Positions 1 to 64,000 of a stretch of 64,000 nt of DNA are shown here, piece after piece. The notes below the pieces were generated by a model. The model had not been told where the DNA came from. It did no database searches and saw nothing but the letters and a program-made list of their open reading frames with translations. The stretch spans positions 21,056-85,055 of the forward strand of contig JBGAUM010000002.1 in assembly GCA_044228625.1 (NCBI GenBank). The letters are read 5' to 3'. Made by a program: the position numbers and the translations under genes. Source of the DNA: Usitatibacteraceae bacterium. Lineage in GTDB: Bacteria > Pseudomonadota > Gammaproteobacteria > Burkholderiales > Usitatibacteraceae. Position 1 is the stretch's first letter; each line of letters starts with the position of its first letter.

Positions 1-271
<271 letters not shown>

Positions 272-380
272 TTATTGCGGTGCAGCAAGATTATACGAAA
301 ACCGAAAAGGGGCGCTTTGGGGGCATCCGGGTAAACACGGGACGCGTATGATCAAGCGAATTCAAGGCGGGGTGGATTTG

Positions 381-2508
381 ATGAGAGCGAACTTTAGGGC
401 TATTTGGGATTTTTGGATCTTGGTCATGGCACTCACGGTGACATTGATACCGTTGCAATCCCCTGCAGCCGTTCACCTCTGGCAAGTGTCAGAGGTTTAC
501 TCGAATTCCACTGGCACGCTTCAGTTCATTGAATTTTCGACGCAGTTCGGCGGTCAGCAATTCACTGCCAATGCACAAATTCAGGTGTCCAACGGCTCGT
601 CGACCAACACGTTTACCATCCCAAGCAATTTGCAAGGCGACACGACGAACAAGCGATTCCTGATTGGAACGGCCGGCATTCAGGCGGCGGGAGGGCCTGC
701 GCCAGACTTCATCATTCCCAATGGATTCCTGTTTCTCACCAACGGAACCATCACTTTCTTTGGCGTCAATAGCGGCCCTTATGGCGATCTTCCGATTGAT
801 GGATCGTTGTCGAAGGCGATGGGCGTGAATGGCGCCACCGCGATCAACTCGCCCACCAATTTCGCTGGCGCCACAGGTACGATCGTACCGCCTGCTATGC
901 CGCCAGGGGCGCCGCAAAATGTAGTGGCCACCGCCGGCAATGGCCAAGCATCGATTGCCTTCTCCCCGCCTGCAAATAACGGCGGCGCCACGATCACCAG
1001 CTATTCAGTCGCTTGCACGCCGGGTCCATTGACACAATCAGGCCCAGGCAGCCCCTTGGTGGTAATGGGTCTTTCGAATGGCACGCTGTATTCCTGTGCG
1101 GTGCGCGCCACCAATAGCGCTGGGCAAGGTGCAGCGTCAAACGCTGTCAATGTGACGCCATTCGGCCCACCCGATCCGCCCACAAACGTATCGGCAACCG
1201 CGGGCAACGGCGGAGTGTCGGTTGCGTTCACGCCCCCGGCCAACAACGGGGGGGCGGCGGTGGCGTTTTACACCGCCACCTGCTCGGCCGGCGCGCCGAC
1301 CACGGGTGCGGCGAGCCCCATTACTGTCAGCGGCTTGACCGCAGGCGTGGCCGTGACCTGCTCGGTGATCGCGCACAACGCGGCAGGCGTGAGTGTGCCG
1401 TCCGCATCGGCCATGGCCACCCCTTTCGGCCCGCCCAGCGTGCCCCTCAATTTCATGGTGACCCCCCAAGACTCCAGCGTCATGGTGACTTTTAGCCCGC
1501 CCGCTAACGACGGGGGAAGCATGATTGACAACTACACTGTATTTTGCACGTCCCCCGGGGGGGGGGAAACTGAACAGCGGCTTGTCCTCGCCAATCATCG
1601 TTGGCGGCATGACCAATGGCGTGGCCTACGCATGCAGCATGCGGGCCCGCAACGCAGCAGGGTTGTTTAGCCCGTCCACCGCCGAGATCGTCGTCACTCC
1701 AGCCACCATTCCCGGGGCGCCCACGCTCTCCACCCTTGTCCGCGGCGATGGCCGCGTCCAAGTCAATTTCGCCCCGCCGGCAAATGATGGCGGAAGCCCT
1801 ATCTTGTCGTTCGGCGTCAAATGCAACAACGGTGGTGGCGATGTGGTTGTCAATGTTGCGCAATCACCTGCCCTGGTGACGGGCCTCACGAATCTATCGT
1901 CGTATGCCTGCCGGGTTTCAGCGACCAATGCAGTGGGCACCGGGCCAGATTCAACGTCGTCGAACATCGTGCCGGATGCGAGCGTCGCGCCGAGATTGCT
2001 CTCGGCGGTCTACCGGAAATTGCACGGCGTTGCGGGTGAGCGGGATATCCCGATCAATATAGATACCGATGTCGAGGGCAATCCGACGGTCGAATCGCGC
2101 AATGCGGGAACCGGCCATCGCGTGGTGATGAATTTCAATGTGCCGATTACCAGTATTGGCGTGGTGACGCTTACCGACCCGATGGTGGTGGAACTCTGCT
2201 GCGCCAACCCGTCTTACAATGGATTTGACACGACTTTGACGATTACAGGTCTGCCCGCGGTCCAGCGATTGACCGTACTGGTCGACGCCCTCAATGGTGC
2301 GGGTACCGGTACAACATTTCCCATTGCGTTCATGCCCGGCGATGTCACCTCCAGCCGGCGTGTAAATGCAGCGGACATTAGCGCGGTAAAGGCGCGTGGC
2401 GGACCAGTGACTTCTGCGAACGCGCGCTTTGACATCAACCTCGACGGCACGATCAGCTCCAGCGATACAAGTATCGTGAAATCAAAATCTGGAACCATCG
2501 TCCCTTAG
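381..2508 (+). CDS. secreted lamin-tail-domain / 4x fibronectin-III / dockerin-like surface protein, frameshifted at a G10 run (ORF fragments 3..1670 and 1525..2508)
   Basis: Signal-peptide-like MRANFRAIWDFWILVMALTVTLIPLQSPAA (ATG 381, alternative ATG 348). LTD-like segment VSEVYSNSTGTLQFIEFS...RFLIG. Four repeats carry F(S/T/A)PPAN(N/D)GG...Y.v.C...A.N.aG. The C-terminus has DINLDGTISSSD and VNAADISAV dockerin-like loops. The frame changes from +3 to +1 exactly at G10 (1557-1566), and G9 would give one ORF of about 708 aa. Confidence 0.75.
1552..1566. repeat. C5G10 homopolymer tract inside the FN3-protein gene
   Basis: Read directly: tCCCCCGGGGGGGGGGaaac, with C at 1552-1556 and G at 1557-1566. 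Confidence 0.95.
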
Positions 2509-2584
2509 CGCGGGACCGAAAACTCAAGCACTCGCGCGCCGACTTGGCCAAAACTGGCCCAAGCACCTCGCCAGTGCTTGGCTC

Positions 2585-2938
2585 TTACTTCTTCTTCGAA
2601 GGCTCTGCAATCCAACTGGTAAGCAGCGTGATCACGCTGAACATCAGCGAGCCGATCAGCGCGGCCATGAAGCCGGTGACGGTGAAACCCTTCACGATCT
2701 CCGCAACAAACCAGAACAGGAACGCGTTGATGATGAAGATGAAGAGGCCCAATGTCAGCAACGTGACGGGCAGGGTGAGCAGCACCAGCAACGGCCGGAT
2801 GACGGCATTGACCAGCCCCAGCACCAAGGCCGCCATCAGCGCGGCGAAGATACTTTCCACTTTCACCCCGGAATAAAGCCAGGCCACCGCCATCAGGGCG
2901 AGCGCATTGAGGAACCAGCGAACGATCAGAGTAGTCAT
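2585..2938 (-). CDS. small multi-pass membrane protein, 'phage holin family IV'/YvlD-like
   Basis: The ATG at 2938 gives MTTLIVRWFLNALALMAVAWLY..., four hydrophobic helices, and a KKK tail. The track ORF 2585..3064 has an implausible N-terminal extension that overlaps panB. Confidence 0.6.
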   Translation of the reverse strand: MTTLIVRWFLNALALMAVAWLYSGVKVESIFAALMAALVLGLVNAVIRPLLVLLTLPVTLLTLGLFIFIINAFLFWFVAEIVKGFTVTGFMAALIGSLMFSVITLLTSWIAEPSKKK

Positions 2939-3011
2939 GTCAATTGGACGATTTGTTCTAAAACAGCCCGGATAATACCGCGTTGTTTCCCACTCCCGAT
3001 CAGGATTTTCC

Positions 3012-3833
3012 ATGAGTGTCGCCTCGATCCAGAAACGCCTGTCCGTGCCCGAAATCCGTGCCATGAAGGGCCACGCGAAGATCGTGATGCTGACGGCCTA
3101 CACCAAGCCGATGGCGCAATTGCTCGACCCGCATTGCGACATCCTGCTGGTCGGCGATTCACTGGGCATGATTGTCTATGGCCTCGACAACACCATGAAC
3201 GTGTCGCTGGACACGATGATTGCCCACACCCAGGCGGTGATGCGCGGTTCGGACCGCGCGATGGTGATCCTCGACATGCCCTGGGGTAGTTATCAGGAAT
3301 CGAAGGAGCAGGCTTACCGCAACTGCGCCCGCGCGTTGGCCGAATCGCGCGCACAAGCCGTGAAAATGGAAGGCGGCGCGGAGATGGTGGAAACCGTCGA
3401 GTTCCTCGTCGCGCGCGGCATTTCGGTGATGCCCCATATCGGCTTGATGCCGCAGCGCGTGAGTGCCCTGGGCGGCTTCAAGGCACAGGGAAAGGAGACT
3501 GATGCCGCGGAAAAGTGGACGCGCATCGCACGGGACTTCGAAGCGGCGGGGGCGTTCTCGGTGTTGATCGAAGGCACAGTCGAGCCCGTGGCGCGCGCGG
3601 TGGCGGAGTCGGTGTCGGTGCCCGTGATCGGCATCGGCGCTTCGCCGGCTTGTGATGGGCAGGTGCTGGTGACGGAAGACATTTTGGGACTCTTCCCGGA
3701 TTTCACGCCGAAATTTGCCAAGCGTTATATGGATCTTGGGAAGAATGTTTCGGAAGTCGCAGCGAAGTATTCAGAGGAGGTGAGGGGAGGGGTTTTCCCA
3801 TCTTTGGAGCATTGTTTTGGGGTGAAGAAGTAG
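3012..3833 (+). CDS. panB: 3-methyl-2-oxobutanoate hydroxymethyltransferase
   Basis: 273 aa with [21 protein letters not shown] and IGIGAS..CDGQVLV motifs, full length for PanB. Confidence 0.93.
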
Positions 3834-3840
3834 CAAGTTC

Positions 3841-4152
3841 ATGAGCATTCAACGTGACCCACTGAATTGGCCGAATGCCCTTCGCGCAGTCATCTGGATC
3901 GTCGTTGTCGTCGCGACCATCAATGACCGGTTTGACGTCGCTGCGACACTGATTGGTCTGCATTTGATTGCTGAGTCTGCTTTGCAATTCTTGAATCCGC
4001 GTATTCCGTACGGTTGGGAAGGTGGCGAACCAAGCGGCTACATAGTTGGAACTCCGGCGCGCATCATTGCGTTGCTATTTGGGCTCGTGGGATTGGCGAT
4101 ACTGGTACTGGGCGGGGACTTTCTGGAGGCGCTTTTTCGCCCTCGAGGATGA
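3841..4152 (+). CDS. hypothetical small membrane protein
   Basis: 103-aa ORF with two hydrophobic helices (VIWIVVVVATI, IIALLFGLVGLAILVLGG). It lies 8 nt after panB and I recognise no family. Confidence 0.4.
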   Translation: MSIQRDPLNWPNALRAVIWIVVVVATINDRFDVAATLIGLHLIAESALQFLNPRIPYGWEGGEPSGYIVGTPARIIALLFGLVGLAILVLGGDFLEALFRPRG

Positions 4153-4199
4153 GGATGTAATTCCGGTGAGGTGCTTTGCCGCCAATTTGTTGTCGCAAT

Positions 4200-4780
4200 C
4201 TGAACTAAGCCGGGGGTTGCCCGGCGGCAACTTCCTTTTCTTGCTCCGCCAAGAAAAGGAAGCAAAGGAAGGCGGCCCCAGCGTCCCCGCCCCGACGATG
4301 AAGCTGTCGGGATTCCCTGCGCTTCTCGAAGCAGCGGGCCGCTTGGTAACTCGCCGCGCGAATATTGCTGGCCCGAAGACGAAGTTCATTCCGCGCGGCT
4401 CAGACATCCCTCGCGGACTACTCCCGTTGCTTCTGCGATGCTCGGCGGGTCCAATGGTGGAAAGGCAAAACTTGCGTACATCCTCGGACATTGCACGAAT
4501 GCATGGTGAATGGGCCATTGGGGTCCCCATTAGGCGGCGCTGAGCAACGGAGCGGGCGCAGGGGATGTCGGCGAGGACTGTCTGAGCGGCGAGCACAAAA
4601 GAGTGGCTTGCGCACCGTTGTGGGTTCGAGCCGCGAGTTCCGCAGCCGCCTTCGCTCGCGAGTAGCGCAAGGAACCCCGAAGGGGCGCCGACTTTGGGTC
4701 GCCTTTTCTTTGGCTACTTTCTTTTTGGCGAAGCAAAAGAAAGTAGCTTGCCGCCGGGCAACCCGCGGCTCGATTCAGCA
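4200..4780. repeat. inverted pair of a ~250-bp structured intergenic repeat (arm A ~4202-4448 forward, arm B ~4533-4777 reverse)
   Basis: The reverse complement of arm B aligns with arm A along its length, for example gccgGgggttgcccggcggcaa vs gccgCgggttgcccggcggcaa. Each arm has a perfect 13-bp hairpin (4231-4243/4250-4262 and 4713-4725/4735-4747) plus a gttgcc/ggcaac hairpin. No credible ORF is present, and the translations (..FFLAKQKKVACRRATRGS..) resemble the junk ORFs these repeat families produce. Confidence 0.8.
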
Positions 4781-4847
4781 TGGCACACACTCAGACTTCC
4801 AGAGTTGCTAAGCGAACGGCGATGACAATACCAAGCCCAAGCTCCGG

Positions 4848-5561
4848 CTAGGGATCCCAACCGCGATACGTCCCCTTGTCCTTCACCGGCTTCGGATACG
4901 CCGGAACAGCACGCGTGGTCCAAGTGGTCACGATGCCTTTGTCGAGCGCGTCCACGCCCTCAAGCTTTTCACACGTCGTGTCGCGCTGGGTGCGTTCTTC
5001 GTCGCCTTTGCACAGTTGCGCAAGTGGTTCGGTGGGGCGGGCGCGCTGCTCGGGGTGGATGAAGCGCAGCAGGCCTTTGCGGTTCTCGAGGCGGATGAAG
5101 CGCTCAACGAAGTCCTCGCGCATCTTGCCGTCGGTCATGTCGAGGAAATAGTCGCCGGTTTTCTTCTTGTTCATCTCGTGCGTCTTCTTGTTGTAGCTGC
5201 CGTGGTAGCCGAGCACGGTGTGGAGGCCCGTTTGTGGCTCGGCAAACTGGCGCGTGACGCCACCCAAGAACATGTTTGCGCAGGCTGAAGAGCAGCGGCC
5301 CAACACCACTGTTGAAAGATTCCGCTTGCGGATGTCCTCGCCGATCTTGCGCCCGGCCTGCGAGTCGCCGCCGCCGGAGTTGTGGAACACGACCGCTTCG
5401 ATCTTGCCGTCGAAGCGAATCATCGCTTCTTCCCAGGCTTCCCAGTCCGAACGTACCACCGTGCCGCCGAGGAACAGATAAGGTGGGCTGGCGTGAAAGC
5501 TCATCGCGTGGGCGACCTGGGAGGCCAGCACGGCAACGGCCGCAAGGACAACGCGCCTCAT
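4848..5561 (-). CDS. hypothetical periplasmic protein (ClpP/crotonase-like, COG3904-type)
   Basis: The ATG at 5561 gives the signal peptide MRRVVLAAVAVLASQVAHA. The motif NSGGGDSQAGRKIGEDIRKRNLSTVVLGRCSSACANMFLGG is present. The start overlaps the hemH stop (ATGA, 5558-5561). Confidence 0.6.
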   Translation of the reverse strand: MRRVVLAAVAVLASQVAHAMSFHASPPYLFLGGTVVRSDWEAWEEAMIRFDGKIEAVVFHNSGGGDSQAGRKIGEDIRKRNLSTVVLGRCSSACANMFLGGVTRQFAEPQTGLHTVLGYHGSYNKKTHEMNKKKTGDYFLDMTDGKMREDFVERFIRLENRKGLLRFIHPEQRARPTEPLAQLCKGDEERTQRDTTCEKLEGVDALDKGIVTTWTTRAVPAYPKPVKDKGTYRGWDP

Positions 5562-6661
5562 GCCGGCGCCCCCATCGCCTTCGCATGTACTGCAGAGTCC
5601 TTCAACGCCGTCGCGTCCGGGGCGCGATCGATCCACCCACCCAAGTTCTCCGTCGCCACTGCCGACAGCGCTTCCACGAACGGCTGCGTGTCATTGGCCA
5701 CTGGAATGTAGTGGTACTCCTTCCCACCGGCTTCGAGATAGACATTCCGGTTCTCAATCGCCAGTTCCTCCAGCGTCTCCAGGCAATCCGCCGCAAACCC
5801 CGGCGCGATGATGTCCAATCTGCGCGTGCCGGCCTTGCCCAGTTTTTCCAGCGTCTTGTCCGTGTACGGCTGTAGCCATTCCGCGCGGCCGAAGCGCGAC
5901 TGAAAGGTGACGGCGTAATCGCCTTCCTTGACGCCGAGTTCGGCGGCAATCAGACGCGCGCTCTTGTGGCATTGGCAATGGTAAGGATCGCCCTTGTCGA
6001 GATGAAACTTGGGCAGGCCGTGGAAACTCATCATGAGCTTGTCCTGCTTGAAATCCGGCCGGCCGATCTTGGTCCATTCGGCCAACACGTTTTTGGCAAT
6101 GGCCCGGATGTAGGCCGGGTGGTCGTGGAAGCTCCGCACAAAGCGAATGCCCGGCACATTGCGCACACCGGCCAACACGCGGCCGATTTCATCCATGGTC
6201 GAGGCGGTCGTGCTCGCCGCATATTGCGGGTAAAGCGGCAGCACCAGGATATTGGCGCAGTTCTGGGCTTTCAGCTGATCGATGCCCGCCTGGATCGACG
6301 GGTTGCCATAGCGCATTGCCACCACGACCGGGAATTTCACGCCGGTTTGCTCGCCCAAATAACCGCGCAGCATTTGCGCCTGACGTTCGGTGATCACCCG
6401 CAGGGGCGAACCGTCCTTCTTCCAGATGTCTTCGTACTTCTTCGCCGTTTTCTTTGGCCGCGTGTTGAGGATGATGCCGTTCAGGATCAGCCACCAAAGG
6501 GGCCGCCAGATTTCCACGACACGTTCGTCCGACAGGAACTGTTTCAGGTAGCGCCGCACCGCCGGCGCGGTCGGCTCGTCCGGCGTGCCGAGGTTGACGA
6601 GCAGGATGCCGGTTTGCGGCGCGGTGCCGTGGGCGTAGGGCGGTTCAGGGCGGAAAGGCAT
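5558..6661 (-). CDS. hemH: ferrochelatase
   Basis: 367 aa with LLVNLGTPD, RYL.QFLSD.RVV, LPLYPQY, SFHG.P and DCLETLEE motifs. Confidence 0.93.
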   Translation of the reverse strand: MPFRPEPPYAHGTAPQTGILLVNLGTPDEPTAPAVRRYLKQFLSDERVVEIWRPLWWLILNGIILNTRPKKTAKKYEDIWKKDGSPLRVITERQAQMLRGYLGEQTGVKFPVVVAMRYGNPSIQAGIDQLKAQNCANILVLPLYPQYAASTTASTMDEIGRVLAGVRNVPGIRFVRSFHDHPAYIRAIAKNVLAEWTKIGRPDFKQDKLMMSFHGLPKFHLDKGDPYHCQCHKSARLIAAELGVKEGDYAVTFQSRFGRAEWLQPYTDKTLEKLGKAGTRRLDIIAPGFAADCLETLEELAIENRNVYLEAGGKEYHYIPVANDTQPFVEALSAVATENLGGWIDRAPDATALKDSAVHAKAMGAPA

Positions 6662-6747
6662 GGCAAACTCAAGGACTGGCGGGGCTTCCAGGCCAAAACA
6701 GCCTTGAAATGCCCGCCGGTATTGGGAGGAAGCGGCTCAGTGCGGGA

Positions 6748-7663
6748 TCAGTGTTGGGACAGGGCCGATGACAGCAACTTTGCCGTCACATCGACAATGG
6801 GAATCACACGCTCGTACGCCATCCGGGTGGGGCCGATGACGCCCACCGTGCCGACGATCTGTCCGTCGACCTCGTAGGGCGCCGTCACCACGGAAAACTC
6901 GTCGAGGGGTACGAGGCTCGATTCCCCGCCGATGAAGATCTTGACGCCTTCGGCACGCTGGCTCATGTCCAACAACTCCATCAATTGCGACTTGCGCTCG
7001 AAGACGTCGAATAGGCGGCGCAGCGACGTCATGTTGGAACCGATTTCATCGACATCCAGCAAGTTGCGCTCGCCGGACACCACCACGCCGGCCGAGTCCG
7101 AGCCCTGGCCGCGTGCTTCGACGACGGCGGACATCAGGGTGGAAATGTCGCGATGCAGCTGGGAGAGTTCGAGCTTGACATGCTCACGCAATTGGTCGAA
7201 TTCCACGCCGGCATAGTGCGCGTTGATGAAATTGGCGGCCTCGGTGAGCTGGGACGGTGTAAACGTTCAAGCCCACGCCCTGCCGGCGCGGGGCCATGAC
7301 GATGCCGGCGAAGTGGGTCAAGTCGGACAGCAATTGCGATGCGGCCAGCACCAGTTGCTTGGGGTCATCCGGGCGAATGCTGGTTTCAAGTTGCTCCATT
7401 TGTACCGGCTCGAGCGGCTGGATGGTCAATAGCGAATCCACAAACAGCCGGTACCCTTTCGGTGTGGGAATGCGCCCGGCCGAGGTATGCGGGCTGGCGA
7501 TGTAGCCCATCTCTTCCAGGTCCGCCATCACGTTACGGATGGAGGCGGGCGACAATTCCATGCCGGAAAATTTGGACAGGGCGCGCGAACCGACGGGTTG
7601 CCCGTCGGCAATGTAGCGCTCCACCAGAAACTTGAGCAGGGTTTGGGCGCGATCAGAGAGCAT
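6748..7663 (-). pseudogene. hrcA: heat-inducible transcription repressor HrcA, disrupted by an out-of-frame internal deletion (fragments 7184..7663 and 6748..7266)
   Basis: The N-terminal fragment [30 protein letters not shown]...[12 protein letters not shown] is intact. The C-terminal part (T)[28 protein letters not shown]...[28 protein letters not shown] lies in another frame. About 30-35 residues of the conserved ..IEFLRLS.KR.LLIIVT..G.VQNR.. core are missing between them. Confidence 0.85.
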
Positions 7664-7870
7664 GGGCAGATGTTAGCGTGAATTGCAACGGGAATGAACG
7701 CTGGTTTGCCGCGCTGCGTTGATGGACCCTGCGGCGGACCGCTACAGCGCGGGCAATTTAGCCGCGTTCCAGCGGCGTTTTGGCGCGAAATAGGTGCGCC
7801 CCGTCAATTTTTCAAGGTCTCGCTTGTGCCAGGCGCTGCAGGGCGCGGAGTCTGTGCTTAAATCCGGCTC

Positions 7871-8755
7871 ATGAACGCACAGGCCAAACATGTCGCGGTG
7901 GTCGCCAAGCACGATGGCGTCGGGGTCGGGGAACCGCTTGGACAGATCGTCCGCCTTTTGAAGCAGCGGGGATACACCGTGCGCGCCGACGACCGGACCG
8001 CCGGGTTCTCCCCCGTGGCACCCGATGAGGTGTTTCCGCGCGAGCCGCTCGATGCCCTGCTCGAGGGTGCGAACCTCGCGGTCGTCGTCGGCGGTGACGG
8101 CACGCTGCTCGGCTGCGCGCGTGTCGCGGCCCGGCACGATGTCCCGGTCATCGGTGTCAATCTGGGCCACCTGGGATTTCTCACGGACCTGTCAGCCGAC
8201 AACATTGCGGAAACCTTGGGTGCCGTGCTGGACGGCAAGTTCACTCGTGAATCGCGCATCTTGCTGGAAGGCGAGATCGAGCGTGACGGCAAGACCATCT
8301 TCCGCTCGGTGGCGTTGAACGATGTGGTGGTCAGCCGCGGCGCCATGGGCACCATGATCGAGATCTCCGTGGAAGTGGATGGCGAGTTTGTCTATTCGGC
8401 GCGGGCCGACGGGATCATCGTGGCCACCCCCACCGGCTCCACGGCGTATGCCTTGTCCAGCGGCGGTCCCATCCTGCATCCGTCCTTGTCTGCAATCACG
8501 CTGGTACCAATTTCCCCGCACACGTTGTCCAACCGACCCATCGCCATTGCCTCCACCTCAGTGGTGAAGATCCGGCTCCTGCACGGCAAGAATGCGCGCG
8601 TGAATTTTGACGTGCAGTCCTTTTTTGACCCGGCCACCGAGAATGTCATCACCATTCGCGCCCACCCGAAGCCGCTCACGCTCATCCATCCGGAGGGGCA
8701 TTCGTACTTCTCGGTCCTGCGCAACAAGCTGCACTGGAACGAGCGGACGTCCTGA
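7871..8755 (+). CDS. nadK: NAD(+) kinase
   Basis: 294 aa with GGDGTLL, NLG.LGFL and ATPTGSTAYALS.GGPI motifs. Confidence 0.93.
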   Translation: MNAQAKHVAVVAKHDGVGVGEPLGQIVRLLKQRGYTVRADDRTAGFSPVAPDEVFPREPLDALLEGANLAVVVGGDGTLLGCARVAARHDVPVIGVNLGHLGFLTDLSADNIAETLGAVLDGKFTRESRILLEGEIERDGKTIFRSVALNDVVVSRGAMGTMIEISVEVDGEFVYSARADGIIVATPTGSTAYALSSGGPILHPSLSAITLVPISPHTLSNRPIAIASTSVVKIRLLHGKNARVNFDVQSFFDPATENVITIRAHPKPLTLIHPEGHSYFSVLRNKLHWNERTS

Positions 8756-8781
8756 GGCGAACCGGCGGTCGTTGAATTTCC

Positions 8782-10446
8782 ATGCTGCGCACACTCTCCA
8801 TCCGAGATTTCATCCTGATCGAATCGCTGGACCTTGATTTCGAGGCCGGGTTCACCGCCATGACCGGGGAAACCGGGGCGGGCAAATCGATTCTGATCGA
8901 TGCGCTCACCCTGGCCCTCGGCGCGCGGGCCGACGGAAACGTGGTCCGCACGGGCGCAACGCGCGCCGAGATCGGACTCGAATGGGATTTGAGCCGCGCA
9001 ACGCGGGCGCGCCATTGGCTGGCGGAAAACGACTTGGCGGATGAAGATGCCAACGTGTGCCTGTTCCGGCGCGTGCTGGAATCCGGCGGTCGATCAAAGT
9101 CGTTCATCAACGGCACGGCGGTGACGCTGTCGCAAATGCGCGACCTGGCCGAGCGATTGATCGACATTCACGGCCAGCATGCGCATCAGACCCTGCTCAA
9201 ACGCGATGCGCAGTTGGCCTTGCTGGATGATTTTGCGGACCATGCGGACTTGCTGGAAGAAACGGCAAGGCGCCATCGCGAATGGTCCGAGCTTTCCCGC
9301 ATGCGCAGCGCGCGGGAGGTCAATGAAGCGGCCATCGCGCGCGAGTTTGAGGATCTCACCTGGCAGATCGGCGAATTGGCCAAGCTTGAATTCACGGTGG
9401 ACAAGTTTGCCGAGATCGAAGCCGAACAACGGCGTTTGGCCAATGCGGCGAGCCTGATTGCGTCGGTGGAAGGGGCCATCGAAGCGCTATCCGAGTCCGA
9501 GCGCCCGGCACTCGACACCATTGAATCGCTGGCGCGCGATTTGCAGGAAAGTGCGGAAACCGATGCGGAACTCAAAGATGCCGCCTCGCTGGTGCAGTCG
9601 GCCGCCGTTGAACTCTCGGAGGCCGTGTCTTCACTGCGCCACTACCTTCGCAAGCTTGATGCCGATCCTGCACGCCTAGCAGAGCTTGATCGCCACATTG
9701 CGGACGTTCAAGAGGTCTCGAGAAAGTTTCGTATCGAGCCAGCTCGTATTCCTGAGGTGTTGCAGCAAAAGCGCGATCGGCTGGCATCCCTGGGGGGCGG
9801 GCGATCCCTCGAAGCGTTGATCGAACAGGAGCGTGCCGCGTTTGCGGTTTACTCCGCGGCGGCCGCCAAGCTCACGCAGTCGCGCCTTGCGGCGGGCAAG
9901 CGGTTTTCCGCCGAAGTTACCCGCTCGCTCAAGGAACTGGCCATGGGAGGCGGGCGGCTGTCCGTGGAGTTTGCGTCGCGTGAGGCCTCGGCATCGGGGG
10001 TAGAGTCCTGCGAATTCATGGTCTGTGCCCATGAAGGCCAACCGGTGGGTCCCTTGGCGAAGATTGCGTCGGGCGGTGAGCTGTCGCGAATTTCGCTTGC
10101 CATCCAGATGATGGCCTCGTCGCGAGGCGGCGTGCCGGTGATGGTTTTCGATGAAGTGGACGCAGGCATCGGCGGCCGGGTTGCAGAAATTGTCGGGCGG
10201 CTCCTGCGCCGCCTCGGCAACAAACATCAGGTCCTGGCGGTCACGCACTTGGCCCAGGTGGCAGCGTGTGCGCATGCGCAATTCAGCGTCAGCAAATCCG
10301 AAGCGGCGGGCCAGGTATTGACCGCCGTGACGCCGCTCAAAGACAAGGCAAGGGTTGAGGAAGTCGCGCGCATGCTGGGGGGGCTCTCCATTACGGCAGC
10401 CACCCGCAAGGCGGCTGCGGAAATGATCGAGCGCGCGGAAAGTTGA
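8782..10446 (+). CDS. recN: DNA repair protein RecN
   Basis: 554 aa with Walker A GETGAGKS, a long coiled-coil middle region, and a C-terminal SGGELSR...VFDEVDAGIGG signature. Confidence 0.93.
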   Translation: MLRTLSIRDFILIESLDLDFEAGFTAMTGETGAGKSILIDALTLALGARADGNVVRTGATRAEIGLEWDLSRATRARHWLAENDLADEDANVCLFRRVLESGGRSKSFINGTAVTLSQMRDLAERLIDIHGQHAHQTLLKRDAQLALLDDFADHADLLEETARRHREWSELSRMRSAREVNEAAIAREFEDLTWQIGELAKLEFTVDKFAEIEAEQRRLANAASLIASVEGAIEALSESERPALDTIESLARDLQESAETDAELKDAASLVQSAAVELSEAVSSLRHYLRKLDADPARLAELDRHIADVQEVSRKFRIEPARIPEVLQQKRDRLASLGGGRSLEALIEQERAAFAVYSAAAAKLTQSRLAAGKRFSAEVTRSLKELAMGGGRLSVEFASREASASGVESCEFMVCAHEGQPVGPLAKIASGGELSRISLAIQMMASSRGGVPVMVFDEVDAGIGGRVAEIVGRLLRRLGNKHQVLAVTHLAQVAACAHAQFSVSKSEAAGQVLTAVTPLKDKARVEEVARMLGGLSITAATRKAAAEMIERAES

Positions 10447-10541
10447 AAGTCGAGCACTGGCGCGGCGTTTGAGCCGAAATCGTCCGGAAAGTGTTGCCAG
10501 TCCTGGAGTTTTCTGGTTGCCGAATGGGCTTTGCCACTTCG

Positions 10542-13223
10542 TTACCCGAGCAGCGCGCTCCAAGCCTGTTGGACCGCCCGCCGTTCGTCGACCAGTTCAT
10601 CCGGCGCGATCCACGTTTTTGCTTCGTTGTTGTTGCGCGCCACATGTTGTCGCTCGCGGTAGGCCAGATAGGCCTTGCCCACGGTTGCGGCCAACTCCTC
10701 GTCAAGGAAGCCGAGTGCCGCAGCGCGGGTGAGGAGTGCGAAATTGCCGAGGTTGCCGAGGAATTCCGGGTGATGATGCGATTGGGCCAGGATCAGGAAC
10801 TGCACAATGAATTCCACATCCACGATGCCGCCGCGGGTGTGTTTGAGGTCAAGTTTTTCGCCACCGTCTTTCTTGTCGGCCCGCATCCTGTCACGCATGG
10901 TGACGATATCCACCCGCAGCTTCTCAATGTCGCGGGGTAGTGCAAGGACCTCCGCGCGTAGACGATCAAAGGGCTCGCGCAGTGCAGCGTCGCCCGCGCA
11001 CCAGCGGGCGCGCGTGAGCGCCTGGTGTTCCCAGGTCCAGGCGCGGGAGTGCTGGTATTCGGCCAATGCACCGAGCCGCGAGACCATGACGCCGGCGTCG
11101 CCATCGGGTCGAAGGCGCAAGTCTGTGTCGTAAAGCACGCCTCCCGCGGTCATCGCGTTGAGCCAGCTCACCACGCGCTGCGCAAGCCGCGAGAGAACAC
11201 CCGCGTCGGCATCGTCCGCGCAGATGAAAACCAGGTCGAGATCGGAGGCGTAGCCCAATTCCTTGCTGCCGTACTTTCCAAACGCCAGTGCCGCAAATCC
11301 CGGCGGCGCCTCCCAGGTCTGTTCCGGCACCAGGCGAAGTGCCCGGGCCGCCAGAACCAGGGTGGCCTCCAGAAGCATGTCGGCCAGGGCGGTCAACTCA
11401 TCCGACAACGCCATGACCCCGATGCCGCCATCAATGTCCACGACGTTCAGGCGCAGGGTGAGCAAATGTTTGGTGTGACGCAGGATTTCGTATTGCCGCT
11501 CGACGTCGCCTGCGGCTTCATCGCAGAGCGCCTGCAGGCGCGCGCGTTGGGTTTTCCAGTCGATGGGGACGCCGCGCTCCCGCGTGTCGATCAAATCGTC
11601 AAGCAGGATCGGGTGCTTCCGGAGGAAGTCCGCGGCAAACGCGCTTTGTGCGGCGATGCGCGTGACCCTCGTCAGCACCGCGGGCACCTCTTCAAGCAAT
11701 GCCAGGTACGCTTCACGCTTGTCGATCGCTTCCAAGAGGTCAAAGACGCGAAAAAACGTGCGCGCGGCAGGTCCAGGGGCCTCGACGCTTGCCTCAAGCG
11801 ACTTGGGAATCAGACTCTCCAGGCGCAAACGGGATTTGGCAGGCAAGGACTGCGTCCGTGAGGCGGTCAGCCAACCTTCGATGCGGCGCAGGATCGATGC
11901 GCGCTCGTCCTCATCATCAATTCGAGTCGAAACGATCGCGTTGCAGGCCGCGACAACACCCCCCGACGGGCTGGGCGTTGCGGCCGGGGCCGGTGAGGCG
12001 AACAAGCCGTCAAACGCGTCAGAAACGACCGCCCGGTGCGCGTCCAGATCTTTCAGGCAGTCGCTCCATGAATCGAAACTCATGGCCTCTGCGATGCGGG
12101 CGCGGTCTTCGTCGTTGACCGGCAGGGCCTGGGTCTGCTGGTCATCCAGATATTGCAGCCGGTGCTCGAGGTTGCGCAGAAACGCATAGGCTTCCTGCAA
12201 TTTCGCCACCAGGCCCGCCGGCAACAGGCCCAGTTGACCGATGACGTCCAGGGCGGCGCGTGTCGAGCGTTGACGCAATAACGGCTCGCGACCTCCACGA
12301 ATCAGCTGGAACATCTGCACCACGAACTCCAATTCGCGAATGCCGCCGGGTCCCAGCTTGATGTCGTCCTTGGTGCGTTTCTTTGCGGTCTCGGTGCGAA
12401 TCTGCGCGTGGATTTCGCGGATGCCGTCGATGGCGGCATAGTCGTGGTACCGGCGGTAGACGAACGGGGTGACCAGCGCGTCCAGTTCCGTGATGACGGT
12501 GGTGGCGCCAGTCAGGGCATCGGCCTTGAGCCAGGCGTAACGCTCCCATGTCCGGGCCTGGGAGACAAAGTAGTTTTCCAGCGCCGCAAGGCTGGTCACC
12601 AACGGGCCGCTGATTCCAAAAGGACGCAACCGCATGTCGACCCGAAACACAAAGCCGCCGGCATCGACGGCATCAATCGAGCGGATCAGCCGTTTTCCGA
12701 CTTCGCAATGGAACTCGTGCCACGACCGGCCGGATGCCGCATCTCCGTCCTCGGCGTGGACAAAGATCAGGTCAACGTCTGACGACGCGTTGAGCTCCCC
12801 GCCGCCCAGCTTTCCCATGCCCATGACCAGCGGAATGGCCAGGGGATGCCCGGCATCCTGGAGATTGAACTTGTCCGCGCAGTCACCGACATGGCGAACC
12901 GTCGCGGCGCGGATCGTCGTGCTGGCCAGCTGGCTGAAGGCGCGCAGGACTTCGTCAAGTCCAGCCAGCCCGTTGAGGTCGCGGAACAGCACATGGGCCA
13001 TGGCGCGGCGTCGCAGCGCGCGCAATTGGGCGTCAAAGACCTCAACATCCGCCTCGCGCCCCGGGAGCAGTTCTGCCGAGACCGCCGGTACGTCGAAGGC
13101 CCCGTGGCCATGAGTGGCCAGCCAATTCTCGAGCGCCGGTTCGGCATGGAGAAGGCGTTGCGCGAAGCGCGACGTGCGGAACAAGCGTTGCAGTCGGGTG
13201 TCAAACGGCGCATCGATGGGCAT
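10542..13223 (-). CDS. glnE: bifunctional glutamine synthetase adenylyltransferase / adenylyl-removing enzyme
   Basis: 893 aa with two nucleotidyltransferase modules (GKLGG.ELN..SDVDLIFV and GKYGSKELGY.SDLDLVF) and the GlnE-specific linker. Confidence 0.9.
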   Translation of the reverse strand: MPIDAPFDTRLQRLFRTSRFAQRLLHAEPALENWLATHGHGAFDVPAVSAELLPGREADVEVFDAQLRALRRRAMAHVLFRDLNGLAGLDEVLRAFSQLASTTIRAATVRHVGDCADKFNLQDAGHPLAIPLVMGMGKLGGGELNASSDVDLIFVHAEDGDAASGRSWHEFHCEVGKRLIRSIDAVDAGGFVFRVDMRLRPFGISGPLVTSLAALENYFVSQARTWERYAWLKADALTGATTVITELDALVTPFVYRRYHDYAAIDGIREIHAQIRTETAKKRTKDDIKLGPGGIRELEFVVQMFQLIRGGREPLLRQRSTRAALDVIGQLGLLPAGLVAKLQEAYAFLRNLEHRLQYLDDQQTQALPVNDEDRARIAEAMSFDSWSDCLKDLDAHRAVVSDAFDGLFASPAPAATPSPSGGVVAACNAIVSTRIDDEDERASILRRIEGWLTASRTQSLPAKSRLRLESLIPKSLEASVEAPGPAARTFFRVFDLLEAIDKREAYLALLEEVPAVLTRVTRIAAQSAFAADFLRKHPILLDDLIDTRERGVPIDWKTQRARLQALCDEAAGDVERQYEILRHTKHLLTLRLNVVDIDGGIGVMALSDELTALADMLLEATLVLAARALRLVPEQTWEAPPGFAALAFGKYGSKELGYASDLDLVFICADDADAGVLSRLAQRVVSWLNAMTAGGVLYDTDLRLRPDGDAGVMVSRLGALAEYQHSRAWTWEHQALTRARWCAGDAALREPFDRLRAEVLALPRDIEKLRVDIVTMRDRMRADKKDGGEKLDLKHTRGGIVDVEFIVQFLILAQSHHHPEFLGNLGNFALLTRAAALGFLDEELAATVGKAYLAYRERQHVARNNNEAKTWIAPDELVDERRAVQQAWSALLG

Positions 13224-13417
13224 GGCAGGGTTTGGCCGAATCGTTGTATGAATTGATGCGCCCGAAGGGATGGACGCACACGCCGCTAAAATAGCACGGC
13301 CCCAGTGGCGGCATCCGGCAACACGATCAGGATTGGATCATCAAAAAGCTCGCATTTCGCATCGGCAAGGTCAGCGCAAAGACGTGCTACTGGTCGGCCA
13401 TCGCATTCGGACTGGTT

Positions 13418-16400
13418 GTGTTTGCATTTGTGGCCACGGTGAAGTTCGTGGTCATGCCCAATATCGAGCGTTATCAGGGCGAAATTGTCAGCCGTGTCGC
13501 CGCGGCGTCCGGGATGGACGTCTCCGCCAAATCGATCCGTGGGCGGTGGTCCGGGTTCCGGCCGTGGGTGGACATGGAAGAGGTGGTGTTCCGCGAGCCG
13601 CCGGATTCAAAGCTACGACCCGGCGGGCAGGAGGCCCTGCGATTGCCGTATGTGTCGGCCTCGCTGTCGTGGTGGGCGTTGGCCGTTGCCCAGGTCCGGT
13701 TTGGCGAGATCACGGTCGACGCGCCCGCGTTGGCGATTTCCCGGGGAACGGACGGGCTGTTGTACTTTGCCGGTCGGACGCTCAACGCACCGAAGGATGA
13801 GCCGGACGATGGACGGTTCCTGCAATGGCTGCTTGCGCAGGATGGTCTGGTGATTCGCGATGCCACGCTGACCTGGAACGATGCGCTGACGGAAGCCGGT
13901 GAACTGGCGTTTGCCGACGTGAACATCGCCATTCACAAGCGCCGCAACGGGCATGAGGTCGGGTTTCGTGCGCGGCCCCCGGCAGCGTTGGCGACGTCAA
14001 TCGAAGTGCGGGCAGCGGTCGATGTGCGGCAGGAGGACGCCCGATGGCAAGCGGACGGTACCGTCTATGCGCAGGTCAACGACGCAAGGCTCGACGAAAT
14101 TCGACGTCATGTCACGGTCCCCAAGGCGATGATTGCCGGTCATGGCAATGCGCGCATCTGGTTGGATTTTGATACGGCGGCGCCAACGCTTGCCGTTCCC
14201 AATGAAGCCATGCGTGCCTCCACGCCACTGCGGGCCATCACCGCCGACGTGCACTTGAGTGGCGCCAAGGCGAAGCTGGGTGATGACCTTGAACCCCTGG
14301 ATATTTCGGAACTCTCCGGTCGCCTGGAATATCGCGCCGCCGATGCTGGATTTACCATGGCCAGCAAGGGGCTGGCCTTGCGCACGGCCAACGGCGTCAA
14401 GATGGCCCCGGCCGATTTTTCCCTGACGCTCAAGGACCAGAACGATGCGGCGAGAGCCGGTGGCGAAATGACCGGCAATGGCATCGACCTCAAGGTCATG
14501 ACGGCATTGCTCGAATTCTTTCCCGTCGGAAAGGATGTTCGGCGGGTGGCCAATGATTTTTCGCCGCGCGGCAGCATTCAGAACACGCGATACGCATGGC
14601 GTGGCCCATTGGGATCGCCGACCGGATATGAATTCAAGGGCACCCTGTCCGGATTTTCCTTGAACCAGTTTGAAAATCTCCCTGGAATTTCCGGATTCAC
14701 GGGCACCATCGAGGGGAGCGACAAGGGGGGCAAATTTGAGATTGCCTCGCGCGACTTGGCCTTCGATCTTCCCAAGATCTACGAAGAGCCCCTCCAATTT
14801 GCAAAATTCGACGCCAAGGGGAGTTGGTTGCTGGACGCCGATGCGCTGCGTGTCGACTTGCGCTCACTGGTGCTGGCAAATCCCGACCTGGAAGGCGAGT
14901 TTGCAGGCAAATACGAGCGATTTCGCGCCACCGGTGCGCGCGCGAAGGATGAGCAAGGACCCGGAACCATCGACTTGACGGGCCAGTTCGCACGCATCGA
15001 TGCGCGGGCCGTGGGACGCTACCTCCATAAAAACGTCAAAGTCGCGCGCGATTATCTCGAATGGGCGATTCGCGCCGGCGAGGTCAAGGAGGCCCAGCTG
15101 ATTCTCAAGGGCCCGTTGTACGAATTCCCGTTCAGGGGCGGCACGGCCGGGCAGTTCCGCATCGCCGGAAACCTCACGGACGTCACATTGCGGCATACCG
15201 AAGGCTGGCCCCAAATCAGCGCGATTGGCGGCACCGTCGCCTACGAGAACACCCATTTCGAGGCGCACGTGGCGAGCGCGCAGGTCTTGTCGACGCGTCT
15301 CGGCAAGACGAGTGTCGTGATCGATGACCTGGCGAACCATCCACCGATGCTGATCATCCAGGGAAGCACGGCGGCGCGGGCCGAAGAGGTCACGCGTTAC
15401 ATCCGCGAAAGCGCCTTGATGAATTCGATCGGCGGCTTCACGCGGTTCGTGGCGCTCGAGGGTCCCGGAAAACTCGACCTTACGCTGAAGATTCCGCTGG
15501 GGAACCCGGAAGTGCACAAGGTGCCGTTCCGCTTCGACGGGCAATACGCGCTCAATCGGGGACGTGCCATGGTCACCATTGGAGACAAGAAGACGGAAGT
15601 TGCCAACGTGTCGGGTGCGGTCAGCTTCAGCGAAACAGGCACCAAGAGTCAAGGCATCACCGGCACGGCGTTTGGATATCCCGCCACGGTGACTTTGGCA
15701 GGGACCGGGGAATCCGGCGTCACCACGGAATTCACGGCGCGTGGCGAATTGGGCGTTGCGACCCCGCTTGGAATGCTGTTGCCGGTCCGCTTGCCGCAAC
15801 AGGTGACCGGGACGGTCGATTTGACCGGAAAGATCACCGGAAAATCAGCAGGCACGGAAATCCAGATCGCCTCCAACTTGATTGGGGCGACCTCGACCTT
15901 GCCATTCCCGCTGGCCAAGCGCGCGGAGGAACCGCGCAAGTTGCAACTCACGTTTTCGAATGCGGGTCAGGCCAGTGAGCAGATCCGGTTGTCATTGGCG
16001 GGCAACACGACGCCGCAAGGCGATTCGCCTGAGTCGCGCGTCGATGCGCAATTCCGGCGGCGCGTGGAAGGTGTCGAGGCCAACGGCGCGTTTCGGGGAG
16101 GGGTGGCCAGTGTGGGTGAAGTCGTGGGGGCGCGTCCGATTCCCGATGGCATGTGGCTGGTGGGATCGATGCCGCAACTTGATTTCGATGCTTGGCGCAA
16201 GGCCGTGGATGCCTTTGAGCCGCCGGCCCCCGCAGGGAGCGTGGCGGCCGATACTGCAAAGGCTGAGTCTCCCATCGCGGGTTTCGATTTCAAGCTCGGC
16301 CAATTGATCGCCTATGGACGTCCGTTCAAGGAATTGACCATCAAGGGCCGCCACGCCGGTGAGGATTGGCGCCTGAATGTCGAGAGTGCCGAGGCGCAGG

Positions 16401-17361
16401 GCGACTTTTCATGGCGCGCGGCATCGCTGGCGGACCGGGGGGTGGTGCGTGCCCGCCTGACCCGGTTGTCGATTGCGGATGAATTGCCGATGTCTGCACC
16501 GCCTTCGGCTCAGGCGGCGCAAGCCGAGGCCGAGAAGACCGACTTGCCGGCCTTTGACATCGTGGCGGAAAGATTCACGATGTCCGACAAATTCCTGGGC
16601 AAGCTCGAATTCAAGGCGACTCCCCTCGGTGCCAATTGGAAAATCGACCAAATGGACATCACGAACGGTCACGCAGCACTCAAAGCCAACGGCATCTACC
16701 AACGGTACGGCGACCCGCAGAAACCCGACGGCCGCCCCCGCACCGCGCTCGATTTCAACCTTGAGAGCTCAAATCTCAACGCATTGCTGGCCCAATTTGG
16801 GTATCAGGACCAATTGCGCGGCGGCAAGGGAAAGTTGGATGGCAAGCTCGCCTGGCCCGGACATGCGTTCCAATTCAGGACGGCGAATCTATCCGGGCAG
16901 ATGCATTTGGAAGCCAGCGATGGCCAGTTTGGTTGTCCCTAGATTTTCGCGATATCTACGATGACGGGTTGGCGTTCCGGCGGATCAATGCCGACGTGGC
17001 CATTGCCAACGGGGTCATGAGCACTGAGAACTTCGAATTGAAGGGGCCGGCAGCCTTCATCCAGTTATCCGGTTCCATCTCGCTGCCGGCGGAGACGGTG
17101 GCGATGCGCGCGCAAGTCTTTCCGCTGGTGGGAGAGGGGGCGGCCTTGGGCGCAATTGTCCTGGTCAACCCTGCGGTCGGCGCAGGCGTGTGGCTGGTGT
17201 CGAAACTCTTCCAGGAAGCCATTTCCTATGAGGTCATGATTATGGGATCATGGACCAATCCCGAGGTCACCACGGTCAAAAAGAATCGCGACAAACCCAA
17301 GAAAGAATCAGAACAGGTGAAGCCCGCCGCCGCGGGGGACGAGGCGAAAAAGGCATCATGA
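13418..17361 (+). pseudogene. YhdP/AsmA2-family (TIGR02099-like) large envelope protein, broken by an out-of-frame internal deletion (fragments 13418..16942 and 16933..17361)
   Basis: The position is typical, divergent from glnE and upstream of the nit-family gene. The sequence ...HLEASDGQFGCP* continues in another frame as LSLDFRDIYDDGLAFRRINADV...SWTNPEV, which is the conserved YhdP C-terminus. About 20 residues between GQF and LSLDFRD are missing. The N-terminal anchor (IIKKLAFRIGKVSAKTCYWSAIAFGLVV) is open in frame upstream of the first GTG (13418) but has no ATG, GTG or TTG. Confidence 0.8.
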
Positions 17362-18227
17362 TCATTACCAAGCAAACCGGGCAGGTGCCTGACGCCTTGC
17401 TGAAGGCGGCACAATCCACACAATCCTTCTTTCGCGTCGCGGCCATCCAGATGGCCAGTGGCCCGAATGTGAAAGCCAACCTTGAAGAGGCCGGGCGCCT
17501 CGTCGACATGGCGGCCTCCACCGGCGCCCGCGTGATCGTGCTGCCCGAATATTTTTGCATCATGGGCCTGAAAGACACCGACAAGGTGGCGGTGGCCGAG
17601 GTTCCCGGTGAAGGCCCCATCCAGCAGTGGTTGTCTGAAACTGCCGCAAAGCATCGCGTCTATCTGATTGGCGGATCCGTGCCGATCAAATCAAACGTGC
17701 CGGGCAAGGTGCGCAATGCCTGTTTGGTGTACGACAAGGAAGGCGCGCTGGCAGCCCGCTATGACAAGATCCATTTGTTCAACCTGCAACTGGGCTCGGA
17801 GAATTTTTCCGAGGAGCGGACCATTGAACCGGGCAATGAGGTGGTGACGGTCCATACGCCCTATGGAAAGATCGGCCTGTCCATCTGCTATGACTTGCGT
17901 TTCCCCGAGCTCTATCGCGCCATGGGGGAGGTGGACATCCTGATCGTGCCCTCGGCGTTTACAGCCACCACTGGCAAGGCACATTGGGAAGCCTTGATCC
18001 GCGCGCGGGCCATCGAGAATCTCGCCTATGTCATCGCACCTGCGCAAGGCGGTTTCCATGTCAGTGGCCGCGAGACGCACGGCGATTCAATGATCGTCGA
18101 CCCGTGGGGTGTGGTGCTCGATCGGCTGCCGCGGGGTTCCGGCGTTGTGGTAGCGGGCATCAATCCCCATTATCAGCAGACCGTCCGCAAGAGCTTGCCG
18201 GCGCTGACCCATCGCACGCTGAAGTAA
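17358..18227 (+). CDS. carbon-nitrogen hydrolase (nitrilase superfamily)
   Basis: ATG at 17358, overlapping the yhdP stop (ATGA). Motifs RVAAIQM, LPEYF, KIHLF and GLSICYDLRFPELY contain the Glu-Lys-Cys catalytic triad context. Confidence 0.88.
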   Translation: MIITKQTGQVPDALLKAAQSTQSFFRVAAIQMASGPNVKANLEEAGRLVDMAASTGARVIVLPEYFCIMGLKDTDKVAVAEVPGEGPIQQWLSETAAKHRVYLIGGSVPIKSNVPGKVRNACLVYDKEGALAARYDKIHLFNLQLGSENFSEERTIEPGNEVVTVHTPYGKIGLSICYDLRFPELYRAMGEVDILIVPSAFTATTGKAHWEALIRARAIENLAYVIAPAQGGFHVSGRETHGDSMIVDPWGVVLDRLPRGSGVVVAGINPHYQQTVRKSLPALTHRTLK

Positions 18228-18292
18228 CACGCCTTCCGTGGCCGTCCTGCTGAATGAGGCGATCGCCAGCAGCGATCCATCGGTGCGTTGAT

Positions 18293-18649
18293 CTATGGCG
18301 CTTCCCGCCACTGCCCCTTTTCATTTAGCAACACTTTGTCGTCCTTCAGGACCGACAACTCACCTGCCTCGGTGACCCTATACTTCGTGGATCCATTGCG
18401 AAATTCCCAGCCCACAAAGCGGCAGGGGGTGACACCATCCTTGCAAAGCGTGTGCATGGTTTTCCCGCGCAGGACGATGCGCTTGCCGGACTTTTTGTTC
18501 TTGCTTGTATAGGTGACGTCGTCGCAGGAGACATTTCCTTCCGCGCACTTGGTTTCGATGCCGATGACAAAGGACTGGGTTTCCAGCGTTTCTGCATGCA
18601 GCGTGTTTGCGGCGAACAAAGCGGCGATTGCCGCAATCAAGTTTCTCAA
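18293..18649 (-). CDS. hypothetical secreted Cys-containing protein
   Basis: A TTG at 18649 preceded by GGGA gives the signal peptide (M)RNLIAAIAALFAANTLHA. The track ORF extends to an ATG at 18727 with a non-signal-like leader. I recognise no family. Confidence 0.45.
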   Translation of the reverse strand: MRNLIAAIAALFAANTLHAETLETQSFVIGIETKCAEGNVSCDDVTYTSKNKKSGKRIVLRGKTMHTLCKDGVTPCRFVGWEFRNGSTKYRVTEAGELSVLKDDKVLLNEKGQWREAP

Positions 18650-19011
18650 GGTGATTCCCGAGTCGACGTCTTGCCCCCGATTTTTGCATGGCAGCCTTGA
18701 CCACCGGGGGCGATGTTGCGGGCTCATGACCGCGCCATGCGTCTGCCTTGCGGGAGTTCCCGGTGTCGACGAAATGTACGGAATCAGGCCTGCTTTGCAA
18801 TGGTGTCATCCTTCATACCACGTCGACGCAACACCGCGCCAGGTCTTCAGCAGAGATCGGCCAGCAGGATATCGAGCGCGGTGAGCCTGGCACAAAACAA
18901 GTCGAGAAAGGGCTCAGTATGGGGACTGAAATGGGCTAAAATCGACGATTCCGCCAATCGGTCGCTGTCCCGGCGCCAACGGCACTTTTTCCAGAAAATT
19001 CAAACAGTTCC

Positions 19012-20913
19012 ATGCTAGAGACCATCCGCCAAGCCACGCAGACCTGGCTCGCCAAGGCGATTCTTGTCGTCATCACCGTTCCCTTTGCGCTTTGGGGGAT
19101 CGAATCGTATGTCCGCACCGACCCCAAGCTCGACTCCGTTGCCAAGGTCGGCAAGGTCGAGATTTCGCAGAATGAGTTCAATGAAGCCGTGCGCGGTCAG
19201 ATTGAACAGATGAAGCGCCAGTTTGGTGGGCAGGTAGACACCAACCTGCTGGACACCCCGGAGATGCGCAAGTCCATGCTCGATTCGCTGATCGACCAGA
19301 AATTGTTCGCGCAAGTCGCGCTGTCGTCGGGCGCCACGGTGAGCGACGCTGCATTGCGTGAGCGCATTGCCAGCGAAGCCCCGTTCCAGCGCGACGGCCA
19401 GTTTTCGCCCGAGCAATACCAGTTGTACTTGAAATCTCAGGGCATGTCCGCCGTGGCTTTTGAAAACCTGGTGCGCAAGGATCTCGAGCGCAACCAGTTC
19501 GCCGGCAGCCTGCTGAACACGCATTTCGTGTCCAACGCCAGTGTGGAGGCCTACCGTGCCGCGTCGGAACAAGCGCGCGAGGTGTCTGTCGTGAATTTCA
19601 CGCCGGAACAGTTCAACGCCAACGTCAAGATCACCACTGAACACGCCAAGGCTGAATACGAGAAGAACAAGGCCAACTACACCATTCCCGAGCAGGTGCG
19701 CGCCGAGTACGTGGAACTCTCCGCCGATGCCTTGGCCCCCACGATTGCCGTGCCGCCGGAAGAGGTGAAGGCCTTTTACGAGGCGAATGCCAGCCGATTC
19801 ATCCAAAAGGAAGAGCGCAAGGCCAGCCACATCCTGATCAACGCGGCGAAAGATGCCAAGGAAGATGTGAAAAAGGCTGCCAAAGCCAAGGCGGACGAAG
19901 TGTTTGCCTTGGCCAAGAAAGACCCCAAGTCGTTCGCCGAGCTGGCCAAGAAGTATTCCCAGGATCCGGGTTCAGCCAACAATGGCGGAGACCTAGGCTT
20001 TTTTGGCCGCGGCCAGATGGTGAAGCCGTTTGAGGACGCCGCGTTTGGCGCCAAGAAGGACGAACTGGTGGGTCCGGTGTTGTCCGACTTCGGGTATCAC
20101 ATCATCGTGGTCAAGGACATTCGCCCGGAAAAGGGCAAGTCCCTCGCAGAAGCGACGCCGGAAATTGAAGGCGAACTCAAGAAAGCCAAGGCCTCGCGCA
20201 AGTTTGCGGAAATCTCCGAAAAATTTGCCAATGCTGCCTACGAGCAATCGGGCAGCCTTAAGGGCGCCGCCGACGTGGCGGGCCTGACCATCCGGCAGTC
20301 GCCGTGGATGAGCAAGACCGGCGGCATCCCGCCGTTCAACAATCCCAAACTTTCCGCCGCATTGTTCTCGGACGAAGTCCTGAAAAACAAGCGCAACACG
20401 GAAGCCGTGGATATCGGGCAGAACACGCTCGTGGTGGCACGCTTGCTGGAACTCAAGCCTTCGACCGTTCGCCCATTTGAAGAAGTGGAAAAGGGCATCG
20501 TAGCAAAGCTGACGCGTGAGGAAGCCGGCAAACTCGCCAAGAAAGAAGGCGAAACCAGGCTCGCGCAGGCCAAGGAGGGCAAAGGCGATGTGAAGTGGCC
20601 GGCTGCGTTGGCTGTCAGCCGTGCCAATCCGGGAGGGCTTTTTCCACACATCATTGATGCCGCATTGAAGGCCGATACGTCCAAGCTGCCGGTCGTCGTC
20701 GGGGTGGAAAATCCAGCTGGCGGCTATTCCCTCGTGCAAATCAGCAAGGTGGTCGAGCCCTCGGCTGCAGACGAGGCAAAGCTCAAATCGATCAAGAATC
20801 GTGTGGCGCAAACGTTGTCACAAGCCGAAGTCCAGTCGCTGGTGGCGCAGGCGCGTTCTGCGACCTCGGTCTCCGTCGCCAAGGACGCCACGACCAGGAA
20901 AGACCAGCGCTAA
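19012..20913 (+). CDS. ppiD: periplasmic chaperone / peptidyl-prolyl isomerase PpiD
   Basis: 633 aa with an N-terminal anchor ([18 protein letters not shown]), a SurA-N-like region, and a parvulin segment SHILI....[21 protein letters not shown]. Confidence 0.88.
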
Positions 20914-20935
20914 GCATTGAAGCGTTGAAGTGAAG

Positions 20936-20969
20936 AAGGGCGCGCCAATGAGCGCGCCCTTTGTCCTTT
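20936..20969. terminator. bidirectional rho-independent terminator between ppiD and the SDR gene
   Basis: Perfect 10-bp GC-rich stem aagggcgcgc / gcgcgccctt (20936-20945 / 20952-20961) with a 6-nt loop, followed by tgtccttt. Confidence 0.7.
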
Positions 20970-21006
20970 GGCCCCGCGCTTGCCGAGGCCCGCCATCGCA
21001 CGACGC

Positions 21007-21870
21007 CTATTTCATGCCGGCGGCGTTGCGTGGATTGGCAAGTTGCTGCATGTCTTCGAGGCGCGCATCGAACAATGGCTTGAACGCTGCGTGGGTGAAG
21101 ATCCAGAAACGGCCATCGCGAATGGCGTCAAACGTCTGGGCAGCAACGTCTGCAGGCGTGAGTTTTCCCGTCTCCACGGCCTTGGTGATCATCGCCTGCG
21201 CCTTCATCATGGACGCGGTTGGCGCGGACTTCGCCTGCACATCGGCGGGCCGGTTGCGGTGGGAGTTCGCAATCCCGCTCGGGGTAAATCCGGGGCACAG
21301 CACCGACGCCTTGACTTGCGGACTGACCAAGCCGAGATCGTGATGCAAGGTCTCCGATAGTGCGACCACTGCATGCTTGGAGACGTTGTAAATCCCGAGC
21401 AACGGGGGCGTCAGCAGTCCGGCGACCGACGCCACATTCACGATGTGACCTTCGAAATCCGGGTCGCGTTGGGCGGCTTCCAGCATCAGCGGCGTGAAAA
21501 TGCGGACGCCATGCACCACGCCCATGACGTTGACGCGCATGACCCACTCCCAATCCTCCGGGGTGTTTTCCCAGATGAATCCCCCACAGCCCACGCCGGC
21601 ATTGTTGAACACGCAATGCACGCCACCGAATTCTTCTTGGGCCAAGCGGGCCAGTTCTTCAAAGTGGGCGGGCTTCGATACATCGCCGGCCAGCACGGCC
21701 ACCCGGGCGCCACTTTGCGCCAACTCGCCGCGCGTTTTTTCCAGCGCCGCGGCGTCGATGTCGGACAACACGATCGACAAGCCCAATTGGTGGGCGCGAT
21801 CCGCAAAGGCGCGGCCGAGGCCACCCGCACCGCCGGTGATGACGGCGACTTTTCCGCTGAAAGACTTCAT
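21007..21870 (-). CDS. short-chain dehydrogenase/reductase (SDR)
   Basis: The ATG at 21870 gives MKSFSGKVAVITGGAGGLG, followed by NNAG and the YNVSKHAV active-site motif. The track ORF 21007..22794 is an artefactual extension. Confidence 0.88.
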   Translation of the reverse strand: MKSFSGKVAVITGGAGGLGRAFADRAHQLGLSIVLSDIDAAALEKTRGELAQSGARVAVLAGDVSKPAHFEELARLAQEEFGGVHCVFNNAGVGCGGFIWENTPEDWEWVMRVNVMGVVHGVRIFTPLMLEAAQRDPDFEGHIVNVASVAGLLTPPLLGIYNVSKHAVVALSETLHHDLGLVSPQVKASVLCPGFTPSGIANSHRNRPADVQAKSAPTASMMKAQAMITKAVETGKLTPADVAAQTFDAIRDGRFWIFTHAAFKPLFDARLEDMQQLANPRNAAGMK

Positions 21871-21956
21871 GGATGAATTCCCCGAAACTCTATGGAGGAC
21901 GCGGCTTGCAGGACGGTTCTGCCTGAAACACCGCGCCGGTTCTTGTGTTTTTGATT

Positions 21957-22745
21957 TCAGCCGGTGGGCATGCCGCTCGCAATGACGTTGAAGCCGCAAT
22001 CGACGTAGGTGATTTCGCCGGTGACCGCGCTGGCCAGGTCGCTCATCAGGAAGGCGGCCACGTTGCCGACTTCTTCCTGCGTGACATTGCGCCGCAGCGG
22101 CGCTTGTTCTTCGAAGAACTTGAGCATCTTTCCAAAACCGCCGATGCCGGCCGCTGCCAGGGTCTTGATCGGCCCGGCGGAAATTGCATTCGCACGGATA
22201 CCCCGTGGGCCCAGGCTCGCTGCCAGGTAGCGTGTCACGGCTTCCAGGCTCGCCTTGGCCGTACCCATCGTGTTGTAGTTGGGCACCGCGCGTTCGGCAC
22301 CCAGGTAGGAGAGCGTCAAAACTGCGGCATTGCGCCCCTCCATCAGCGGCAACGCGGCCTTGGCCATTGCTGCGTAGCTGTACGAGGAAATGTCGTGCGC
22401 CATGAGGAAACTCTCGCGCGACAGGCCGTCGAGGAAATCTCCATGGATCGCTTCCTTGGGCGCAAAGGCGATGGCGTGCACAAAGCCATCCAGCCCGCCC
22501 CATTCCTTGCCCAGCGCGTCGAAACACCCCGCAATTTCGGCATCCTTGGTCACGTCGCAGGGCAACACGATCTTGCCTTCGAAGTCCGGCGCCAGCCGCT
22601 CCACGCGCTCGCGAATGCCTTCGCCTGCATAGGTGAACGCCAGTTCGGCGCCTTCGCGCTTCATCGCCGTGGCGATGCCGTAGGCGATGGACCGGTTCGA
22701 CAGCAACCCGGTGATGAGGAACTTTTTGCCGGCCAGAAAGCCCAT
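21957..22745 (-). CDS. fabI: enoyl-[acyl-carrier-protein] reductase (NADH)
   Basis: 262 aa: [25 protein letters not shown]..., with [24 protein letters not shown] (Tyr/Lys) and ISAGPIKT. Confidence 0.93.
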
Positions 22746-22880
22746 GGAATGTCTCCTGAAAATCGTGCCCGGAGTTTAGCCCAAAGGGGCGCATTTTCCG
22801 CTCTGGAAACGGGCAAATCGCTACAACCCGTTGCGAACGATTCCGGTATAGTTAGCCCGCTTTTTTCCCATGGTTGCCCG

Positions 22881-24707
22881 ATGAACACCCCAAGACTCCT
22901 GATGGCCTGCGCCCTGCTGTGGCCTGCAGTGGCGGCGGCACAGCATGCCGATCCCAACAAGGTCCTGCGCTACGCGTTTGAAATCGCCGAAACCTCGTTC
23001 GACCCGCACAAGGTGAGCGACGTCTATTCGTCCATCGTGAACAAAGGCATGTTCGATACGCCCGTGCGCTACGACCACCTGGCCAAGCCGCTCAAGCTGG
23101 TGCCCAACACCCTGGCGGCCATGCCGGAAATCTCCGCGGACTACCGCACCTACACCTTGAAAATCCGGCCCGGCATCTATTTTGCCGACGACCCGGCGTT
23201 CGACGGCAAGAAACGCGAACTGGTGGCCGAGGATTTCGTGTTCTCGTTCAAGCGTTTGTTTGACCCGCAGTTGTCCGCCTCCCAACTGGGGGAGGTCGAG
23301 GGCCACATCGCCGGGACGGACGAATGGCTCGCCCAGGCGCGCAAGGTCAACAGGCTCGACTTCGATGCGCCGATCGAAGGCCTGAAGGCGCTGGACCGCT
23401 ACACCTTCCAGATCAAATTCAATACGCCCAAGCCGACATTCATCTATGTGTTGGCGGATTGCCGCGTGGCGTGCACGATGGCGCGCGAGGTGGTGGAGAA
23501 ATATGGGCCGGACATTGGGTCCCACCCCGTGGGCACCGGCGCGTACCGGTTGGTGGCCAAGGAATGGAAACGCTCCTCGAAGATGGTGTTTGAGGCGAAT
23601 CCGAATTTCCGCGAGGAATACTACGACGCCGAGCCGGCGGCGGACGATGTTGAAGGACAGGCCATCCTGAAACGCCTCAAGGGCAAGCGCATGCCGATGA
23701 TCGGCCGCGTGGAAGTGTCCGTCATCGAAGAGCGCCAGCCGCGCTGGATCTCGTTCCTCAACCGCGAATTCGATTTGCTCTGGCGCATGCCGGAAGACGT
23801 GGCCACGCAGGCAGTCCCCAACACCACCCTGGCGCCAAACCTCAAGAAGCAGGGCATCCAGGCCTCGTTCACGCCACTGCTGGATGTGACCCTCATGTAC
23901 TTCAACATGAAGGATCCCATTGTCGGCGGCTACACGCCGGACAAAATCGCCCTGCGGCGCGCGATGTCGCTGGCGTACCGCTCCAAGGACGAAATCGCCC
24001 TCGTGTACAAGGGGCTGGCGATTCCCGCGAGCACGCCGTTCAGCCCCGGCGTGGCGGGCTATGAGAAGGATTTCAAGACCACCATTGCCGAATACAATCC
24101 GGCCAAGGCCAAGGCCCTGCTGGACATGTACGGCTACCGGGACATTGACGGCGACGGGTACCGGGAAATGCCGGACGGCTCGCCGCTGGTGTTGCGCAGC
24201 AATTCCACGCCCACAGAAAAGGACCGCACGGTGGATGAAGTGTGGCGCAAGTCGATGGATTCCATCGGTTTGCGATTCGAGGTCAACAAGGGCAAGTGGC
24301 CGGATTTGTTGAAGCAGGCGCAGAACGGCAAACTGGCCATGTGGTACCTGGCCTATTCGGCCTCCACGCCGGACGCCAAATCGTCGTTTGAAAACCTTTA
24401 CGGCCCCAACTGCGGGTTGAAGGGGAACCTGGCGTGCTTCAAGGTTGAAGAGTTCGATGCGCTGTTCAAAAAGGCCGAAGTCCTGCCCCACGGGCCCGAG
24501 CGCACCAGGATCTTCCAGCAAATGACGCGCATCTTCGCCACCTATTCACCGTGGAAAGTCAACATGCACCGCATCATGGTGGACATGTGGTATCCGTACG
24601 TGATCGGCTTTCGCCGGCCGCTGATCCAGACCGAGAATTGGTGGCGCTTTGCTGACATTGACCTGGAGGCCAAGGCGGTCTATCTGGGCACCAAGAAGAA
24701 GAGCTGA
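22881..24707 (+). CDS. ABC transporter substrate-binding protein, family 5 (YejA/peptide-type), paralogue 1
   Basis: ATG at 22881 gives the signal peptide MNTPRLLMACALLWPAVAAA. About 608 aa. KVLRYAFEIAETSFDPHKVSDVYS... is shared with the next three genes. Confidence 0.88.
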   Translation: MNTPRLLMACALLWPAVAAAQHADPNKVLRYAFEIAETSFDPHKVSDVYSSIVNKGMFDTPVRYDHLAKPLKLVPNTLAAMPEISADYRTYTLKIRPGIYFADDPAFDGKKRELVAEDFVFSFKRLFDPQLSASQLGEVEGHIAGTDEWLAQARKVNRLDFDAPIEGLKALDRYTFQIKFNTPKPTFIYVLADCRVACTMAREVVEKYGPDIGSHPVGTGAYRLVAKEWKRSSKMVFEANPNFREEYYDAEPAADDVEGQAILKRLKGKRMPMIGRVEVSVIEERQPRWISFLNREFDLLWRMPEDVATQAVPNTTLAPNLKKQGIQASFTPLLDVTLMYFNMKDPIVGGYTPDKIALRRAMSLAYRSKDEIALVYKGLAIPASTPFSPGVAGYEKDFKTTIAEYNPAKAKALLDMYGYRDIDGDGYREMPDGSPLVLRSNSTPTEKDRTVDEVWRKSMDSIGLRFEVNKGKWPDLLKQAQNGKLAMWYLAYSASTPDAKSSFENLYGPNCGLKGNLACFKVEEFDALFKKAEVLPHGPERTRIFQQMTRIFATYSPWKVNMHRIMVDMWYPYVIGFRRPLIQTENWWRFADIDLEAKAVYLGTKKKS

Positions 24708-24708
24708 C

Positions 24709-26511
24709 ATGGGGCGTTTCGTTCGATGCTGCGTGGCAGCCATTGCGGCGGTTGTTTGCGTCGCCCCTGTTCAAGCGCAACAAAAAGTGATGCGCTACGC
24801 TTTTGAGATTGCGGAGACCGGCTTCGATCCGCCACAAATCTCGGATACGTATTCATCGCAGGTCATCTCGCTGTTGTTCGATACGCCACTGACCTACGAT
24901 TATCTGGCCCGCCCGCTGAAGCTCAAGCCCAACTTGTTGGTGGCGATGCCGGAGGTGACCGGCGGCGGAACCACCTTCACGCTGAAATTCAAGCCCGGGA
25001 TTTACTTTGTCGACGATCCGGTTTTCGGGGGCAAGAAACGCGAACTGGTCGCCGAGGATTTCGCGTTTTCCATCAAGCGCCTCTACGACTCGAAAAGCAA
25101 GTCGCCAAACCTGTACCTGGTGGACAACAAGATTGTGGGCGACCAGTCGCTCAAGGCCCGCGAGAAGGAACTGGGCCGCTTCGATTACGACCTCCCGATT
25201 GAAGGCTTGAAAGTCCTCGACCGCTACACCATCCGGATCACGCTCAACCAGCCCGATTTCAATTTCATGTACTTGCTGGCATCGACCAATGTGTCGACCT
25301 TGCAGGTGCGCGAAGCGCTTGAAAGATACAGCGCCGACATGATGGCGCACCCGGTCGGCACCGGGCCGTACAAAATCACCTACTGGAAGCGCGGCTCGCG
25401 CATCGTCCTGGAGAAGAATCCGGGGTTCCGGGAGGAATATTGGGATTCGGAAGCGCCGGCTGACGACAAAGGCGCGCAGGAAATTGTGGCGCGCATGAAA
25501 GGCAAGCGCATTCCCCTGATTGACCGCATTGAAATTGCGCCGGTTGAAGAGTCGCAGCCGCGATGGCTGGCGTTTTTGAATGCCGAGCATGATTACTTCG
25601 ATCGGGTGCAAGAGGAATTCACCTACCAGGCCGTGGCGGGAAATGGCGTTGCGCCGGCGCTGGCCAAGCGCGGCGTTCAACTCGATCGCTCCGTCGGATT
25701 GGAGGTGGGATACGCCTACTTTGGCATGGAGAACCCGGTGGTCGGCGGCTATTCCGCGGAGAAAGTTGCGCTGCGTCGAGCGATTCTGCTGGGTTACAAC
25801 ATCAACGATGACATCCAGATTGTGCGGAAAAACCAGGCCGTGGCGGCCCAAAGTCCCGTCGGCCCGGGTGCGATGGGACATGACCCGAATTTCAAGAGCA
25901 ACATCAATGAATACAATCCGGCCCGCGCGCGCGCATTGCTTGACATGTACGGCTATTTGGATCGCGATGGTGATGGGTTTCGCGAGATGCCCGACGGTTC
26001 ACCTCTGATCATCGAAATGAATTCCACGCCCGCCCAGCGCGATCGCCCCTACGACGACATCTGGCTGAAAAGCATGGCGGCGATCGGCATCAAGATGAAA
26101 TTTCGCAAGGCGCAATGGCCCGACTTGTTGAAGGATTCGCGCGCGGGCAAGCTGATGATGTGGCGCCTGGCGTGGTCAGCGGGCTACCCGGATGGTGAGG
26201 CGTTTTATGTCATGTTGTATGGGCCCAACAGTGGCCAGGCCAACCACGCGCGCTTCAAGGTCGCCGAATTCGACCGGCTCTTTGAGAAGGCACGCACCGT
26301 TCCGCCTGGGCCTGAGCGCGAAGCGATTTACCGCGAAATGAACCGCATTTTTCTTGTCAATGCGCCGTGGAAGCCCCTGACCCACCGTATCTACAATGAT
26401 CTGACGCATCCTTGGGTTATCGGGTATCGTCGCCATCCCGTGCTGCGCACCGTGTGGCGGTATGTCGACGTGGATGCGGCGCAACAGCAAGCGGCACTGG
26501 CCCAAAAATGA
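24709..26511 (+). CDS. ABC transporter substrate-binding protein, family 5, paralogue 2
   Basis: ATG at 24709, 1 nt after the previous stop. Signal peptide MGRFVRCCVAAIAAVVCVAPVQA, then KVMRYAFEIAETGFDPPQISDTYS... Confidence 0.88.
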   Translation: MGRFVRCCVAAIAAVVCVAPVQAQQKVMRYAFEIAETGFDPPQISDTYSSQVISLLFDTPLTYDYLARPLKLKPNLLVAMPEVTGGGTTFTLKFKPGIYFVDDPVFGGKKRELVAEDFAFSIKRLYDSKSKSPNLYLVDNKIVGDQSLKAREKELGRFDYDLPIEGLKVLDRYTIRITLNQPDFNFMYLLASTNVSTLQVREALERYSADMMAHPVGTGPYKITYWKRGSRIVLEKNPGFREEYWDSEAPADDKGAQEIVARMKGKRIPLIDRIEIAPVEESQPRWLAFLNAEHDYFDRVQEEFTYQAVAGNGVAPALAKRGVQLDRSVGLEVGYAYFGMENPVVGGYSAEKVALRRAILLGYNINDDIQIVRKNQAVAAQSPVGPGAMGHDPNFKSNINEYNPARARALLDMYGYLDRDGDGFREMPDGSPLIIEMNSTPAQRDRPYDDIWLKSMAAIGIKMKFRKAQWPDLLKDSRAGKLMMWRLAWSAGYPDGEAFYVMLYGPNSGQANHARFKVAEFDRLFEKARTVPPGPEREAIYREMNRIFLVNAPWKPLTHRIYNDLTHPWVIGYRRHPVLRTVWRYVDVDAAQQQAALAQK

Positions 26512-28274
26512 AATGGCTTGCCGCAGCCTGCGTCAGTCTTCTGGCGCTTTGTGTCGACGCAAAAACACTGCGCCATGCGTTTCTGAATGCCGAAACCGCC
26601 TTCGACCCACACACGGTGTCGGACCTGTATTCGAACACCATCAACGATGCAATCTTTGATCCGCTGTTGAGCTACGACTATCTGGCGCGCCCGGCCAAAC
26701 TCAAGCCGAACACCGCGGCCGCGCTGCCGGAGGTCACCGACACGGGAAAAACCTACACGTTCAAGATCCGGCCCGGCATCCATTTTGCGGACGACCCGGT
26801 TTTCGGCGGCAAGAAGCGCGAGCTCACAGCCTACGATTACGCGTACAGCCTCAAGCGTCTCTACGACCCGAAACTCAAGTCGCCTTGGCTCTGGTACGTA
26901 GAGGGCAAAATCGTCGGCGGGGATGAAGCGCACGAGGCTGCCAAGAAGCGCGGCACGTTCGACTACGACGCGCCGATTGCCGGCATCGAGACGCCAGACC
27001 GTTACACATTGCGCGTCAAGCTCAAGTCCACCGATTACAACTTTGTCTACGTCTTTGCCACCGTGCAGACCGGTGGCGTGGCGCGGGAGGTGGTTGAGAA
27101 ATACGGCACTGATGTGGGGGCACACCCGGTCGGCACCGGGCCTTACCGGCTGGCGGAATGGAAACGTTCGCACAAGATCGTGCTGGAAAAAAATCCGAAC
27201 TATCGCGAGGAATTCTTTGACGCCGATCCTCCGGCGAACGATGCCGTGGGTCAGGCGATCCTGAAGCTGCACAAGGGCAGGCGCCTGCCGATGGTCGATC
27301 GCGTGGAGGTCAACATCATCGAGGAATCGCAGCCGCGCTGGCTCGCACTGCAGGGCGGCGATCTGGATTACGGCAATGTGCCGCTGGAATATTCGGGTTC
27401 CGCGTTTCCCGGCGGCCAGCTTGCGCCGTATCTGGCGAGGCGCGGCATACATGGACAGAGGTTCGTGGAAATGGACTTGGTCTACACCTATTTCAACCTG
27501 ACGCACCCGGTGGTGGGCGGCATGAACCCGGAGCGCGTGGCGTTGCGGCGGGCGATCGCCATGGCCTACAACTACGCGGAGGATGTTGCCATCATCCGAA
27601 ACGGCGGCGCCGTGAAGGCGGAATCTGCGATTCCGCCGGGGGCAGCCGGCTACGATCCGGCGTTCCGTGCGGCCACATTCCAATATGACCCGGCGCGCGC
27701 CCGTGCCTTGCTGGACATGGCGGGTTATGTTGATCTTGACGGGGACGGGTTCCGGGAGAACCCGGATGGAAAACCATTGGCCATCGAAATGGCCAGCGAG
27801 CCGGATTCCACCAGCAAGCAGTTCAATGAACTCTGGGCCAAGAACCTCGCCGCAGTCGGGTTGCGCATCAAGTTCAGCACCGCGAAGTGGCAGGAGAACA
27901 ACAAGCGCGCCAAGGCCGGCCAATTGCAAATGTGGCAACTGGCCTGGAGTGCCGATTACCCGGACGGCGAGAATTTCCTGCAGAACCTCTATGGTCCCAA
28001 CGCCGGGCAAAGCAACTATGCCAACTTCAGGTCGCCGGTTTTTGATGCGCTTTACGAAAAGGCGCGGGGCATGCCTGCTTCACCCGAGCGCGACAAGCTG
28101 TATGCGGAAATGAATCGATTGATCGCCGTGTACGTGCCGTGGATCCCGCAAACCCACCGGCAGCGCAGCGAAATTGCCCATCCGTGGGTGGTGGGCTACA
28201 AAAAGCATCCGCTGTACAACCAGGTGTGGAAGTACATCGACCTGGACGAATCAAAGCGGAGCGCAACCCCATGA
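26508..28274 (+). CDS. ABC transporter substrate-binding protein, family 5, paralogue 3
   Basis: ATG at 26508 overlaps the previous stop (ATGA). Signal peptide MKWLAAACVSLLALCVDA, then KTLRHAFLNAETAFDPHTVSDLYS... Confidence 0.88.
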   Translation: MKWLAAACVSLLALCVDAKTLRHAFLNAETAFDPHTVSDLYSNTINDAIFDPLLSYDYLARPAKLKPNTAAALPEVTDTGKTYTFKIRPGIHFADDPVFGGKKRELTAYDYAYSLKRLYDPKLKSPWLWYVEGKIVGGDEAHEAAKKRGTFDYDAPIAGIETPDRYTLRVKLKSTDYNFVYVFATVQTGGVAREVVEKYGTDVGAHPVGTGPYRLAEWKRSHKIVLEKNPNYREEFFDADPPANDAVGQAILKLHKGRRLPMVDRVEVNIIEESQPRWLALQGGDLDYGNVPLEYSGSAFPGGQLAPYLARRGIHGQRFVEMDLVYTYFNLTHPVVGGMNPERVALRRAIAMAYNYAEDVAIIRNGGAVKAESAIPPGAAGYDPAFRAATFQYDPARARALLDMAGYVDLDGDGFRENPDGKPLAIEMASEPDSTSKQFNELWAKNLAAVGLRIKFSTAKWQENNKRAKAGQLQMWQLAWSADYPDGENFLQNLYGPNAGQSNYANFRSPVFDALYEKARGMPASPERDKLYAEMNRLIAVYVPWIPQTHRQRSEIAHPWVVGYKKHPLYNQVWKYIDLDESKRSATP

Positions 28275-28443
28275 TGTCTCCGCCGTTCGTGCATGGCGTG
28301 GCCATAAAGTCATTGACTGACAAGGAATTCGGGTCAAAAAGCCGTCAAAAGCCGCGCCAGTCCTTGTGTTTTGCATTCGTGTCGAGCGAATTTGCCGCCA
28401 ATCCCCGCCGGTATAATCGCGCTTTCCTGATTTCGGAGGCGGT

Positions 28444-30267
28444 GTGGCACTGAGGCGACTTTCGCGGTTTTTGGCCGCCTCCTGCCTTGCCGCGATGGTC
28501 CTGTCCGGCGCTGTGCCGACTCTCGCCGCGGTCGAGAAAAAGACCGTCCGCCTTGCGTTTCGCGCGGCCGAAACCGGCTTCGATCCGCATCAGGTCTACG
28601 ACCGCTATTCGGTCGGCGTTCTGGAGAACATCTGCGAATCCCCGCTGACCTACGACTGGCTCGCGCGTCCCCTGAAACTCGCGCCGATGCTGTTGGAACG
28701 CGTGCCGGAACCGGAGGAGGGCGGCGCCCGCTACACCTTGCGATTCAAGCGCGGCATCTATTACGCCGACGACCCGGCGTTCAAAGGCAAGCGTCGGGAG
28801 CTCGTGGCGCGCGACTTTGAATACTCGATCCGGCGCTTCCGCGACCCGGCCAACCGCTCGCCTTACGAGTGGCTGTTCGAAAACAAGATTGTCGGTCTCG
28901 ACGAGCATACGGAAAAATCCAAGAAAGCCGGCAAATACGATTTCGACACGCCCATCGAAGGCTTGAAGTTCCTTGACCCGTACACGCTGCAAATCCGCCT
29001 CAAGGCGCCGGACTACAACTTCCTGTACTTCCTCGCGATGCCGAATGTGGTCCCCGTGGCACGCGAAGTGATCGAGAAATACAAGGACGATACGCAGGCC
29101 CACCCGGTCGGCACGGGACCGTATCTCTTGAAGGAATGGGTGCGCCGTTCCAAGATCGTGCTCGAGAGGAATCCCGGATATCGCGGACACCGCCTCAACA
29201 CCGAGTTTGCCGACCCGAAGGACGAGTGGGATCAGGGCGCCATCAAGGCATTGGCAGGCAAGACCCTGCCGCTCATCGACCGCATCGAGATTTATCCCAT
29301 CGAGCAGGAGCAGCCGCGCTATCTTGCCTTCGTCAACGGCGAACACGACTACATCGAGGAAACGCCGTTCGAATTCATCGAGCAGGTGATCCCCAACGGC
29401 AAGCTCGCACCGGGCTTTGCGAAGAAGGGCATGTCGGTATTCCGCGAAGAGCAGATGGAGTTCACCTACGACTTGTTCAACATGGAAGACAAGCTCGTTG
29501 GCGGCTACACGCCGGAGAAGATCGCCTTTCGCCGCGCATTGATCCTGGCGCACGACCGCAGCCAGGAAATCGACATTGTCAGAAAGCACCAGGCCATTCC
29601 GGCGCAGAGCCCGCTGCCCCCGGGCGTGGTGGGCTATGACGCGCACTTTCGCAGTGGATCTTTCCTGGACTACAACCCGGCCAAGGCCAAGGCCTTGCTC
29701 GACATGATCGGCTATGTGGACAAGGATGGCGACGGATATCGCGAAACGGCCGAGGGCCAACCCATCCGCATCGTGTACAAGTATCTGGCCTTCGAGCAGG
29801 CGCAGCGACAGGCGGCGGAACTGTGGGTGAAGTCCCTGCTGGCCGTGGGGATCCGGGCAGAGTCCGAGGCGGTGCAATTCGCCGATCATCTCAAGGACCG
29901 GCGCGTCGGCAAATACCAGATGGCCAGTTCGGCGTGGATTGCCGATTACCCGGATGGCCAGAATTTCCTGCAGTTGTTCTATGGGCCGAACGTGGAGCAG
30001 TCCAACGAGACGCGCTTCAACCTCAAGGAATACAACCGCATTTACGACAAGGCCATGACCCTGCCGGACAGCCCGGAGCGCAACCAACTGTACCGCGAGA
30101 TGAACCGCCTCATCCTTGCCTATGCACCGACGCGGCTCGGGGTGCATCGCATCTTCAATCACCTCCTTTATCCGTGGGTGAAGGGTTACAAGAAACATCC
30201 CATCCTGTTCACCAGTTTCAAGTATCTTGACATCGACTCGGCCGCCCAAAAGGCGGCACAACCGTAG
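28444..30267 (+). CDS. ABC transporter substrate-binding protein, family 5, paralogue 4
   Basis: GTG at 28444 preceded by GGAGG. Signal peptide (M)[28 protein letters not shown], then KTVRLAFRAAETGFDPHQVYDRYS... Confidence 0.85.
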   Translation: MALRRLSRFLAASCLAAMVLSGAVPTLAAVEKKTVRLAFRAAETGFDPHQVYDRYSVGVLENICESPLTYDWLARPLKLAPMLLERVPEPEEGGARYTLRFKRGIYYADDPAFKGKRRELVARDFEYSIRRFRDPANRSPYEWLFENKIVGLDEHTEKSKKAGKYDFDTPIEGLKFLDPYTLQIRLKAPDYNFLYFLAMPNVVPVAREVIEKYKDDTQAHPVGTGPYLLKEWVRRSKIVLERNPGYRGHRLNTEFADPKDEWDQGAIKALAGKTLPLIDRIEIYPIEQEQPRYLAFVNGEHDYIEETPFEFIEQVIPNGKLAPGFAKKGMSVFREEQMEFTYDLFNMEDKLVGGYTPEKIAFRRALILAHDRSQEIDIVRKHQAIPAQSPLPPGVVGYDAHFRSGSFLDYNPAKAKALLDMIGYVDKDGDGYRETAEGQPIRIVYKYLAFEQAQRQAAELWVKSLLAVGIRAESEAVQFADHLKDRRVGKYQMASSAWIADYPDGQNFLQLFYGPNVEQSNETRFNLKEYNRIYDKAMTLPDSPERNQLYREMNRLILAYAPTRLGVHRIFNHLLYPWVKGYKKHPILFTSFKYLDIDSAAQKAAQP

Positions 30268-30276
30268 GAGCTTTTC

Positions 30277-31290
30277 ATGCTGGCCTATGTTTTGCGAAGA
30301 CTTTGGCAAATGATTCCCACGCTGGCGGGGGTCATGCTGCTGATCTTTTTCCTGTTCAACTGGGTAGGGGGCGATCCGGCCCTCGTGCTCGCGGGGAAGA
30401 TCACCAACAAGGACCAGATCGAAAACATCCGCAAGCAGTTGGGCGTGGACCAGCCGTATCCCGTTCAGCTGGGCTACTTCGCGTTTGAAGTGGCCAACGG
30501 TTTCACCTGCACCTACAAGAGCTACACCGATCCGGCGCGCGCCAAGGCACAGGCGGAAGGCAAGCCCGCGCCCTGCCAGGCGGTGCGCTCCTGGGCCACC
30601 AACGAGGAAGTGCCGAAGATTCTCACCTCACGCATCGGTCCCACGCTGACCATCATGCTCCCGGTGCTGGTGCTTGAAACCATCCTCGGCGTGATCCTTG
30701 CCATCGGCGTGGCGTACGTGCGCGGCACGCTGACGGACCGCATGATCATGATGATCTGTACCGTGGCGATGTCGATCTCATTCCTGGTTTACATCATCGT
30801 GGCGCAGTATTACTTCGGTTTCAAATGGGGCGTCTTTCCGGTGCAGGGGTGGACGGGCAATTTCTGGAAAGACCTCACCACCTATGCGCCGCTGCCGATC
30901 ATGCTGGCCATCTTCGTGGGCCTGGCGCCGGCGCTGCGCCTCTACCGCAGCTTCTTCCTCGATGAGATCAACCACGATTACGTACGGACCGCGCGCGCCA
31001 AAGGCGTGGCGGAAAAAGTGGTGATGCTGAAGCACGTTTTGCGCAACGCCATGATCCCGATCCTCACCAACGTCGGCATTGCGCTGCCCGGCATCTTCGT
31101 CGGCTCGTTCCTGCTCGAAACCTTCTTCTCGATTCCCGGCCTGGGGCGCGAAATCCTGGTGGCGGTGAACCGTTCCGACTTTCCCGTGATCAAGGCCGCC
31201 ACCGTGTACCTGGCGATGATCACCATGATCATCAACCTGCTGGTCGACGTGATGTACAAGGCCGTCGATCCGCGCGTCACATTCAAGTAA
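30277..31290 (+). CDS. ABC transporter permease (DppB/YejB type)
   Basis: 337 aa with an RBS taggag. N-terminus MLAYVLRRLWQMIPTLAGVMLLIFFLF and the EAA-loop region YVRTARAKG. Confidence 0.88.
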   Translation: MLAYVLRRLWQMIPTLAGVMLLIFFLFNWVGGDPALVLAGKITNKDQIENIRKQLGVDQPYPVQLGYFAFEVANGFTCTYKSYTDPARAKAQAEGKPAPCQAVRSWATNEEVPKILTSRIGPTLTIMLPVLVLETILGVILAIGVAYVRGTLTDRMIMMICTVAMSISFLVYIIVAQYYFGFKWGVFPVQGWTGNFWKDLTTYAPLPIMLAIFVGLAPALRLYRSFFLDEINHDYVRTARAKGVAEKVVMLKHVLRNAMIPILTNVGIALPGIFVGSFLLETFFSIPGLGREILVAVNRSDFPVIKAATVYLAMITMIINLLVDVMYKAVDPRVTFK

Positions 31291-31300
31291 GGAGCGGACC

Positions 31301-32386
31301 ATGAGTGCCGTGTTGACCCAAAACGAGCAGAGTGCCGCTCCGTTGCATCAACCCTCGCCGGGCCTCTGGACGTTGGCCTGGCGGCGCCTCAAGCGTGACA
31401 AGGTGGGCATGATCGCGCTGGTGATCGTCGTGTTCTTCCTGCTGATGATGGCCGGTTCGTACTTCGGCATCGTGGCCAAGAACTGGTCCAAGGAAGTTGG
31501 CGTGTCGTATGCCAACCCGAGCTTCATGGCGGGTGCCGAGAACCTTGAGGGCGCCAAATCCGCCGCCGCGGACCCGCAGGCCAACGTGCCGTATGTGGAC
31601 TTGAGCGACATCGACCCGCTGGCACCGCGCTACAAGGAATGGGAAGAGCGCACCGCCAAGATCAAGATCACCGAGACGCCGCGCGCCGAGACCTTGCCTT
31701 TCGGTGGTGACAAGTGGGGGCGCGACGTGATCCAGAAAGCGGTGAAGGGCGCGGAAACTTCAATTTTCGTCGGCCTCGTTGCCGCCTTCCTCGCCACCGT
31801 GATCGGCACGGTGCTGGGTGCGTTGTCTGGCTACATGGGCGGCAGGATCGGCGATGCGCTGGAGTGGTTCTACAACGTGTTCACGTCGATCCCATACATT
31901 CTTCTGATCTTGGCCTTCGCAGCGGTGTTCGGCAGCTCGCCCGCGTTGCAGGAATACAAGGGTGTGGGCATGGTGGTCGCCATCCTGGCGTTGACCGGCT
32001 GGACCGGTATCTACCGGCTGGTGCGCGCCGAATACATCAAGCATGCCTCGCGCGAGTATGTGAAGGCCGCGCAGGCCATCGGCGCGTCCCACCAGCGCCG
32101 CATGTTCGTGCATATCCTGCCCAATGTCTCGCACGTATGCCTGGTGCAGTTGTCGCAGCATGTGGTGCAATTCATCAAGGCCGAGGTGATCCTCTCGTTC
32201 CTGGGCCTCGGCGTGCCGGTCGATTCGGTGTCCTGGGGCACCATGCTGGCGGAGGCGCAGGCCGAACTGGTGATCGGCAAGTGGTGGCAGCTCGCCGCCG
32301 CGGGTCTCTCCATGGCCGTGTTGGTCACGGCGTTTTCGATGCTCACCGATTCGTTGCGCGATGCGCTCGATCCCAAGATCAAATAA
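31301..32386 (+). CDS. ABC transporter permease (DppC/YejE type)
   Basis: 361 aa with an RBS aaggag, multiple TM helices, and the EAA-loop YVKAAQAIGAS. Confidence 0.88.
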   Translation: MSAVLTQNEQSAAPLHQPSPGLWTLAWRRLKRDKVGMIALVIVVFFLLMMAGSYFGIVAKNWSKEVGVSYANPSFMAGAENLEGAKSAAADPQANVPYVDLSDIDPLAPRYKEWEERTAKIKITETPRAETLPFGGDKWGRDVIQKAVKGAETSIFVGLVAAFLATVIGTVLGALSGYMGGRIGDALEWFYNVFTSIPYILLILAFAAVFGSSPALQEYKGVGMVVAILALTGWTGIYRLVRAEYIKHASREYVKAAQAIGASHQRRMFVHILPNVSHVCLVQLSQHVVQFIKAEVILSFLGLGVPVDSVSWGTMLAEAQAELVIGKWWQLAAAGLSMAVLVTAFSMLTDSLRDALDPKIK

Positions 32387-32401
32387 GGCGGCGACTTACT
32401 C

Positions 32402-34096
32402 ATGGATAACCTCATCTCCGTCCAGAACCTCAACGTCAAGTTCCGCCTCGACGACGGCAAGATCTTCGAGGCCGTCAAGGGCGTGTCGTTCGACATCCCG
32501 AAGAATTCCACCGTCGCGCTGGTGGGCGAATCCGGTTCCGGCAAGTCCGTGTCCGCGATGTCGATCATCCGGCTGTTGCCGAAAGAGCAGGCGATCGTCT
32601 CTCCCGAGAGCAAGGTGCTGTTCGAAGGCACGAATCTGCTGACCGTCCCCGAAATGGACATGCGAAAGATTCGTGGCGGGAAGATTTCCGTGATCTTCCA
32701 GGAGCCGATGACCTCGCTGAATCCGGTGTTCACCTGCGGTGAGCAGATTGCCGAAATGCTGCGCCTCCACACCACGCTCTCCGCCAAGCAGGCGTGGGCG
32801 CGTGCCGAGGAATTGCTCAGTGAAGTCGGCATCCCGAACCCGCATCTGCGCATGAAGTCCTATCCGCACGAGATGTCCGGCGGGCAGCAGCAGCGCGTGA
32901 TGATCGCCATGGCGATTGCCTGCGAACCCAAGCTCCTCATCGCCGACGAACCGACCACGGCGCTCGACGTGACCATCCAGAAGCAGATCCTCGATCTCAT
33001 CGCAGCGTTGCAAGAGCGGCACCACATGTCGGTGCTGTTCATCACGCACGACCTCGCCGTGGTGGGCGAGATTGCCGACCACGTGGTGGTGATGCAAAGC
33101 GGCGAAATCAAGGAAACCGGCGTGGTGAAGGATATTTTCGAGCGCCCGCAGCACCCATACACCAAGGCGCTGCTCAATTGCCGCCCCAGCGTCGATTCGC
33201 GCCCCATGCGCTTGCCGGTGATCGATGACTTCATGGGCGAGGGCCTCAAACCCATTCACACGGAACAGCGCCAGCGCGGCTTCAAGCCGGACGACAACTA
33301 CATCCTCGAGGTGCGGAATCTCTCCAAGCATTTCAAGCTCAAGGACGGCCTGTTCAAGACGAAGGATGTTCCTGCCGTGGCCAGCGCATCGTTCAAGCTC
33401 GCCAAGGGCAAGACGCTTGGCCTGGTGGGGGAATCCGGCTCCGGCAAAACCACGGTGGGCTTGACGCTCATGCGGCTGCACGATGCCACCGGCGGCGAAG
33501 TGCTGTTCGATGGGGTGGACCTGCTGAAGTTGTCCGAAGACGATTTCATGAAGTACAAGCGGCGCATCCAGATCGTGTTCCAGAACCCGTATGCCTCGCT
33601 GAACCCGCGCTTCACCGTGGGCCAGATCCTCATGGAGCCGATGAAGATCCACGCCATCGGCAAGGACGACAAGGAGCGCGTCGGCATGGCCATGGCCTTG
33701 CTGAAGCGCGTGGGTATGCCGGAAGTCTCGTTTTACAAATACCCGCATGAATTCTCAGGCGGCCAGCGCCAGCGCGTGGCGATTGCCCGCTGCCTCACCA
33801 TGAAGCCGGACGTGCTGATCTGCGATGAATCCGTATCCGCACTCGACGTGTCCGTGCAGGCGCAGGTGCTGAACCTGTTGCAGGACCTGCAGGACGAATA
33901 CCAGATGAGCTACATCTTCATCTCACACGATCTGGCCGTCGTGAAATACATCTCCGACCAGGTGATGGTGATGAGTGAGGGTAACGTGATCGAAGTCGCC
34001 AACGCCGACGACATCTACCTGAACCCGCAGCAGGAATACACGCGCAAGCTGCTCGGTTCCATTCCCAAGGGGTGGCATGGGGAGAAGGCTGCGTAG
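32402..34096 (+). CDS. ABC transporter ATP-binding protein with two fused ATPase domains (YejF/DppDF type)
   Basis: 564 aa with two Walker A motifs (GESGSGKS, GESGSGKT), two signatures (MSGGQQQR, FSGGQRQR) and two Walker B motifs (LLIADEPT, VLICDESV). Confidence 0.9.
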   Translation: MDNLISVQNLNVKFRLDDGKIFEAVKGVSFDIPKNSTVALVGESGSGKSVSAMSIIRLLPKEQAIVSPESKVLFEGTNLLTVPEMDMRKIRGGKISVIFQEPMTSLNPVFTCGEQIAEMLRLHTTLSAKQAWARAEELLSEVGIPNPHLRMKSYPHEMSGGQQQRVMIAMAIACEPKLLIADEPTTALDVTIQKQILDLIAALQERHHMSVLFITHDLAVVGEIADHVVVMQSGEIKETGVVKDIFERPQHPYTKALLNCRPSVDSRPMRLPVIDDFMGEGLKPIHTEQRQRGFKPDDNYILEVRNLSKHFKLKDGLFKTKDVPAVASASFKLAKGKTLGLVGESGSGKTTVGLTLMRLHDATGGEVLFDGVDLLKLSEDDFMKYKRRIQIVFQNPYASLNPRFTVGQILMEPMKIHAIGKDDKERVGMAMALLKRVGMPEVSFYKYPHEFSGGQRQRVAIARCLTMKPDVLICDESVSALDVSVQAQVLNLLQDLQDEYQMSYIFISHDLAVVKYISDQVMVMSEGNVIEVANADDIYLNPQQEYTRKLLGSIPKGWHGEKAA

Positions 34097-34185
34097 CGAT
34101 TTCTCGTCGTTTCGTTATGATCGAAAAGGCCGTGCTTCAGGGCGTGTCTGTATTCGTTTGTCTTTGCTGAGCGCAACGAAAACAA

Positions 34186-35295
34186 ATGACGCTGGCCCTT
34201 TTATTCCACAAATGCGCACTCACCGCCAATCAAGCCGGCAACACCAACTATGCCGCTGCGCCCACTGAAGTCCGCTATGTCTATGTCAACAAGGGCGACC
34301 AGAGCATCAGCTTTGATCCGCTGCCCGATCGGCCACAGACGCCCAACACTTTCACTGTGGCCGCCACGGCCACGAGCGGCCTCGCAGTGACCTTCCAATC
34401 GCAGACCACGGCCAAATGCACCGTCTCCGGCACCACGGTGACGCTCCTCAGTACCGGCACCTGCACCGTCCGCGCGCGGCAGACCGGCAATGGCAACTGG
34501 GCGGCAGCGGCGAATATGGATAGAAGCTTCACCATCACGGCGGGGAGCCAAGCCAGCCAGACCATCACCTTCAACGCCCTTGCCGACAAGACGATGGGGG
34601 AGGGGCCGTTCACGGTGACGGCGACGGCATCGAGCGGTCTTGCGGTCGCCTTCACCAGCGCCACGCCAACGACCTGTACGGCCACCGGCACCAATGGCAC
34701 CACCATCACCTTGGTCGCGGCAGGGACTTGTACGATCCATGCGAATCAGGCGGGGAATGCGAGTTACCTCCCGGCGCCGCAGGTCTCCCGCTCATTCGCG
34801 ATCAATGCGCAGGCGCAGGTGCATTACATTCATGCGGATCATCTGGGGACGCCCAGGGCGATCACCAAAGCAGCCGACAACACCGTGGTTTGGCGGTGGG
34901 AGAACACGGAGCCGTTTGGGGACAGCCAACCGGATGGGAATCCGAACAACGTCAACGGCACCAACCCGTTCGTCTATAACTTGCGGTTTCCGGGGCAGTA
35001 CTTTGAATCAGTGACAAAAAAGAACTAAAACTACTTCAGTGACTACGACCGCTCTTCGGGGCGGTATGTGCAGAGTGATCCGATTGGGTTGCTTGCGGGA
35101 GTCAACACATACAGCTATGTCGGAGGCAAACCCTTGACGTTTATTGATCCGTACGGTTTGCGTGGTGCCCCTTGGGCACCTCCGCAATCTGTTTGGACAC
35201 AGCCGCAGTTGCCCGGCATGCCTCCACTTCCTCCGGGATGGCAACCAGTACCAAGGCCCGCGCAAAGTGGCCACTGGTTTCACGCCAGGAAATAG
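34186..35295 (+). pseudogene. remnant of an Rhs/WapA-type polymorphic-toxin gene: 5'-truncated Ig-like repeats + RHS core end + DPxGL, with an in-frame TAA
   Basis: Two ~85-aa repeats (QSISFDPLP...TCTVRARQTGNGNWAAAANMDRSFTI and QTITFNALA...TCTIHANQAGNASYLPAPQVSRSFAI), preceded by only the tail of a third (CALTANQAGNTNYAAAP). Then the core end YIHADHLGTPRAIT...NPFVYNLRFPGQYF. A TAA at 35026-35028 sits where Tyr is expected, and the same frame continues [44 protein letters not shown] (DPYGL at 35146-35160) plus a 44-aa tail. Confidence 0.8.
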
Positions 35296-35299
35296 CTAC

Positions 35300-35587
35300 A
35301 TGGACGCCGCTGGCTATTACAACGGAGCGGGCAAGTTTGTTTGCCTCCGCTGGTATTGTCCAAGAGATCGGAACGTCTGTAGTGTCGATGACATCCGCAT
35401 GGCAAATGACTTTATTCCTGCGGCCACGGATGCAAGTCGCCCGCCGAAAGGATGTGTTTGCGACGATTCGCGTTTCAAGGTTGACTATGATGTTCCGGAC
35501 TTTTGGGCCAGGTTCAATGATGCCGCCCAAGCTGCCCAAGGAATTCTTCAATCGGGCAGTGGTACGCGCCTGGTCAGGCCGCGGTAG
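35300..35587 (+). CDS. hypothetical small Cys-rich protein, or a displaced remainder of the Rhs C-terminal domain
   Basis: ATG at 35300 preceded by AGGAA, 5 nt after the Rhs-remnant stop: MDAAGYYNGAGKFVCLRWYCPRDRNVCSVDD...CVCDDSRFKVDYDVPDFW. The same frame is open upstream from 35144, so a frameshifted toxin tail cannot be excluded. Confidence 0.35.
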   Translation: MDAAGYYNGAGKFVCLRWYCPRDRNVCSVDDIRMANDFIPAATDASRPPKGCVCDDSRFKVDYDVPDFWARFNDAAQAAQGILQSGSGTRLVRPR

Positions 35588-35590
35588 AAC

Positions 35591-35956
35591 ATGCTCTTCA
35601 AGATATTTAGTTTTGGGTTCGGATTGGTCTGCGTCTTGGGTGGCGTAATGTCACTCACCCGCACGCAACCGTTAATGGAAGGGTGTGGATCGGCGTGCTG
35701 GATAAACGGCCTCGCACTTGGACTCTTTGGCGAGTCTGGGGGGCGGCTTTTTATGGCGTCGGTTTGGGTATTGGTCGGAATCGGCTTTCTTTCTTTGTGG
35801 TGGCGATTGCTTCGGGTGGATCGCCTATTGCAGCAAACGAGGGTCGACGTTCAGCGATCACGCAGACCAGGGCAAGAACTCGATGAGGTGCAGGGACAGT
35901 TGCCGAATATGGATGACCAATCCGCAAACGCGCAAAAGCCTCCCGGTTCAAACTGA
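35591..35956 (+). CDS. hypothetical membrane protein, candidate immunity protein of the Rhs cassette
   Basis: 121 aa, with ATG 3 nt after the previous stop. Three or four hydrophobic helices (FGFGLVCVLGGVM, WINGLALGLF, FMASVWVLVGIGFLSLWW). Its position directly 3' of a DPxGL toxin module is typical for immunity genes. Confidence 0.45.
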   Translation: MLFKIFSFGFGLVCVLGGVMSLTRTQPLMEGCGSACWINGLALGLFGESGGRLFMASVWVLVGIGFLSLWWRLLRVDRLLQQTRVDVQRSRRPGQELDEVQGQLPNMDDQSANAQKPPGSN

Positions 35957-35997
35957 CCAGCGCCGCTCTCTTTCAGTAGTAAAAAAGAAACCCTCTC

Positions 35998-36028
35998 CAA
36001 CGCCCGCTGATCGCGGGCGTTGTCTTTT
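35998..36028 (+). terminator. rho-independent terminator after the Rhs cassette
   Basis: Stem caacgcccgc / gcgggcgttg (35998-36007 / 36013-36022) with a 5-nt loop, followed by tctttt. Confidence 0.7.
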
Positions 36029-36091
36029 GGCCGCCGCGTTGCGCATAAATGGGGTCAGACTGAGGTGTCCCGGTTTTCACGGACGGTTTAG

Positions 36092-36991
36092 TTAAGCACC
36101 ACGATACAGCTTCTCGTATTGCTCGGGGGTGCGATAGCCGAGCGATTGGTGAATCCGGATGCGGTTGTAGAAGCGCTCGATGTATTCGACGATGAGCGCC
36201 TTGGCCTGCTCGCGGGTCTGGAGATCGACGTGATGGATCAACTCGTTCTTCAGCGTCGAGAAGAAGCTCTCCGCGATCGCATTGTCCTGCGGCACCTTGC
36301 GGCCGTTCATGCTGGCGAGCAGTCCATGACGAGCCAGCAGGGCGCGATAGGCGACGCTGCGATACTGCGGCCCGCGGTCAGTGTGGTGAATCAGTCCCTT
36401 GGCCGGCTTTCTCGCGTTAATCGCCTTGGCCAATGCCCCGATGTGCAGGTCCTGTCCTGGTCGGCTGTCAGTCTGGAAGCCGACCACCTTTCGGGAGAAC
36501 ACGTCCACCAGCACCGCCAGATGCAGCCAACCCTCGCGGGTACGGATAAAGGTCATGTCGCCCGACCAGAGCCGGTTGGGCGCGGTGGCCTCGAAGCGGC
36601 GCTCCACCAAGTCGGGCGCCGGAGCCGCCGTCTTGTGATGCTCGATGGTCAGGCGCTGCCGCGAGCGGCGGCTGGCTTCGATGCCGTGCTCCCGGCGCAA
36701 CCGAGCCACGCGGTGCTTGCCGCAGCGCTCCCCGCGCTCGTTCAGGATGCGCCAGGTCTTGATCGCGCCGTAGCGCTGGCGGTGTTCCAGATGCACCCGG
36801 CGGATGGCGATCAGCAACGCTTGGTCGCGCCGTTGCCGCTCGCTGGGTTGCCGGTCCCGCCAGGCATAGAAGCCGCTGGGGGAAACCTCGACAAGACGGC
36901 AAAGGCGGGTGACAGGATGGAACTCTCGGTGTTGCTCGACAAACGCGTACCTCACGGCAATTCCTTCGCGAAGTACGCGGCCGCCTTTTTT
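36092..36991 (-). CDS. IS3-family transposase OrfB (DDE catalytic part, expressed as an OrfAB fusion by -1 frameshift)
   Basis: The -1 frame after A AAA AAG reads KKGGRVLREGIAVRYAFVEQH... DDE residues lie in WSGDMTF, HHTDRGPQY and DNAIAESFF. Confidence 0.85.
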   Translation of the reverse strand, partial: KKGGRVLREGIAVRYAFVEQHREFHPVTRLCRLVEVSPSGFYAWRDRQPSERQRRDQALLIAIRRVHLEHRQRYGAIKTWRILNERGERCGKHRVARLRREHGIEASRRSRQRLTIEHHKTAAPAPDLVERRFEATAPNRLWSGDMTFIRTREGWLHLAVLVDVFSRKVVGFQTDSRPGQDLHIGALAKAINARKPAKGLIHHTDRGPQYRSVAYRALLARHGLLASMNGRKVPQDNAIAESFFSTLKNELIHHVDLQTREQAKALIVEYIERFYNRIRIHQSLGYRTPEQYEKLYRGA

Positions 36992-37281
36992 AGGATGTCG
37001 CGCTCCTCGGTCACACGTTTGAGTTCGCGCCTGAGCCGCTCGACCTCGGTGTATTCCGAGAGCGGCTTGGCCCCGGGACCGCGAAATGCCGCCGATTCGC
37101 CCTTCTTTTGCAACTGGGCCTGCCACTTGTGCAACTGGTTGCGGCGAATGCCGAGTTCCAGGGCGATCTGCGTGGCCGGCTTCTCGCCCTTCTCCAACAG
37201 CTTCACCGCTTCAAGCTTGAAGTCCTTGGTGAACCGCTGGCGCTTCCGGTCAGGATTGACCTTCTCCACATGCTTTCCCAT
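36952..37281 (-). CDS. IS3-family transposase OrfA (HTH)
   Basis: The ATG at 37281 gives MGKHVEKVNPDRKRQRFTKDFKLEAVKLLEKGEKPATQIALELGIRRNQLHKWQ...ERDILKKAAAYFAKELP. Confidence 0.88.
   Translation of the reverse strand: MGKHVEKVNPDRKRQRFTKDFKLEAVKLLEKGEKPATQIALELGIRRNQLHKWQAQLQKKGESAAFRGPGAKPLSEYTEVERLRRELKRVTEERDILKKAAAYFAKELP
36985..36991 (-). promoter_or_regulatory. programmed -1 ribosomal frameshift heptamer A AAA AAG of the IS
   Basis: The minus strand reads CTA AAA AAG GCG in the orfA frame. orfB is open in the -1 frame from here. Confidence 0.75.
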
Positions 37282-37416
37282 TTGACACCTCCACAGGTAT
37301 TGTCTACCTTCAAAAGTGTCCACGGAAACCGGGATAGCTCAGACACCATTTGATTTTCCGCTTGGCGAGCGATTACAAATTCACATCAAACATGAACTCA
37401 GTAAAGGACTGGAAAG

Positions 37417-38478
37417 ATGGTGATTCGGTATCTCAAGACGAATTTGCAGGGTCAGGTTTCAAACATCGCGCTGGCGGTTGCGGTCTCAGTCCTGTCGACA
37501 TCCATCGCGGTCGCGGAGGCGCCGAAAAACACGGTGCAGAAGTCCGTTTCACCTGCAGCAAAGCAAGAGGCGGAAGCGCTGGCCAGTCGCGCTGAGACGT
37601 TGTTGAACCAGTGGCAGGGCGAGCGCGGCATTCTCATCGAGGCCGACAAGGCGATCAACGATGCCCTCTCGCGCGACCCGGCGTCCGCCCATGCCATGGT
37701 GGAAAGGGCGCGATTGCTGATCATGGCATCCAGCCGGGAGGATGGCCGGCTCCTTCCCCAGGGTGCTGCGGCGGTGGCCGAGGTCCTCGAGAAGGCTGCG
37801 AAGGCCGACCCGGGATTTGTCCGCACCTATACCCTTCAAGGTCATTTTTTTACTCTGGAAGGTCGGATGAACGAGGCCAAAAAGGCGCTGGAGCATGCAG
37901 ACCAGCTGGGTTCAAAAGATCCATGGCAGGCATTGAACTGGAGTGCCTATTGGCAAAAGCTGGGCGACGAGGCGAAGGCGGTGTCGTACTGCGACAAGGC
38001 CTTGGAAACCGGCACCTCCAACGTCAAAGCGCTGCGCGCAGGATGGACTTGTATCTTGGATTACTACACCAAGCAAAAGCCGAACTTGAAACGGTCTGAC
38101 AAGGCCTTCCTCAATCTGGTCAAGTTGAATCCGGAATCAGCATTTCTGCGGGGTGATCGTGCACAGGCCTTGGCCGTTTATTTCACGGAGTTCGACGCAG
38201 CGGAAAAACTGGCTAGAGAGACGATTGCCATTTCGAGCTACCCGCATGTTCGGGGAACATTGTCACTTGCGCTGTATGCCAAATGGGCCCGCGCAATCTT
38301 TGACAACAAGGACGACGAAACAATTAATGCGCTGTTGAATGCTGCCGAGGAAGTGGATCCGGAGGGCAGCATGTTGCCTTCATGTGCTGTCAATCGGCCG
38401 GAGTTTTCTTTTTTGAGAAGGGCGCTCGCCAAGCGCGCCGAGACGAAAAAAATTCCGCTGAATTTGCGAGCCTGCTAA
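37417..38478 (+). CDS. secreted TPR-like repeat protein, hypothetical
   Basis: 353 aa with signal peptide ...NIALAVAVSVLSTSIAVAEA and helical repeat segments with A..A...KAL... periodicity. It looks more AT-rich than the backbone and lies next to the IS. Confidence 0.55.
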   Translation: MVIRYLKTNLQGQVSNIALAVAVSVLSTSIAVAEAPKNTVQKSVSPAAKQEAEALASRAETLLNQWQGERGILIEADKAINDALSRDPASAHAMVERARLLIMASSREDGRLLPQGAAAVAEVLEKAAKADPGFVRTYTLQGHFFTLEGRMNEAKKALEHADQLGSKDPWQALNWSAYWQKLGDEAKAVSYCDKALETGTSNVKALRAGWTCILDYYTKQKPNLKRSDKAFLNLVKLNPESAFLRGDRAQALAVYFTEFDAAEKLARETIAISSYPHVRGTLSLALYAKWARAIFDNKDDETINALLNAAEEVDPEGSMLPSCAVNRPEFSFLRRALAKRAETKKIPLNLRAC

Positions 38479-38616
38479 ATCGTCCTTGATGGACGTGGCC
38501 GCGCATTCTGGTGGTGTCCGTCCCCATGTGTCCATGGGCGGAAACATGCGCCACTTTTTTCATGATATTGGCATTGCTTGGTAGTAGCACGGCTTCGTCG
38601 CAACGCGTTTCAAATG

Positions 38617-38640
38617 AAAACGGCCGGTTTCCCGGCCGTT
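38617..38640 (-). terminator. rho-independent terminator downstream of the tctC-like gene
   Basis: On the minus strand, aacggccggg aaa ccggccgtt is followed by ttcattt. Confidence 0.6.
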
Positions 38641-38664
38641 GTTGCGACTTCAAGTGTCAAACGA

Positions 38665-39651
38665 TCAGTTGTCGATCTTGATGTTGGAGTCCTTGATGAC
38701 CTTGCCCCATTTGGCAATCTCGGAATTGATGAACGTGCCGAAGTCCTTGGGGGACTGACCGCCGGGCGCAGCGCCCGCCTGGTCCCAGATCTTCTTGATT
38801 TCCGGGTCGTTCAAAACTTTGACCACTTCCGCATGCATCTTGTCGAGGATTGGCTGCGGCGTGCCCTTGATGCCCCAAATGGCGTACCAAGTGGTCATGG
38901 TGAAATCCTTGTAGCCCAATTCCACCATGGTCGGCACTTCCGGCAACAACGGCGAGCGCTGTGCGGAAGTCACCGCCAGCGGCACCAGCTTGCCGGCCTT
39001 GATCTGTGCAGACGACGAGGCGAGGCCGTCAAAGGAAAGGTCCACCACGCCGGCGAGCAAGTCCTGCATCATCGGGCCGATGCCCTTGTACGGCACGTGC
39101 ACCATGTCGACACCGGCGGTGCGCTTGTAGAGTTCGCCCGCGATATGGTGCGAGGCACCGCTGCCTGCCGAGCCAAAATTGATCTTGCCCGGATTGGCCT
39201 TGAGGAACTTCAGCAATTCCGGCTCGCTCTTGAACGGGTGCTTCGGATGCAATACCAGCACGTTGGGCACATAACCCAGCACGGTGAGTGGCACGAAGTC
39301 CTGTTCCAGCACATAGCCACGCTTGGTGTACAGCGATTCGGCAATCGTGTGATGGATGGCACCGATAAAAAAGGTGTAGCCATCCGGTGCGGCTTTCGCG
39401 GCCACTGCGGCCCCAACCGTGCCCCCAGCGCCGCCGAGGTTTTCCACGATAAAGCTCTGGCCCAGGTTGTTGGTCAGCTTGGCCGCCAGCGGACGGGCAA
39501 ACACGTCCGTGCCGCCGCCAGCCGGGAACGGATTGATGAGCTTCACAGGCTTGTTGGGCCAGGCTTGTGCGAAAGCCGGTGCAGATGACAGCGCCAGCGG
39601 CAATGCGAGCGCCGCAGCAGTCAGGGACGCAATCAGGGTACGACGTTTCAT
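38665..39651 (-). CDS. Bug-family tripartite tricarboxylate transporter substrate-binding protein (TctC-like)
   Basis: 328 aa with RBS GGAGGA and signal peptide MKRRTLIASLTAAALALPLALSSAPAFA, then WPNKPVKLINPFPAGGGTDVFARPLA...VENLGGAGG. Confidence 0.9.
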   Translation of the reverse strand: MKRRTLIASLTAAALALPLALSSAPAFAQAWPNKPVKLINPFPAGGGTDVFARPLAAKLTNNLGQSFIVENLGGAGGTVGAAVAAKAAPDGYTFFIGAIHHTIAESLYTKRGYVLEQDFVPLTVLGYVPNVLVLHPKHPFKSEPELLKFLKANPGKINFGSAGSGASHHIAGELYKRTAGVDMVHVPYKGIGPMMQDLLAGVVDLSFDGLASSSAQIKAGKLVPLAVTSAQRSPLLPEVPTMVELGYKDFTMTTWYAIWGIKGTPQPILDKMHAEVVKVLNDPEIKKIWDQAGAAPGGQSPKDFGTFINSEIAKWGKVIKDSNIKIDN

Positions 39652-39698
39652 GGTTCCTCCAGTGATTTATGGCTGATGTTTTTCGCTTCGAATTCTGA

Positions 39699-40919
39699 TC
39701 ACGCGGCGATTCTATCCGCGGCACTCTTGCGCGCGCTTTCGGTGAGATATTGCATTGCGGCATCCACGCCACCCTTGTGATGGGCAATACCCGCAAGAGA
39801 CAAGCCCATTTCCACCCCGGCGACTGCGGCCAACACCGTGAGGTCGTTGGTGTCGCCCAAATGCCCGATACGGAATACCTTGCCCTTGAGCCGGCCCAGC
39901 CCCATGCCGAGCGACAGGTCAAAGTGTTCAAGGATCTTGCCGCGCAGGGCATCGGCATCCTGGCCCGCAGGGACGAATACCGCAGTGAGCGCCGGAGAAT
40001 ATTCCTCCGGATTCATTGCGACCAATTCCAGGCCCCAAGCCTTCACCGCGCGCCGCACCGCCTCGCCATGACGAACGTGGCGTGCAAACACATTCTGCAA
40101 TCCTTCCTCGTTCAGCATGTGGAGGGCTTCGCGCAATCCGAACAACATGTTGGTGGCAGGGGTGTAGGGAAAGTAGCCGGTCTTGTTGGACTCCAGCATG
40201 TCTTCCCAGTTCCAGAACGCGCGCGGCAGCTTGGCGTGCCTGGAGGCGGCCAGGGCTTTGGCGGAAACAGCATTGAACGACAACCCCGGTGGCAGCATCA
40301 ATCCTTTTTGCGAGCCGCCGACGGTCACGTCCACGCCCCATTCGTCGTGGCGGTAGTCCACGGAGCCGAGCGAGGAAATGGTATCCACCATCAGCAGGGC
40401 CGGATGGTTCGCGCGGTCGATCGCCTTGCGGACTGCCGCAATATTGGACGTCACCGCGGTGGCCGTTTCATTGTGGACCACGCAGACGGCCTTGATGGTG
40501 TGGGCTTTGTCTTCTGCAAGGCGCGCCTCAATGACATTGGCGTCCACGCCGTGGCGCCAGTCGGTGTCGATCAGTTCGGTGACCAGGCCCATGCGGGTGG
40601 CGAGCTTGTTCCAGAGCGACGCGAAGTGACCGGTTTCCACCATCAGCACCCGGTCTCCCGCGGAAAGCACATTGACCAACGCGGCCTCCCACGCCCCGGT
40701 CCCGGAGGCGGGATAAATGATGACTGGCTGCGCCGTCTGGAACACAGCCTTGATGCCATGCAGCACTTCGCGGCCCAGCACGCCAAAGGCCGGACCTCGA
40801 TGGTCGATGATCGGCATGTCGATGGCCCGCTGGATGCGGTCCGGGACGGGCGTGGGGCCCGGAATGTTCAAAAAGTGCCGCCCGGCACGGTGAGGTACAA
40901 GCGATGTTGATGCGGACAT
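39699..40919 (-). CDS. class V aminotransferase (serine-glyoxylate / alanine-glyoxylate type)
   Basis: The ATG at 40919 gives MSASTSLVPHRAGRHFLNIPGPTPVPDRI... The PLP-lysine context is GGSQKGLMLPPGLSF. Confidence 0.85.
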   Translation of the reverse strand: MSASTSLVPHRAGRHFLNIPGPTPVPDRIQRAIDMPIIDHRGPAFGVLGREVLHGIKAVFQTAQPVIIYPASGTGAWEAALVNVLSAGDRVLMVETGHFASLWNKLATRMGLVTELIDTDWRHGVDANVIEARLAEDKAHTIKAVCVVHNETATAVTSNIAAVRKAIDRANHPALLMVDTISSLGSVDYRHDEWGVDVTVGGSQKGLMLPPGLSFNAVSAKALAASRHAKLPRAFWNWEDMLESNKTGYFPYTPATNMLFGLREALHMLNEEGLQNVFARHVRHGEAVRRAVKAWGLELVAMNPEEYSPALTAVFVPAGQDADALRGKILEHFDLSLGMGLGRLKGKVFRIGHLGDTNDLTVLAAVAGVEMGLSLAGIAHHKGGVDAAMQYLTESARKSAADRIAA

Positions 40920-40993
40920 GGTCTTTTCCAAGGGGGTTTTCCGTACACTACGCAATTGTGCGCCGCGAAACCATAGCACCGGTCAATTCTTCG

Positions 40994-43993
40994 ATGTCCC
41001 AGATTCATTCAATACGCTTCATACCTCCGGCCAACCGCCATCCGCTCGCGGAACGGCTGGCACGCGAAGTGGAGGGCGATGTCCTGTTTGACGCGGCATC
41101 GCGGGGGCGCTATGCGACCGACGCATCGATCTACCAGATCATGCCGGTGGGGGTGGTGGTGCCCAAGACCCCCGAGGCCGCTCGAATTGCGGTGCAAATC
41201 GCGGTGGAGGCCGGCGTACCGGTGCTGCCGCGCGGCGGCGGAACTTCGCAATGCGGGCAGACGGTCGGGGCGGCGCTGGTCATCGACCACAGCAAGCACT
41301 TGAACCAGATGGTGTCGATGGACCCCGAGCAGCGGCGCGCCACGGTGCAGCCGGGGCTGGTGCTGGACCATCTCAATGCGCGGCTGAAATCGCACGGCCT
41401 TTGGTACCCGGTGGATGTCTCGACCTCGGCCCAGGCCACGCTGGGCGGCATGGCCGGCAACAATTCCTGCGGCTCTCGATCCATTGCTTACGGCAACATG
41501 GTGCACAACGTCGCAGGCATCGGCATGCTGCTGGCCGATGGGCGCGTGGCGCAGTTTGGCGAGGAGGGCGCCTGTACGGATCGCGCATTGGCCGCGCGTA
41601 TCCGCACCATTTGTGAGCGCGAGCGAGACGAGATCGCCCTGCGTTTTCCTCCGCTGCTTCGCCGCGTGGCCGGCTACAACCTCGACTGGGCGGCGCCTTG
41701 CGATCCGTTGAACTACAACAGCGCCGTCCCGAATCTCGCGCACCTGCTGGTCGGATCGGAAGGGACGTTGGGTGTATTCCAGACGCTGGACCTGAAACTC
41801 TCGCCCCTGCCGAAACACCGCGTGTTGGGCGTGGTGAATTTCCCCACGTTCTATCGCGCGATGGAAGTCACGCAGCACATCGTGACCTTGGGGCCGACCG
41901 CCGTGGAATTGGTGGATCGCACCATGATCGACCTCTCCCGGGAAAACCCGCTGTTCAGGCCGGTGATCGATGCGTCATTGATCGGTGAACCCGATGCCTT
42001 GCTGTTGGTCGAGTTCGCGGGCGACGACCGCTCCGCGTTGGAGAAGCGACTCGCCGACCTCGAAACGCTGCTGGCCGACCTTGGTCTACCGGGATCGGCG
42101 GTGAAAATGACGGATGCCGGCGCACAGAAAAAACTGTGGGATGTGCGCAAGGCCGGGCTCAACATCATGATGTCGATGAAAGGCGACGGAAAGCCCGTCA
42201 GCTTCATTGAGGATTGTTGCGTGCCGCTGGAACACCTGGCCGAATACACGCGGCGATTGACCGACGTGTTCACCAAGCACGGCACCAAGGGCACTTGGTA
42301 CGCACATGCATCCGTGGGCACATTGCACGTTCGCCCGGTGCTCGACATGCGGCGCGACGGCGCGACAAAAATGCGGGCCATCGCGGAAGAGGCGGCCGCG
42401 CTGGTCAAGGAATACAAGGGCGTGTATTCCGGCGAGCACGGCGACGGGCTGGTGCGCAGCGAGTGGATCGAGCCGTTCTTCGGGCCGCGCCTCACGGCGG
42501 TGCTCGGTGAGATCAAGGCCCTGTTCGACCCGAAGAACCTGATGAACCCCGGCAAGATCGTGTCGCCGCCCAAACAGGATGACCGGTCGCTGTTTCGATT
42601 TGCACCGGGCTACGCCACGCAGAATATTCAGACCGGCCTCGACTGGTCGAAAGAACTGGGGCTCGCGAGTGCCGTGGAGATGTGCAACAACAACGGCCAC
42701 TGCCGCAAATTCGATGCCGGCACCATGTGCCCGAGCTATCGCGCGACTGACGACGAACAGCACCTGACCCGGGGGCGCGCCAACACCCTTCGTCTCGCCC
42801 TTTCGAACCAGATGGATGGCGCGGGGATCGCGTCCGATGCAGTGCAAGAGGCGATGGACCTCTGCGTGGGATGCAAGGGTTGCAAACGCGAATGTCCCAC
42901 CGGTGTGGATATGGCCAAGATGAAGATCGAGGCCACTTATCAATTCAAGAAAGCCCATGGCTTTACGATCAAGGACCGGTTGGTGGCCTACCTGCCACGG
43001 TATGCCCGCTATGCCCCGATGTTCGCGTGGGCCTCGACCCTGCGAAATATCATTCCCGGAATGGCGGCACTGACGGAAGGATTCACCGGGTTTTCCGCCA
43101 AGCGCAAGCTGCCCGTCTGGCGGCGCGGATTGCTGGCCAGTGTCGGCGCCGCCAAATGGCAGGCAGCGATGCGCAAGGCGCGCGCTGAAAAGAGCGACGC
43201 GTACTTCGGCCCGGAACGCGATGTCGTGCTGTTCACGGATACCTTCGCCAATTACTTTGAGGCGCCGACCAAACTTTTTCCGGGGGCCAGCGTGGAAGCC
43301 GCAGCTGTCGTGCTGCAGCGCGCGGGCTACAACGTGGATTTGATTGGCGCGGCGACGGGCGACCGGCCGTTGTGTTGCGGCCGCACTTTTTTGGCGGCGG
43401 GCATGGTGGACGAAGCGCGGACCGAAGCGCGACGAACCCTGGACGCGCTGCTGCCCTATGTGCGGCGCGGCGTGCCCATCGTTGGATTGGAGCCCTCCTG
43501 CATCACGACGCTGCGGGATGAGTTCCTTTCCCTGTGGCCCGGGGAGGACGCGGAACTTCTGGCCAAGCAGTCCTTCCTGTTTGAGGAGTTCCTTTCACGC
43601 GAAAAGATGGAGGGCCGTCTCGATCCGGCACGTTTGCAGTTGCGCGCGCTGCCGGTGGAAGGCGTGCGCGTCCACGGGCACTGCCACCAGAAGGCCTTCG
43701 ATGTGTTTGAGCCGGTGGTCGAAGTACTCAAGTGGATTCCGGATCTGAAAGTCGAACCCATCGAATCGAGTTGCTGCGGCATGGCGGGTTCGTTCGGCTA
43801 CGACGCGAAACATCATGCGGTCTCCATGAAAATGGCGGAACAGGCGCTGTTGCCGGCGGTGCGCGGTGCGGGCGACAAGACCTTGATCGTGGCCGGCGGA
43901 ACCAGTTGCCGGACCCAAATCCTCGACGGTGCCAGCAAGCATGCTGTCCACCCCGCGGTGGTGCTTGCGGCCTCGATGGTGACCATGGCTTGA
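40994..43993 (+). CDS. FAD-binding and (Fe-S)-binding oxidoreductase, YdiJ-like (about 1000 aa)
   Basis: ATG at 40994. FAD_binding_4-type N-terminus (PRGGGTSQCGQ), GlcD-like GEHGDG, ferredoxin clusters (CNNNGHCRK..., CVGCKGCKRECP) and C-terminal CCG repeats (PSC..., SSCCGMAGSFGY). Confidence 0.85.
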   Translation: MSQIHSIRFIPPANRHPLAERLAREVEGDVLFDAASRGRYATDASIYQIMPVGVVVPKTPEAARIAVQIAVEAGVPVLPRGGGTSQCGQTVGAALVIDHSKHLNQMVSMDPEQRRATVQPGLVLDHLNARLKSHGLWYPVDVSTSAQATLGGMAGNNSCGSRSIAYGNMVHNVAGIGMLLADGRVAQFGEEGACTDRALAARIRTICERERDEIALRFPPLLRRVAGYNLDWAAPCDPLNYNSAVPNLAHLLVGSEGTLGVFQTLDLKLSPLPKHRVLGVVNFPTFYRAMEVTQHIVTLGPTAVELVDRTMIDLSRENPLFRPVIDASLIGEPDALLLVEFAGDDRSALEKRLADLETLLADLGLPGSAVKMTDAGAQKKLWDVRKAGLNIMMSMKGDGKPVSFIEDCCVPLEHLAEYTRRLTDVFTKHGTKGTWYAHASVGTLHVRPVLDMRRDGATKMRAIAEEAAALVKEYKGVYSGEHGDGLVRSEWIEPFFGPRLTAVLGEIKALFDPKNLMNPGKIVSPPKQDDRSLFRFAPGYATQNIQTGLDWSKELGLASAVEMCNNNGHCRKFDAGTMCPSYRATDDEQHLTRGRANTLRLALSNQMDGAGIASDAVQEAMDLCVGCKGCKRECPTGVDMAKMKIEATYQFKKAHGFTIKDRLVAYLPRYARYAPMFAWASTLRNIIPGMAALTEGFTGFSAKRKLPVWRRGLLASVGAAKWQAAMRKARAEKSDAYFGPERDVVLFTDTFANYFEAPTKLFPGASVEAAAVVLQRAGYNVDLIGAATGDRPLCCGRTFLAAGMVDEARTEARRTLDALLPYVRRGVPIVGLEPSCITTLRDEFLSLWPGEDAELLAKQSFLFEEFLSREKMEGRLDPARLQLRALPVEGVRVHGHCHQKAFDVFEPVVEVLKWIPDLKVEPIESSCCGMAGSFGYDAKHHAVSMKMAEQALLPAVRGAGDKTLIVAGGTSCRTQILDGASKHAVHPAVVLAASMVTMA

Positions 43994-44144
43994 TGGTAAA
44001 ACCCTAGGCCTGGCGCGGCGATTGAGCCGAAAATGGCCCGAAAACCTTGATGCGTCTTGGGTTTTCAAGATTTATCCCCAGATGAAGCCAATGACGTAGA
44101 GCAGTCGGTCATACTTCATCTTGCGGACTTTTCCTCATTCCTTC

Positions 44145-45806
44145 ATGCGCGTTTTTCTTGCCCTTCGCCAGTTGGCGGTTACCCGAGTTCAGTGGATCGC
44201 AATTGCCGCATTGTGGTTGTCGCTGGTTCCCAATCTCGCAACACTGGGCGCCTTTGCAAAGGCGCCGTCTGCGGGAGAGGGACTGCAGTGGCTGGCGTTT
44301 GTGGGCGTGGGATGGGTCTTCGTGTTTGCCATCAGCTTCATCGCCATGGCCTTGGTCGCGGCAATCTTTTGGGGGCGCGCACTCAAACCCGCCACCGCAA
44401 TCCTGCTGCTCGTCGCGTCAGTCCTGAGTTTCTTCACATTGTTTCTGGGCACCCAGTTCGATCGAACCATGGTGCTCAACCTCTTGCAAACGCACCAATC
44501 GGAAGCGCTGGAACTCGTGCATTGGCGGTTGATTGCCTGGGTTGCCTTGACTGGATTGTTGCCGGCGTGGGTCGCGCTACGGATCTCCCTCAAGTCAGAG
44601 CCGAAGTGGTGGCGGCAGTCGGGATTCGTCCTCCTGGGTTGCTTTGTCTTGTTGATCGTCACCTCGGCAGGCGTGTTTGCGCAATATTCGCGCTATGCGT
44701 CGGCGACGCGTAATCGTGCGATCACGTTTGACACCGTCGCGCCATGGAACCTGTTTGCCGCTTCAGTTCATTTGGCAGCGTCGCAGTGGGCGGCGCAAAC
44801 CGTGCGGGCGCCCCGCGGCCTTGACGCCAAGCAGGCCTACCTGCTGAAAAAGCCGCGATTGGTGTTTTTCCTGCTGGGAGAGACGGCCCGCGCGCAAAAC
44901 CATGGGCTCAACGGCTACGAGCGCGACACCACGCCGCGAATGAGGGCCGCAGGCGGCTATTACTTCCCGGACACAGAAAGCTGTGGCACGGCAACCTCGA
45001 TTTCGGTGCCGTGCATTTTTTCAGGCTTCGGGCGTGAAGCCTTCTCGCTCAAGAAAGGGTTGTCGAACGAGACGCTCATCGACGTCCTGCTTCGAGGCGG
45101 CGCTCAAGTTTGGTGGCGCGACAATGATTCGGGTTGCAAGGGCGTTTGCGAAAAGGCCGAGGTCATCGACCTCACCGGATCATCGGACCCACGCTGGTGT
45201 ACGGAAGCCGCAAACTGCTTTGACGAAATTCTTTTTGAAGGACTCGAGGAAAAACTCCGCAAGACCACGCGGGATACCCTCGTGGTGCTGCATCTCAAAG
45301 GCAGCCACGGCCCTGCGTACTACAAGCGTTATCCTGCGCGATTCGAGCAATTCGTCCCGGCCTGCAAGTCAAACGACCTGGCATCTTGTGACAACGCGGC
45401 TCTTCGCAACAGCTACGACAACTCGGTCCTGTATACCGACCACGTGGTGGGTGAATCCATCGAGATGCTCAAGCGCCTCGACAAGCAATTCGCCACGGGG
45501 CTGTTGTACGTGTCCGACCATGGCGAATCGCTGGGAGAAGGGGGGCTGTTCCTGCATGGGCTTCCCTATGCATTGGCGCCCAAGGAGCAGACGCGCGTTC
45601 CCATGTTTGCCTGGGTCTCCGCGGATTTTGTGAAGCTCGAAAACTGGGATGTGCGCTGCATGGCGGAACAGGTGAAGACTCCCCGGTCCCACGACAATGT
45701 CTATTCCACCATTCTTGGCTTGATGGAAATCGAAACTGCGGAATACAAGGTAGAACTGGACCTATTCGAGGCTTGCGACCGCGGAATCAACCATTTGAAA
45801 CGCTAG
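44145..45806 (+). CDS. eptA: lipid A phosphoethanolamine transferase (EptA/PmrC/MCR family)
   Basis: N-terminal 5-TM domain. The sulfatase-type domain has FFLLGETARAQN, the nucleophile context SCGTATSISVPCIFS, HLKGSHGPAYYKRYP, NSYDNSVLYTD and YVSDHGESLGE. Start is ATG 44145, or TTG 44121. Confidence 0.88.
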   Translation: MRVFLALRQLAVTRVQWIAIAALWLSLVPNLATLGAFAKAPSAGEGLQWLAFVGVGWVFVFAISFIAMALVAAIFWGRALKPATAILLLVASVLSFFTLFLGTQFDRTMVLNLLQTHQSEALELVHWRLIAWVALTGLLPAWVALRISLKSEPKWWRQSGFVLLGCFVLLIVTSAGVFAQYSRYASATRNRAITFDTVAPWNLFAASVHLAASQWAAQTVRAPRGLDAKQAYLLKKPRLVFFLLGETARAQNHGLNGYERDTTPRMRAAGGYYFPDTESCGTATSISVPCIFSGFGREAFSLKKGLSNETLIDVLLRGGAQVWWRDNDSGCKGVCEKAEVIDLTGSSDPRWCTEAANCFDEILFEGLEEKLRKTTRDTLVVLHLKGSHGPAYYKRYPARFEQFVPACKSNDLASCDNAALRNSYDNSVLYTDHVVGESIEMLKRLDKQFATGLLYVSDHGESLGEGGLFLHGLPYALAPKEQTRVPMFAWVSADFVKLENWDVRCMAEQVKTPRSHDNVYSTILGLMEIETAEYKVELDLFEACDRGINHLKR

Positions 45807-45860
45807 AGTTGACGACGGAGCGTTGAATCAGCCGAACCAACGCTTCGCCAATCGAAGGAC

Positions 45861-46343
45861 TTACTCGCTCAACGTCACGATCATGGCGTGAATGGCCTCA
45901 GACAGTTTTTTGCTGGCCAGTTCCGAGCACTGCTCTTTGGTTGCCATGGGCAGCGTGTCAAACGTGTTGGTGGTTTTGGCTGGCTTGAACAGCATCGTCT
46001 TGCCGTTGATCCCCAGCGGCAAGAGCATGACGCGCGCCGTCACCACACAAGCCTTGCCGGCGGTAAAGCCACCGCCGACCTCGGTCACAAAGCCCCATTT
46101 CTTGGGGGAATAGAGCTTTGCGGCCTTGGCGGGAATGTTTTCAATCCAACTGGCCTTCGCGGCATCTTTCGACAACAAGGTATCTGACGAGGCATCAACG
46201 ACAACATACGTTTGTGCGGGTTTTTCCTTGGGCTTCTTGGCCGCAGGCTTCGCGGCTTCAGGCGCTTTTGCAGGCTCATTGGCGGCAATGGCGCTGGTGG
46301 AGGCGATGAGCACGGCGGCGAGGAGTGCAAGTGTGTTTTTCAT
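45861..46343 (-). CDS. hypothetical secreted protein with a Lys/Pro/Ala-rich N-terminal linker
   Basis: 160 aa with signal peptide MKNTLALLAAVLIASTSAIA. It is co-directional with, and 97 nt downstream of, the SLOG-TM gene. Confidence 0.55.
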   Translation of the reverse strand: MKNTLALLAAVLIASTSAIAANEPAKAPEAAKPAAKKPKEKPAQTYVVVDASSDTLLSKDAAKASWIENIPAKAAKLYSPKKWGFVTEVGGGFTAGKACVVTARVMLLPLGINGKTMLFKPAKTTNTFDTLPMATKEQCSELASKKLSEAIHAMIVTLSE

Positions 46344-46440
46344 GGTTTCCCTGAGCAGACGAGTTGAGTGAGCGGCAAATCAATAAGCGAACAGTGTCGG
46401 GCAAACTGGCGTCACTGTCAAACCGGCGGAAGGCGGGGCT

Positions 46441-48174
46441 TTACCCGGAGACTTGGAACGCGTTTTTGCGGTGCATGAGCAGCCAACTCGCATTCTCGTC
46501 CAAGGCAAACTTGCCCAACGTGAACAGGCATTGCTCCTCGATGGCTTCGTTGCCTGCATTTCTTTCCAGCGTGGAGCGCGCATTGCGGAACAGCGCGCCC
46601 ATCAGTTCGTAACTCACCGACTGCTCGGCGTAGCCCATCGCTGAGGCATAGCCCTTGATCACGCCGCCCAGCAAGAAGAAGCTGGTTGAAAAGGCCGACG
46701 CCGCGATTTTGATGTGGACCGGCATCAACATCATGCTGGCAACGGCGGCCACGCCCACCAGCAACAACGCGCCCGTCAAGGCGACGTTGGCCAGAAGTTC
46801 GATGCGCCCCGCGGCAATCTTGCACTGCAGAGCCTTACCGGGTCTTTGCGTCGTACCGAGGTAGTACTGCTCCTGGCCGTCCACCCAGTACCGGCCGACA
46901 TCAATCCGGGACGGAACATAGGATGAGGGCGGCTCCCACTGCCAAAGGGGCGCCACCATGAACTGGATGTTTCGCAAGGCCTCGCGGACCCAGCCCACCT
47001 CGGTCTTGACCAGTTGCTGGTACTCCTCTGCAACGCCATGGTGGATGCCGGTGATCTGCCAGAAAAACTGGATGCGCAGACCCTCCGCGATCGCACGGTA
47101 TTCAATATAGCGGTCGCCGATTTGCGAGAGTGGCAGGCGAAAGATCGACAGGTAGAGGCCGTAACCCAATGCCGCCGCTGCACCATAGGCGATGAGCCAC
47201 AACATTTCTTTTTGCGTGGTGAAAGCAGCCTGAAAGAAGGCGCCCAAGACCACGGCAATTGAAACCACACGGACGGCAAGATCCCGCTTGCGTCGAAGCC
47301 GCACCGACACGGAATCCGCGTCGGCAAAGAAGCGAGCCAAGGGGCTGCCGATTTGGCCGAGGCGACCTTGCTCCTCGAGCGGCAGAAGCGACCGAATGCT
47401 GTTGGTATGGTTGGGTTCGTTGTCGATCCGGTTTTTTCGGGCGGCGACATTGAATCGCGAGAACTCCCTTGCCGATTTTCGATACGCCTTGTCCAGCTTT
47501 GACTCGGGAACGCGTTTGGGCTTGTGGTCCGGGTCACTCAGCCGGCGGACTGGAATGTGAATCAGCGAAGTGGTTTCGGGGCTGGAAAGCAAATCCGCGC
47601 TCAATGTAGGCGGACCATGGCGGCACAACTCGACAATCGCCGCGGTTCCATGATCTTCCCCGGGCTTGGCCGGCACGCCATCCCACAACGCAATGACCAG
47701 CTGTGCCTGGCGGACGATGAAAATGTTTTGCTCGCGCATCCGAGATCGATGCACTTCATCGGCCGACGTCGGTTCTTCCGCAGGCGTGGCTGCGGCGGGA
47801 ATCTCGATGACCCGCCAGCACTTGGCCTGATACTCGTCGAAACTGGCGCGCGCTGTGTCGTCAGTCATTGACGCTCTCACGTCTGCGGCCGCGCAAGGCA
47901 AAACGCCGACGACCGCCCAATTTCGGATCATCGCTTCATCCGCGACCAATCGGTCGGTGGGGCTTGTGAGTCCGGTCAACAGGATCAGCGGTGCCTCGCG
48001 CGCCGTTCGCTCCACGCGTCGAAGCGTGTCCCGAACGCGCGCCCGAATCTGGCTTTCGTCGTCCGGGACCAGGTTGTCATGACTGGTCACCGCCACCACC
48101 ATCGGGACCAGGGAGGCGTCCGCAAGCGCCTCGCGCAGGTCCGCCCGAACCCCGCTGATTTTTTCTCTTCGCAT
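46441..48174 (-). CDS. SLOG-like nucleotide-sensor domain fused to a 4-TM (2 x 2TM, SLATT-like) membrane module; candidate effector
   Basis: 577 aa. The N-terminal ~190 aa are Rossmann-like (VVAVTSHDN..., LILLTGLTSPTDRLVADEA, VGVLP, LVIALWDGVPAKPGEDHGTAAIVE). TM pairs are VRVVSIAVVLGAFFQAAF / MLWLIAYGAAAALGYGLYLSIF and LLANVALTGALLLVGVAAVASMM / IKIAASAFSTSFFLLGGVIKGYA. The first pair is followed by an amphipathic YIEYRAIAEGLRIQFFW-type helix. Confidence 0.7.
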   Translation of the reverse strand: MRREKISGVRADLREALADASLVPMVVAVTSHDNLVPDDESQIRARVRDTLRRVERTAREAPLILLTGLTSPTDRLVADEAMIRNWAVVGVLPCAAADVRASMTDDTARASFDEYQAKCWRVIEIPAAATPAEEPTSADEVHRSRMREQNIFIVRQAQLVIALWDGVPAKPGEDHGTAAIVELCRHGPPTLSADLLSSPETTSLIHIPVRRLSDPDHKPKRVPESKLDKAYRKSAREFSRFNVAARKNRIDNEPNHTNSIRSLLPLEEQGRLGQIGSPLARFFADADSVSVRLRRKRDLAVRVVSIAVVLGAFFQAAFTTQKEMLWLIAYGAAAALGYGLYLSIFRLPLSQIGDRYIEYRAIAEGLRIQFFWQITGIHHGVAEEYQQLVKTEVGWVREALRNIQFMVAPLWQWEPPSSYVPSRIDVGRYWVDGQEQYYLGTTQRPGKALQCKIAAGRIELLANVALTGALLLVGVAAVASMMLMPVHIKIAASAFSTSFFLLGGVIKGYASAMGYAEQSVSYELMGALFRNARSTLERNAGNEAIEEQCLFTLGKFALDENASWLLMHRKNAFQVSG

Positions 48175-48349
48175 GGGGCATTATGTGAATTCGCGGGCCG
48201 CAACGCAATGATGGGCAGTGAATGAAGACGCGCGTTGCTTGCAGTGTGGCCCTGCGTTAGGCATAGTAGGTGCGAATCTCTCAAGACTGGCTGACCGAGT
48301 CCGCCCAAATGGCCCGGATCGCGGCAGTCTGAAAGATGAAAGCCAAACG

Positions 48350-50161
48350 ATGTCCTATCAGCCTGTCCAAAAACCAATAGACATTCAGGCAGTAAGACGA
48401 GCCATTTCGGCAGGCGATGCACTCGCGGCAATCGACCTGTTGCGCGACGCGGGTGCCGAACCACAGACGCTTGAGAAGAGGCAGCTATTGGCCATCGCCC
48501 TGCTGCGAGCCGGGGCGCTCAAGGACGCCCAGCGGGCCGTCCGGGAATTGATCGAAGAAGGTCACGATGATGAGGAAACGCTCGGCCTCGCCGCGCGCGA
48601 GGCCAAATCCCGCTACTTGCATGGTGAACCGGACGCGTTGAAGGAAGCCCGCGCCGCGTATTTGCGGGCCTTTCAAGTCACGCGTGGCACCTGGACGGGC
48701 ATCAACGCCGCAACATTGGCGCTGCTGGATGGTGATGAAGACGAAGCAAAGCGACTGGCGACGGAAGTCGGCGCTTTGCTGGCAGCGGCTCCCGCGGGGT
48801 CGCGAGCCACGTATTGGCATGAAGCGACGTCTGGCGAAGTGGCGCTCTTGCTGGGCGATCTCCAGAAGGCCATCGCGCATTATTCGGCGGCGCGCCGCAT
48901 CGAGCCGAGGGCGTACGGTAATCACCGATCGGTGCGCGACAACGCCTTGGCGATTCTTTCCGCCAGGGGATTGCCGTCGTCCACGCTGCAGGGGGTATTT
49001 CCCGGCGTGGGCGTGGCAGCTTTCTCCGGCCACATGGTGGATTCCCCGGGCCGGACACCACCGAGGTTTCCTCCGCATCTGGTGGGGAGCGTGGCCACTT
49101 CAATCGAACAGGCCATCCGCGAGCACGGTGTGGAGATCGGCGTTGCGGGAGCGGCGTGTGGTGGCGACATCCTGTTCCTGGAGGCCATGCAAAGGCTTGG
49201 CAAGGAAACCATCATTGTGCTTCCCCATCCCGTCGAAGCATTTCGAAAAGTGAGCGTGACGGATCCTGCCGGTGAGGCATGGGGCAAGCGATTCGACACC
49301 GTGGTTGCAAGCGCCTCAGAACTGATCGTCCTTGCGCCCCATTTGGGTGAAGACCTGGCCTACCAGTTTCAGGGCGCCGTCATGGCCGGAATCTCCTTGC
49401 AGCGCGCACGCGCGATTAATGGTCATGCGGTGGGGCTGGCACTATGGGATGGACTTCAGGGCGGGGTCGGTGGCACGGGGGCGGTCGTCGAGGAATGGGC
49501 GGCACGCGGCATCGAGGTGGCCTGCTTGCCTTTGGGGGAGGGAAGGGCAACGCGATTGGCACCGATCGAGGCACAGCAACGGCTTGCCACGATGGATCTA
49601 CGTCATGCTGCAGGACAGCGTGTCGTCTCCATCCTCTTTGCGGATGCCGTCGGTTTCAGCAGGCTGGGAGAATTTCAGGTCAAGGCGTTTGTGCGTGAAT
49701 TCTGGGGCCGGGCGGCAAAAATTGTCGACGCCATCCCGGATGGCCAGGTCTTGTCTGCCAATACCTGGGGGGATGGCCTTTTCCTGGTGATCGAGGATGC
49801 GGTCACGGCTGCAGACGCCGCGCTTGAGTTATCGGCCATGGTCACTTCGACGGAATGGAATCGTTTGGGGTTGCCATCCGACACCAACATCCGGATCGCG
49901 GTACATGCCGGGCCAGTGTACGAGGTGGAAGACCCCATCACGAAGCACCGTGGCTTTGCCGGGATGCATATCAGCCGGGCCGCGCGCATTGAGCCGGTCA
50001 CCCCCCCGGGGGAAGTGTATGTCAGCGAAGCATTTGCAGGCCTGTTGGAATTCGACGACCACCAAGACCGGTTCCTGTGTGAGTTCGTCGGGACGGTGCC
50101 GATGGCAAAAGAGTATGGTAGGTTTCGGACCTACCGGCTGGCCTATCGCAAAATGCCTTGA
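48350..50161 (+). CDS. TPR (DUF4071/TRAFs-binding-like) + SLOG-like + class III nucleotidyl cyclase fusion protein; candidate signal generator
   Basis: Start is ATG 48350, or GTG 48218. N-terminal helical repeats carry GINAATLALL and YWHEATSGEVALLLGDLQKAIAHY. The middle region VAAFSGHMVDSPGRTPPRFPP...GVAGAACGGDILFLEAM...IIVLP...GLALWDGLQGGVGGTGAVVEE matches the neighbour's N-terminal domain. The C-terminal cyclase motifs are ILFADAVGFS, NTWGDGLFLV, RIAVHAGPV and ISRAARIE. Confidence 0.75.
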   Translation: MSYQPVQKPIDIQAVRRAISAGDALAAIDLLRDAGAEPQTLEKRQLLAIALLRAGALKDAQRAVRELIEEGHDDEETLGLAAREAKSRYLHGEPDALKEARAAYLRAFQVTRGTWTGINAATLALLDGDEDEAKRLATEVGALLAAAPAGSRATYWHEATSGEVALLLGDLQKAIAHYSAARRIEPRAYGNHRSVRDNALAILSARGLPSSTLQGVFPGVGVAAFSGHMVDSPGRTPPRFPPHLVGSVATSIEQAIREHGVEIGVAGAACGGDILFLEAMQRLGKETIIVLPHPVEAFRKVSVTDPAGEAWGKRFDTVVASASELIVLAPHLGEDLAYQFQGAVMAGISLQRARAINGHAVGLALWDGLQGGVGGTGAVVEEWAARGIEVACLPLGEGRATRLAPIEAQQRLATMDLRHAAGQRVVSILFADAVGFSRLGEFQVKAFVREFWGRAAKIVDAIPDGQVLSANTWGDGLFLVIEDAVTAADAALELSAMVTSTEWNRLGLPSDTNIRIAVHAGPVYEVEDPITKHRGFAGMHISRAARIEPVTPPGEVYVSEAFAGLLEFDDHQDRFLCEFVGTVPMAKEYGRFRTYRLAYRKMP

Positions 50162-50284
50162 TGCAACGTGGCCAGTTGCCATGACGGCGATTGGCGATCA
50201 CTCGACAACCCTGTCCGGTTTTTTCTGCCTGTAGATTGTGTTGGGGAAAAGTAAAGGTTGGGAAGAGGGACGATGGTGCGCTGT

Positions 50285-52030
50285 TCAGCCGCGCGAACGC
50301 GTTCCAATGACAAAGTACATGTCGATGGCTCCCTTGCCCTTGGCATCGACCTTGCCCCGATATTCGCATTCGAATTCTTCCTGCACGAGATCGTAAGTGT
50401 AGGCTGAAATATTGACGCGGCCTGGCTCGCTGGCGCTTTCGAAGCGGGACGCGAGATTGACGGTGTCGCCCCAAATGTCGTACGCATATTTGCGTTTGCC
50501 CACGACGCCGGCGACGACGGGCCCTGAATGTACGCCGATGCGGATACCCCATTTGAATGGCGACCTCTTGTTGCGTTCGGCCACGTATTCCGCAATGCCC
50601 AGCGCGGCGCGTACGCATCGCAGCGCGTGATCCCCACAAGGCTTGGGCAGCCCGGCGGCGGCCATGTACGCATCGCCGATGGTCTTGATTTTCTCGACGC
50701 CACAACGATCCGTGATGTCATCGAATGCGGCAAACAACTCGTTGAGCTCCGCCACCATGCGGTCGGCCGGAATGCTCGCGACGGCCTGCGTGAAACCGGA
50801 AAAATCCGTGAAAAGGATGGTGACCGATTCAAAGCGGGCCGGCTTTGACTCGCCGGTGCTGGACAATTCGTTTGCCACATCCGCGGGAAGGATGCTGTGC
50901 AGCAGATCCTGGGTACGCGCCTGCTCGGCCTTCAACTGGGCTGTGCGTTCCTCCACTTTTTGTTCAAGTACGGCGTAGGACTGTTTGAGGTGACTGCCCA
51001 TCGCATTGAACTGCCCCGCCAATTCTTCGAGTTCGTCGCCCGTCTGAATGTCAATTTTGCGTTCAAAGTTGCCCCCCCCGATTTCCTTGGCACCCTCCGC
51101 AAGGACCCCGAGCGGTCTCACCAGGCGCTTGGCTAGAAAAAAGCTCGCCGCAACGGAGATCACCAGGCCTGCTGCGAGCAATACCAATGCCCGAATGATC
51201 ACCGGCGTCGTGGCCTCCAGCGCCTCTGCGCGAGGGGTATCCACGAAGACCCGCCACCCCAGAAAGTCGATCGGAGAGTGCGCAGAGATCACAGGCTCCT
51301 GGGCAATGTTGACGCCCATTGAGGACGGCTGCCCTTTCAGCGCCCCGGACACCTGCGGCAGGGCCATAAGATTGGTCTTTTTCAGCACCAATGAAATATC
51401 GGGATGGGCGATCAACGTTCCTGAACCATCCACGACGTAGGTGACGCCCGCTTTTCCGGACCTGATCTTGGACACCACGTTCCAAACCAGTTTCAGGTTC
51501 ACTTCGGCTAACACCGCACCGCCGCCCAATGCGGGCTTGATAATGGTCATGTAAGGTTCGGTCCCTTTCAGGAAATACACCGGGCCAAAACTGGTCTTGC
51601 CTGCCTTGGCAGACGCGTACAACGGATTCGTCGATTGATCGGTACTGGAGCCGCTCGAATCCATGGCCAGCCGTGAGACTCTTGCGCGCTCAATGGCGCT
51701 CTTGTCGATCCATGCGGCTTCGGTAACGGCGGGTACCTGCCGCATGAGCTTGAGCAGCGCGATGCGCCGTTGCTCGATCTCATCACCACTGCCAAACGTG
51801 ACGGGCAATGCCGCCCAGCCCATCTGGTGCTCGATATCAACCACAAACTGCTCAATGCGAATCGCCGCAGAAACCGATTTTTCTGCCTGCAACTCTGTGA
51901 GCTGCGCCTCGGTCTCCTTGACCGAGAAATAGGCGCCGATTCCGCCGCTGAGCATCAGCAAACCGGCCACCAACGACACAATCAATGTGGCGTACTTGGG
52001 GAACAGCCGCCAACGGCGCATTAGCTGCAT
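50285..52030 (-). CDS. membrane adenylate/guanylate cyclase with a periplasmic Cache-like sensor and HAMP
   Basis: TM1 YATLIVSLVAGLLMLSGGIGAYF, a ~270-aa periplasmic region (GVTYVVDGSGTLIAHPD), TM2, then HAMP (RPLGVLAEGAKEIGGGNF...DELEELAGQFN). The class III cyclase part has ILFTDFSGFT, IKTIGDAYMAA, RIGVHSGPVVAGVVG and WGDTVNLASRFE. Start is ATG 52030, or 52021, or TTG 52066. Confidence 0.85.
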   Translation of the reverse strand: MQLMRRWRLFPKYATLIVSLVAGLLMLSGGIGAYFSVKETEAQLTELQAEKSVSAAIRIEQFVVDIEHQMGWAALPVTFGSGDEIEQRRIALLKLMRQVPAVTEAAWIDKSAIERARVSRLAMDSSGSSTDQSTNPLYASAKAGKTSFGPVYFLKGTEPYMTIIKPALGGGAVLAEVNLKLVWNVVSKIRSGKAGVTYVVDGSGTLIAHPDISLVLKKTNLMALPQVSGALKGQPSSMGVNIAQEPVISAHSPIDFLGWRVFVDTPRAEALEATTPVIIRALVLLAAGLVISVAASFFLAKRLVRPLGVLAEGAKEIGGGNFERKIDIQTGDELEELAGQFNAMGSHLKQSYAVLEQKVEERTAQLKAEQARTQDLLHSILPADVANELSSTGESKPARFESVTILFTDFSGFTQAVASIPADRMVAELNELFAAFDDITDRCGVEKIKTIGDAYMAAAGLPKPCGDHALRCVRAALGIAEYVAERNKRSPFKWGIRIGVHSGPVVAGVVGKRKYAYDIWGDTVNLASRFESASEPGRVNISAYTYDLVQEEFECEYRGKVDAKGKGAIDMYFVIGTRSRG

Positions 52031-52131
52031 GGCCCACGCAGTTGCATCACGGATTTCATTGCGCAAGTCTAAGCGATGATTCGTAAGGCGGGGCCCACCG
52101 ACATGCGCTCCCTTGACGGATACTTGCAGCG

Positions 52132-52680
52132 ATGAAAACCCAATACGTCACTGCAACCAGCCTCGACGGCTATATCGCCACTGAGGACGATTCTCTTGAA
52201 TGGTTATTTCCCTTGGCCGATTTCAAGGACACAGGATTTGATGCCATTTTGCGGGACGTTGGCGCGGCGGCAATGGGGGCGGCAACCTATGAGTGGATGC
52301 TGAAGCATGTCGTGGGCCGCGGGGCGCCCTGGCCGTACGCATTTCCTGTGTGGGTGTTTTCGCATCGTGTATTGCCCGGTATTTCCGACGCAGACATTCG
52401 CAGGGTCACCGGCGATGTTCGCCCCGTGCATGCCGAGATGTGCGCTGCGGCGGCCGGGCGAAACCGATGGATCGTCGGTGGAGGCGACTTGGCGGGACAA
52501 TTCCTTGACGCGGGGCTGTTGGATGAGCTGGTCCTCTTTGTGGGTTCGGTAATGTTGAACGAGGGAAAACCGCTGCTGCCGCGCAGAATCGTCTCTCCCG
52601 CATTGCACCTTGAGGCCGTGCAGCGCATCGGACCTGGAATGGCGATGTTCAAATATTCGATTCAGAAAAGTGTGGAGTGA
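52132..52680 (+). CDS. dihydrofolate reductase-like (RibD C-terminal domain) family protein
   Basis: 182 aa: MKTQYVTATSLDGYIATEDDSLEWLF...MGAATYEWM...WIVGGGDLAGQFLDAGLLDEL. Confidence 0.75.
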   Translation: MKTQYVTATSLDGYIATEDDSLEWLFPLADFKDTGFDAILRDVGAAAMGAATYEWMLKHVVGRGAPWPYAFPVWVFSHRVLPGISDADIRRVTGDVRPVHAEMCAAAAGRNRWIVGGGDLAGQFLDAGLLDELVLFVGSVMLNEGKPLLPRRIVSPALHLEAVQRIGPGMAMFKYSIQKSVE

Positions 52681-52798
52681 AGTGAAATTGAGGCGGTTGC
52701 GCGGTAAAGTGCCTTATCAATTCCTTGTCAAATCACCATGCATTTTTCAACGCCCGCTGCACTTGGCCGTGGGTTTTGACTGACTTCCAAGCTGCCCG

Positions 52799-55768
52799 AT
52801 GCGTTCCCGCTGCTTTCATATTTTCCTGAGCGCAATCTTGTGGGGCCTATGCACGGTTGGCGCTTCGAACCCGGCCGATGCGGAGACCCCAAAAACCGCA
52901 CCACCGTCAAGCGTAGCGGACGCTGGCGATCGTGCGGGATCCGCTGTGTCTCAATTGAGGATCGACCGGTGGCAGACGGAACAAGGCTTGCCCTTGAACA
53001 CCGTGCAAACTGTGTTTCAAAGTTCTAGCGGGCATCTGTGGGTAGGTACCGCCGGCGGGTTGGCGCGTTTTGACGGCGTGCGATTTACGACATTCGAGGA
53101 AGCTGCGTTACCGGGCATCTTCTCAAAGCCGATTTTTGGAATCTTTGAAGATTCGGCCGGATCCATTTGGTTTGGGCACCATCAAGGGGCGGTGCGGTGG
53201 CGAGAGGGGCGCTTTGAAACCGTATTTGATGCAGACATCACGGATCGAAAGCGAGTTTGGTCCTTTGTCGAGCATCCGAAGGGCACTGTGTGGGCGGCGA
53301 CGGAAAATGGCTTGGTCCGGTGGGAAACCGGAAAGGGCGTCACCAAAATCTACAAAACTTCCGATGGTCTTCCTGTCAATCGCTTGCGTTCGTTGGCCCT
53401 GGATCGCGATGGCACGCTCTGGATTGGGACCACCGGCGGCGGTTTGGTGTCGTTCGGCGGGAGCCAGTTTGTCGTCAAGAGTCCTGCCAACGGTTTTCCC
53501 CATGCGGAAGTCCGGCATGTCTTGGCAAGTGCGGAAGGCGGCGTATGGGCGGCCACCGCAGGCGGCGGATTGGTTCACGTGCTCCGGGACAAGCAACGGG
53601 TCTTCGGATTGAAGGAAGGATTGCCGACCAATCAACTGACTCACCTGGCCAACGCACCGGATGGCACGCTTTGGATTGGCACTTGGGGATCGGGCATCGT
53701 CCGATACCGCGATGGACGATTCGATACGCTGGCCTCGGCAGGCGGGCTGGCGGGCGACCAGATCTGGTGTCTGCTCGCCGACCGGGAGAACAGCGTTTGG
53801 GTCGGCACATGGTCGGGCGGGCTTAACCGGTTGAGGTCGCGACCGTTTGTGCTGGTCGGCAAGCCGGAGGGCCTGACGCACGACAATGTGCGTTCCGTGT
53901 TGCATCGCAAAGACGGCACCGTTTGGGTGTCGGCGTCCGGCGGCGGTATCAGCCGGCTCGAAAATGACGGCGTGAAGCCTTTGGGCCTCCGCGACGGGCT
54001 CCCGACACTGGAAACGTCGGCGCTATACGAGGATACCGATGGGTCGATGTGGATCGGCACGTACACCGAGGGCGCTGTTCGATGGTTCAGCGGCCGCACC
54101 CAACGCTTCGGCGCCGGTCAAGGATTGCCCAGCGTGGACGTTCGGTCGTTCCTTCGCGATTCCCGCGGTTACTTGTGGGTGGGTACCAAGGCGGGCGTTG
54201 CGCGTTGGAATGGCAAGGCGTTTGAAACCATCAAGGGTCCCAATGCGCCGACCGAAGGTGTCGCGGCCATGCTGGAAGACAGGCAAAAGCGCGTCTGGTT
54301 TGGCACCACGGGCGGCGGGTTGTACAAGTTTGAGGCAGGAGAATTTTCGGTGTTGACCCGAAAGGAAGGGTTGTCTTCCAATTGGATCATTTCGCTTTTT
54401 GAGGACAGTCGCGGCGCGTTGTGGGCGGGAACCGGGGGGGAAGGCATCATCCGCATCAAGGCCGATCGCGTCAGCGTGATTCGCCCTGCGGATGGAATCT
54501 GGGACGGCGTTGTTCAAACTCTCCTTCCCGACCGTTTCGGAAACCTCTGGGTGACCTGCAACCGCGGGTTCTACAAGGTCTCGCAAGCCGAACTTGACGC
54601 GTTCGCGGATGGCCGGGCAAGCAAGGTGAACTCGACCGGATTCGGACCCGGAGATGCGCTTCGCAGCACGACATTTGCAGGAGGTCTGCAACCTGCGGGC
54701 AGCATCGACGCCCGTGGACGCTTGTGGCTTGCAAGCTTCAGCGGCCTCGTCATTGTGGACCCAGCGCGCCTGCCCGGCGAAGGGCGCGCGCCTGTCGCAG
54801 CTGTTGAGGAAGCCCTTGTCAATGGCCATGCGGCAAATTGGCGCAGAGGCGTCGTTGTGCCAGCAGGCCCGCAATCGGTCTCCATCCGGTACTTCACCAC
54901 CTCCTTGAAGGAATCGGAGCGCACGCAGTTTCGCTATCGCATGGAGGGGTTGCCCGGTGACTGGATCATCGCGGGAAAGAACCGCGAAGCAACTTTTCCC
55001 TCGCTTCCTTATGGAAACTACAGGTTCCTGGTGTCCGCCTCACTCGACGGCAAGAACTGGGGTGAAATGGCGGAGCTGCCTGTGACCGTCGAGCCTTTCT
55101 TTTGGCAAACGCGGTGGTTTCTGGCGATGTCCCTTGCGGGGTTGGTGGCGCTCGCATTGGGAGTCTTCAAATGGCGCACGCAGCAATTGCGTTCACGCCA
55201 AGCGGAGCTTGAGAGATTGGTGGCAGAGAAGACCGAGGCATTGCGGCAGGCCAACGAACACCTTTCGCGCTTGTCCATGGCCGATCCGCTGACCGGTCTG
55301 GCGAACCGTCGCCGACTCGAGGAGGTGCTGCGAGATGAATGGCGCCGCGCGGAGCGATCGGGGTCCTCTCTGGCCATCCTGATGGCGGATATTGATGCAT
55401 TCAAGGCCTACAACGACTCATTGGGTCATTTGGCGGGAGATCGTTGCCTTTCCGACGTTGCCCATACGTTGGCCGAGTGCGCGAGCCGGCCCGGAGATTT
55501 CATTGCCCGATACGGCGGGGAGGAGTTTCTGGTGGTGCTGCCCGGGCTGGATGTCGAGCAGGCCCTGGGATTGGCCGAGCGCATGCGCCAAGCCTGCGAG
55601 TGGCGCCAGATGCCTCATCCCGCCAATCCTGCGGCTCCCGTGGTGACCATCAGCGTGGGCGCAGCGGCTACGATTCCGCTCGCAGGGGAAACCGTGGAAT
55701 CATTGATCCACCAGGCGGACGCTGCGCTGTATCGCGCCAAGCAGGAAGGGCGAAACCGTTGCCGCTGA
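52799..55768 (+). CDS. sensor diguanylate cyclase: signal peptide, two-component-regulator beta-propeller repeats, Y_Y_Y-like domain, TM, GGDEF
   Basis: 989 aa with many repeats of the type D..G.lWiGT.gGl.r. The TM is FLAMSLAGLVALALGVF, followed by a coiled coil. The GGDEF domain has DPLTGLANRR, DIDAFKAYND and RYGGEEF. Confidence 0.88.
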   Translation: MRSRCFHIFLSAILWGLCTVGASNPADAETPKTAPPSSVADAGDRAGSAVSQLRIDRWQTEQGLPLNTVQTVFQSSSGHLWVGTAGGLARFDGVRFTTFEEAALPGIFSKPIFGIFEDSAGSIWFGHHQGAVRWREGRFETVFDADITDRKRVWSFVEHPKGTVWAATENGLVRWETGKGVTKIYKTSDGLPVNRLRSLALDRDGTLWIGTTGGGLVSFGGSQFVVKSPANGFPHAEVRHVLASAEGGVWAATAGGGLVHVLRDKQRVFGLKEGLPTNQLTHLANAPDGTLWIGTWGSGIVRYRDGRFDTLASAGGLAGDQIWCLLADRENSVWVGTWSGGLNRLRSRPFVLVGKPEGLTHDNVRSVLHRKDGTVWVSASGGGISRLENDGVKPLGLRDGLPTLETSALYEDTDGSMWIGTYTEGAVRWFSGRTQRFGAGQGLPSVDVRSFLRDSRGYLWVGTKAGVARWNGKAFETIKGPNAPTEGVAAMLEDRQKRVWFGTTGGGLYKFEAGEFSVLTRKEGLSSNWIISLFEDSRGALWAGTGGEGIIRIKADRVSVIRPADGIWDGVVQTLLPDRFGNLWVTCNRGFYKVSQAELDAFADGRASKVNSTGFGPGDALRSTTFAGGLQPAGSIDARGRLWLASFSGLVIVDPARLPGEGRAPVAAVEEALVNGHAANWRRGVVVPAGPQSVSIRYFTTSLKESERTQFRYRMEGLPGDWIIAGKNREATFPSLPYGNYRFLVSASLDGKNWGEMAELPVTVEPFFWQTRWFLAMSLAGLVALALGVFKWRTQQLRSRQAELERLVAEKTEALRQANEHLSRLSMADPLTGLANRRRLEEVLRDEWRRAERSGSSLAILMADIDAFKAYNDSLGHLAGDRCLSDVAHTLAECASRPGDFIARYGGEEFLVVLPGLDVEQALGLAERMRQACEWRQMPHPANPAAPVVTISVGAAATIPLAGETVESLIHQADAALYRAKQEGRNRCR

Positions 55769-55804
55769 AGACGCGTTCGGGACCGCCGATGGGCGGGATC
55801 TGAC

Positions 55805-56161
55805 CTAGAGAAAAGCCGACACGCCGCGCAACCGCATCGCCATGGAACGCATGATATGCAACGCAAAGTCAGGATTGGCGGCCGTCAATTCGCGGAACTT
55901 GACGTCATCAATGGCGATGAAATTGCAGTCTTCGCGTGCCACAAGGGTCGCCGAACGCGGCGAATCATCAATAATGGCCATTTCGCCCACGATGTCGCCC
56001 GGTTGCAAAGTCTCGACCACTTTGCCCCGGATCAGGACATCCGCGCGTCCAGCCATCAGCACCAGCATGGATCGGCCGGGGTCTCCTTCCGAAAAAACCG
56101 TGTGGCCGACGGGAACGGAAAGGATGTCGGTCTGGTGCATCAGGAATTCTTCGAGTTTCAT
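55805..56161 (-). CDS. stand-alone cyclic-nucleotide-binding domain protein
   Basis: ATG at 56161 preceded by GGGAG. About 118 aa with FSEGDPGRSMLVLMAGRADV...LQPGDIVGEMAIIDDSPRSATLVA, the FGE..l....pRsAt cNMP cassette. No HTH follows. Confidence 0.8.
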   Translation of the reverse strand: MKLEEFLMHQTDILSVPVGHTVFSEGDPGRSMLVLMAGRADVLIRGKVVETLQPGDIVGEMAIIDDSPRSATLVAREDCNFIAIDDVKFRELTAANPDFALHIMRSMAMRLRGVSAFL

Positions 56162-56273
56162 TCTGGACTCCCGGATCGAATGACCAAGCATAGCGCAATT
56201 TGGCGCGTGGCCGAGTGCCCTCGCGGTTTAGAATGCGCTTCTTTTCCTGCCGGACGCCACAAGCCGAAGCCAG

Positions 56274-57476
56274 ATGAATACGACCTTTTACCAGCGGGTG
56301 GGCGACACACTTGACCAGATCCGCGCTGATGGATTTTTCAAGACAGAACGCCGTATCGCCACGCCGCAAAAAGCGCACATTGCGTTGGCTGATGGCACGA
56401 AGGTCGTCAATTTTTGCGCCAACAATTACCTCGGGCTGGCGGATGATCCGCGACTGGTCGCTGCGGCACGGCGTGGCCTAGACGAGCATGGGTTCGGCAT
56501 GGCCTCTGTTCGCTTCATTTGCGGCACGCAGACCACCCACCGAGAATTGGAAGGCGCCATTGCCCGGTTCTTGGGCACCGAAGACTCTATTCTCTACAGC
56601 TCGTGTTTCGATGCCAACGGCGGCCTGTTCGAAACCTTGCTGACCGACGAGGATGCAATCATCAGCGATGAACTGAACCATGCGAGCATCATCGATGGCG
56701 TGCGGTTGTGCAAGGCCAAGCGCTTCAGATATCGCAACAACGACATGGCGGACCTGGAAGCGCAACTGAAGGCCGCCGACGCGGCCGGCGCGAAGGTCAA
56801 GATGATCGCGACCGACGGCGTGTTTTCCATGGACGGCATCATTGCCGACTTGAAGTCGGTCTGTGAATTGGCCGACCGGTATGACGCGCTGGTCATGGTG
56901 GATGATTCCCATGCCGTCGGATTTGTCGGTGAGCACGGGCAGGGCAGTGCGGAGTATTGCGGAGTAGCGGCGCGGATCGACATTTATTCCGGTACGCTCG
57001 GCAAGGCATTGGGGGGCGCTTCCGGCGGATACATTGCCGCAAGACAAGCCGTTGTTGACTTGTTGCGGCAACGGTCGCGGCCTTACCTGTTTTCCAATTC
57101 GCTGGCGCCTGCCATTGTGACAGCTTCGCTTGAAGTCCTGAATCTACTCGGAACTGCCGAGGGGGCAGCGCTACGTGCCAAGGTCAAGGCCAATGGCGAG
57201 CGCTTTCGACATGCGATGCATGCGGCAGGCTTTGTGCTGGCAGGCAAGGACCACCCGATTGTTCCGGTGATGCTTGGGGATGCTGCATTGGCCACGCGCA
57301 TGGCCGATGCCTTGTTGGCCGAAGGCATCTACGTCATTGGCTTCAGTTTTCCGGTGGTGCCGCGAGGAAAAGCGCGCATTCGCACCCAGATGTCTGCGGC
57401 GCATTCCGAGGCTGATATCGACCATGCGGTCGCGTCCTTCGTAAAGGTGGGACGCGCCCTCGGCGCCATCGCCTGA
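56274..57476 (+). CDS. kbl: glycine C-acetyltransferase (2-amino-3-ketobutyrate CoA ligase)
   Basis: 400 aa: [37 protein letters not shown], and the PLP-lysine context TLGKALGG. It is followed by tdh. Confidence 0.92.
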
Positions 57477-57524
57477 TTTTTTGCGCCTTCAATCGCCCAT
57501 TTGCGACCAGGAATTGAAACGACC

Positions 57525-58553
57525 ATGAAAGCCCTTGCAAAGCTGACGCCCGGACCGGGACTGACCATGACCGATGTTCCGATGCCTGAGGTCGGACACA
57601 ACGATGTCCTCATCAAGATCAAGAAGACCGCCATTTGCGGGACGGACATCCATATCTGGAAATGGGATGAATGGGCGGCAAAGACCATCCCGGTGCCGAT
57701 GCATGTCGGGCACGAGTACGTCGGCGAAATTGTCGAGATGGGCCAGGAGGTCAGGGGCTTCTCCATCGGCGACCGCGTATCCGGGGAAGGGCACATTACC
57801 TGCGGCTATTGCCGCAATTGCCGCGCCGGACGCCGGCATCTTTGCCGCAATACGACAGGCGTCGGCGTCAACCGACCCGGATGTTTCGCCGAATACCTGG
57901 TCATCCCGGCGTTCAACGCGTTCAGGATTCCGGAGTCGATCAGCGATGACCTGGCCTCCATCTTCGACCCGTACGGCAACGCGACGCACACCGCGCTTTC
58001 ATTCAACCTGGTGGGCGAAGATGTGTTGATCACCGGGGCCGGACCGATCGGCATCATGGCGGTGGCCATTGCGCGGCACGTCGGTGCGCGCCATATCGTC
58101 ATCACGGATGTAAACGACTATCGCTTGGGCCTGGCGCTGAAAATGGGGGCGACCCGTGCGGTCAATGTCACAAAGCAGTCGCTCAAGGACACCATGGGTG
58201 ATTTGGGCATGGTGGAAGGGTTTGACGTCGGCATGGAAATGTCGGGCGTGCCCTCCGCGTTCCGGGATTTGCTGCAAAACATGAATCACGGCGGCAAAGT
58301 GGCCTTGCTCGGGATTCCGCCGTCAGACACCGCTATTGACTGGAACCAGGTGATTTTCAAGGGCCTGGAGATCAAGGGGGTGTACGGGCGTGAAATGTTT
58401 GAGACCTGGTACAAAATGGTGGCCATGCTGCAAAGCGGCCTGGATCTGTCGCCCATCCTGACCCACCACTATCCGATGAATGACTTCAAGGCCGGATTTG
58501 AGACCATGCTATCCGGGCACTCCGGCAAAGTGGTTCTTGATTGGGCGGCTTGA
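57525..58553 (+). CDS. tdh: L-threonine 3-dehydrogenase
   Basis: The ATG at 57525 gives MKALAKL..., with [47 protein letters not shown] and [11 protein letters not shown]. Confidence 0.92.
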
Positions 58554-58662
58554 AGCGTGTAGCCGAAGGCGTGCGGCTTGATGCGGCGCAAAGGGGGCCG
58601 GGCACGCGTGCCGTATCCTTGCAGTAAGATTGGCACACAAAAATACGACTTTGGGAGACAAC

Positions 58663-59106
58663 ATGAACACGAAACTGCGGTTCCTTGCCGCTGGTGCGGC
58701 AGCCGTTTTTTCCATGGTTGCGGTCGCCCAGACGCCGCCGCCGGCACCTCCGACCCCGGCCACTCCCACCGCGCCCGCAGACGCATCCCCAACAGCCCCG
58801 CCCGCGCCCCCGGCCCAGGAACCCACCCAGAAAATCGGCAAGGAGACCAAACTCGCCATCGGCAAGGTATTGGACCTGGAAAAACAGGACAACGGCTGCC
58901 TGATCAATTTCAAGAACGACAAGAATCAGGAAGTCGTGGAACTGGGGTTGTCCGAATTTTGCTCAAAGAAGCCTCCCATCAAGGGCCAGACCTTGCACTT
59001 CGTCTACAAGATGCAATCGGTACTTGCCGATGAATGCCTCGGCAATCCCAAGTGCAAGAAGATGGAGGAGCGCGCCGTGATTGTGGAAGCCAACCCGCTC
59101 AAATAG
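58663..59106 (+). CDS. hypothetical secreted protein with a Pro-rich linker
   Basis: ATG at 58663 preceded by GGGAGA. Signal peptide MNTKLRFLAAGAAAVFSMVAVA, then the PPPAPPTPATPTAPADASPTAPPAPPA tract and a Cys-containing globular C-terminus. Confidence 0.55.
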   Translation: MNTKLRFLAAGAAAVFSMVAVAQTPPPAPPTPATPTAPADASPTAPPAPPAQEPTQKIGKETKLAIGKVLDLEKQDNGCLINFKNDKNQEVVELGLSEFCSKKPPIKGQTLHFVYKMQSVLADECLGNPKCKKMEERAVIVEANPLK

Positions 59107-59121
59107 CGGGCTGGCCCCAAT

Positions 59122-59859
59122 TTACCGGCTGTTGCGGGCGTTGGCGTCGCGCCGGTAGCGAGCGTATTCTTCCTCGCGCTGGCGTTGTTCGACGTAGCGT
59201 TTTTGACGATCGGTTTCGGCCCGTGCCCGCTCAACCGCACGCTGGTCTTCGTAGCGATCCCGCTGTTCCTGCCACTGGCGTGAACGTTCCTGCTGATAGG
59301 CGGAGTAGGTCGAATATGCGTCGCTGAATTGGGTGGAACGCGTTGGCGCGCGCAGCTCGGGTCGTGTGTCCTCGACAAACTGCTTGTTCTTCATTTCTGC
59401 TTGCTGTGCCTCGATTTGCGCCTGATGCGCCTTTTCCTCGGCTTCGCGCTGCGCCCGAAGCTCTTCCTGGATGCGAACGCGCTCCTGCTCGGCACGCGCC
59501 TCGGCCTCGCGCACGCGCTGTTGCTCTGCTTGCTCGGCGAGGATGCGCTCCCGCTCTTCCTGCTGGCGCGCCTGATCCCACATCCAATAGCCGCCCAGGG
59601 CGAGAACCGCAAGGCCAATCCCCAAAGCGCCGGCCACTTTGGGCGCGGAAACCAAAGCGCCGATGCCACCGCCGGTTGCTTTCGGAACAGCAAGCTCCTC
59701 GTAAGCCGCGTCCAGCCGTTGGCTCGCAATTCGCCGCTCGCTCTCCGTCAATGAAGTATCGGAGGCCACGCGCCCCAGCGCTTTCCGGTACGCACGCTGG
59801 ATTTCGGCGGCGTTGGCGCCTTTGGGCACGTCGAGTATCTGGTGGGCTTTTTGGCTCAT
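59122..59859 (-). CDS. membrane protein with an N-terminal J-like domain (no HPD motif) and a highly charged Q/E/R coiled coil
   Basis: The ATG at 59859 gives MSQKAHQILDVPKGANAAEIQRAYRKALGRVASD.. (DnaJ helix I-II pattern, HPD absent). The TM is VAGALGIGLAVLALGGYWMW, followed by QQEERERILAEQAEQQRVREAEARAEQERVRIQEELRAQREAEEK... Confidence 0.55.
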   Translation of the reverse strand: MSQKAHQILDVPKGANAAEIQRAYRKALGRVASDTSLTESERRIASQRLDAAYEELAVPKATGGGIGALVSAPKVAGALGIGLAVLALGGYWMWDQARQQEERERILAEQAEQQRVREAEARAEQERVRIQEELRAQREAEEKAHQAQIEAQQAEMKNKQFVEDTRPELRAPTRSTQFSDAYSTYSAYQQERSRQWQEQRDRYEDQRAVERARAETDRQKRYVEQRQREEEYARYRRDANARNSR

Positions 59860-59986
59860 GCTGCGGCAATCTTGGCAGTTTTGGCGGCGGATTTGGAAAT
59901 TATATGCAACCCGAGAGGTCCAAGACGGGATTTGATGCGTGTCGTGAAGAACGCGCCAAAGCTGAGAAAATGGCATTCGCGGTCCG

Positions 59987-60868
59987 ATGCCCCCACGGCC
60001 CTTTGGAATTGTTGTGTTGACGCCAAATCTTCATCGTGGCGGCCGCCTGATTTTTGATGCAGCCGGCTTTCCCCTAGACGTCGTACCTCAAGCCGATCGC
60101 AGGCTCAAGAAGCTTGCGACGGGATTGCTGCTGTCCATTGCCGCCCACCTGGTATTGCTGTGGTTCGCGCCTGCGCCAAAGACCGACATGCGCGAAAGTG
60201 CCCCGGCAACCCTTGACGTAAGCCTTCTGCCGCCGGTCAAGCCAATGCCGCAAGTGGCCCCGCCTGCCGAGCCGGAGCCCCCTCGCGTGGTTCCTCCGCA
60301 ACAGCGCCGGATCATCACCGCGCCGGCGCAAACAACCAAGACGTTTGCGGTGCCCGAACAACCGCCCGATCCGCCGCCCAAGGAAGTGCGAGCGCCTGCC
60401 CCTGATGATTTTGCGTCTGTCCTCGAAGCGCGACGCGCCCAGCGCCAGCAGCAGGAAGAGGCCATTGCGGCGATCAATGCGCAGTACCGATCGGCGGACG
60501 CTTCAAGTTCGGCATCCGATCGCGCCGCGGAGAATGCACGGCGCAATTTGGCCGCTTTGGGGAGGAGTCAGGGCGGCACCGGGGGGGTCTTTTCGATTCT
60601 CGATATTTCGCATCGCCGCGCCAGCTATGCGTTCAATGGCTGGATGCCCAACCGCACCAATGGCTGGCGCGAAGTGATCGAAGTGGAGGCCGGGCCGGAT
60701 GGCGACGTCCGCCGCGCCATCATCCGCAGCATGATTGCACTCATCCGCAAGCACTACCAAGGCAACTTCAATTGGGAATCGCACCGCATCGGGCGGGTGG
60801 TCGTGCTCTCCGCGCGGCTCGAGGACAACCAAGGCCTCGAAGACTTCATGATGCGCGAGTTCTTTTGA
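59987..60868 (+). CDS. hypothetical membrane-anchored protein with a Pro-rich spacer (TonB-like layout, non-TonB C-terminus)
   Basis: 293 aa with the TM LATGLLLSIAAHLVLLWFA and a Pro-rich region PPVKPMPQVAPPAEPEPPRVVPPQ...PPDPPPKE. I do not recognise the C-terminal domain, and the start is uncertain. Confidence 0.45.
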   Translation: MPPRPFGIVVLTPNLHRGGRLIFDAAGFPLDVVPQADRRLKKLATGLLLSIAAHLVLLWFAPAPKTDMRESAPATLDVSLLPPVKPMPQVAPPAEPEPPRVVPPQQRRIITAPAQTTKTFAVPEQPPDPPPKEVRAPAPDDFASVLEARRAQRQQQEEAIAAINAQYRSADASSSASDRAAENARRNLAALGRSQGGTGGVFSILDISHRRASYAFNGWMPNRTNGWREVIEVEAGPDGDVRRAIIRSMIALIRKHYQGNFNWESHRIGRVVVLSARLEDNQGLEDFMMREFF

Positions 60869-60889
60869 ACTTGGTGATGCCCCCGGGCA

Positions 60890-61648
60890 CTACATGTTCC
60901 TGAACAGCGCCATGTAGGGCTGGCTGACCGTCAGCGTTTCCGGCCGCTTCTTGAGCTTGAGAATGCCTTTGCCGAACTCGTCGCGCGTGATCGCCTGGAT
61001 CGCCCTGAAATTGACAATGGTGCTGCGGTGGATCTGCTTGAAATGCGCCGGGTCCAGTTCCGCCAGCAGCTCCCGGATGGGCTTGCGGATCAATGCCTCG
61101 CCTTCCGCGGTCATCACCACCGTGTACTTGTTGTCGGATTGGAAATAGAGCACGTCATCGATCATGATCAGCCGCGTGTCGCGCCCGGCACTGGCGGTGA
61201 TCCAGGTCAGCGGCTCACGTGCCGGCAGGCCCATCGCCGCTTTCAATGCGGACTGGTTGACCATGGTTGGGAGGGTGCCGCTGGACAACCGCTTTTGGAT
61301 GCGCTGAACGGTGGCTGTCAGCCGCTCCAATGTCACTGGCTTCATCAAATAATCCATGGTGCCATGCTCAAAAGCATCGATCGCGTGCTTGTCGTACGCG
61401 GTGACAAAGACGAACTCAGTGTCCGGGCTGGCCTCATGCGCTGCCGCAGCCACTTCGAGGCCGGTCAATCCCGGCATGCGGATATCCAGGAAAGCCACTG
61501 CCGGTTGGTGCGCCGCAATTTCCTCGAGGGCCGCGCCGCCGTCCGACGCCTGGGCCACGATGTCGATCTCGGGCCATGCCTGTTGCAGCAACGACATCAG
61601 CTCTGCACGCAGGAGGTCTTCATCCTCCGCAATCACGCACTTGGTCAT
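60890..61648 (-). CDS. LytR/AlgR-family response regulator (REC + LytTR)
   Basis: 252 aa with the REC motifs AEDEDLLR and FLDIRMPGLTGLE. The LytTR C-terminus has YFQSDNKYTVV...IHRSTIVN. The start overlaps the kinase stop (ATGA). Confidence 0.9.
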   Translation of the reverse strand: MTKCVIAEDEDLLRAELMSLLQQAWPEIDIVAQASDGGAALEEIAAHQPAVAFLDIRMPGLTGLEVAAAAHEASPDTEFVFVTAYDKHAIDAFEHGTMDYLMKPVTLERLTATVQRIQKRLSSGTLPTMVNQSALKAAMGLPAREPLTWITASAGRDTRLIMIDDVLYFQSDNKYTVVMTAEGEALIRKPIRELLAELDPAHFKQIHRSTIVNFRAIQAITRDEFGKGILKLKKRPETLTVSQPYMALFRNM

Positions 61649-62946
61649 GAACCTGTTTTCTCCATGGGAATCCGGACGGTGACCGTCACGCCACTCGGGT
61701 AATTGGGCGAAATCAACAGCGTTGCGGCATCGCCATGCGCGATGCGCAGACGTTCCTTGGCATTCTTGAGTCCGATCCCCGTGCCTGAGGTCGCGCCACC
61801 AAATCCCTTGCCGTCGTCCGCCACCTGAATCTCGGCAAACTCGCCCGCCGCCTTGGCGCGGATCCAGATCGTGCCGGGCCCGGGCTTCGGCTCCAATCCA
61901 TGTTTGATGGCGTTCTCCACCAGGGTTTGCAACACCATCGGAGGCAATTCGAGTTTGTGCAACGTATCAGGGACATCGATCTCGACGCGCAGGCGCTCAC
62001 CCATGCGGATTTTCATCAGTTCAAGGTACGCGTTGGCGCGCGCCAATTCGTCCGCCAAGGTCGCTGCAGTCTCCTCGGTGCGGGGCAGCGAGCATCTCAA
62101 ATACGCGATCAACTCGCCCAGCATCTTGTCAGCGCGCGCGGGGTCGCTGCGGGTGAGCAATTGGGCGTTGGCAAGGGTGTTGTACAGGAAATGCGGCTCC
62201 ACCTGTGCTTGCAGCAATGCAAGTTTGGCGTCGGCCAATTCCTTCTCGGCGGCGGTCTGCTTGGATTCCGCCATCTCCGCCCGCCGGCGTTCGGCCACGA
62301 TGCGCCCAATGGATCGCGTGAGGTTTTCGGCCGTTTCGAGATTGGCGCCGTCGTCGACCAAGAACCAATCCAGCCACGCGCCCGCGCGGGGTTCGCACAC
62401 AATGACCGCGCTGCCACAGCAATCGCCCGGCGCAATGGTGGCCTGTACCAGGTTCGCGCCGCGTCCGTCCCAACTGGTGCCGCCGCCCATGTACGGACTC
62501 CAGGTAGGAACCTCGGCGCGAATGTAGCGGGCTGCGCGGTTCGCGTCGACATGCTCGACGCGCGGCAATTCCCGGATCGCGGTCTCCACGATGTCGAATG
62601 CGATGGGTGCATCGTACGGCACTTCAATCTGGCGGCGATGGCGGTTGGCGAGGGTGGATGCGTCTGCGCGCCCGGCAATCGACTTCACGCGCCGTACATG
62701 CGTGATTCCCACACCGATGGCCACGGCGACCGACATCAAGATGAACATCAACACGATGCCCCCGAGCTTCGGGAGATTGTTGCGCGCCACAAATGCCGTC
62801 AGCGAGCCGATTGCCAGTACGGCCAATCCCCAGGCCAGCGCCAACCGCGCCACGAAAGCGGCGGCCGGGGGAATGTTTTGCGGCGAAACAGGCAAGGTGG
62901 GTGTTGACATGGTGGAATGATTTAAGGGCCACTGCAATGCGGCCAT
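61645..62946 (-). CDS. LytS-type sensor histidine kinase (His_kinase + HATPase)
   Basis: TM N-terminus, then the QVEPHFLYNTLANAQLL H-box of the LytS/YehU type, and an ATPase with NAIKHG and DDGKGFGG...GTGIGLKN. Start is ATG 62946 (GGAG upstream) or ATG 62910. Confidence 0.85.
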   Translation of the reverse strand: MAALQWPLNHSTMSTPTLPVSPQNIPPAAAFVARLALAWGLAVLAIGSLTAFVARNNLPKLGGIVLMFILMSVAVAIGVGITHVRRVKSIAGRADASTLANRHRRQIEVPYDAPIAFDIVETAIRELPRVEHVDANRAARYIRAEVPTWSPYMGGGTSWDGRGANLVQATIAPGDCCGSAVIVCEPRAGAWLDWFLVDDGANLETAENLTRSIGRIVAERRRAEMAESKQTAAEKELADAKLALLQAQVEPHFLYNTLANAQLLTRSDPARADKMLGELIAYLRCSLPRTEETAATLADELARANAYLELMKIRMGERLRVEIDVPDTLHKLELPPMVLQTLVENAIKHGLEPKPGPGTIWIRAKAAGEFAEIQVADDGKGFGGATSGTGIGLKNAKERLRIAHGDAATLLISPNYPSGVTVTVRIPMEKTGS

Positions 62947-63182
62947 CTTAGGGCGCTCCGACGGAGTCCGGGGAATTCTGCGACAAAACCCACTGTTGCC
63001 GGATGAAACGGTCATCGCCTGGCGCAAAGCCAAACCCTAGAACGGACGGGCATCTTGGGCCAAAAGTGGCTCAAATGCCGCGCCAGTCAAAGACTTTGCT
63101 TTCCTTGGCGATACAGTCTGGCACAGGACCTGTAGTTGGGAATTGCTAGAATCGCCGCCTCAATGCGCAAGGGAGCGGCAAC

Positions 63183-64000
63183 ATGAAAAGTACCCCAGTG
63201 ATTCGTTTCGTCCTCGCCGGATTGGCGGCAATGGTGCTGAGTGGCGGCGCATTAGCGCAAAAAGCCGAAACGGCCAAGCCCGCCCCGGCCGCCAAGGCCG
63301 CACCGGTGCCTGCCAAGAAGGGACCGATGCCGGCGCTACCGGAAAAGGTGACCTCCGTCGAAGGCATCAATGAGTACCGGTTGCCCAACGGCCTGCGCGT
63401 GCTGCTGTTTCCGGACCCATCCAAGCCGACCGTGACCGTGAACATCACGTATCTGGTGGGGTCGCGCCACGAGAACTATGGTGAAACCGGCATGGCCCAT
63501 TTGCTGGAGCATTTGGTCTTCAAGGGCACCCCCAAGAACCCGGACATCGACAAGCAATACAACAAACGCGGCATGCGGTTCAACGGGACGACCTGGATCG
63601 ACCGCACGAATTACTACCAACTGTTCCAGGCCAACGACGACAACCTGGATTGGGCGTTGCAGATGGAAGCCGACCGGATGATCAATTCGTTCATCTCGAA
63701 AAAGGACTTGGACTCTGAAATGACGGTCGTCCGCAATGAATATGAAATGGGCGAGAACCAGCCGGGAAATGTGCTGTTCAAGCGCATGTCGAGCGTGGCC
63801 TACGATTGGCACAACTACGGTAACTCGACCATCGGCAATCGCTCGGACATCGAAAACGTCAAGATCGAAAACCTGCAGGCGTTCTACCGGAAGTATTACC
63901 AGCCGGACAACGCAGTGCTGCTGGTGGCGGGCAAGTTTGATGAAGCGAAGACGCTCGGGTTGATCCAGAAATATTTCGCACCCATTCCGAAGCCGACGCG
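63183..64000 (+). CDS. M16-family zinc peptidase (insulinase-like), N-terminal part; continues beyond the window end
   Basis: ATG at 63183 gives signal peptide [25 protein letters not shown] and the inverted zinc motif [14 protein letters not shown] (HxxEH). It is not in the track because there is no stop in the window. Confidence 0.85.

Follow-up and report, generated by a model that had tools for sequence, protein, structure and literature searches.

Several described immune systems combine a nucleotide-signal generator with a receiver protein. [quoted passage not shown] Canonical cADPR, on the other hand, activates ThsI (TPR plus CMP hydrolase domain) and ThsH (SLATT), which at times are found together within one TIR operon (bioRxiv 10.64898/2025.12.03.692087). 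They define type VII (ThsB TIR and ThsH) and type VIII (ThsB TIR and ThsI) Thoeris. SLATT proteins are predicted to be membrane effectors gated by ADP-ribose derivatives (PMC9503650). A further preprint associates the TPR-S core with TIR domains, YspA/LSDAT-type SLOG domains, TM proteins and other effectors, and refers the prediction of TPR-S-centred conflict systems to Burroughs and Aravind 2020 (J Bacteriol 202:e00365-20) (bioRxiv 10.1101/2023.05.26.542521). A literature search, in which Burroughs and Aravind 2020 was represented by a summary, found no experimental work on a TPR-S-SLOG-cyclase architecture.

The locus described here lies within a stretch of 64,000 nucleotides (the window) and consists of two large divergent genes, as the sequence-only reading had claimed; both are intact open reading frames. 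Gene A (46441–48174, minus strand) encodes a predicted membrane effector of 577 amino acids with a SLOG domain and four TM helices of SLATT type, and gene B (48350–50161, plus strand) encodes a protein of 603 amino acids composed of TPR-S, SLOG and class III cyclase domains. An alternative start of gene B is the GTG at 48218, but the ATG at 48350 agrees better with the lengths of homologues and with public gene calls, leaving an intergenic region of 175 bp (48175–48349, no strand). The promoters of both genes are presumed to lie in this region, a search of which revealed no consensus sigma-70 site.

In protein A, a SLOG-like Rossmannoid domain (47551–48111, minus strand; aa 22–208) is indicated by Foldseek, hhalign and sub-threshold Pfam matches. 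It is followed by a first 2TM hairpin with flanking helices resembling SLATT/DUF4231 (47068–47316, minus strand; aa 287–369) and by a second 2TM hairpin (46657–46785, minus strand). The hydrophobicity scan places the four helices at residues 299–317, 327–345, 464–482 and 488–506, and the AF2 model (pLDDT 80, pTM 0.80) displays an alpha/beta domain at residues 25–208 and long helices at the second hairpin. Foldseek matches of this model comprise DprA (4ljk, 3uqz), ShosA (8zva), TM1055 (1rcu) and TRPM N-termini. No Pfam SLOG model scored above threshold, the nearest being YAcAr and DprA; across the A family, matches to YAcAr (7 of 15 members), DprA and Nuc_deoxyrib_tr are likewise all sub-threshold. 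The Pfam match of window A to DUF4231/SLATT also stays below threshold (19 bits, cut-off 24.7), with E-values of 0.0019 (DUF4231) and 0.015 (SLATT_3) for the first hairpin, and such matches recur in the family (DUF4231 in 12, SLATT_1 in 4 and SLATT_3 in 4 of 28 members). This family is very large, with more than 10,000 full-length clusters at 50% identity.

Protein B begins with a TPR-S / MAP3K TRAFs-binding-type TPR module (48383–48988, plus strand; aa 12–213), which exceeds the cut-off of the Pfam model named for the TPR-S domain (PF20308, 61.9 bits, cut-off 27.6), also matches MAP3K_TRAF_bd (PF13281, formerly DUF4071; 34.4 bits) and forms a helical repeat in the AF2 model (pLDDT 94.5). A SLOG-like domain follows (49001–49528, plus strand; aa 218–393), identified by hhalign, HMM and Foldseek searches; its match to a phage DprA-like protein in BFVD has a target TM-score of 0.81 (E 3e-5). 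The C-terminal class III nucleotidyl cyclase domain (49616–50146, plus strand; aa 423–599) matches Guanylate_cyc (PF00211, 23.7 bits, cut-off 21.9) and, by Foldseek, the class III cyclases RhGC, Rv1900c and CyaB (E about 1e-9, target TM-score about 0.8). Two metal-binding Asp and two Arg residues of the cyclase are invariant across 103 sequences, which suggests that the enzyme probably makes a product. Of the base-specifying residues, Lys is replaced by Asn and Asp is absent, and Ser stands in for the transition-state Asn. Full-length homologues of B number at least 667, and window B carries all residues invariant in this family.

BLASTP displays no match between A and B. Profile–profile comparison by hhalign, however, aligns residues 22–186 of A with the middle of B (98.3% probability, E 2e-14, 147 columns), an independent alignment set repeats the match (E 7e-12), and three control domain pairs yield none. 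The alignment runs through the GH, GxD helix, VLP and ALWDG..GGT blocks, a common motif set that had previously been aligned by eye, and an HMM of the middle region of B finds A-family proteins directly (best E 7e-9). Judged by these profiles, the two SLOG domains are homologous. The domain calls of the sequence-only reading (two SLOG domains, a TPR of TPR-S/TRAFs-binding type, a class III cyclase and a SLATT-type protein with four TM helices) all proved right, its proposed profile searches and AlphaFold/Foldseek comparison supporting the SLOG, TPR-S and class III cyclase folds.

All ten independent B contexts outside the window are flanked by TIR or TIR-like genes. In five lineages, the closest relative included, genes for a TM effector, B, a SIR2-TIR protein and an nSTAND1-WD40 protein occur in that order. 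Loci L006 and L101 contain A, B, SIR2_2-TIR_2 and nSTAND1-WD40, all in the same direction. In the closest relative (L005), in which A is 83% identical to window A and A and B are likewise divergent, a SIR2-TIR gene (protein 69% identical to that of L006) and then nSTAND1-WD40 come 3' of B. L001 shows A, B and SIR2(-TIR), where the contig ends, and in L011/L012 a gene for a SLATT_1-like protein of 312 amino acids is divergent from B, followed by SIR2-TIR and nSTAND1-WD40. The order in L102 is TIR, TIR, a gene for a predicted lipoprotein of 528 amino acids (Cys-containing signal peptide, no Pfam match), an A-like gene and B. B is accompanied by TIR genes in the absence of A in L008/L009, L103 and L104, and by DUF4062-TPR in L010; on plasmids, a B-type SLOG also adjoins TIR genes (L093, L094). 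Altogether the A–B pair recurs in six independent loci across lineages, and a seventh has the different SLATT protein. The conserved unit comprises four genes, including the SIR2-TIR protein and the STAND NTPase.

TIR genes are also the commonest neighbours of the A family, with a TIR open reading frame within 5 kb, mostly directly adjacent, in 40 of 80 metagenome loci, or in 28 of the 44 with long enough flanks. Members of the close A subfamily that lack B pair with TIR-STAND-TPR genes (L002, L003, L016). By their neighbourhoods, both families are thus independently tied to TIR genes. A full-length B-like gene stood beside none of the 80 A-family genes.

Synteny between L005 and the window breaks exactly at the 3' end of B, and no TIR, SIR2 or STAND sequence was found anywhere in the 64-kb window. 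The window keeps half of the four-gene unit, A and B, and lacks the signal-making half. The earlier remark on the absence of further defence genes next to the pair is accurate for the window and not for its relatives, whose pair keeps conflict-type company (SIR2-TIR, nSTAND1-WD40 and TIR-STAND-TPR genes).

Based on this dataset, our best reading, to which we assign a probability of about 45%, takes the pair as what is left of a conserved TIR/STAND immune cassette, namely its receiver/effector half. They would be two receiver modules for a TIR-made, NAD-derived signal, with generator and sensor lost in cis. An invader would be sensed by the STAND-WD40 protein, and the SIR2-TIR protein would convert NAD+ into an ADP-ribose-derived messenger read in parallel by A and B. 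Binding to the SLOG domain of A may lead to oligomerisation, upon which the SLATT-type hairpins would breach or depolarise the inner membrane; TPR-S and SLOG of B may read the same messenger and switch on the cyclase, yielding a nucleotide product. In the window genome, a TIR enzyme encoded at another locus would have to supply the signal to A and B; otherwise the two genes would be a stranded remnant.

Since the relatives carry the four-gene cassette and the signal-making half is absent here, the locus is best read as a candidate variant of Thoeris-like immunity rather than as a new self-contained cyclase system. Like ThsH, A is a predicted membrane effector of SLATT type from a TIR-associated family, but its SLATT module is extended by SLOG and by another 2TM hairpin. 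B shares the Aravind-type sensor TPR of the TIR-associated ThsI, whereas its TPR is N-terminal, SLOG replaces the CMP-hydrolase/DrHyd domain and the output is a class III cyclase. The full cassette of the relatives has the generator-plus-two-receivers shape of types VII and VIII, although its TIR is fused to SIR2, a separate nSTAND1-WD40 NTPase is present, and the window has no TIR. Compared with type I, the SLOG domains of A and B belong to a different family, and their fusion partner is a membrane module or a cyclase instead of SIR2, which resides on the TIR protein.

Against two parallel receivers it would count that the apparently active cyclase of B has no receptor in cis, and the TIR proteins with STAND or SIR2 fusions may act as effectors that deplete NAD rather than make a signal. 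A two-tier cascade, in which the TIR messenger acts on the TPR-S of B, in the way suggested for ThsI, and the cyclase product acts on the SLOG of A (and, as feedback, on that of B itself) to permeabilise the membrane, appears somewhat doubtful. The invariant catalytic residues of B argue for it, the SLOG domains are, besides TPR-S, the only candidate nucleotide sensors of the cassette, and the non-canonical base-specifying residues are compatible with an unusual dedicated messenger. A SLATT-type membrane protein adjoins B in 7 of 11 independent contexts, as would also be expected if B supplied that protein with its signal. However, the A family, its close subfamily included, pairs with TIR in the absence of B in most loci, which implies that the SLOG of A is not generally in need of a cyclase product, and the SLOG motifs of A are alike in loci with and without B. 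Moreover, B has neither A nor a SLATT partner in four contexts, and the SLATT partner in L011/L012 carries no SLOG domain. The proposed division of labour, with B as generator and A as effector, can be kept only as the later step of such a cascade, downstream of TIR and STAND; the self-contained version is not favoured, since each family is tied to TIR and the conserved unit has four genes.

That version would be an autonomous, TIR-free pair resembling Pycsar or CBASS, in which the TPR of B senses infection and a cyclic nucleotide acts on the SLOG of A. The pair stands alone, amid housekeeping and signalling genes, in the window and on all six contigs with an identical B protein (five with A, the sixth ending on the A side), and both genes are intact and seemingly maintained, so it could work without TIR. 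As in Pycsar (PycC cyclase with a cNMP-gated TM or TIR effector), a class III-type cyclase lies beside a membrane effector; A, however, has no cNMP-binding domain of that kind, the cyclase of B is joined to TPR-S and SLOG regulation, and the conserved partners of the families are TIR and STAND genes, present right after B even in the closest relative and as TIR or TIR-like genes in all ten other contexts. The PADLOC models for Pycsar and CBASS, a comparison the sequence-only reading had suggested, did not match the locus. Taken together, autonomy seems decidedly unlikely.

Guard logic in the manner of Panoptes (mCpol and 2TM-beta) is highly improbable. Here a constitutive nucleotide from B would hold the membrane module of A off until phage sponges or phosphodiesterases remove immune nucleotides, releasing A and killing the cell. 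A generator plus TM effector without a sensor does resemble mCpol–2TM-beta and minimal diadenylate cyclase guard systems, and the divergent layout would permit independent expression of A and B. Signalling in Panoptes is constitutive and inhibitory, whereas TPR-S and SLOG ahead of the cyclase make B look like a gated enzyme; mCpol and 2TM-beta share no homology with the pair, and a STAND sensor and a TIR protein are part of the conserved cassette. The Panoptes effector had been taken for a SLOG-2TM protein, but the literature examined describes 2TM-beta and not SLOG.

Finally, the pair may be a decaying remnant without a current role, or may have been recruited to ordinary cyclic-nucleotide physiology alongside its neighbours, which we regard as unlikely. 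Generator and sensor genes are absent, and signalling genes are abundant around the pair. Window A departs from highly conserved family positions at nine sites, eight of them in the SLOG domain, where the loops GHRD and AEGAD read SHDN and TSPTD; these substitutions could reflect decay or a changed ligand, the latter being in line with an autonomous pair. On the other hand, both reading frames are full-length, with the family-invariant residues of B retained, and dN/dS against the closest relative (A 0.079, B 0.097) equals that of flanking housekeeping genes, although dS between the window and L005 has reached saturation (about 1.5), so that a recent relaxation of selection would be invisible. 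These ratios point to purifying selection on both genes, and the identical A–B pair is found in several samples. The neighbouring genes in this area include those for a dCache-HAMP adenylate cyclase, a GGDEF protein and a small cNMP-binding protein.

Gene A (positions 46441–48174, minus strand; 577 aa) and gene B (start at 48218 (GTG) or 48350 (ATG), end at 50161, plus strand) are long open reading frames (ORFs) that point away from each other. Since homologues of B are about 600–610 residues long and the ATG is the start in public gene calls for identical contigs, B is taken as a protein of 603 aa and the A-B spacer as 175 bp. A scan for promoters and terminators yielded nothing informative. 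In B, Pfam assigns TPR-S (PF20308; 61.9 bits against a gathering score of 27.6, aa 70–168 of the 647-aa form), MAP3K_TRAF_bd, the former DUF4071 (34.4 bits), and Guanylate_cyc (PF00211), which passes its cut-off narrowly (23.7 against 21.9 bits). A displays below-threshold matches only, namely to DUF4231 (aa 287–369), to SLATT_3 in the same region (NCBIfam), and to Nuc_deoxyrib_tr (aa 132–178). The domain content proposed in the sequence-only reading, i.e. SLOG domains in both proteins along with TPR-S and a class III cyclase in B, proved accurate by profiles and structure models. PADLOC, which that reading had named as a check, was run; its models match neither A nor B, nor typical relatives of the two, nor the nSTAND1 protein encoded beside relatives, and neighbour genes match solely via their TIR domains.

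BLASTP gives no match between A and B, and the domain they share is visible solely by profile-profile comparison. In a family profile comparison (hhalign), aa 22–186 of A align to the middle of B with 98.3% probability (E 2e-14, 147 columns), spanning the very blocks that had previously been lined up by eye. A second, independently picked pair of alignments for the A N-terminal domain and the B middle returns E 7e-12, and an HMM of the B middle domain matches A-family proteins directly, down to E 7e-9. None of the three control profile pairs match: the A N-terminal domain paired with the TPR or with the cyclase of B, and the C-terminal half of A paired with the B middle. In the AF2 model of A (pLDDT 80, pTM 0.80), long helices come after an alpha/beta domain at aa 25–208. 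Foldseek comparison of this model with the PDB finds DprA (4ljk, 3uqz; prob 1.0), ShosA, TM1055 and TRPM channel N-termini, which are all SLOG-type folds; by AF2 and Foldseek the N-terminal domain of A is a three-layer Rossmannoid alpha/beta domain like DprA, LOG and YpsA. The AF2 model of B (pLDDT 94.5) retrieves predominantly class III cyclases from the PDB, and among viral models (BFVD) a 153-aa phage DprA-like protein (target TM-score 0.81, E 3e-5). This structure match and the hhalign alignment to A identify the B middle domain as SLOG by fold and by homology. The possibility that the two Rossmann-like domains are unrelated was rejected, given the profile alignment and the SLOG-type folds.

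No curated SLOG-clan profile reaches its own threshold in A or B, and neither the whole proteins nor their domain profiles retrieved a SLOG match when searched against PDB sequences. Below threshold, the YAcAr SLOG model is matched by 7 of 15 A-family N-terminal domains (best E 6.6e-5; 1.8e-5 on full-length proteins), the DprA profile by 2–3 A-family members, and Pfam DprA by one of 16 B-family members (E 0.005). From SLOG-fold structure matches together with sub-threshold curated profiles, the A and B domains are therefore divergent SLOG families without an existing model. The A-family consensus reads GHRD in the Gly-rich/polar loop after strand 1 and AEGAD at the GxD helix cap. Of 63 highly conserved positions, 9 are off consensus in the A protein of the window, 8 of these in the SLOG domain (GHRD to SHDN, AEGAD to TSPTD, QY to RM), and its sister in L005, the closest relative locus, has part of the same drift.

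The four hydrophobic helices of A are arranged in two hairpins (aa 299–317 and 327–345; aa 464–482 and 488–506). The SLATT-type character previously proposed for A is seen at the level of the family, in the region of the first hairpin, but the window protein itself stays below threshold (DUF4231, 19 bits with a cut-off of 24.7; SLATT_3, E 0.015). DUF4231, which we take to be a member of the SLATT clan, exceeds its cut-off in the A relative P0017 (28 bits). Over the first hairpin region, DUF4231 is matched in 12 of 28 A-family members, SLATT_1 in 4 (best 7.9e-7) and SLATT_3 in 4, and some members pass the thresholds of SLATT-type profiles.

The C-terminal fold of B reaches Foldseek target TM-scores of about 0.8 to RhGC, Rv1900c and CyaB. 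Among 103 sequences, the catalytic residues are invariant, i.e. both metal-binding Asp (in FADAVGFS and TWGDG) and the phosphate/transition-state Arg residues (in IRIAVH and RAARIE), and the cyclase of B is probably active as an enzyme. Class III cyclases select their substrate by a base-specifying residue pair, Lys/Asp for ATP and Glu/Cys for GTP. In an alignment with the neighbouring canonical adenylate cyclase of the window, B has Asn in place of the base-specifying Lys (NTWGD is invariant), a gap at the partner Asp, and Ser in place of the transition-state Asn; the canonical base-specifying pair and the transition-state Asn are absent from the B cyclase.

A word-indexed homologue search returned 18 clusters for A, and 3 A loci in 185,000 species genomes. 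An exhaustive HMM search found 10,149 representative proteins at E ≤ 0.001 and 2,651 at E ≤ 1e-30; among the best 150 matches, nearly all span the full profile length and most comprise 560–630 aa. The notion of A as a rare orphan family was rejected on these numbers, and rarity is confined to the subfamily with 39% or more identity to A. Some A-family members have two SLOG domains in tandem ahead of the TM module, or are considerably extended at the N-terminus (P0146, 836 aa; a 1141-aa ORF at 6288–9713 of the metagenome locus L048), which suggests fusions with further signalling domains. The B family has at least 667 full-length relatives. In a subset of B-like proteins (P0068, P0072, P0109 and others) a RyR domain (PF02026) is fused N-terminally, and TrkA_N-RyR proteins adjoin A-like genes in four metagenome loci (e.g. 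L034, 5827–7518).

In two loci (L006, L101) A, B, SIR2_2-TIR_2 and nSTAND1-WD40 genes all run in one direction. In L005 (A 83% identical) A and B are divergent as in the window, and SIR2-TIR and then nSTAND1-WD40 follow B. L001 carries A, B and a SIR2(-TIR) gene, the contig ending within the SIR2 part, ahead of any TIR domain. In L011/L012 a 312-aa SLATT_1-like protein is encoded divergently from B, followed by SIR2-TIR and nSTAND1-WD40; this protein was rejected as an A relative, being unrelated to the A profile and a different SLATT-type protein. L102 contains two TIR genes, a gene for a 528-aa predicted lipoprotein, an A-like 490-aa protein, and B. A SAM-TIR-STAND-TPR gene overlaps the start of B in L008/L009, a RyR-B gene is followed by TIR-nSTAND1-WD40 in L104, a TIR gene lies 1.4 kb from B on the opposite strand in L103, and a DUF4062-TPR gene is divergent from B in L010, DUF4062 being presumably TIR-like. 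A TIR or TIR-like gene is thus near B in 10 of 10 contexts outside the window population, with L001 cut before the TIR domain and DUF4062 counted for L010; TIR is encoded with the effector in L005, L006, L101, L011/L012, L102, L104, L008 and L103.

The A family was surveyed in 80 metagenome loci, mostly 23–29% identical to A. A TIR ORF lies within 5 kb of the A-family gene in 40 of these, usually adjacent, and in 28 of the 44 loci that have 6 kb or more of flanking sequence; most often the partner is a TIR-TPR protein of about 760 aa. A full-length B-like gene adjoins the A-family gene in none of the 80. Close-subfamily A genes stand with TIR-STAND-TPR genes, and without B, in L002, L003 and L016. 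In L002 (766–5975) and L003 (9447–13713) the A-like gene stands amid VWA, PP2C, giant kinase, metallophosphatase, TIR-STAND-TPR and CAP12/PCTIR-like TIR genes, which are dense conflict-island contexts. Three families without Pfam match recur beside A-family genes, of about 170 aa (11 loci; e.g. L077, 6935–7447), about 147 aa (8 loci; e.g. L084, 1579–2022) and about 400–480 aa (6 loci; e.g. L047, 6592–7806).

The plasmid collection contains neither a full-length B nor any A. In L093, a ThsB-like TIR-TPR gene precedes one for a TPR-S-SLOG protein, and a B-type 176-aa SLOG protein follows a giant TIR protein in L094. L093 lies on a 1.82-Mb Novosphingobium replicon (genes at 3622–5268 (+), 5773–7248 (+) and 7263–7916 (−)); the C-terminal 140 aa or so of its TPR-S-SLOG protein resemble a cyclase domain that has lost the catalytic motifs, and its gene converges with that of a Crp-type cNMP-binding regulator. 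In relatives the A/B pair recurs beside conflict genes, and each family also occurs with TIR without the other.

This independent pairing with TIR genes, the homology of the A and B SLOG domains, which share the same motif set, and A motifs that are unchanged with or without B make one reading the most economical. We hypothesize that A and B are both receivers of a TIR product, and we assign this a probability of roughly 45%. Upon receiving that product, A would act on the membrane, and B would turn on its own cyclase. A cascade, in which the product of B is the ligand of A, is possible if rather unlikely; it accounts for the presence of an active cyclase and for the frequent SLATT neighbour of B, but is at odds with A occurring independently of B. 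It is doubtful that B is a signal converter, with a cyclase gated by a TIR-made NAD derivative via TPR-S and SLOG, and with a non-canonical product that is the ligand of the A SLOG domain. If true, this would be a two-messenger immune relay linking Thoeris-type and Pycsar-type signalling, in which a SLOG domain would for the first time be shown to recognise the product of a cyclase, and its B-to-A half might run alone in genomes like that of the window. A cyclase output on a sensor of a TIR signal would mean messenger-to-messenger conversion, or a cyclase as effector.

DNA synteny between the window and L005 extends from 38612 to 50142 of the window and ends at the end of B. Beyond B, L005 continues with SIR2-TIR and nSTAND1-WD40, and the window with a convergent dCache-HAMP adenylate cyclase, RibD_C, Reg_prop-GGDEF and a small cNMP-binding protein. 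Neither SIR2, TIR nor STAND sequences nor remnants of them are present anywhere in the 64-kb window, and the layout is the same on all six contigs carrying the identical B protein; the identical locus stems from GCA_964393775.1. The domains underlying the proposal of a self-contained two-gene system are as described, but the locus corresponds to half of a larger recognisable system type, relatives carrying SIR2-TIR and nSTAND1-WD40. We regard as very unlikely an autonomous pair, in which the B cyclase makes the signal and A is the SLOG-gated membrane effector. Both genes are intact in the window; against L005, A has a dN/dS of 0.079 and B one of 0.097, with 0.074 for the flanking EptA gene and 0.077 for the flanking GlcD-like gene. 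As dS is saturated, these values would not reveal selection that had been relaxed recently. That the pair is a remnant or has a physiological role is judged improbable. The window copy, being devoid of a generator, is a natural test of the receiver half working alone.

Three signalling genes follow window B directly, namely a canonical dCache-HAMP class III adenylate cyclase (50285–52066, minus strand; 188 bits), a Reg_prop/Y_Y_Y-GGDEF diguanylate cyclase (52799–55768, plus strand) and a stand-alone cNMP-binding protein of 128 aa (55805–56191, minus strand). They form a cyclic-nucleotide cluster in place of the SIR2-TIR and STAND genes of L005. Just downstream of A lies a gene in the same orientation (45861–46343, minus strand) for a secreted Lys/Ala/Pro-rich protein of 160 aa without Pfam match; since it is found in the same place in L005 (84% identical) and absent from other A loci, it is probably part of the flanking core genome. 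The L005 B gene includes a 100-base N run (9631–9730; masked or unresolved), and for this reason the protein deposited for it (P0023) is cut to 465 aa.

TIR-based immune signalling is common to bacteria, plants and animals, and its receptors and outputs are still being mapped. The locus points to two large families outside every PADLOC model, a mostly TIR-linked SLOG-4TM family (more than 10,000 clusters; TIR in 40/80 loci surveyed) and a TPR-S-SLOG-cyclase family numbering several hundred clusters or more. Alongside them stands a candidate four-gene cassette of a STAND sensor, a SIR2-TIR enzyme and two receivers. The ligand of TPR-S matters beyond bacteria, because animal ASK kinases carry this module. 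Literature searches returned no experimental work on a TPR-S-SLOG-cyclase protein, the SLOG-4TM family or the four-gene cassette (Burroughs and Aravind 2020 being outside their scope), and, for TPR-S, nSTAND1 and DUF4071, nothing on bacterial systems (Burroughs et al. 2015 and Burroughs and Aravind 2020 being outside their scope).

Membership in Pycsar, CBASS and Panoptes was rejected, the defining generators and sensor domains being absent. Pycsar effectors combine the cyclic-nucleotide-binding PF00027 with TM or TIR, whereas A lacks PF00027 and neither A nor B has a PADLOC match; CBASS and Panoptes use a CD-NTase or mCpol generator, and neither domain occurs in A, B or their neighbours. The Panoptes effector, which the sequence-only reading took for SLOG-2TM, is 2TM-beta in the published descriptions consulted, not SLOG, and a Panoptes-like guard function of the pair is highly improbable.

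By analogy, the pair may function in the manner of Thoeris, with types VII and VIII as the nearest kinds. An encoded TIR generator defines Thoeris; the window (64 kb) lacks one, while relatives have it. ThsA uses its SLOG domain to bind a cyclic ADPR isomer made by TIR, and canonical cADPR activates the SLATT effector ThsH and ThsI (TPR and CMP hydrolase), which sometimes lie within one TIR operon (bioRxiv 10.64898/2025.12.03.692087). SLATT has been predicted as an ADPr-derivative-gated membrane effector and YpsA-like SLOG domains as cADPr sensors (PMC9503650). bioRxiv 10.1101/2023.05.26.542521 describes TPR-S as a scaffold predicted by Burroughs and Aravind to read NAD-derived signals, and its association with SLOG, TM and TIR components as noted computationally. 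In L032, a metagenome locus, a distant A-like gene (564–2246, plus strand; 25% identical) lies directly downstream of a contig-cut ORF (2–463, plus strand) that matches, at its C-terminus, the TPR-S portion of the B profile (E 7e-13); going by these matches, the two could be a ThsI-like TPR-S protein with a SLOG-4TM protein.

Follow-up and report, generated by a model that had tools for sequence, protein, structure and literature searches.

The gene at positions 46441-48174 on the reverse strand of the window (the whole 64,000-nucleotide stretch of DNA that was analysed) encodes a protein in which a head of the SLOG fold is joined by a helical stalk to two transmembrane (TM) hairpins of different SLATT types. 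Judging from its homologues, thousands of family members are built in this standard way, and the family probably serves TIR- or cyclase-based bacterial immune systems as an effector that damages the membrane. For the window protein, a role as the membrane effector of a nucleotide-second-messenger conflict system, directed against invaders and of the abortive-infection type, seems on balance likely; the ligand, the pore and the defensive role are what we infer.

Overall architecture of the protein

The open reading frame starts with ATG, encodes 577 residues and has precisely the coordinates given in the initial annotation; all of the peptides quoted there were found in it. The anatomy described there, a SLOG-like head followed by two two-helix hairpins, was borne out by Foldseek, hydropathy and the AlphaFold2 (AF2) model of the full protein (mean pLDDT 77.6, pTM 0.79). 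The parts are as follows, from the N terminus.

47533-48120, reverse strand: SLOG-fold head of the DprA/YpsA/LOG type (residues 19-214; AF2 and Foldseek), with the family motifs degenerate
47287-47532, reverse strand: basic helical stalk (residues 215-296) joining the head to the membrane, with the conserved A286-D287 just before TM1
47140-47286, reverse strand: predicted TM hairpin 1 (residues 297-345; TM1 297-317, six-residue loop, TM2 324-345), DUF4231/SLATT_3-type
46939-47139, reverse strand: predicted juxtamembrane cytoplasmic helices between the hairpins (residues 346-412), with the motif DRYIEYRAIAEGLRIQFFW (353-372) and W395
46813-46938, reverse strand: lead-in to the second module (residues 413-454), with W430-x3-Q434-x2-Y and then a basic stretch before TM3
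46651-46812, reverse strand: predicted TM hairpin 2 (residues 455-508; TM3 455-478, seven-residue loop, TM4 486-508), SLATT_1-type
46441-46650, reverse strand: predicted C-terminal cytoplasmic helices (residues 509-577) and the stop codon, with the invariant motif LGK-x-AL-x-EN-xx-W-xxx-HR

Four strong hydrophobic segments are seen in the Kyte-Doolittle profile (19-residue window) at approximately residues 297-317, 324-345, 455-478 and 486-508, with peaks of 2.03, 1.58, 2.29 and 1.65, respectively; the last segment is rich in Ala, Ser and Gly. The same four appeared when hydropathy was averaged by column over 142 homologues (296-323, 321-348, 458-488 and 485-511), and the AF2 helices H275-320, H323-345, H446-480 and H485-512 coincide with them. 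The four TM helices proposed originally are thus supported. The loops within the hairpins are of six to seven residues, and Lys and Arg are concentrated on the predicted cytoplasmic flanks, which fits an N-in topology with all of the soluble parts in the cytoplasm.

The region of residues ~210-296, previously called a basic linker, is indeed basic (21 Lys and Arg vs 11 Asp and Glu). It is a stalk rather than a loose linker, since it was modelled as helices (H225-250, H252-262 and H265-270, pLDDT 84-89) leading into H275-320. N242 and D287 in this region are conserved in 97% and 95% of 142 relatives, respectively.

No motif of the family is better conserved than the one in the segment following hairpin 1 (consensus DYRALAEGLRVQFFW). 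Among the 142 relatives, R360 and E364 are conserved in 100%, A363, R367 and W395 in 99%, W372 in 96% and Q369 in 89%. This part was modelled as the helices H351-374, H380-387 and H393-406. The stretch directly after the hairpin had been described as amphipathic; the Eisenberg moment of residues 351-372 is, however, 0.04, which means that the segment is not amphipathic. The Q..YY-like element noticed in front of the second hairpin proved to be real: W430 and Q434 are 100% conserved in the 142 relatives, far above chance, and the W-x3-Q-x2-Y motif of the relatives aligns to positions 6-47 of the Pfam SLATT_1 profile. In the C-terminal helices (H514-537 and H542-571 of the AF2 model), the same set of relatives conserves E560 and W564 in 100%, G554 and L558 in 96%, and N561 and R569 in 94%.

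Two divergent SLATT-type modules

The membrane half of the window protein shows the architecture of the SLATT clan: two TM hairpins with short outer loops and flanking cytoplasmic helices. Hairpin 1 resembles DUF4231, a member of the Pfam SLATT clan, and NCBIfam SLATT_3. Both matches of the window protein lie below the cut-offs (DUF4231: residues 287-369, E 0.0019, 19.0 bits, cut-off 24.7; SLATT_3: residues 280-365, E 0.015, 15.3 bits, cut-off 45). DUF4231 was matched by 16 of 18 homologues (best E 1.4e-8), and in the L093 homologue the score of 27.0 bits is above the cut-off. Hairpin 2 is of the SLATT_1 type. Sub-cut-off matches to SLATT_1 were found in the second modules of 4 of 10 diverse relatives; a headless relative beside the L052 family member reached 29.5 bits on its second module (cut-off 26.3), and the headless L087 and L092 proteins matched SLATT_1 at E 2e-4 and 4e-4, respectively. 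A profile of module 2, in turn, matched these headless proteins (i-E 3e-10 to 2e-6). The structural match of the effector to a viral SLATT protein was weak (Foldseek probability 0.87, E 1.1).

Because the two hairpins match different SLATT profiles, the membrane part is, as far as profiles can tell, an old tandem of two divergent modules, one DUF4231/SLATT_3-like and the other SLATT_1-like. A recent duplication of the two-helix unit was rejected for this reason and on account of the weak similarity between the modules: hhalign found none with 18 sequences (E 0.18) and a collinear but weak alignment with 142 sequences (E 1.3e-3, probability 19%). The module-1 profile also cross-matched weakly onto second modules (i-E 0.004-0.006). 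Since both modules match SLATT-family profiles in addition to these cross-matches, an ancient common origin is plausible. The initial annotation had regarded the tandem duplication as peculiar to one protein; instead, the pair of DUF4231-like and SLATT_1-like modules is standard in the family. No description of such a tandem was found in the literature searched, which did not cover the founding paper (Burroughs et al. 2015).

A known transporter fold was also considered for the membrane half and rejected, since Foldseek gave nothing credible against the PDB, only low-probability alignments with ABC transporters, GPCRs and MFS proteins. The search used the full model, which is confident over the C-terminal module, and Foldseek aligns locally. 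A match of the C-terminal half to a transporter family, which had been named at the outset as evidence against an effector, was found neither in Pfam nor by Foldseek. Scattered Pfam matches (MFS_1, Amastin, DUF2207_C and others), each in 1-5 members and with weak E-values, were dismissed as hydrophobic noise. Searched as a profile against all PDB sequences, the effector family had no match, and the PADLOC 2.0 models matched neither the effector nor the cyclase partner described below.

The SLOG head

In the AF2 model of the head, β and α elements alternate from E24-30 through E202-207. Foldseek matched it at probability 1.0 to DprA (4ljk and 3uqz; TM-score on target 0.39-0.48), to the LOG-like TM1055 (1rcu) and to ShosA. 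Phage DprA-like, YspA and DUF2493 models were also matched at probability 1.0, with TM-scores up to 0.72. The effector ORF itself has no Pfam SLOG match; among 18 homologues, DNA_processg_A was matched in 9 (best E 5e-5) and YAcAr in 6, and no model dedicated to a SLOG subfamily was matched in Pfam. The structural matches and those of the homologues bear out the SLOG-like head of the initial annotation, and the modelled head has the SLOG fold, of the kind superposable on DprA, LOG or YpsA.

Two loops that are near-invariant in the family are degenerate in the window copy: GVTGHRDL is changed to AVTSHDNL, and LAEGADRL to LTSPTDRL. In other words, the GxTGHRD and LAEGAD motifs are present in the family overall and absent here; they lie in loops, one glycine-rich and one acidic in kind, that follow strands 1 and 3 and would be in contact with the nucleotide. 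At G31, R33 and G72, each conserved in 93-99% of 142 relatives, the window copy has another residue; ALWDG and GT are retained. This degeneration makes nucleotide binding by the head of the window copy doubtful. In the copies linked to the gene cassette described below, including the window gene, the SLOG motifs are degenerate or the head is missing.

The near-invariance of GxTGHRD, LAEGAD and ALWDG..GT in the family, of a kind often found in active sites, might suggest an enzymatic head, for example a LOG-like nucleotide N-glycosidase or a protein that processes NAD or ADPR, with the four helices only as its anchor; some SLOG clades, notably the LOG family, are catalytic (PMC9503650). Nevertheless, this is highly improbable. 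Constraint is strongest in the juxtamembrane helices and the membrane modules and weaker in the head; the four-helix (4TM) module persists without a head; and the hairpins match SLATT effector families rather than generic anchors. In the window copy, moreover, the motifs that might serve catalysis or binding are gone, and the gene is still under selection.

Size and variants of the family

An exhaustive HMM search gave 10,151 cluster representatives at E<=1e-3, of which 2,646 remained at E<=1e-30; almost every one of the best 150 is full length. Relatives are present in the genomes of at least 582 species. The window gene is therefore no one-off oddity, since the same architecture is found throughout a very large family. 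Few members bear a name in the sources, as 'hypothetical' or 'DUF4231 domain-containing', and no description of the SLOG-4TM family or of its cassette was found in the literature on DUF4231, TPR-S, nSTAND1 and SLOG membrane effectors.

Among the relatives, the 4TM module also occurs headless or with another N-terminal domain; in one clade, seen by profile comparison, this domain comprises ~300 residues. Such exchange of heads is what would be expected of a modular effector. When the C-terminal module alone was used in a word-indexed search, 26 proteins came up, none with a named alternative head. Split copies of the gene are present at L028 and L049. In 2.9 million viral contigs there were only two matches, both partial, which means that the family is not phage-borne.

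The divergent cyclase gene and the flanking regions

The gene on the other side of the effector start, which was absent from the initial annotation, is the key partner of the effector gene. The features around the effector gene are as follows.

48350-50161, forward strand: divergent partner gene (603 residues), TPR-S/SLOG-like/class III cyclase
48175-48349, between the two genes: divergent intergenic region, read from the sequence
45861-46343, reverse strand: small ORF of 160 residues with a signal-peptide-like N-terminus, 97 nt downstream of the effector gene on the same strand

In the partner, TPR-S is encoded at ~48425-48721, the SLOG-like middle domain at ~49010-49558 and the class III nucleotidyl cyclase domain at ~49622-50134. 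The ATG at 48350 is a likelier start than the mechanically called GTG at 48218, which lies upstream of it. Pfam gave TPR-S (E 9e-17), MAP3K_TRAF_bd and Guanylate_cyc, and the AF2 model had a pLDDT of 92 and a pTM of 0.92. The fold of the cyclase domain matched CyaC, Rv1900c and others at probability 1.0, and its metal-binding Asp pair, D432 and D475, is invariant in the cyclase family. The middle domain resembles the effector head in several respects: the effector-head HMM matched it at E 1.8e-4, it matched two effector heads at E ~7e-5 with phmmer, and the order of secondary-structure elements in the AF2 models is the same.

The intergenic region probably holds the promoters of both genes; no sigma-70 consensus site was found in it. 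On the other side, the small secreted-protein gene noted earlier is present with its signal-peptide-like N-terminus, and no terminator-like site was predicted in the 97-nt spacer. It seems doubtful that this ORF is a part of the effector system. It has no match in Pfam, NCBIfam or PADLOC, it is conserved in no other locus than the 83%-identical orthologous one (L001), and it is in no recurrent neighbour cluster (three or more loci) among ~80 related loci.

Gene neighbourhoods and the cassette

A TIR-domain gene lies within three genes of the family member in 29 of 82 related loci; the loci lacking one within that distance are about two thirds of the total, and many of those contigs are short. 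The largest cluster of neighbours comprises 38 proteins, with TIR_2 in 21 and DUF4062 in 7, these domains being mostly fused to STAND-TPR. Operons of the order unknown / SLOG-4TM / TIR / AAA are found in Stutzerimonas stutzeri 95A6 and Pseudomonas fluvialis ASS-1. In the close subfamily, a TIR gene is at most two genes away in L001, L002/L003, L004/L005, the P0008 locus and L093.

The gene for the 4TM module adjoins a homologue of the cyclase partner in the window and in L001, L055, L087, L092 and L093. This pairing recurs in Burkholderiales, in a Blastocatellia genome and in several metagenome contigs, with the effector either SLOG-headed or headless. In relatives the pair is flanked by genes for SIR2-TIR (SIR2_2/TIR_2) and nSTAND1-WD40 proteins. 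The full cassette thus consists of four genes: a SLOG-4TM or headless 4TM protein, the TPR-S/SLOG/cyclase protein, SIR2-TIR and nSTAND1-WD40. Fuller cassettes are found in L001, L092 and L093, and the window holds two of the four genes. In tblastn searches, no TIR, SIR2 or STAND gene was found in the 64-kb window; TIR and SIR2 genes were sought with the TIR proteins of relatives. Neighbourhoods with TIR, STAND-TPR, SIR2-TIR and cyclase genes fit the effector role proposed in the initial annotation.

Around the pair in the window are a Cache-HAMP cyclase, a GGDEF protein and a stand-alone cNMP-binding protein, and the flanking genes are of the housekeeping kind (EptA, FAD oxidase and TctC). The locus is no obvious defence island, and the genes around it are ordinary second-messenger genes.

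These neighbours, together with the lack of TIR and STAND genes in the window, are consistent with a housekeeping protein, that is, a nucleotide-gated channel or a membrane-anchored signalling protein that works with the cyclase in ordinary cNMP signalling. TRPM channels, matched weakly by Foldseek (0.18-0.54), are a precedent for a SLOG-like head in physiological gating; some homologues of the cyclase are in non-conflict contexts (e.g. L089), and the finding of only two relatives in the viral contigs is compatible with such a function. Still, this explanation is considered unlikely. TIR, DUF4062 and STAND-TPR genes recur beside relatives across phyla, and SIR2-TIR and nSTAND1-WD40 genes adjoin the same gene pair in relatives. 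The varying partners and the swapped or lost heads are typical of conflict systems. In addition, the hairpins are of the SLATT type, and the effector protein has no cNMP-binding domain.

Selection on the effector gene

Comparison with the 83% orthologue (L001) gave a dN/dS of 0.078 for the effector gene, with dS near saturation; the head alone gave 0.09 and the membrane modules 0.03-0.04 (0.03 for module 2). Codon comparison indicates that the gene is under purifying selection despite the degenerate head motifs.

This bears on whether the gene is a decaying, functionless remnant of a cassette that has lost SIR2-TIR and STAND, its head motifs eroding meanwhile. The window cassette is incomplete in comparison with L001, L092 and L093, the head motifs are degenerate, and split copies exist elsewhere (L028 and L049). 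A remnant is nonetheless very unlikely: the 577-codon frame is intact, the dN/dS is low for the head and the membrane modules alike, even if dS is near saturation, and the partner cyclase retains its invariant catalytic Asp residues. Furthermore, the L001 orthologue and the L093 homologue have degenerate heads within complete cassettes. This means that loss of the head motifs preceded reduction of the cassette and is not tied to it.

Proposed mechanism

An upstream sensor, either a STAND-WD40 protein or TPR-S repeats, would detect the invader, and a nucleotide signal would then be made by a TIR/SIR2 enzyme, a cyclase or both. A SLOG domain, in most family members the head of the effector itself, would bind this signal. 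In the clade with the cyclase cassette, sensing is probably performed by the canonical SLOG-like domain of the cyclase protein, since the effector head there is without the canonical motifs or absent, and the effector might then be triggered by the cyclase product or by direct contact. The change would be relayed through the stalk and the juxtamembrane helices, so that the hairpins rearrange or oligomerise, the inner membrane turns leaky and the cell stops. By analogy with SLATT proteins, the four helices might form the pore; fewer subunits might then suffice for it, as the initial annotation proposed.

A two-tier relay can be drawn for the full cassette, although we regard it as quite unlikely. 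In this scheme SIR2-TIR, activated by nSTAND1-WD40, would yield an ADPR-type product that the cyclase protein recognises with its canonical SLOG-like domain. The cyclase would then either boost the signal in the form of a cyclic nucleotide or bind the tandem-SLATT effector directly, and the effector would open. The head motifs of the effector are lost or deleted in exactly the cassette clade, which in such a relay suggests that sensing was passed to the cyclase.

If the effector role is true, hundreds of bacterial and archaeal species share, in this family, a widespread membrane effector of TIR- and cyclase-based immunity. A chain with two different SLATT modules is outside the current domain and defence-system models. 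The gradation from canonical head through degenerate head to headless protein would provide a natural series for the coupling of a signal to membrane damage, and, from the content of the cassette, one system may link NAD-derived signalling to cyclic-nucleotide signalling in a chain. The four-gene operons of S. stutzeri 95A6 and P. fluvialis ASS-1 are cultivable systems for testing.

Comparison with known systems

TRPM channels such as TRPM2 likewise combine an N-terminal SLOG-like domain with an ion-conducting transmembrane module, and in TRPM2 gating is by ADP-ribose, which acts at the N-terminal domain. The TRPM channel core, in contrast, is six-helix and tetrameric, unrelated to the SLATT hairpins. 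The full-length model matched TRPM8, TRPM5 and TRPM2 weakly (Foldseek probability 0.18-0.54, RMSD ~30 Å), and there is no evidence that the membrane part descends from a common ancestor with TRPM.

In type I Thoeris, the SLOG domain of ThsA senses TIR-made 3'cADPR, which switches the effector on (bioRxiv 10.64898/2025.12.03.692087). ThsA (SIR2-SLOG) has in common with the present family the fusion of SLOG to an effector and, as in the relatives, TIR genes nearby. The effector part here is a 4TM membrane module and not a SIR2 NADase, and the head is of the DprA/YpsA type; the window, unlike Thoeris, has no ThsB-like TIR gene and a head with degenerate motifs. Type III Thoeris, with its SLOG effector, was rejected as a counterpart, since a NucS nuclease domain is hypothesised to carry out the action of that effector, which has not been described as membrane-bound.

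The type II Thoeris effector (TM and Macro) and PycTM of Pycsar likewise join TM helices to a nucleotide-binding domain in the cytoplasm, and they arrest the cell when a TIR protein or a cyclase makes the signal. The sensor is a Macro or CAP-type cNMP-binding domain in those effectors and a SLOG domain here; no cNMP_binding match was found in the effector with Pfam. An adjacent cyclase is shared with Pycsar, of class III here according to Pfam and fold, whereas the partner cyclase has additional TPR-S and SLOG-like domains. The PADLOC PycC models did not match this partner; their matches in the window correspond to the separate Cache-HAMP cyclase at 50285-52066.

The position of the pair beside SIR2_2/TIR_2 and nSTAND1-WD40 genes in relatives recalls the STAND/TIR conflict systems of Kaur et al. 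(2020, 2021), which are NTP-dependent and threshold-regulated (PMC7159879, PMC8195603). The four-gene cassette was not found in either paper; TPR-S is unmentioned in the text of both, and SLOG and SLATT in that of the 2021 paper.

A further likeness is to SLATT two-helix effectors (SLATT_1-6, DUF4231, ThsH and the SLATT-5 partner of UG17/DRT10). SLATT proteins are predicted to be nucleotide-activated pore formers (PMC7159879, PMC9503650), and ThsH is the effector of type VII Thoeris, which signals through cADPR (bioRxiv 10.64898/2025.12.03.692087). The short-loop TM hairpins, the conserved cytoplasmic lead-in motif, the post-hairpin helix, the profile matches to DUF4231, SLATT_3 and SLATT_1, and the genomic linkage to TIR and other nucleotide-signal enzymes are all shared with the present family, although the scores of the window protein itself are lower than every curated cut-off. 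No existing profile spans the whole unit found here, in which, in contrast to those effectors, each chain carries two SLATT-type modules, separated by ~110 highly conserved cytoplasmic residues and followed by a conserved C-terminal helical cap.

Candidate effector gene and its transmembrane helices

The initial annotation had placed an effector candidate at 46441-48174. This open reading frame on the minus strand is intact, with an ATG start and 577 aa, and all of the peptides quoted from it are found in the encoded protein. Four strongly hydrophobic segments stand out in a Kyte-Doolittle scan (residues ~297-317, 324-345, 455-478, and 486-508), and the mean hydropathy of 142 aligned relatives shows the same four. 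They form long helices in the AlphaFold2 model, which was built on 13 homologues (mean pLDDT 77.6, pTM 0.79). The two hairpin-like TM pairs that had been read from the sequence are thus confirmed; they are referred to as module 1 (297-345) and module 2 (455-508).

The loop inside each helix pair has 6-7 residues, and each pair is flanked on its outside by basic residues. Because of these short loops and basic flanks, the simplest topology has three cytoplasmic parts: the N-terminus, the ~110-residue region between the hairpins, and the C-terminus. The linker preceding TM1 is basic, as had been proposed (21 Lys and Arg vs 11 Asp and Glu), and is modelled as a confident helical stalk continuous into TM1. 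The segment 351-372 had been labelled amphipathic, but its Eisenberg moment of 0.04 does not bear out this label; it is the most conserved motif of the family. The conserved polar juxtamembrane residues are R360, E364, R367, Q369, W430, Q434, E560, and N561.

SLOG head

No SLOG match to the effector's own sequence was found in Pfam. DNA_processg_A (DprA) matches 9 of the 18 homologues and YAcAr matches 6 of them. In a Foldseek search, residues 1-210 of the model match DprA, the LOG-like protein TM1055, and the DprA-like ShosA with a probability of 1.0; phage SLOG proteins of the DprA-like, YspA, and DUF2493 types match the head as well (TM-score on the target up to 0.72). On the basis of these structure matches and the profile matches of the relatives, the modelled head is a SLOG fold, in agreement with the initial assignment.

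Among the 142 relatives, the head motifs GxTGHRD, LAEGAD, ALWDG, and GT are near-invariant. The window effector departs from them: where GVTGHRDL and LAEGADRL are found elsewhere, its sequences are AVTSHDNL and LTSPTDRL. The corresponding motifs are AVTGHSDL and LSNDAERL in P0002, the 83% orthologue from locus L001, and GVSGPRRV and LADGFEQL in the homologue from locus L093 (39% identity; L093:3329-4993). The motifs are intact in every other checked sequence. These strongest outliers (window 47533-48120 on the minus strand, P0002, and L093) are three SLOG-4TM proteins encoded beside a TPR-S/SLOG/cyclase gene, and two of the three loci also carry SIR2-TIR and nSTAND1-WD40 genes.

Two SLATT-type membrane modules

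Module 1 of the window effector matches Pfam DUF4231 over residues 287-369 below the cut-off (E 0.0019) and NCBIfam SLATT_3 at E 0.015. DUF4231 matches 16 of the 18 homologues (best E 1.4e-8), and module 1 of the L093 homologue is above the curated DUF4231 cut-off. A profile scan of module 2 of the window effector itself gave no match. In 4 of 10 diverse relatives, SLATT_1 matches module 2 in the correct register, below the cut-off, and the invariant W-x3-Q-x2-Y lead-in of the relatives aligns to positions 6-47 of this profile.

Relatives without the SLOG head ("headless") carry the same two modules. One of them adjoins a family member in locus L052:

L052:8780-9877, plus strand: headless 365-aa protein

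Its first module matches DUF4231 at E 2.3e-4, and its second module matches SLATT_1 at 29.5 bits, above the cut-off of 26.3, and is matched by the family module-2 profile at i-E 3e-10. This relative is the decisive link of both modules to the SLATT-type profiles. No transporter-like match to the effector was found in Pfam or the PDB; a known transporter family in the C-terminal half was the finding that the initial annotation had named as contradicting its proposal.

Comparison of module 1 with module 2 gave no similarity with 18 sequences, and with 142 sequences a collinear but weak one (E 1.3e-3, probability 19%). The module-1 profile weakly matches the second modules in one clade (i-E 0.004-0.006). 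A recent duplication of one module was rejected, as similarity between the modules was absent or weak in these two comparisons. Of the tandem-duplicated 2TM unit proposed initially, the presence of two hairpin modules stands. In our reading of the sequences, the tandem in the effector would be old, and its two SLATT-type modules had already diverged from each other.

Family size and distribution

A word-indexed search gave only 18 relatives. When 1.84 billion cluster representatives were searched exhaustively by HMM, 10,151 matched at E<=1e-3, 2,646 of them at E<=1e-30. The best 150 of the 10,151 are all at E<=1e-100 and almost all full length (550-660 aa). Since thousands of representatives exist and the best 150 are almost all full length, the two-hairpin SLOG architecture is the norm for a large unnamed family, and not unusual as had been supposed. 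At least 582 confirmed relatives are in species-representative genomes. The matches listed come from many bacterial phyla and some archaea, with cultured hosts including Stutzerimonas, Pseudomonas, Rhodanobacter, and Natronincola strains. The sources name these proteins "hypothetical protein" or "DUF4231 domain-containing protein". Among 2.9 million viral contigs, only two matches to the family were found, both partial.

In L028:2063-3847 and L049:7007-8722 the family gene is split, with module 2 in a separate ORF; this could be a frameshift, an assembly error, or a genuine split. In another clade the N-terminal domain differs:

L037:1091-3010, plus strand: same two membrane modules, different N-terminal domain of ~300 aa

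P0303, P0304, P0306, and P0307 also belong to this clade. Its N-terminal domain carries an LLWIGP motif, has no match to the SLOG-head profile, and has no Pfam domain in the source records. This domain could represent either a SLOG that has diverged strongly or a sensor head of a new type.

Selection on the effector gene

The Nei-Gojobori dN/dS between the effector gene and its 83% orthologue is 0.078 for the whole gene, 0.09 for the head, 0.04 for module 1, and 0.03 for module 2; these ratios are rough because dS is near saturation (1.0-2.4). Even so read, the low values argue clearly against a decaying pseudogene, and they show the membrane half as the most constrained part of the effector. 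It should be noted that GxTGHRD and LAEGAD are degenerate in the window head, yet its dN/dS is ~0.09.

Two alternative explanations are disfavored here. If the protein were a functionless remnant, the low dN/dS would not be expected, and degenerate heads are also found in complete cassettes. Against a SLOG enzyme anchored to the membrane stands the finding that conservation is strongest in the membrane modules, which are kept even in proteins that lack the head.

Neighborhoods of the relatives

ORFs were called in 82 related loci, and three genes on each side were clustered. The largest neighbor cluster comprises 38 proteins from 37 loci, with TIR_2 in 21 and DUF4062 in 7 of the 38; most are fusions to STAND NTPases and TPR repeats. 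An iterative TIR-seeded search found a TIR gene within three genes of the family member in at least 29 of the 82 loci; many of the contigs are short, so the true number may be higher. Bacterial TIR genes are rare, and well under one such neighbor would be expected by chance in this sample. All loci of the close subfamily, defined by at least 39% identity, that have enough sequence carry a TIR gene within two genes. Two Pseudomonadaceae isolates, one of them S. stutzeri 95A6, have a tight operon of an unknown gene, SLOG-4TM, TIR, and AAA ATPase.

RyR-domain neighbors occur in 6 loci, just upstream of the SLOG-4TM gene (L020, L031, L044, L056, L061, and L084), and some TPR-S/SLOG/cyclase proteins contain a fused RyR domain (P0222, P0226, P0230, and others). 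This recurrence hints at a further shared component. A conserved protein of 222-236 aa without a Pfam match is encoded in TIR-linked operons of Pseudomonadaceae and Methylococcaceae, where its gene overlaps the SLOG-4TM gene at the start of the latter (L016:6321-6986, L025:6279-6986, and L009:6312-7001). At the equivalent position, L004 has a gene for a 215-aa protein whose TIR-like match, to CAP12/PCTIR, is weak.

Partner cyclase and the four-gene cassette

The gene divergent from the effector gene is the following:

48350-50161, plus strand: TPR-S/SLOG-like/class III cyclase (partner gene)

Its mechanical ORF starts at a GTG at 48218, and the likely start is the ATG at 48350 (MSYQPVQK...), which matches a 603-aa database protein (100% identity and coverage) and leaves a divergent intergenic region of 175 nt vs 43 nt with the GTG. 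Pfam and the AlphaFold2 model (pLDDT 92) divide the protein into TPR-S sensor repeats, an alpha/beta domain in the middle, and a class III cyclase, the last with cyclase fold matches at probability 1.0. The middle domain has the motifs FSGH, ACGGD, and ALWDG..GGTG. It matches the effector-head profile at E 1.8e-4 and two effector heads at E ~7e-5 (phmmer), and the order of its strands and helices is that of the effector head in the AlphaFold2 models. For these reasons, the middle domain is SLOG-like. The cyclase family has at least 663 members, and both metal-binding aspartates are invariant in it. Ten of its loci, including the window, were inspected.

Genes near the TPR-S/SLOG/cyclase gene at ten loci
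Window: adjacent 4TM gene SLOG-headed, motifs degenerate; TIR, SIR2, and STAND all absent
L001: adjacent 4TM gene SLOG-headed, motifs degenerate; SIR2_2/TIR_2, nSTAND1-WD40
L093: adjacent 4TM gene SLOG-headed, motifs degenerate; SIR2_2/TIR_2, nSTAND1-WD40
L055 (Blastocatellia): adjacent 4TM gene SLOG-headed, motifs canonical; TIR gene within 3 genes
L092:159-1097, minus strand: adjacent 4TM protein headless, 312 aa; SIR2_2/TIR_2, nSTAND1-WD40
L087:4904-5842, minus strand: adjacent 4TM protein headless, 312 aa; SIR2_2/TIR_2, followed by a gene truncated at the contig end
L091: no adjacent 4TM gene; TIR_2 protein, followed by a gene truncated at the contig end
L088: no adjacent 4TM gene; SAM-TIR-NPHP3_N-TPR protein directly upstream
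L090: no adjacent 4TM gene; divergent DUF4062-TPR protein
L089: no adjacent 4TM gene; conflict-type neighbors absent

In the headless 312-aa proteins of L087 and L092, the second module matches SLATT_1 (E 2e-4 and 4e-4) and the family module-2 profile (i-E ~1e-6). Both genes are divergently paired with the TPR-S/SLOG/cyclase gene, as in the window. The full cassette consists of the 4TM, TPR-S/SLOG/cyclase, SIR2-TIR, and nSTAND1-WD40 genes. Since no SIR2, TIR, or nSTAND1 gene is present anywhere in the 64-kb window, the window holds a reduced two-gene version. The position of the SIR2-TIR and nSTAND1-WD40 genes of L001 is taken in the window by a Cache-HAMP cyclase, which is unrelated and encoded on the opposite strand.

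The head of the cassette-linked effectors is without exception degenerate (window, P0002, and L093) or absent (L087 and L092). The sequence of L055, where the motifs are canonical, extends only ~1.7 kb upstream of the cyclase gene, too short a stretch to judge the full cassette by. Because of these degenerate or absent heads, which is a correlation only, we suspect that sensing in the window clade has moved to the canonical SLOG-like domain of the cyclase protein.

Surroundings in the window

A run of second-messenger genes adjoins the effector/cyclase pair:

50285-52066, minus strand: dCache-HAMP class III cyclase, with PADLOC PycC-model matches (E 4e-19)
52799-55768, plus strand: Reg_prop/Y_Y_Y GGDEF protein
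55805-56191, minus strand: stand-alone cNMP-binding protein, 128 aa

As the locus sits among cyclase, GGDEF, and cNMP-binding genes, a housekeeping nucleotide-gated channel is a plausible explanation for this locus. Two genes lie on the other side:

45861-46343, minus strand: 160-aa ORF, signal-peptide-like start, 97 nt downstream of the effector gene
44121-45806, plus strand: EptA/MCR-like phosphoethanolamine--lipid A transferase (NCBIfam NF028537)

The transferase scores 500.9 bits against a cut-off of 500 for NF028537 and is below the cut-off of every named MCR family; it is probably an intrinsic EptA. The 160-aa ORF is the small secreted protein gene that had been proposed as possibly co-transcribed. 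Among the loci compared, only the closely related L001 conserves it; it is outside every recurrent neighbor cluster of the other related loci, and the related-locus comparison gave no evidence tying it to the effector system. No terminator-like site was found between it and the effector gene, and co-transcription is possible.

Proposed mechanism and comparison with known systems

The domain anatomy, the SLATT- and SLOG-type affinities, the family size, and the linkage to TIR/STAND genes and the SLOG-like cyclase are established by these comparisons. By analogy, the TIR/SIR2 enzyme or the cyclase would make a nucleotide, a SLOG domain would sense it, and this sensing might drive the hairpins to breach or depolarize the membrane.

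SLOG-plus-SLATT effectors are a known, predicted kind, as the name SLATT implies. In the literature searched, no description was found of the tandem DUF4231-type and SLATT_1-type four-helix unit, of the effector family as such, or of the four-gene cassette; an earlier mention of any of these in the founding 2015 SLATT paper is possible. Pore formation in response to nucleotides has been predicted for SLATT effectors (PMC7159879, PMC9503650). In type VII Thoeris, which signals through cADPR, the SLATT effector is ThsH, and the SLOG domain of ThsA binds 3'cADPR (bioRxiv 10.64898/2025.12.03.692087). ThsH, ThsA, and the predicted SLATT pore formers are the analogies behind the nucleotide-gated membrane breach proposed here.

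What the first reader, a model, noticed from the sequence alone, without database searches (positions are those of the whole stretch)
49610..50161. Cyclase domain keeps the metal and transition-state motifs but replaces the purine-specifying Lys with Asn
In class III cyclases the base-specifying residue sits three positions before the Gly of the xxGD motif: Lys in adenylate cyclases and Glu in guanylate cyclases.

The neighbouring canonical enzyme (50285-52030) has IKTIGDAYM. The SLOG-cyclase has ANTWGDGLF, with the Asn codon at 49760-49762.

The metal-binding Asp residues (ILFADAVGFS and WGDG) and RIAVHAGPV are retained. The usual Asn of the vNxAAR(l/i)E motif is Ser here (ISRAARIE).

This suggests an active enzyme with non-canonical substrate or product specificity. 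Class III-like cyclases that make pyrimidine cyclic nucleotides (Pycsar) are a precedent.
Basis: partly seen in the sequence, partly recalled or inferred. Interest (0 to 1): 0.6.

Follow-up and report, generated by a model that had tools for sequence, protein, structure and literature searches.

The report
TIR-linked SLOG-cyclase with remodelled base pocket
This gene encodes a nucleotide cyclase fused to two sensor domains, from a very large uncharacterised bacterial family usually encoded next to TIR immune genes, and the whole family has replaced the residues that normally choose ATP or GTP, so its product is unknown.

Summary
Every motif and coordinate is as described, and three independent alignments put Asn515 (AAT, 49760-49762) where adenylate cyclases have Lys and guanylate cyclases have Glu.

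It is a family trait, not a local mutation. Among 266 relatives this position is Asn in 252 and never Lys. The Trp before the GD motif is present in 264. The usual transition-state Asn is Ser in 205, Asn in 31 and Thr in 17. The second base-contact position is a variable small residue (Gly here). Both metal-binding Asp and both catalytic Arg are in effect invariant, so the domain is probably active.

The protein is TPR-S + SLOG + class III cyclase (AlphaFold2 pLDDT 92). Its closest solved folds include Rv1900c, an active adenylate cyclase that, from my memory, also has Asn here. It matches no PycC model and has no cNMP-binding effector beside it, so it is not Pycsar.

In 30 of 54 related loci a TIR gene lies within 1.5 kb. 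Here the partner is a divergent SLOG-SLATT membrane protein with the same SLOG subtype.

Best reading: a cyclase output domain switched on through a TIR-signal-sensing SLOG, with relaxed or non-canonical base choice. The product is untested. The scan has flagged this family on at least six other genomes.

The parts
48350..50161 (+). Gene for the 603-aa TPR-S / SLOG / class III cyclase protein. The longest ORF starts at a GTG at 48218.
   Evidence: ORF list. Identical 603-aa cluster representative P0001 and more than 667 homologues. AlphaFold2 model with pLDDT 92.2 and pTM 0.92.
48383..48988 (+). All-helical TPR-S / MAP3K_TRAF_bd (DUF4071) repeat domain.
   Evidence: Pfam PF20308 at 9.4e-17 and PF13281 at 1.6e-08. 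Helices at residues 12-213 of the model.
49010..49585 (+). SLOG (SMF/DprA-LOG) Rossmann-like domain, the predicted nucleotide-ligand sensor.
   Evidence: No Pfam or PDB sequence match. The domain model (pLDDT 87.5) matches YpsA 2nx2 at E 2e-7, then DprA, LOG, the ADP-ribose-binding domain of TRPM2, and ShosA.
49616..50146 (+). Class III nucleotidyl cyclase catalytic domain.
   Evidence: Foldseek gives target-normalised TM 0.77-0.82 to RhGC, Rv1900c, CyaC, sGC and Ma1120. The family profile matches 41 PDB cyclase sequences. PF00211 scores 23.7 bits.
49643..49645 (+). First metal-binding Asp (Asp476 by ORF numbering, Asp432 in P0001).
   Evidence: GAT. D in 266 of 266 relatives.
49760..49768 (+). 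Asn515-Thr516-Trp517, replacing the canonical Lys/Glu-Thr-Ile just before Gly-Asp.
   Evidence: AAT ACC TGG. N in 252, T in 258 and W in 264 of 266 relatives. Aligned to K or E of solved cyclases.
49772..49774 (+). Second metal-binding Asp (Asp519).
   Evidence: GAT. D in 265 of 266 relatives.
49892..49894 (+). Phosphate-binding Arg of RIAVHAGPV (Arg559).
   Evidence: CGG. R in 265 of 266 relatives.
49952..49954 (+). Gly579 at the second canonical base-specifying position (Asp in adenylate cyclases, Cys in guanylate cyclases).
   Evidence: The profile alignment to sGC-beta places it opposite the Cys. The family has N 98, S 50, G 49, T 38 here.
49967..49987 (+). His584-Ile-Ser586-Arg587-Ala-Ala-Arg590. 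Ser replaces the transition-state Asn; the transition-state Arg is retained; the His is specific to this family.
   Evidence: Codons checked. H in 244, S 205 / N 31 / T 17, and R590 in 265 of 266 relatives.
46441..48174 (-). Divergent neighbour: a 577-aa protein with an N-terminal SLOG head and a C-terminal SLATT/DUF4231-type membrane domain. It is the candidate pore-forming co-effector or receptor.
   Evidence: Weak PF14015 match. Conserved next to the cyclase gene in the closest relative L005. Its SLOG head is homologous to the cyclase protein's SLOG: hhalign probability 96.9%, E 2e-10. Homologues lie near TIR genes.
48175..48349 (.). 175-bp shared intergenic region between the two divergent genes.
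   Evidence: ORF coordinates. Promoters were not examined.

Best explanation
The C-terminal 180 residues are a catalytically competent class III-type nucleotide cyclase domain. It is the output of a three-part protein (TPR-S repeats, SLOG nucleotide sensor, cyclase) from a very large, uncharacterised clade.

Throughout that clade the purine-selecting Lys/Asp (or Glu/Cys) pair is replaced by an invariant Asn-Thr-Trp plus a small variable residue. The ribose-contacting Asn is mostly Ser. The two-metal catalytic machinery is fully kept.

I infer the following.
1. The enzyme still cyclises an NTP by the standard two-metal mechanism as a homodimer.
2. Base selection is relaxed or non-canonical. My split is promiscuous or purine use about 50%, pyrimidine about 20%, something else about 15%, inactive about 15%.
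3. Activity is gated by the SLOG domain binding a TIR-made, NAD-derived signal, with Thoeris-like logic. [quoted passage not shown]

In this genome the TIR + nSTAND1 genes that follow the cyclase gene in its closest relatives are not adjacent. The local partner is the divergent SLOG-SLATT membrane protein. It carries the same SLOG subtype, so it probably answers to the same ligand.

What is shown: the motifs, fold, conservation and gene-neighbourhood statistics. What is inferred: catalytic activity, the substrate, and the direction of signal flow.
For: Catalytic core.
- Metal Asp 266/266 and 265/266, both Arg 265/266, and the FxDxxGFS loop conserved.
- Confident model with pLDDT 92 and a class III cyclase fold at TM 0.77-0.82.

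Remodelled pocket under selection.
- N in 252 of 266, W in 264 of 266, H584 in 244 of 266, and K never at the Lys position.
- Ser, Asn and Thr alternate at the Asn position, which suggests a hydrogen-bonding role is kept.
- Active cyclases lacking that Asn exist: Ma1120 has Ala (PMC4215837) and Rv1900c has His (PMC4886424).

SLOG identity: Foldseek matches to YpsA, DprA, LOG and the ADP-ribose-binding TRPM2 domain.

TIR linkage.
- Of 54 loci with at least 4 kb on both sides, 32 encode a TIR protein, 30 of them within 1.5 kb, and 17 encode nSTAND1.
- Some partners match ThsB_TIR.
- The background is about 6 TIR matches in this 3.4-Mb genome.
- A TPR-S-SLOG protein without a cyclase also sits next to a ThsB-like TIR gene (L098). 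The sensor module is therefore the TIR-linked part and the cyclase is an appended output.

Same SLOG subtype in the divergent SLATT protein, whose homologues also lie near TIR genes.

Published parallels: ThsA SLOG binds 3'cADPR, and types VII (SLATT) and VIII (TPR + CMP-hydrolase) Thoeris both respond to cADPR and sometimes share one operon (bioRxiv 10.64898/2025.12.03.692087).
Against: - There is no biochemical data for any member.
- This window has no adjacent TIR gene. Synteny with the 79%-identical relative L005 ends exactly at the cyclase stop codon. The genome's SIR2-TIR + nSTAND1 pair is on another contig.
- A subgroup in Chthoniobacterales sits among housekeeping genes (IspD, YqeY, a heptosyltransferase) with no TIR gene. 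Not all members need be immune.
- Signal flow could run the other way: the cyclase could make the signal and the TIR protein could be the NADase effector, as in Pycsar and Pucsar.
- In mammalian adenylate cyclase, loss of the transition-state Asn impairs catalysis (Yan et al. 1997, whose title is cited in PMC4215837; the details are from memory).
- PADLOC 2.0 recognises none of the components as a known system.
Confidence: 0.55

Rival explanations
1. This is a Pycsar-like pyrimidine cyclase. Asn515 and the bulky Trp517 narrow the pocket and read a uracil or cytosine, so the enzyme makes cUMP or cCMP as an immune second messenger.
For: - Asn reads uracil in PycTIR and in UTP-using CD-NTases (PMC11224242).
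- In PycC enzymes the specificity residues sit at the same positions relative to the second metal Asp. R142 and Q144 of EaPycC are at D146-4 and D146-2. K104 of AnPycC is at D106-2. Bulky residues fill the pocket.
- Here Asn is at D519-4 and the invariant Trp at D519-2.
- The family has an immune gene context.
Against: - No PycC HMM matches, although an ordinary cyclase next door matches at 4e-19.
- No PycC structure appears in the top 50 Foldseek hits.
- No cNMP-binding-domain effector is adjacent; the partners carry SLOG, TIR and STAND domains instead.
- The second pocket position is small (G, S, N or T), which enlarges the pocket rather than narrowing it.
- Asn at the Lys position is compatible with ATP use in Rv1900c (from memory; Sinha et al. 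2005).
Confidence: 0.15
2. This is an ordinary cAMP-producing (or cAMP/cGMP-promiscuous) signalling cyclase. The non-canonical residues do not change the product, as in Mycobacterium Rv1900c (Asn/Asp) and Rv0386 (Gln/Asn). It has a physiological rather than an immune role.
For: - The Rv1900c catalytic domain is among the best structural matches, with TM 0.81-0.82.
- An amide or small residue pair resembles Rv0386 and Rv1900c (from memory).
- Sources annotate relatives as class 3 adenylate cyclases.
- Chthoniobacterales copies are embedded in housekeeping synteny.
- This window holds other second-messenger genes: a Cache-HAMP cyclase and a GGDEF protein.
Against: - TIR adjacency in 30 of 54 loci, plus nSTAND1, SIR2 and SLATT partners, is a hallmark of conflict systems.
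- The fused SLOG and TPR-S domains are linked to TIR signalling.
- The neighbouring second-messenger genes are not conserved in the closest relative.
- Strict invariance of Asn-Thr-Trp suggests a specific pocket rather than a degenerate one.
Confidence: 0.2
3. The domain is a catalytically dead, nucleotide-binding pseudo-cyclase. It serves as a regulatory or oligomerisation module, as proposed for some cyclase domains fused to vWA proteins in conflict systems.
For: - The transition-state Asn is lost and both base-contact residues are non-canonical.
- The Pfam score is only just above threshold.
- Kaur et al. 2020 describe inactive cNMP cyclase domains in conflict systems (PMC7159879).
Against: - Every residue needed for two-metal catalysis and triphosphate binding is invariant in 265-266 of 266 relatives. 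This pattern is not expected for a pseudo-enzyme.
- Active cyclases without the Asn are known (PMC4215837, PMC4886424).
Confidence: 0.1

Closest known systems
Mycobacterium tuberculosis Rv1900c (LipJ) cyclase domain, PDB 1ybt/1ybu
   Same: Class III fold, and among the best structural matches (TM 0.81-0.82). It lacks the transition-state Asn (His instead; PMC4886424). From my memory of Sinha et al. 2005, it has Asn at the Lys position and is still an adenylate cyclase with a guanylate side activity.
   Different: By my recollection (not checked here) Rv1900c keeps the second specificity Asp; here that position is Gly or another small residue. Rv1900c is fused to an alpha/beta hydrolase, not to TPR-S and SLOG. 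It has no Trp before the GD motif and no TIR context. I could not display the residue-level alignment to Rv1900c.
Type I and type VIII Thoeris effectors: ThsA (SIR2-SLOG) and ThsI (TPR + CMP-hydrolase-like)
   Same: An effector built from a ligand-sensing SLOG and/or TPR-S-type module, encoded beside a TIR (ThsB-like) gene. Type VII SLATT and type VIII TPR effectors sometimes share one operon and one signal (cADPR), which parallels the SLATT + TPR-S-SLOG-cyclase pair here.
   Different: The output domain is a class III cyclase, not SIR2 or a hydrolase. The TIR partners are long TIR-DUF4062 or SIR2-TIR proteins, often with an nSTAND1 NTPase. No TIR gene is adjacent in this window. Neither the ligand nor any anti-phage activity has been tested.
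Pycsar PycC and Pucsar PucC antiphage cyclases
   Same: Class III-type cyclases in immune contexts whose base choice is set by non-canonical residues around the xxGD motif (PMC11224242; bioRxiv 10.64898/2026.08.12.744502).
   Different: No PycC HMM match. No effector with a cNMP-binding domain. The fused TPR-S and SLOG domains are absent from PycC. The residue set differs: N/W/small here, against R/Q/F, K/F/F, D/R/Y or E/K.
SLOG-SLATT and cNMP-cyclase conflict systems predicted by Burroughs, Kaur, Aravind and colleagues (2015, 2020)
   Same: The domain vocabulary (SLOG, SLATT, TPR-S, nSTAND1, TIR, cNMP cyclase) and the predicted logic of a nucleotide signal activating a pore (PMC7159879).
   Different: In the papers I could read, I found no description of this particular TPR-S-SLOG-cyclase architecture or of its invariant Asn-Thr-Trp pocket. 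The 2020 J Bacteriol paper that may cover TPR-S was not available.

Membership tests
Class III nucleotidyl cyclase (cyclase homology domain, PF00211) | [quoted passage not shown] | tested here: met
   Model pLDDT 92. Foldseek probability 1.00 and TM 0.77-0.82 to many solved class III cyclases. PF00211 at 23.7 bits against a cut-off of 21.9.
Class III nucleotidyl cyclase (cyclase homology domain, PF00211) | Two metal-binding Asp residues | tested here: met
   Asp476 and Asp519, conserved in 266/266 and 265/266 relatives.
Class III nucleotidyl cyclase (cyclase homology domain, PF00211) | Transition-state Asn-Arg pair and the phosphate-binding Arg | tested here: inconclusive
   Arg590 and Arg559 are present and invariant. 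The Asn is Ser586 (family: S 205, N 31, T 17). Known active members also lack this Asn (PMC4215837, PMC4886424).
Class III nucleotidyl cyclase (cyclase homology domain, PF00211) | Canonical purine-specifying pair (Lys/Asp for ATP, Glu/Cys for GTP) | tested here: not met
   Asn515 and Gly579. This feature defines substrate subclasses, not the superfamily.
Class III nucleotidyl cyclase (cyclase homology domain, PF00211) | Head-to-tail dimer with interfacial active sites, and measurable cyclase activity | not testable with these tools
   Only a monomer could be predicted, and there is no assay.
Pycsar (PycC cyclase + cNMP-binding effector) | The cyclase matches PycC family models | tested here: not met
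   No PADLOC PycC hit at E <= 0.01. The neighbouring ordinary cyclase hits PDLC00734 at 4.2e-19.
Pycsar (PycC cyclase + cNMP-binding effector) | An adjacent effector with a cyclic-nucleotide-binding domain fused to TM or TIR | tested here: not met
   The neighbours are a SLOG-SLATT protein and a Cache-HAMP cyclase. Partners in related loci are TIR-DUF4062, SIR2-TIR and nSTAND1 proteins with no CNBD hit.
Pycsar (PycC cyclase + cNMP-binding effector) | Produces cCMP or cUMP | not testable with these tools
   Needs an enzyme assay with LC-MS.
Thoeris-like systems (TIR signal generator + effector with a ligand sensor) | A TIR-domain gene adjacent to the effector gene | tested here: inconclusive
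   Not met in this window. The genome's SIR2-TIR + nSTAND1 pair is on contig C167. Met in 30 of 54 related loci and in the nearest relatives L005 and L001.
Thoeris-like systems (TIR signal generator + effector with a ligand sensor) | The effector carries a domain able to bind the NAD-derived signal (SLOG, Macro and the like) | tested here: met
   The SLOG fold is confirmed. Ligand binding itself is untested.
Thoeris-like systems (TIR signal generator + effector with a ligand sensor) | Phage-triggered signal production and abortive infection or defence | not testable with these tools
   Needs experiments.

The most novel reading that the evidence does not exclude
The Asn-Thr-Trp clade of TPR-S-SLOG-cyclases is a two-tier nucleotide relay. 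A TIR-made, NAD-derived signal binds the SLOG domain and switches on a cyclase whose remodelled pocket makes a nucleotide product other than cAMP or cGMP, or indiscriminately cyclises all NTPs. That would be a new branch of bacterial immune signalling, present in thousands of genomes.
Probability: 0.25. Interest if true: 0.85.

Novelty: new variant of a known kind. Interest (0 to 1): 0.55.

Why it matters
Class III cyclases are usually assigned a product from two residues. Here a clade of at least 2,600 sequence clusters (at 50% identity), spread over many phyla, has replaced both residues in a fixed way while keeping the catalytic core, so its product cannot be read from sequence.

The clade is physically fused to a SLOG sensor and genetically linked to TIR, STAND and SLATT immune genes. 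Knowing its substrate and activator would show whether bacteria chain a TIR-derived signal to a cyclic-nucleotide signal, or use a cyclase as an NTP-depleting effector.

The experiment is simple: four NTPs, with and without cADPR isomers, read out by LC-MS. It would annotate thousands of genes now labelled 'adenylate cyclase' or 'TRAFs-binding domain protein'.

Tried and rejected
- PADLOC and NCBIfam gave nothing informative for the cyclase or the SLATT protein.
- A sequence profile of the SLOG region found no PDB relative. Only the fold search identified it.
- I first suspected the SLOG-SLATT neighbour was the conserved partner of the family. tblastn found it only in the closest relative. The common partner turned out to be a TIR protein.
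- I looked for a second copy of the cyclase next to the genome's SIR2-TIR + nSTAND1 pair. There is only one copy, and the gene divergent from that pair is a TonB-dependent receptor.
- Rv1900c (Sinha et al. 2005) and the Burroughs & Aravind 2020 J Bacteriol paper are not held. The statement that Rv1900c has Asn at the Lys position therefore rests on my memory.
I could not build a dimer, measure the pocket or dock nucleotides.
- I rejected the idea that the frequent Lys/Arg one residue before the Asn (63% of the family, Ala here) replaces the canonical Lys. On a beta-strand its side chain should point away from the pocket, and this protein lacks it. This is an inference.
- My first greedy ORF calling mis-called genes in high-GC loci. 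I replaced it with six-frame HMM searches.
Full report
**Observation.** The ORF at 48218-50161 (+) most likely starts at the ATG at 48350 and encodes 603 aa. This equals the cluster representative P0001.
- All four quoted motifs are present at the stated places, and the Asn codon AAT is at 49760-49762.
- The adjacent Cache-HAMP cyclase (50285-52066, minus strand) carries the canonical IKTIGDAYM, RIGVHSGPV and NLASRFE motifs and scores 188 bits on PF00211.
- The domain under study scores only 23.7 bits on PF00211, against a cut-off of 21.9.

**Alignment of the key residues.** Three independent alignments agree.
- phmmer against PDB sequences puts the Asn opposite the Lys of Rv1264 (IKTIGDA) and the Glu of sGC-beta (VETIGDA).
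- A 36-sequence family profile (A3) gives the same result. It also puts Ser586 opposite the Asn of GDTVN, and Gly579 opposite the Cys that is the second base-contact residue of guanylate cyclases.

**It is a clade, not a mutation.**
- A word-indexed search found more than 667 full-length homologues.
- A scan of species-representative genomes found at least 547 loci in Acidobacteriota, Verrucomicrobiota, Cyanobacteria, Beta- and Deltaproteobacteria, Planctomycetota and other phyla.
- An exhaustive HMMER search with the cyclase domain alone found 2,668 clusters at 50% identity with E <= 1e-3, of which 637 have E <= 1e-30.
- I aligned 266 distinct proteins to the family profile.
  - The catalytic core is kept. 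The two metal Asp are D in 266 and 265. The phosphate Arg and the transition-state Arg are R in 265 each.
  - At the Lys/Glu position: N 252, H 4, then S, Q and E 2 each, K 0.
  - The residue before Gly-Asp is W in 264.
  - At the Asp/Cys position: N 98, S 50, G 49, T 38, D 6.
  - At the Asn position: S 205, N 31, T 17.
  - A family-specific His two residues before that position is present in 244.
- This is the pattern of an enzyme whose catalytic machinery and remodelled base pocket are both under purifying selection. It is not the pattern of a decaying pseudo-enzyme.

**Structure.**
- AlphaFold2 with a 42-sequence alignment gives pLDDT 92.2 and pTM 0.92. It shows three domains: helical repeats at residues 12-213, a Rossmann-like domain at 221-412, and the cyclase at 423-599.
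- Foldseek against the PDB returns only class III cyclases in the top 50, with target-normalised TM 0.77-0.82. Hits include RhGC, CyaC, sGC, Ma1120 and, among the best by TM, the Rv1900c catalytic domain. No PycC structure appears.
- The middle domain has no Pfam or PDB sequence match. When modelled alone (pLDDT 87.5) it matches YpsA at E 2e-7, then DprA, LOG, the ADP-ribose-binding domain of TRPM2, and ShosA.
- The N-terminal repeats match Pfam TPR-S and MAP3K_TRAF_bd/DUF4071.

**What the substitutions mean.**
- Loss of the Asn does not preclude activity. Ma1120, a crystallised active adenylate cyclase, has Ala there (PMC4215837). Rv1900c has His (PMC4886424).
- From memory, Rv1900c also has Asn at the Lys position and still makes cAMP with a minor guanylate side activity (Sinha et al. 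2005). Rv0386 has a Gln/Asn pair with mixed purine use (Castro et al. 2005). I could not retrieve either paper.
- An Asn alone therefore does not predict a switch away from purines. Amide or small pairs tend to relax discrimination.
- In Pycsar cyclases the specificity residues lie at the same positions relative to the second metal Asp (PMC11224242).
  - EaPycC R142 and Q144 are at D146-4 and D146-2.
  - AnPycC K104 is at D106-2.
  - Bulky residues fill the pocket for the smaller base.
  - The same paper notes that Asn reads uracil in PycTIR and in UTP-using CD-NTases.
  - Here Asn is at D519-4 and the invariant Trp at D519-2.
- A pyrimidine or other non-canonical substrate therefore remains possible. 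The sequence cannot decide.

**Not Pycsar.**
- No PADLOC PycC model matches this protein at E <= 0.01, whereas the ordinary neighbour matches one at 4e-19.
- No effector with a cNMP-binding domain is adjacent here or in related loci.

**Gene neighbourhood.**
- I searched six-frame ORFs of 84 related loci with iterated profiles. Of the 54 loci with at least 4 kb on both sides, 32 encode a TIR-domain protein, 30 of them within 1.5 kb of the cyclase gene, and 17 encode an nSTAND1 NTPase.
- For comparison, the window's own TIR-rich 3.4-Mb genome has six TIR matches in all.
- The partners are TIR-DUF4062 or SIR2-TIR proteins. Some match ThsB_TIR. They are often followed by nSTAND1-TPR or nSTAND1-WD40 proteins.
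- PADLOC names none of these partners as a known system.
- On a Novosphingobium replicon, a 491-aa TPR-S-SLOG protein without a cyclase lies directly after a ThsB-like TIR-TPR gene. This indicates that the TPR-S-SLOG module is the TIR-linked part and the cyclase is an appended output.
- A Chthoniobacterales subgroup lies in conserved housekeeping synteny without a TIR gene. Not all members need be immune.

**This locus.**
- The closest relative, L005, is 79% identical to the cyclase protein at the protein level. Its DNA is 75-79% identical and collinear with the window from 40687 up to the cyclase stop codon. This stretch includes the 160-aa lipoprotein-like gene and the 577-aa divergent gene.
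- After the stop codon L005 continues with SIR2-TIR and nSTAND1-WD40 genes, as do L001/L002/L006 at 62% identity. The window instead continues with the convergent Cache-HAMP cyclase.
- The window's genome has a single copy of the SLOG-cyclase. It has a SIR2-TIR + nSTAND1 pair on a different contig, C167.
- The divergent 577-aa protein has a SLOG-like head and a weak DUF4231/SLATT match.
  - A profile-profile comparison of its family (A4) with the cyclase family's SLOG region (A2) gives probability 96.9% and E 2e-10 over 152 columns. The GH, GxD, VLP and WDG...GGT blocks are shared.
  - Its homologues also lie near TIR-STAND or TIR-TPR genes.
- Two divergent genes therefore carry the same sensor subtype with different outputs: a membrane domain and a cyclase.

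**Mechanism proposed.**
- Known biology sets the frame. ThsA's SLOG binds TIR-made 3'cADPR. The recently described type VII (SLATT) and type VIII (TPR + CMP-hydrolase-like) Thoeris effectors both respond to canonical cADPR and occasionally share an operon (bioRxiv 10.64898/2025.12.03.692087).
- By analogy, I propose that a TIR-derived nucleotide binds the SLOG domains of both proteins. It opens the SLATT pore and activates the cyclase.
- The cyclase then either drains NTP pools or floods the cell with cNMP, or it produces a second messenger. The relaxed base pocket would suit the first option.
- The reverse flow cannot be excluded: the cyclase could make the signal and the TIR protein could be the NADase effector, as in Pycsar and Pucsar (bioRxiv 10.64898/2026.08.12.744502).
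- Activity, substrate, ligand and direction of flow are all inferences.

**Novelty and prior notes.**
- In the papers I could read, I found no description of this architecture or of its Asn-Thr-Trp pocket. Sources annotate relatives only as 'class 3 adenylate cyclase', 'TRAFs-binding domain' or 'DUF4071' proteins.
- The domain vocabulary and the general logic come from Burroughs, Kaur and Aravind (PMC7159879). The Pucsar preprint mentions an 'immune clade 1' of cyclases with STAND fusions that may include this clade.
- After finishing my own analysis I found that this scan had already flagged the same family on at least six other genomes, with the same Thoeris-like relay reading. Those are unchecked AI notes and I do not count them as evidence.
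- I rate this a new variant of a known kind. Non-canonical specificity is open. Pycsar membership is rejected.

Noticed in passing
window 50162-50284, compared with L005:9420-14964: Synteny with the closest relative ends exactly at the cyclase stop codon. The relative continues with SIR2-TIR and nSTAND1-WD40 genes. The window has only a 123-nt gap and then a convergent Cache-HAMP adenylate cyclase. The TIR/STAND half of the module has therefore been lost, or was never gained, at this site.
   Followed up: partly
L095 (own genome contig C167) 9586-14180: The same genome carries a stand-alone SIR2-TIR (460 aa) + nSTAND1-TPR (1137 aa) pair on another contig, next to a TonB-dependent receptor. The SIR2-TIR protein is 47% identical to the one that follows the cyclase in L005. 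It could act in trans with the SLOG proteins of the window.
   Followed up: partly
own genome contig C169 about 2600-9400 (L087-L090) and C132 (L086): Four tandem ORFs of 654-945 aa on C169, and one of 652 aa on C132, each carry a TIR-like segment. This looks like a TIR-rich island that I did not examine.
   Followed up: no
L098:3622-7248 (Novosphingobium sp. RL4 replicon NZ_CP141945.1): A ThsB-like TIR-TPR protein (548 aa) is followed directly by a 491-aa TPR-S-SLOG protein with no cyclase domain. This may be a type VIII Thoeris-like pair. The record is unannotated there.
   Followed up: partly
L099 (Rhizobium leguminosarum plasmid CP050566.1, 32153-40319): An island with a CAP12/Pycsar-type TIR protein, a stand-alone 175-aa SLOG of the same subtype, a TPR-S protein, a DUF4231 (SLATT) protein, a DUF3380 protein, a patatin and a DUF4071 protein. 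The same modules appear here as separate genes.
   Followed up: partly
family alignment; column of window 49757-49759 (Ala514): The residue just before the invariant Asn is Lys or Arg in 167 of 266 relatives, but Ala in this protein and its close betaproteobacterial relatives. I do not know whether it matters for substrate binding.
   Followed up: no
L019, L028, L030, L038, L046, L076, L080, L081 (Chthoniobacterales and Verrucomicrobiae): In this subgroup the SLOG-cyclase gene sits in conserved synteny with yqeY, ispD and a family-9 heptosyltransferase gene. Most copies have no TIR neighbour, though TIR ORFs were detected near L019 and L080. This hints at a domesticated, non-defence role for part of the family.
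   Followed up: partly
window 49010-49090 and family alignment A2: The SLOG domain begins with a nearly invariant motif F-x-G-H-M-I-D-x-P-x-R-x-x-P-R-F-P that is absent from LOG and DprA. The SLATT protein's head shares the G-H. It is a likely ligand-phosphate site worth mutating.
   Followed up: no
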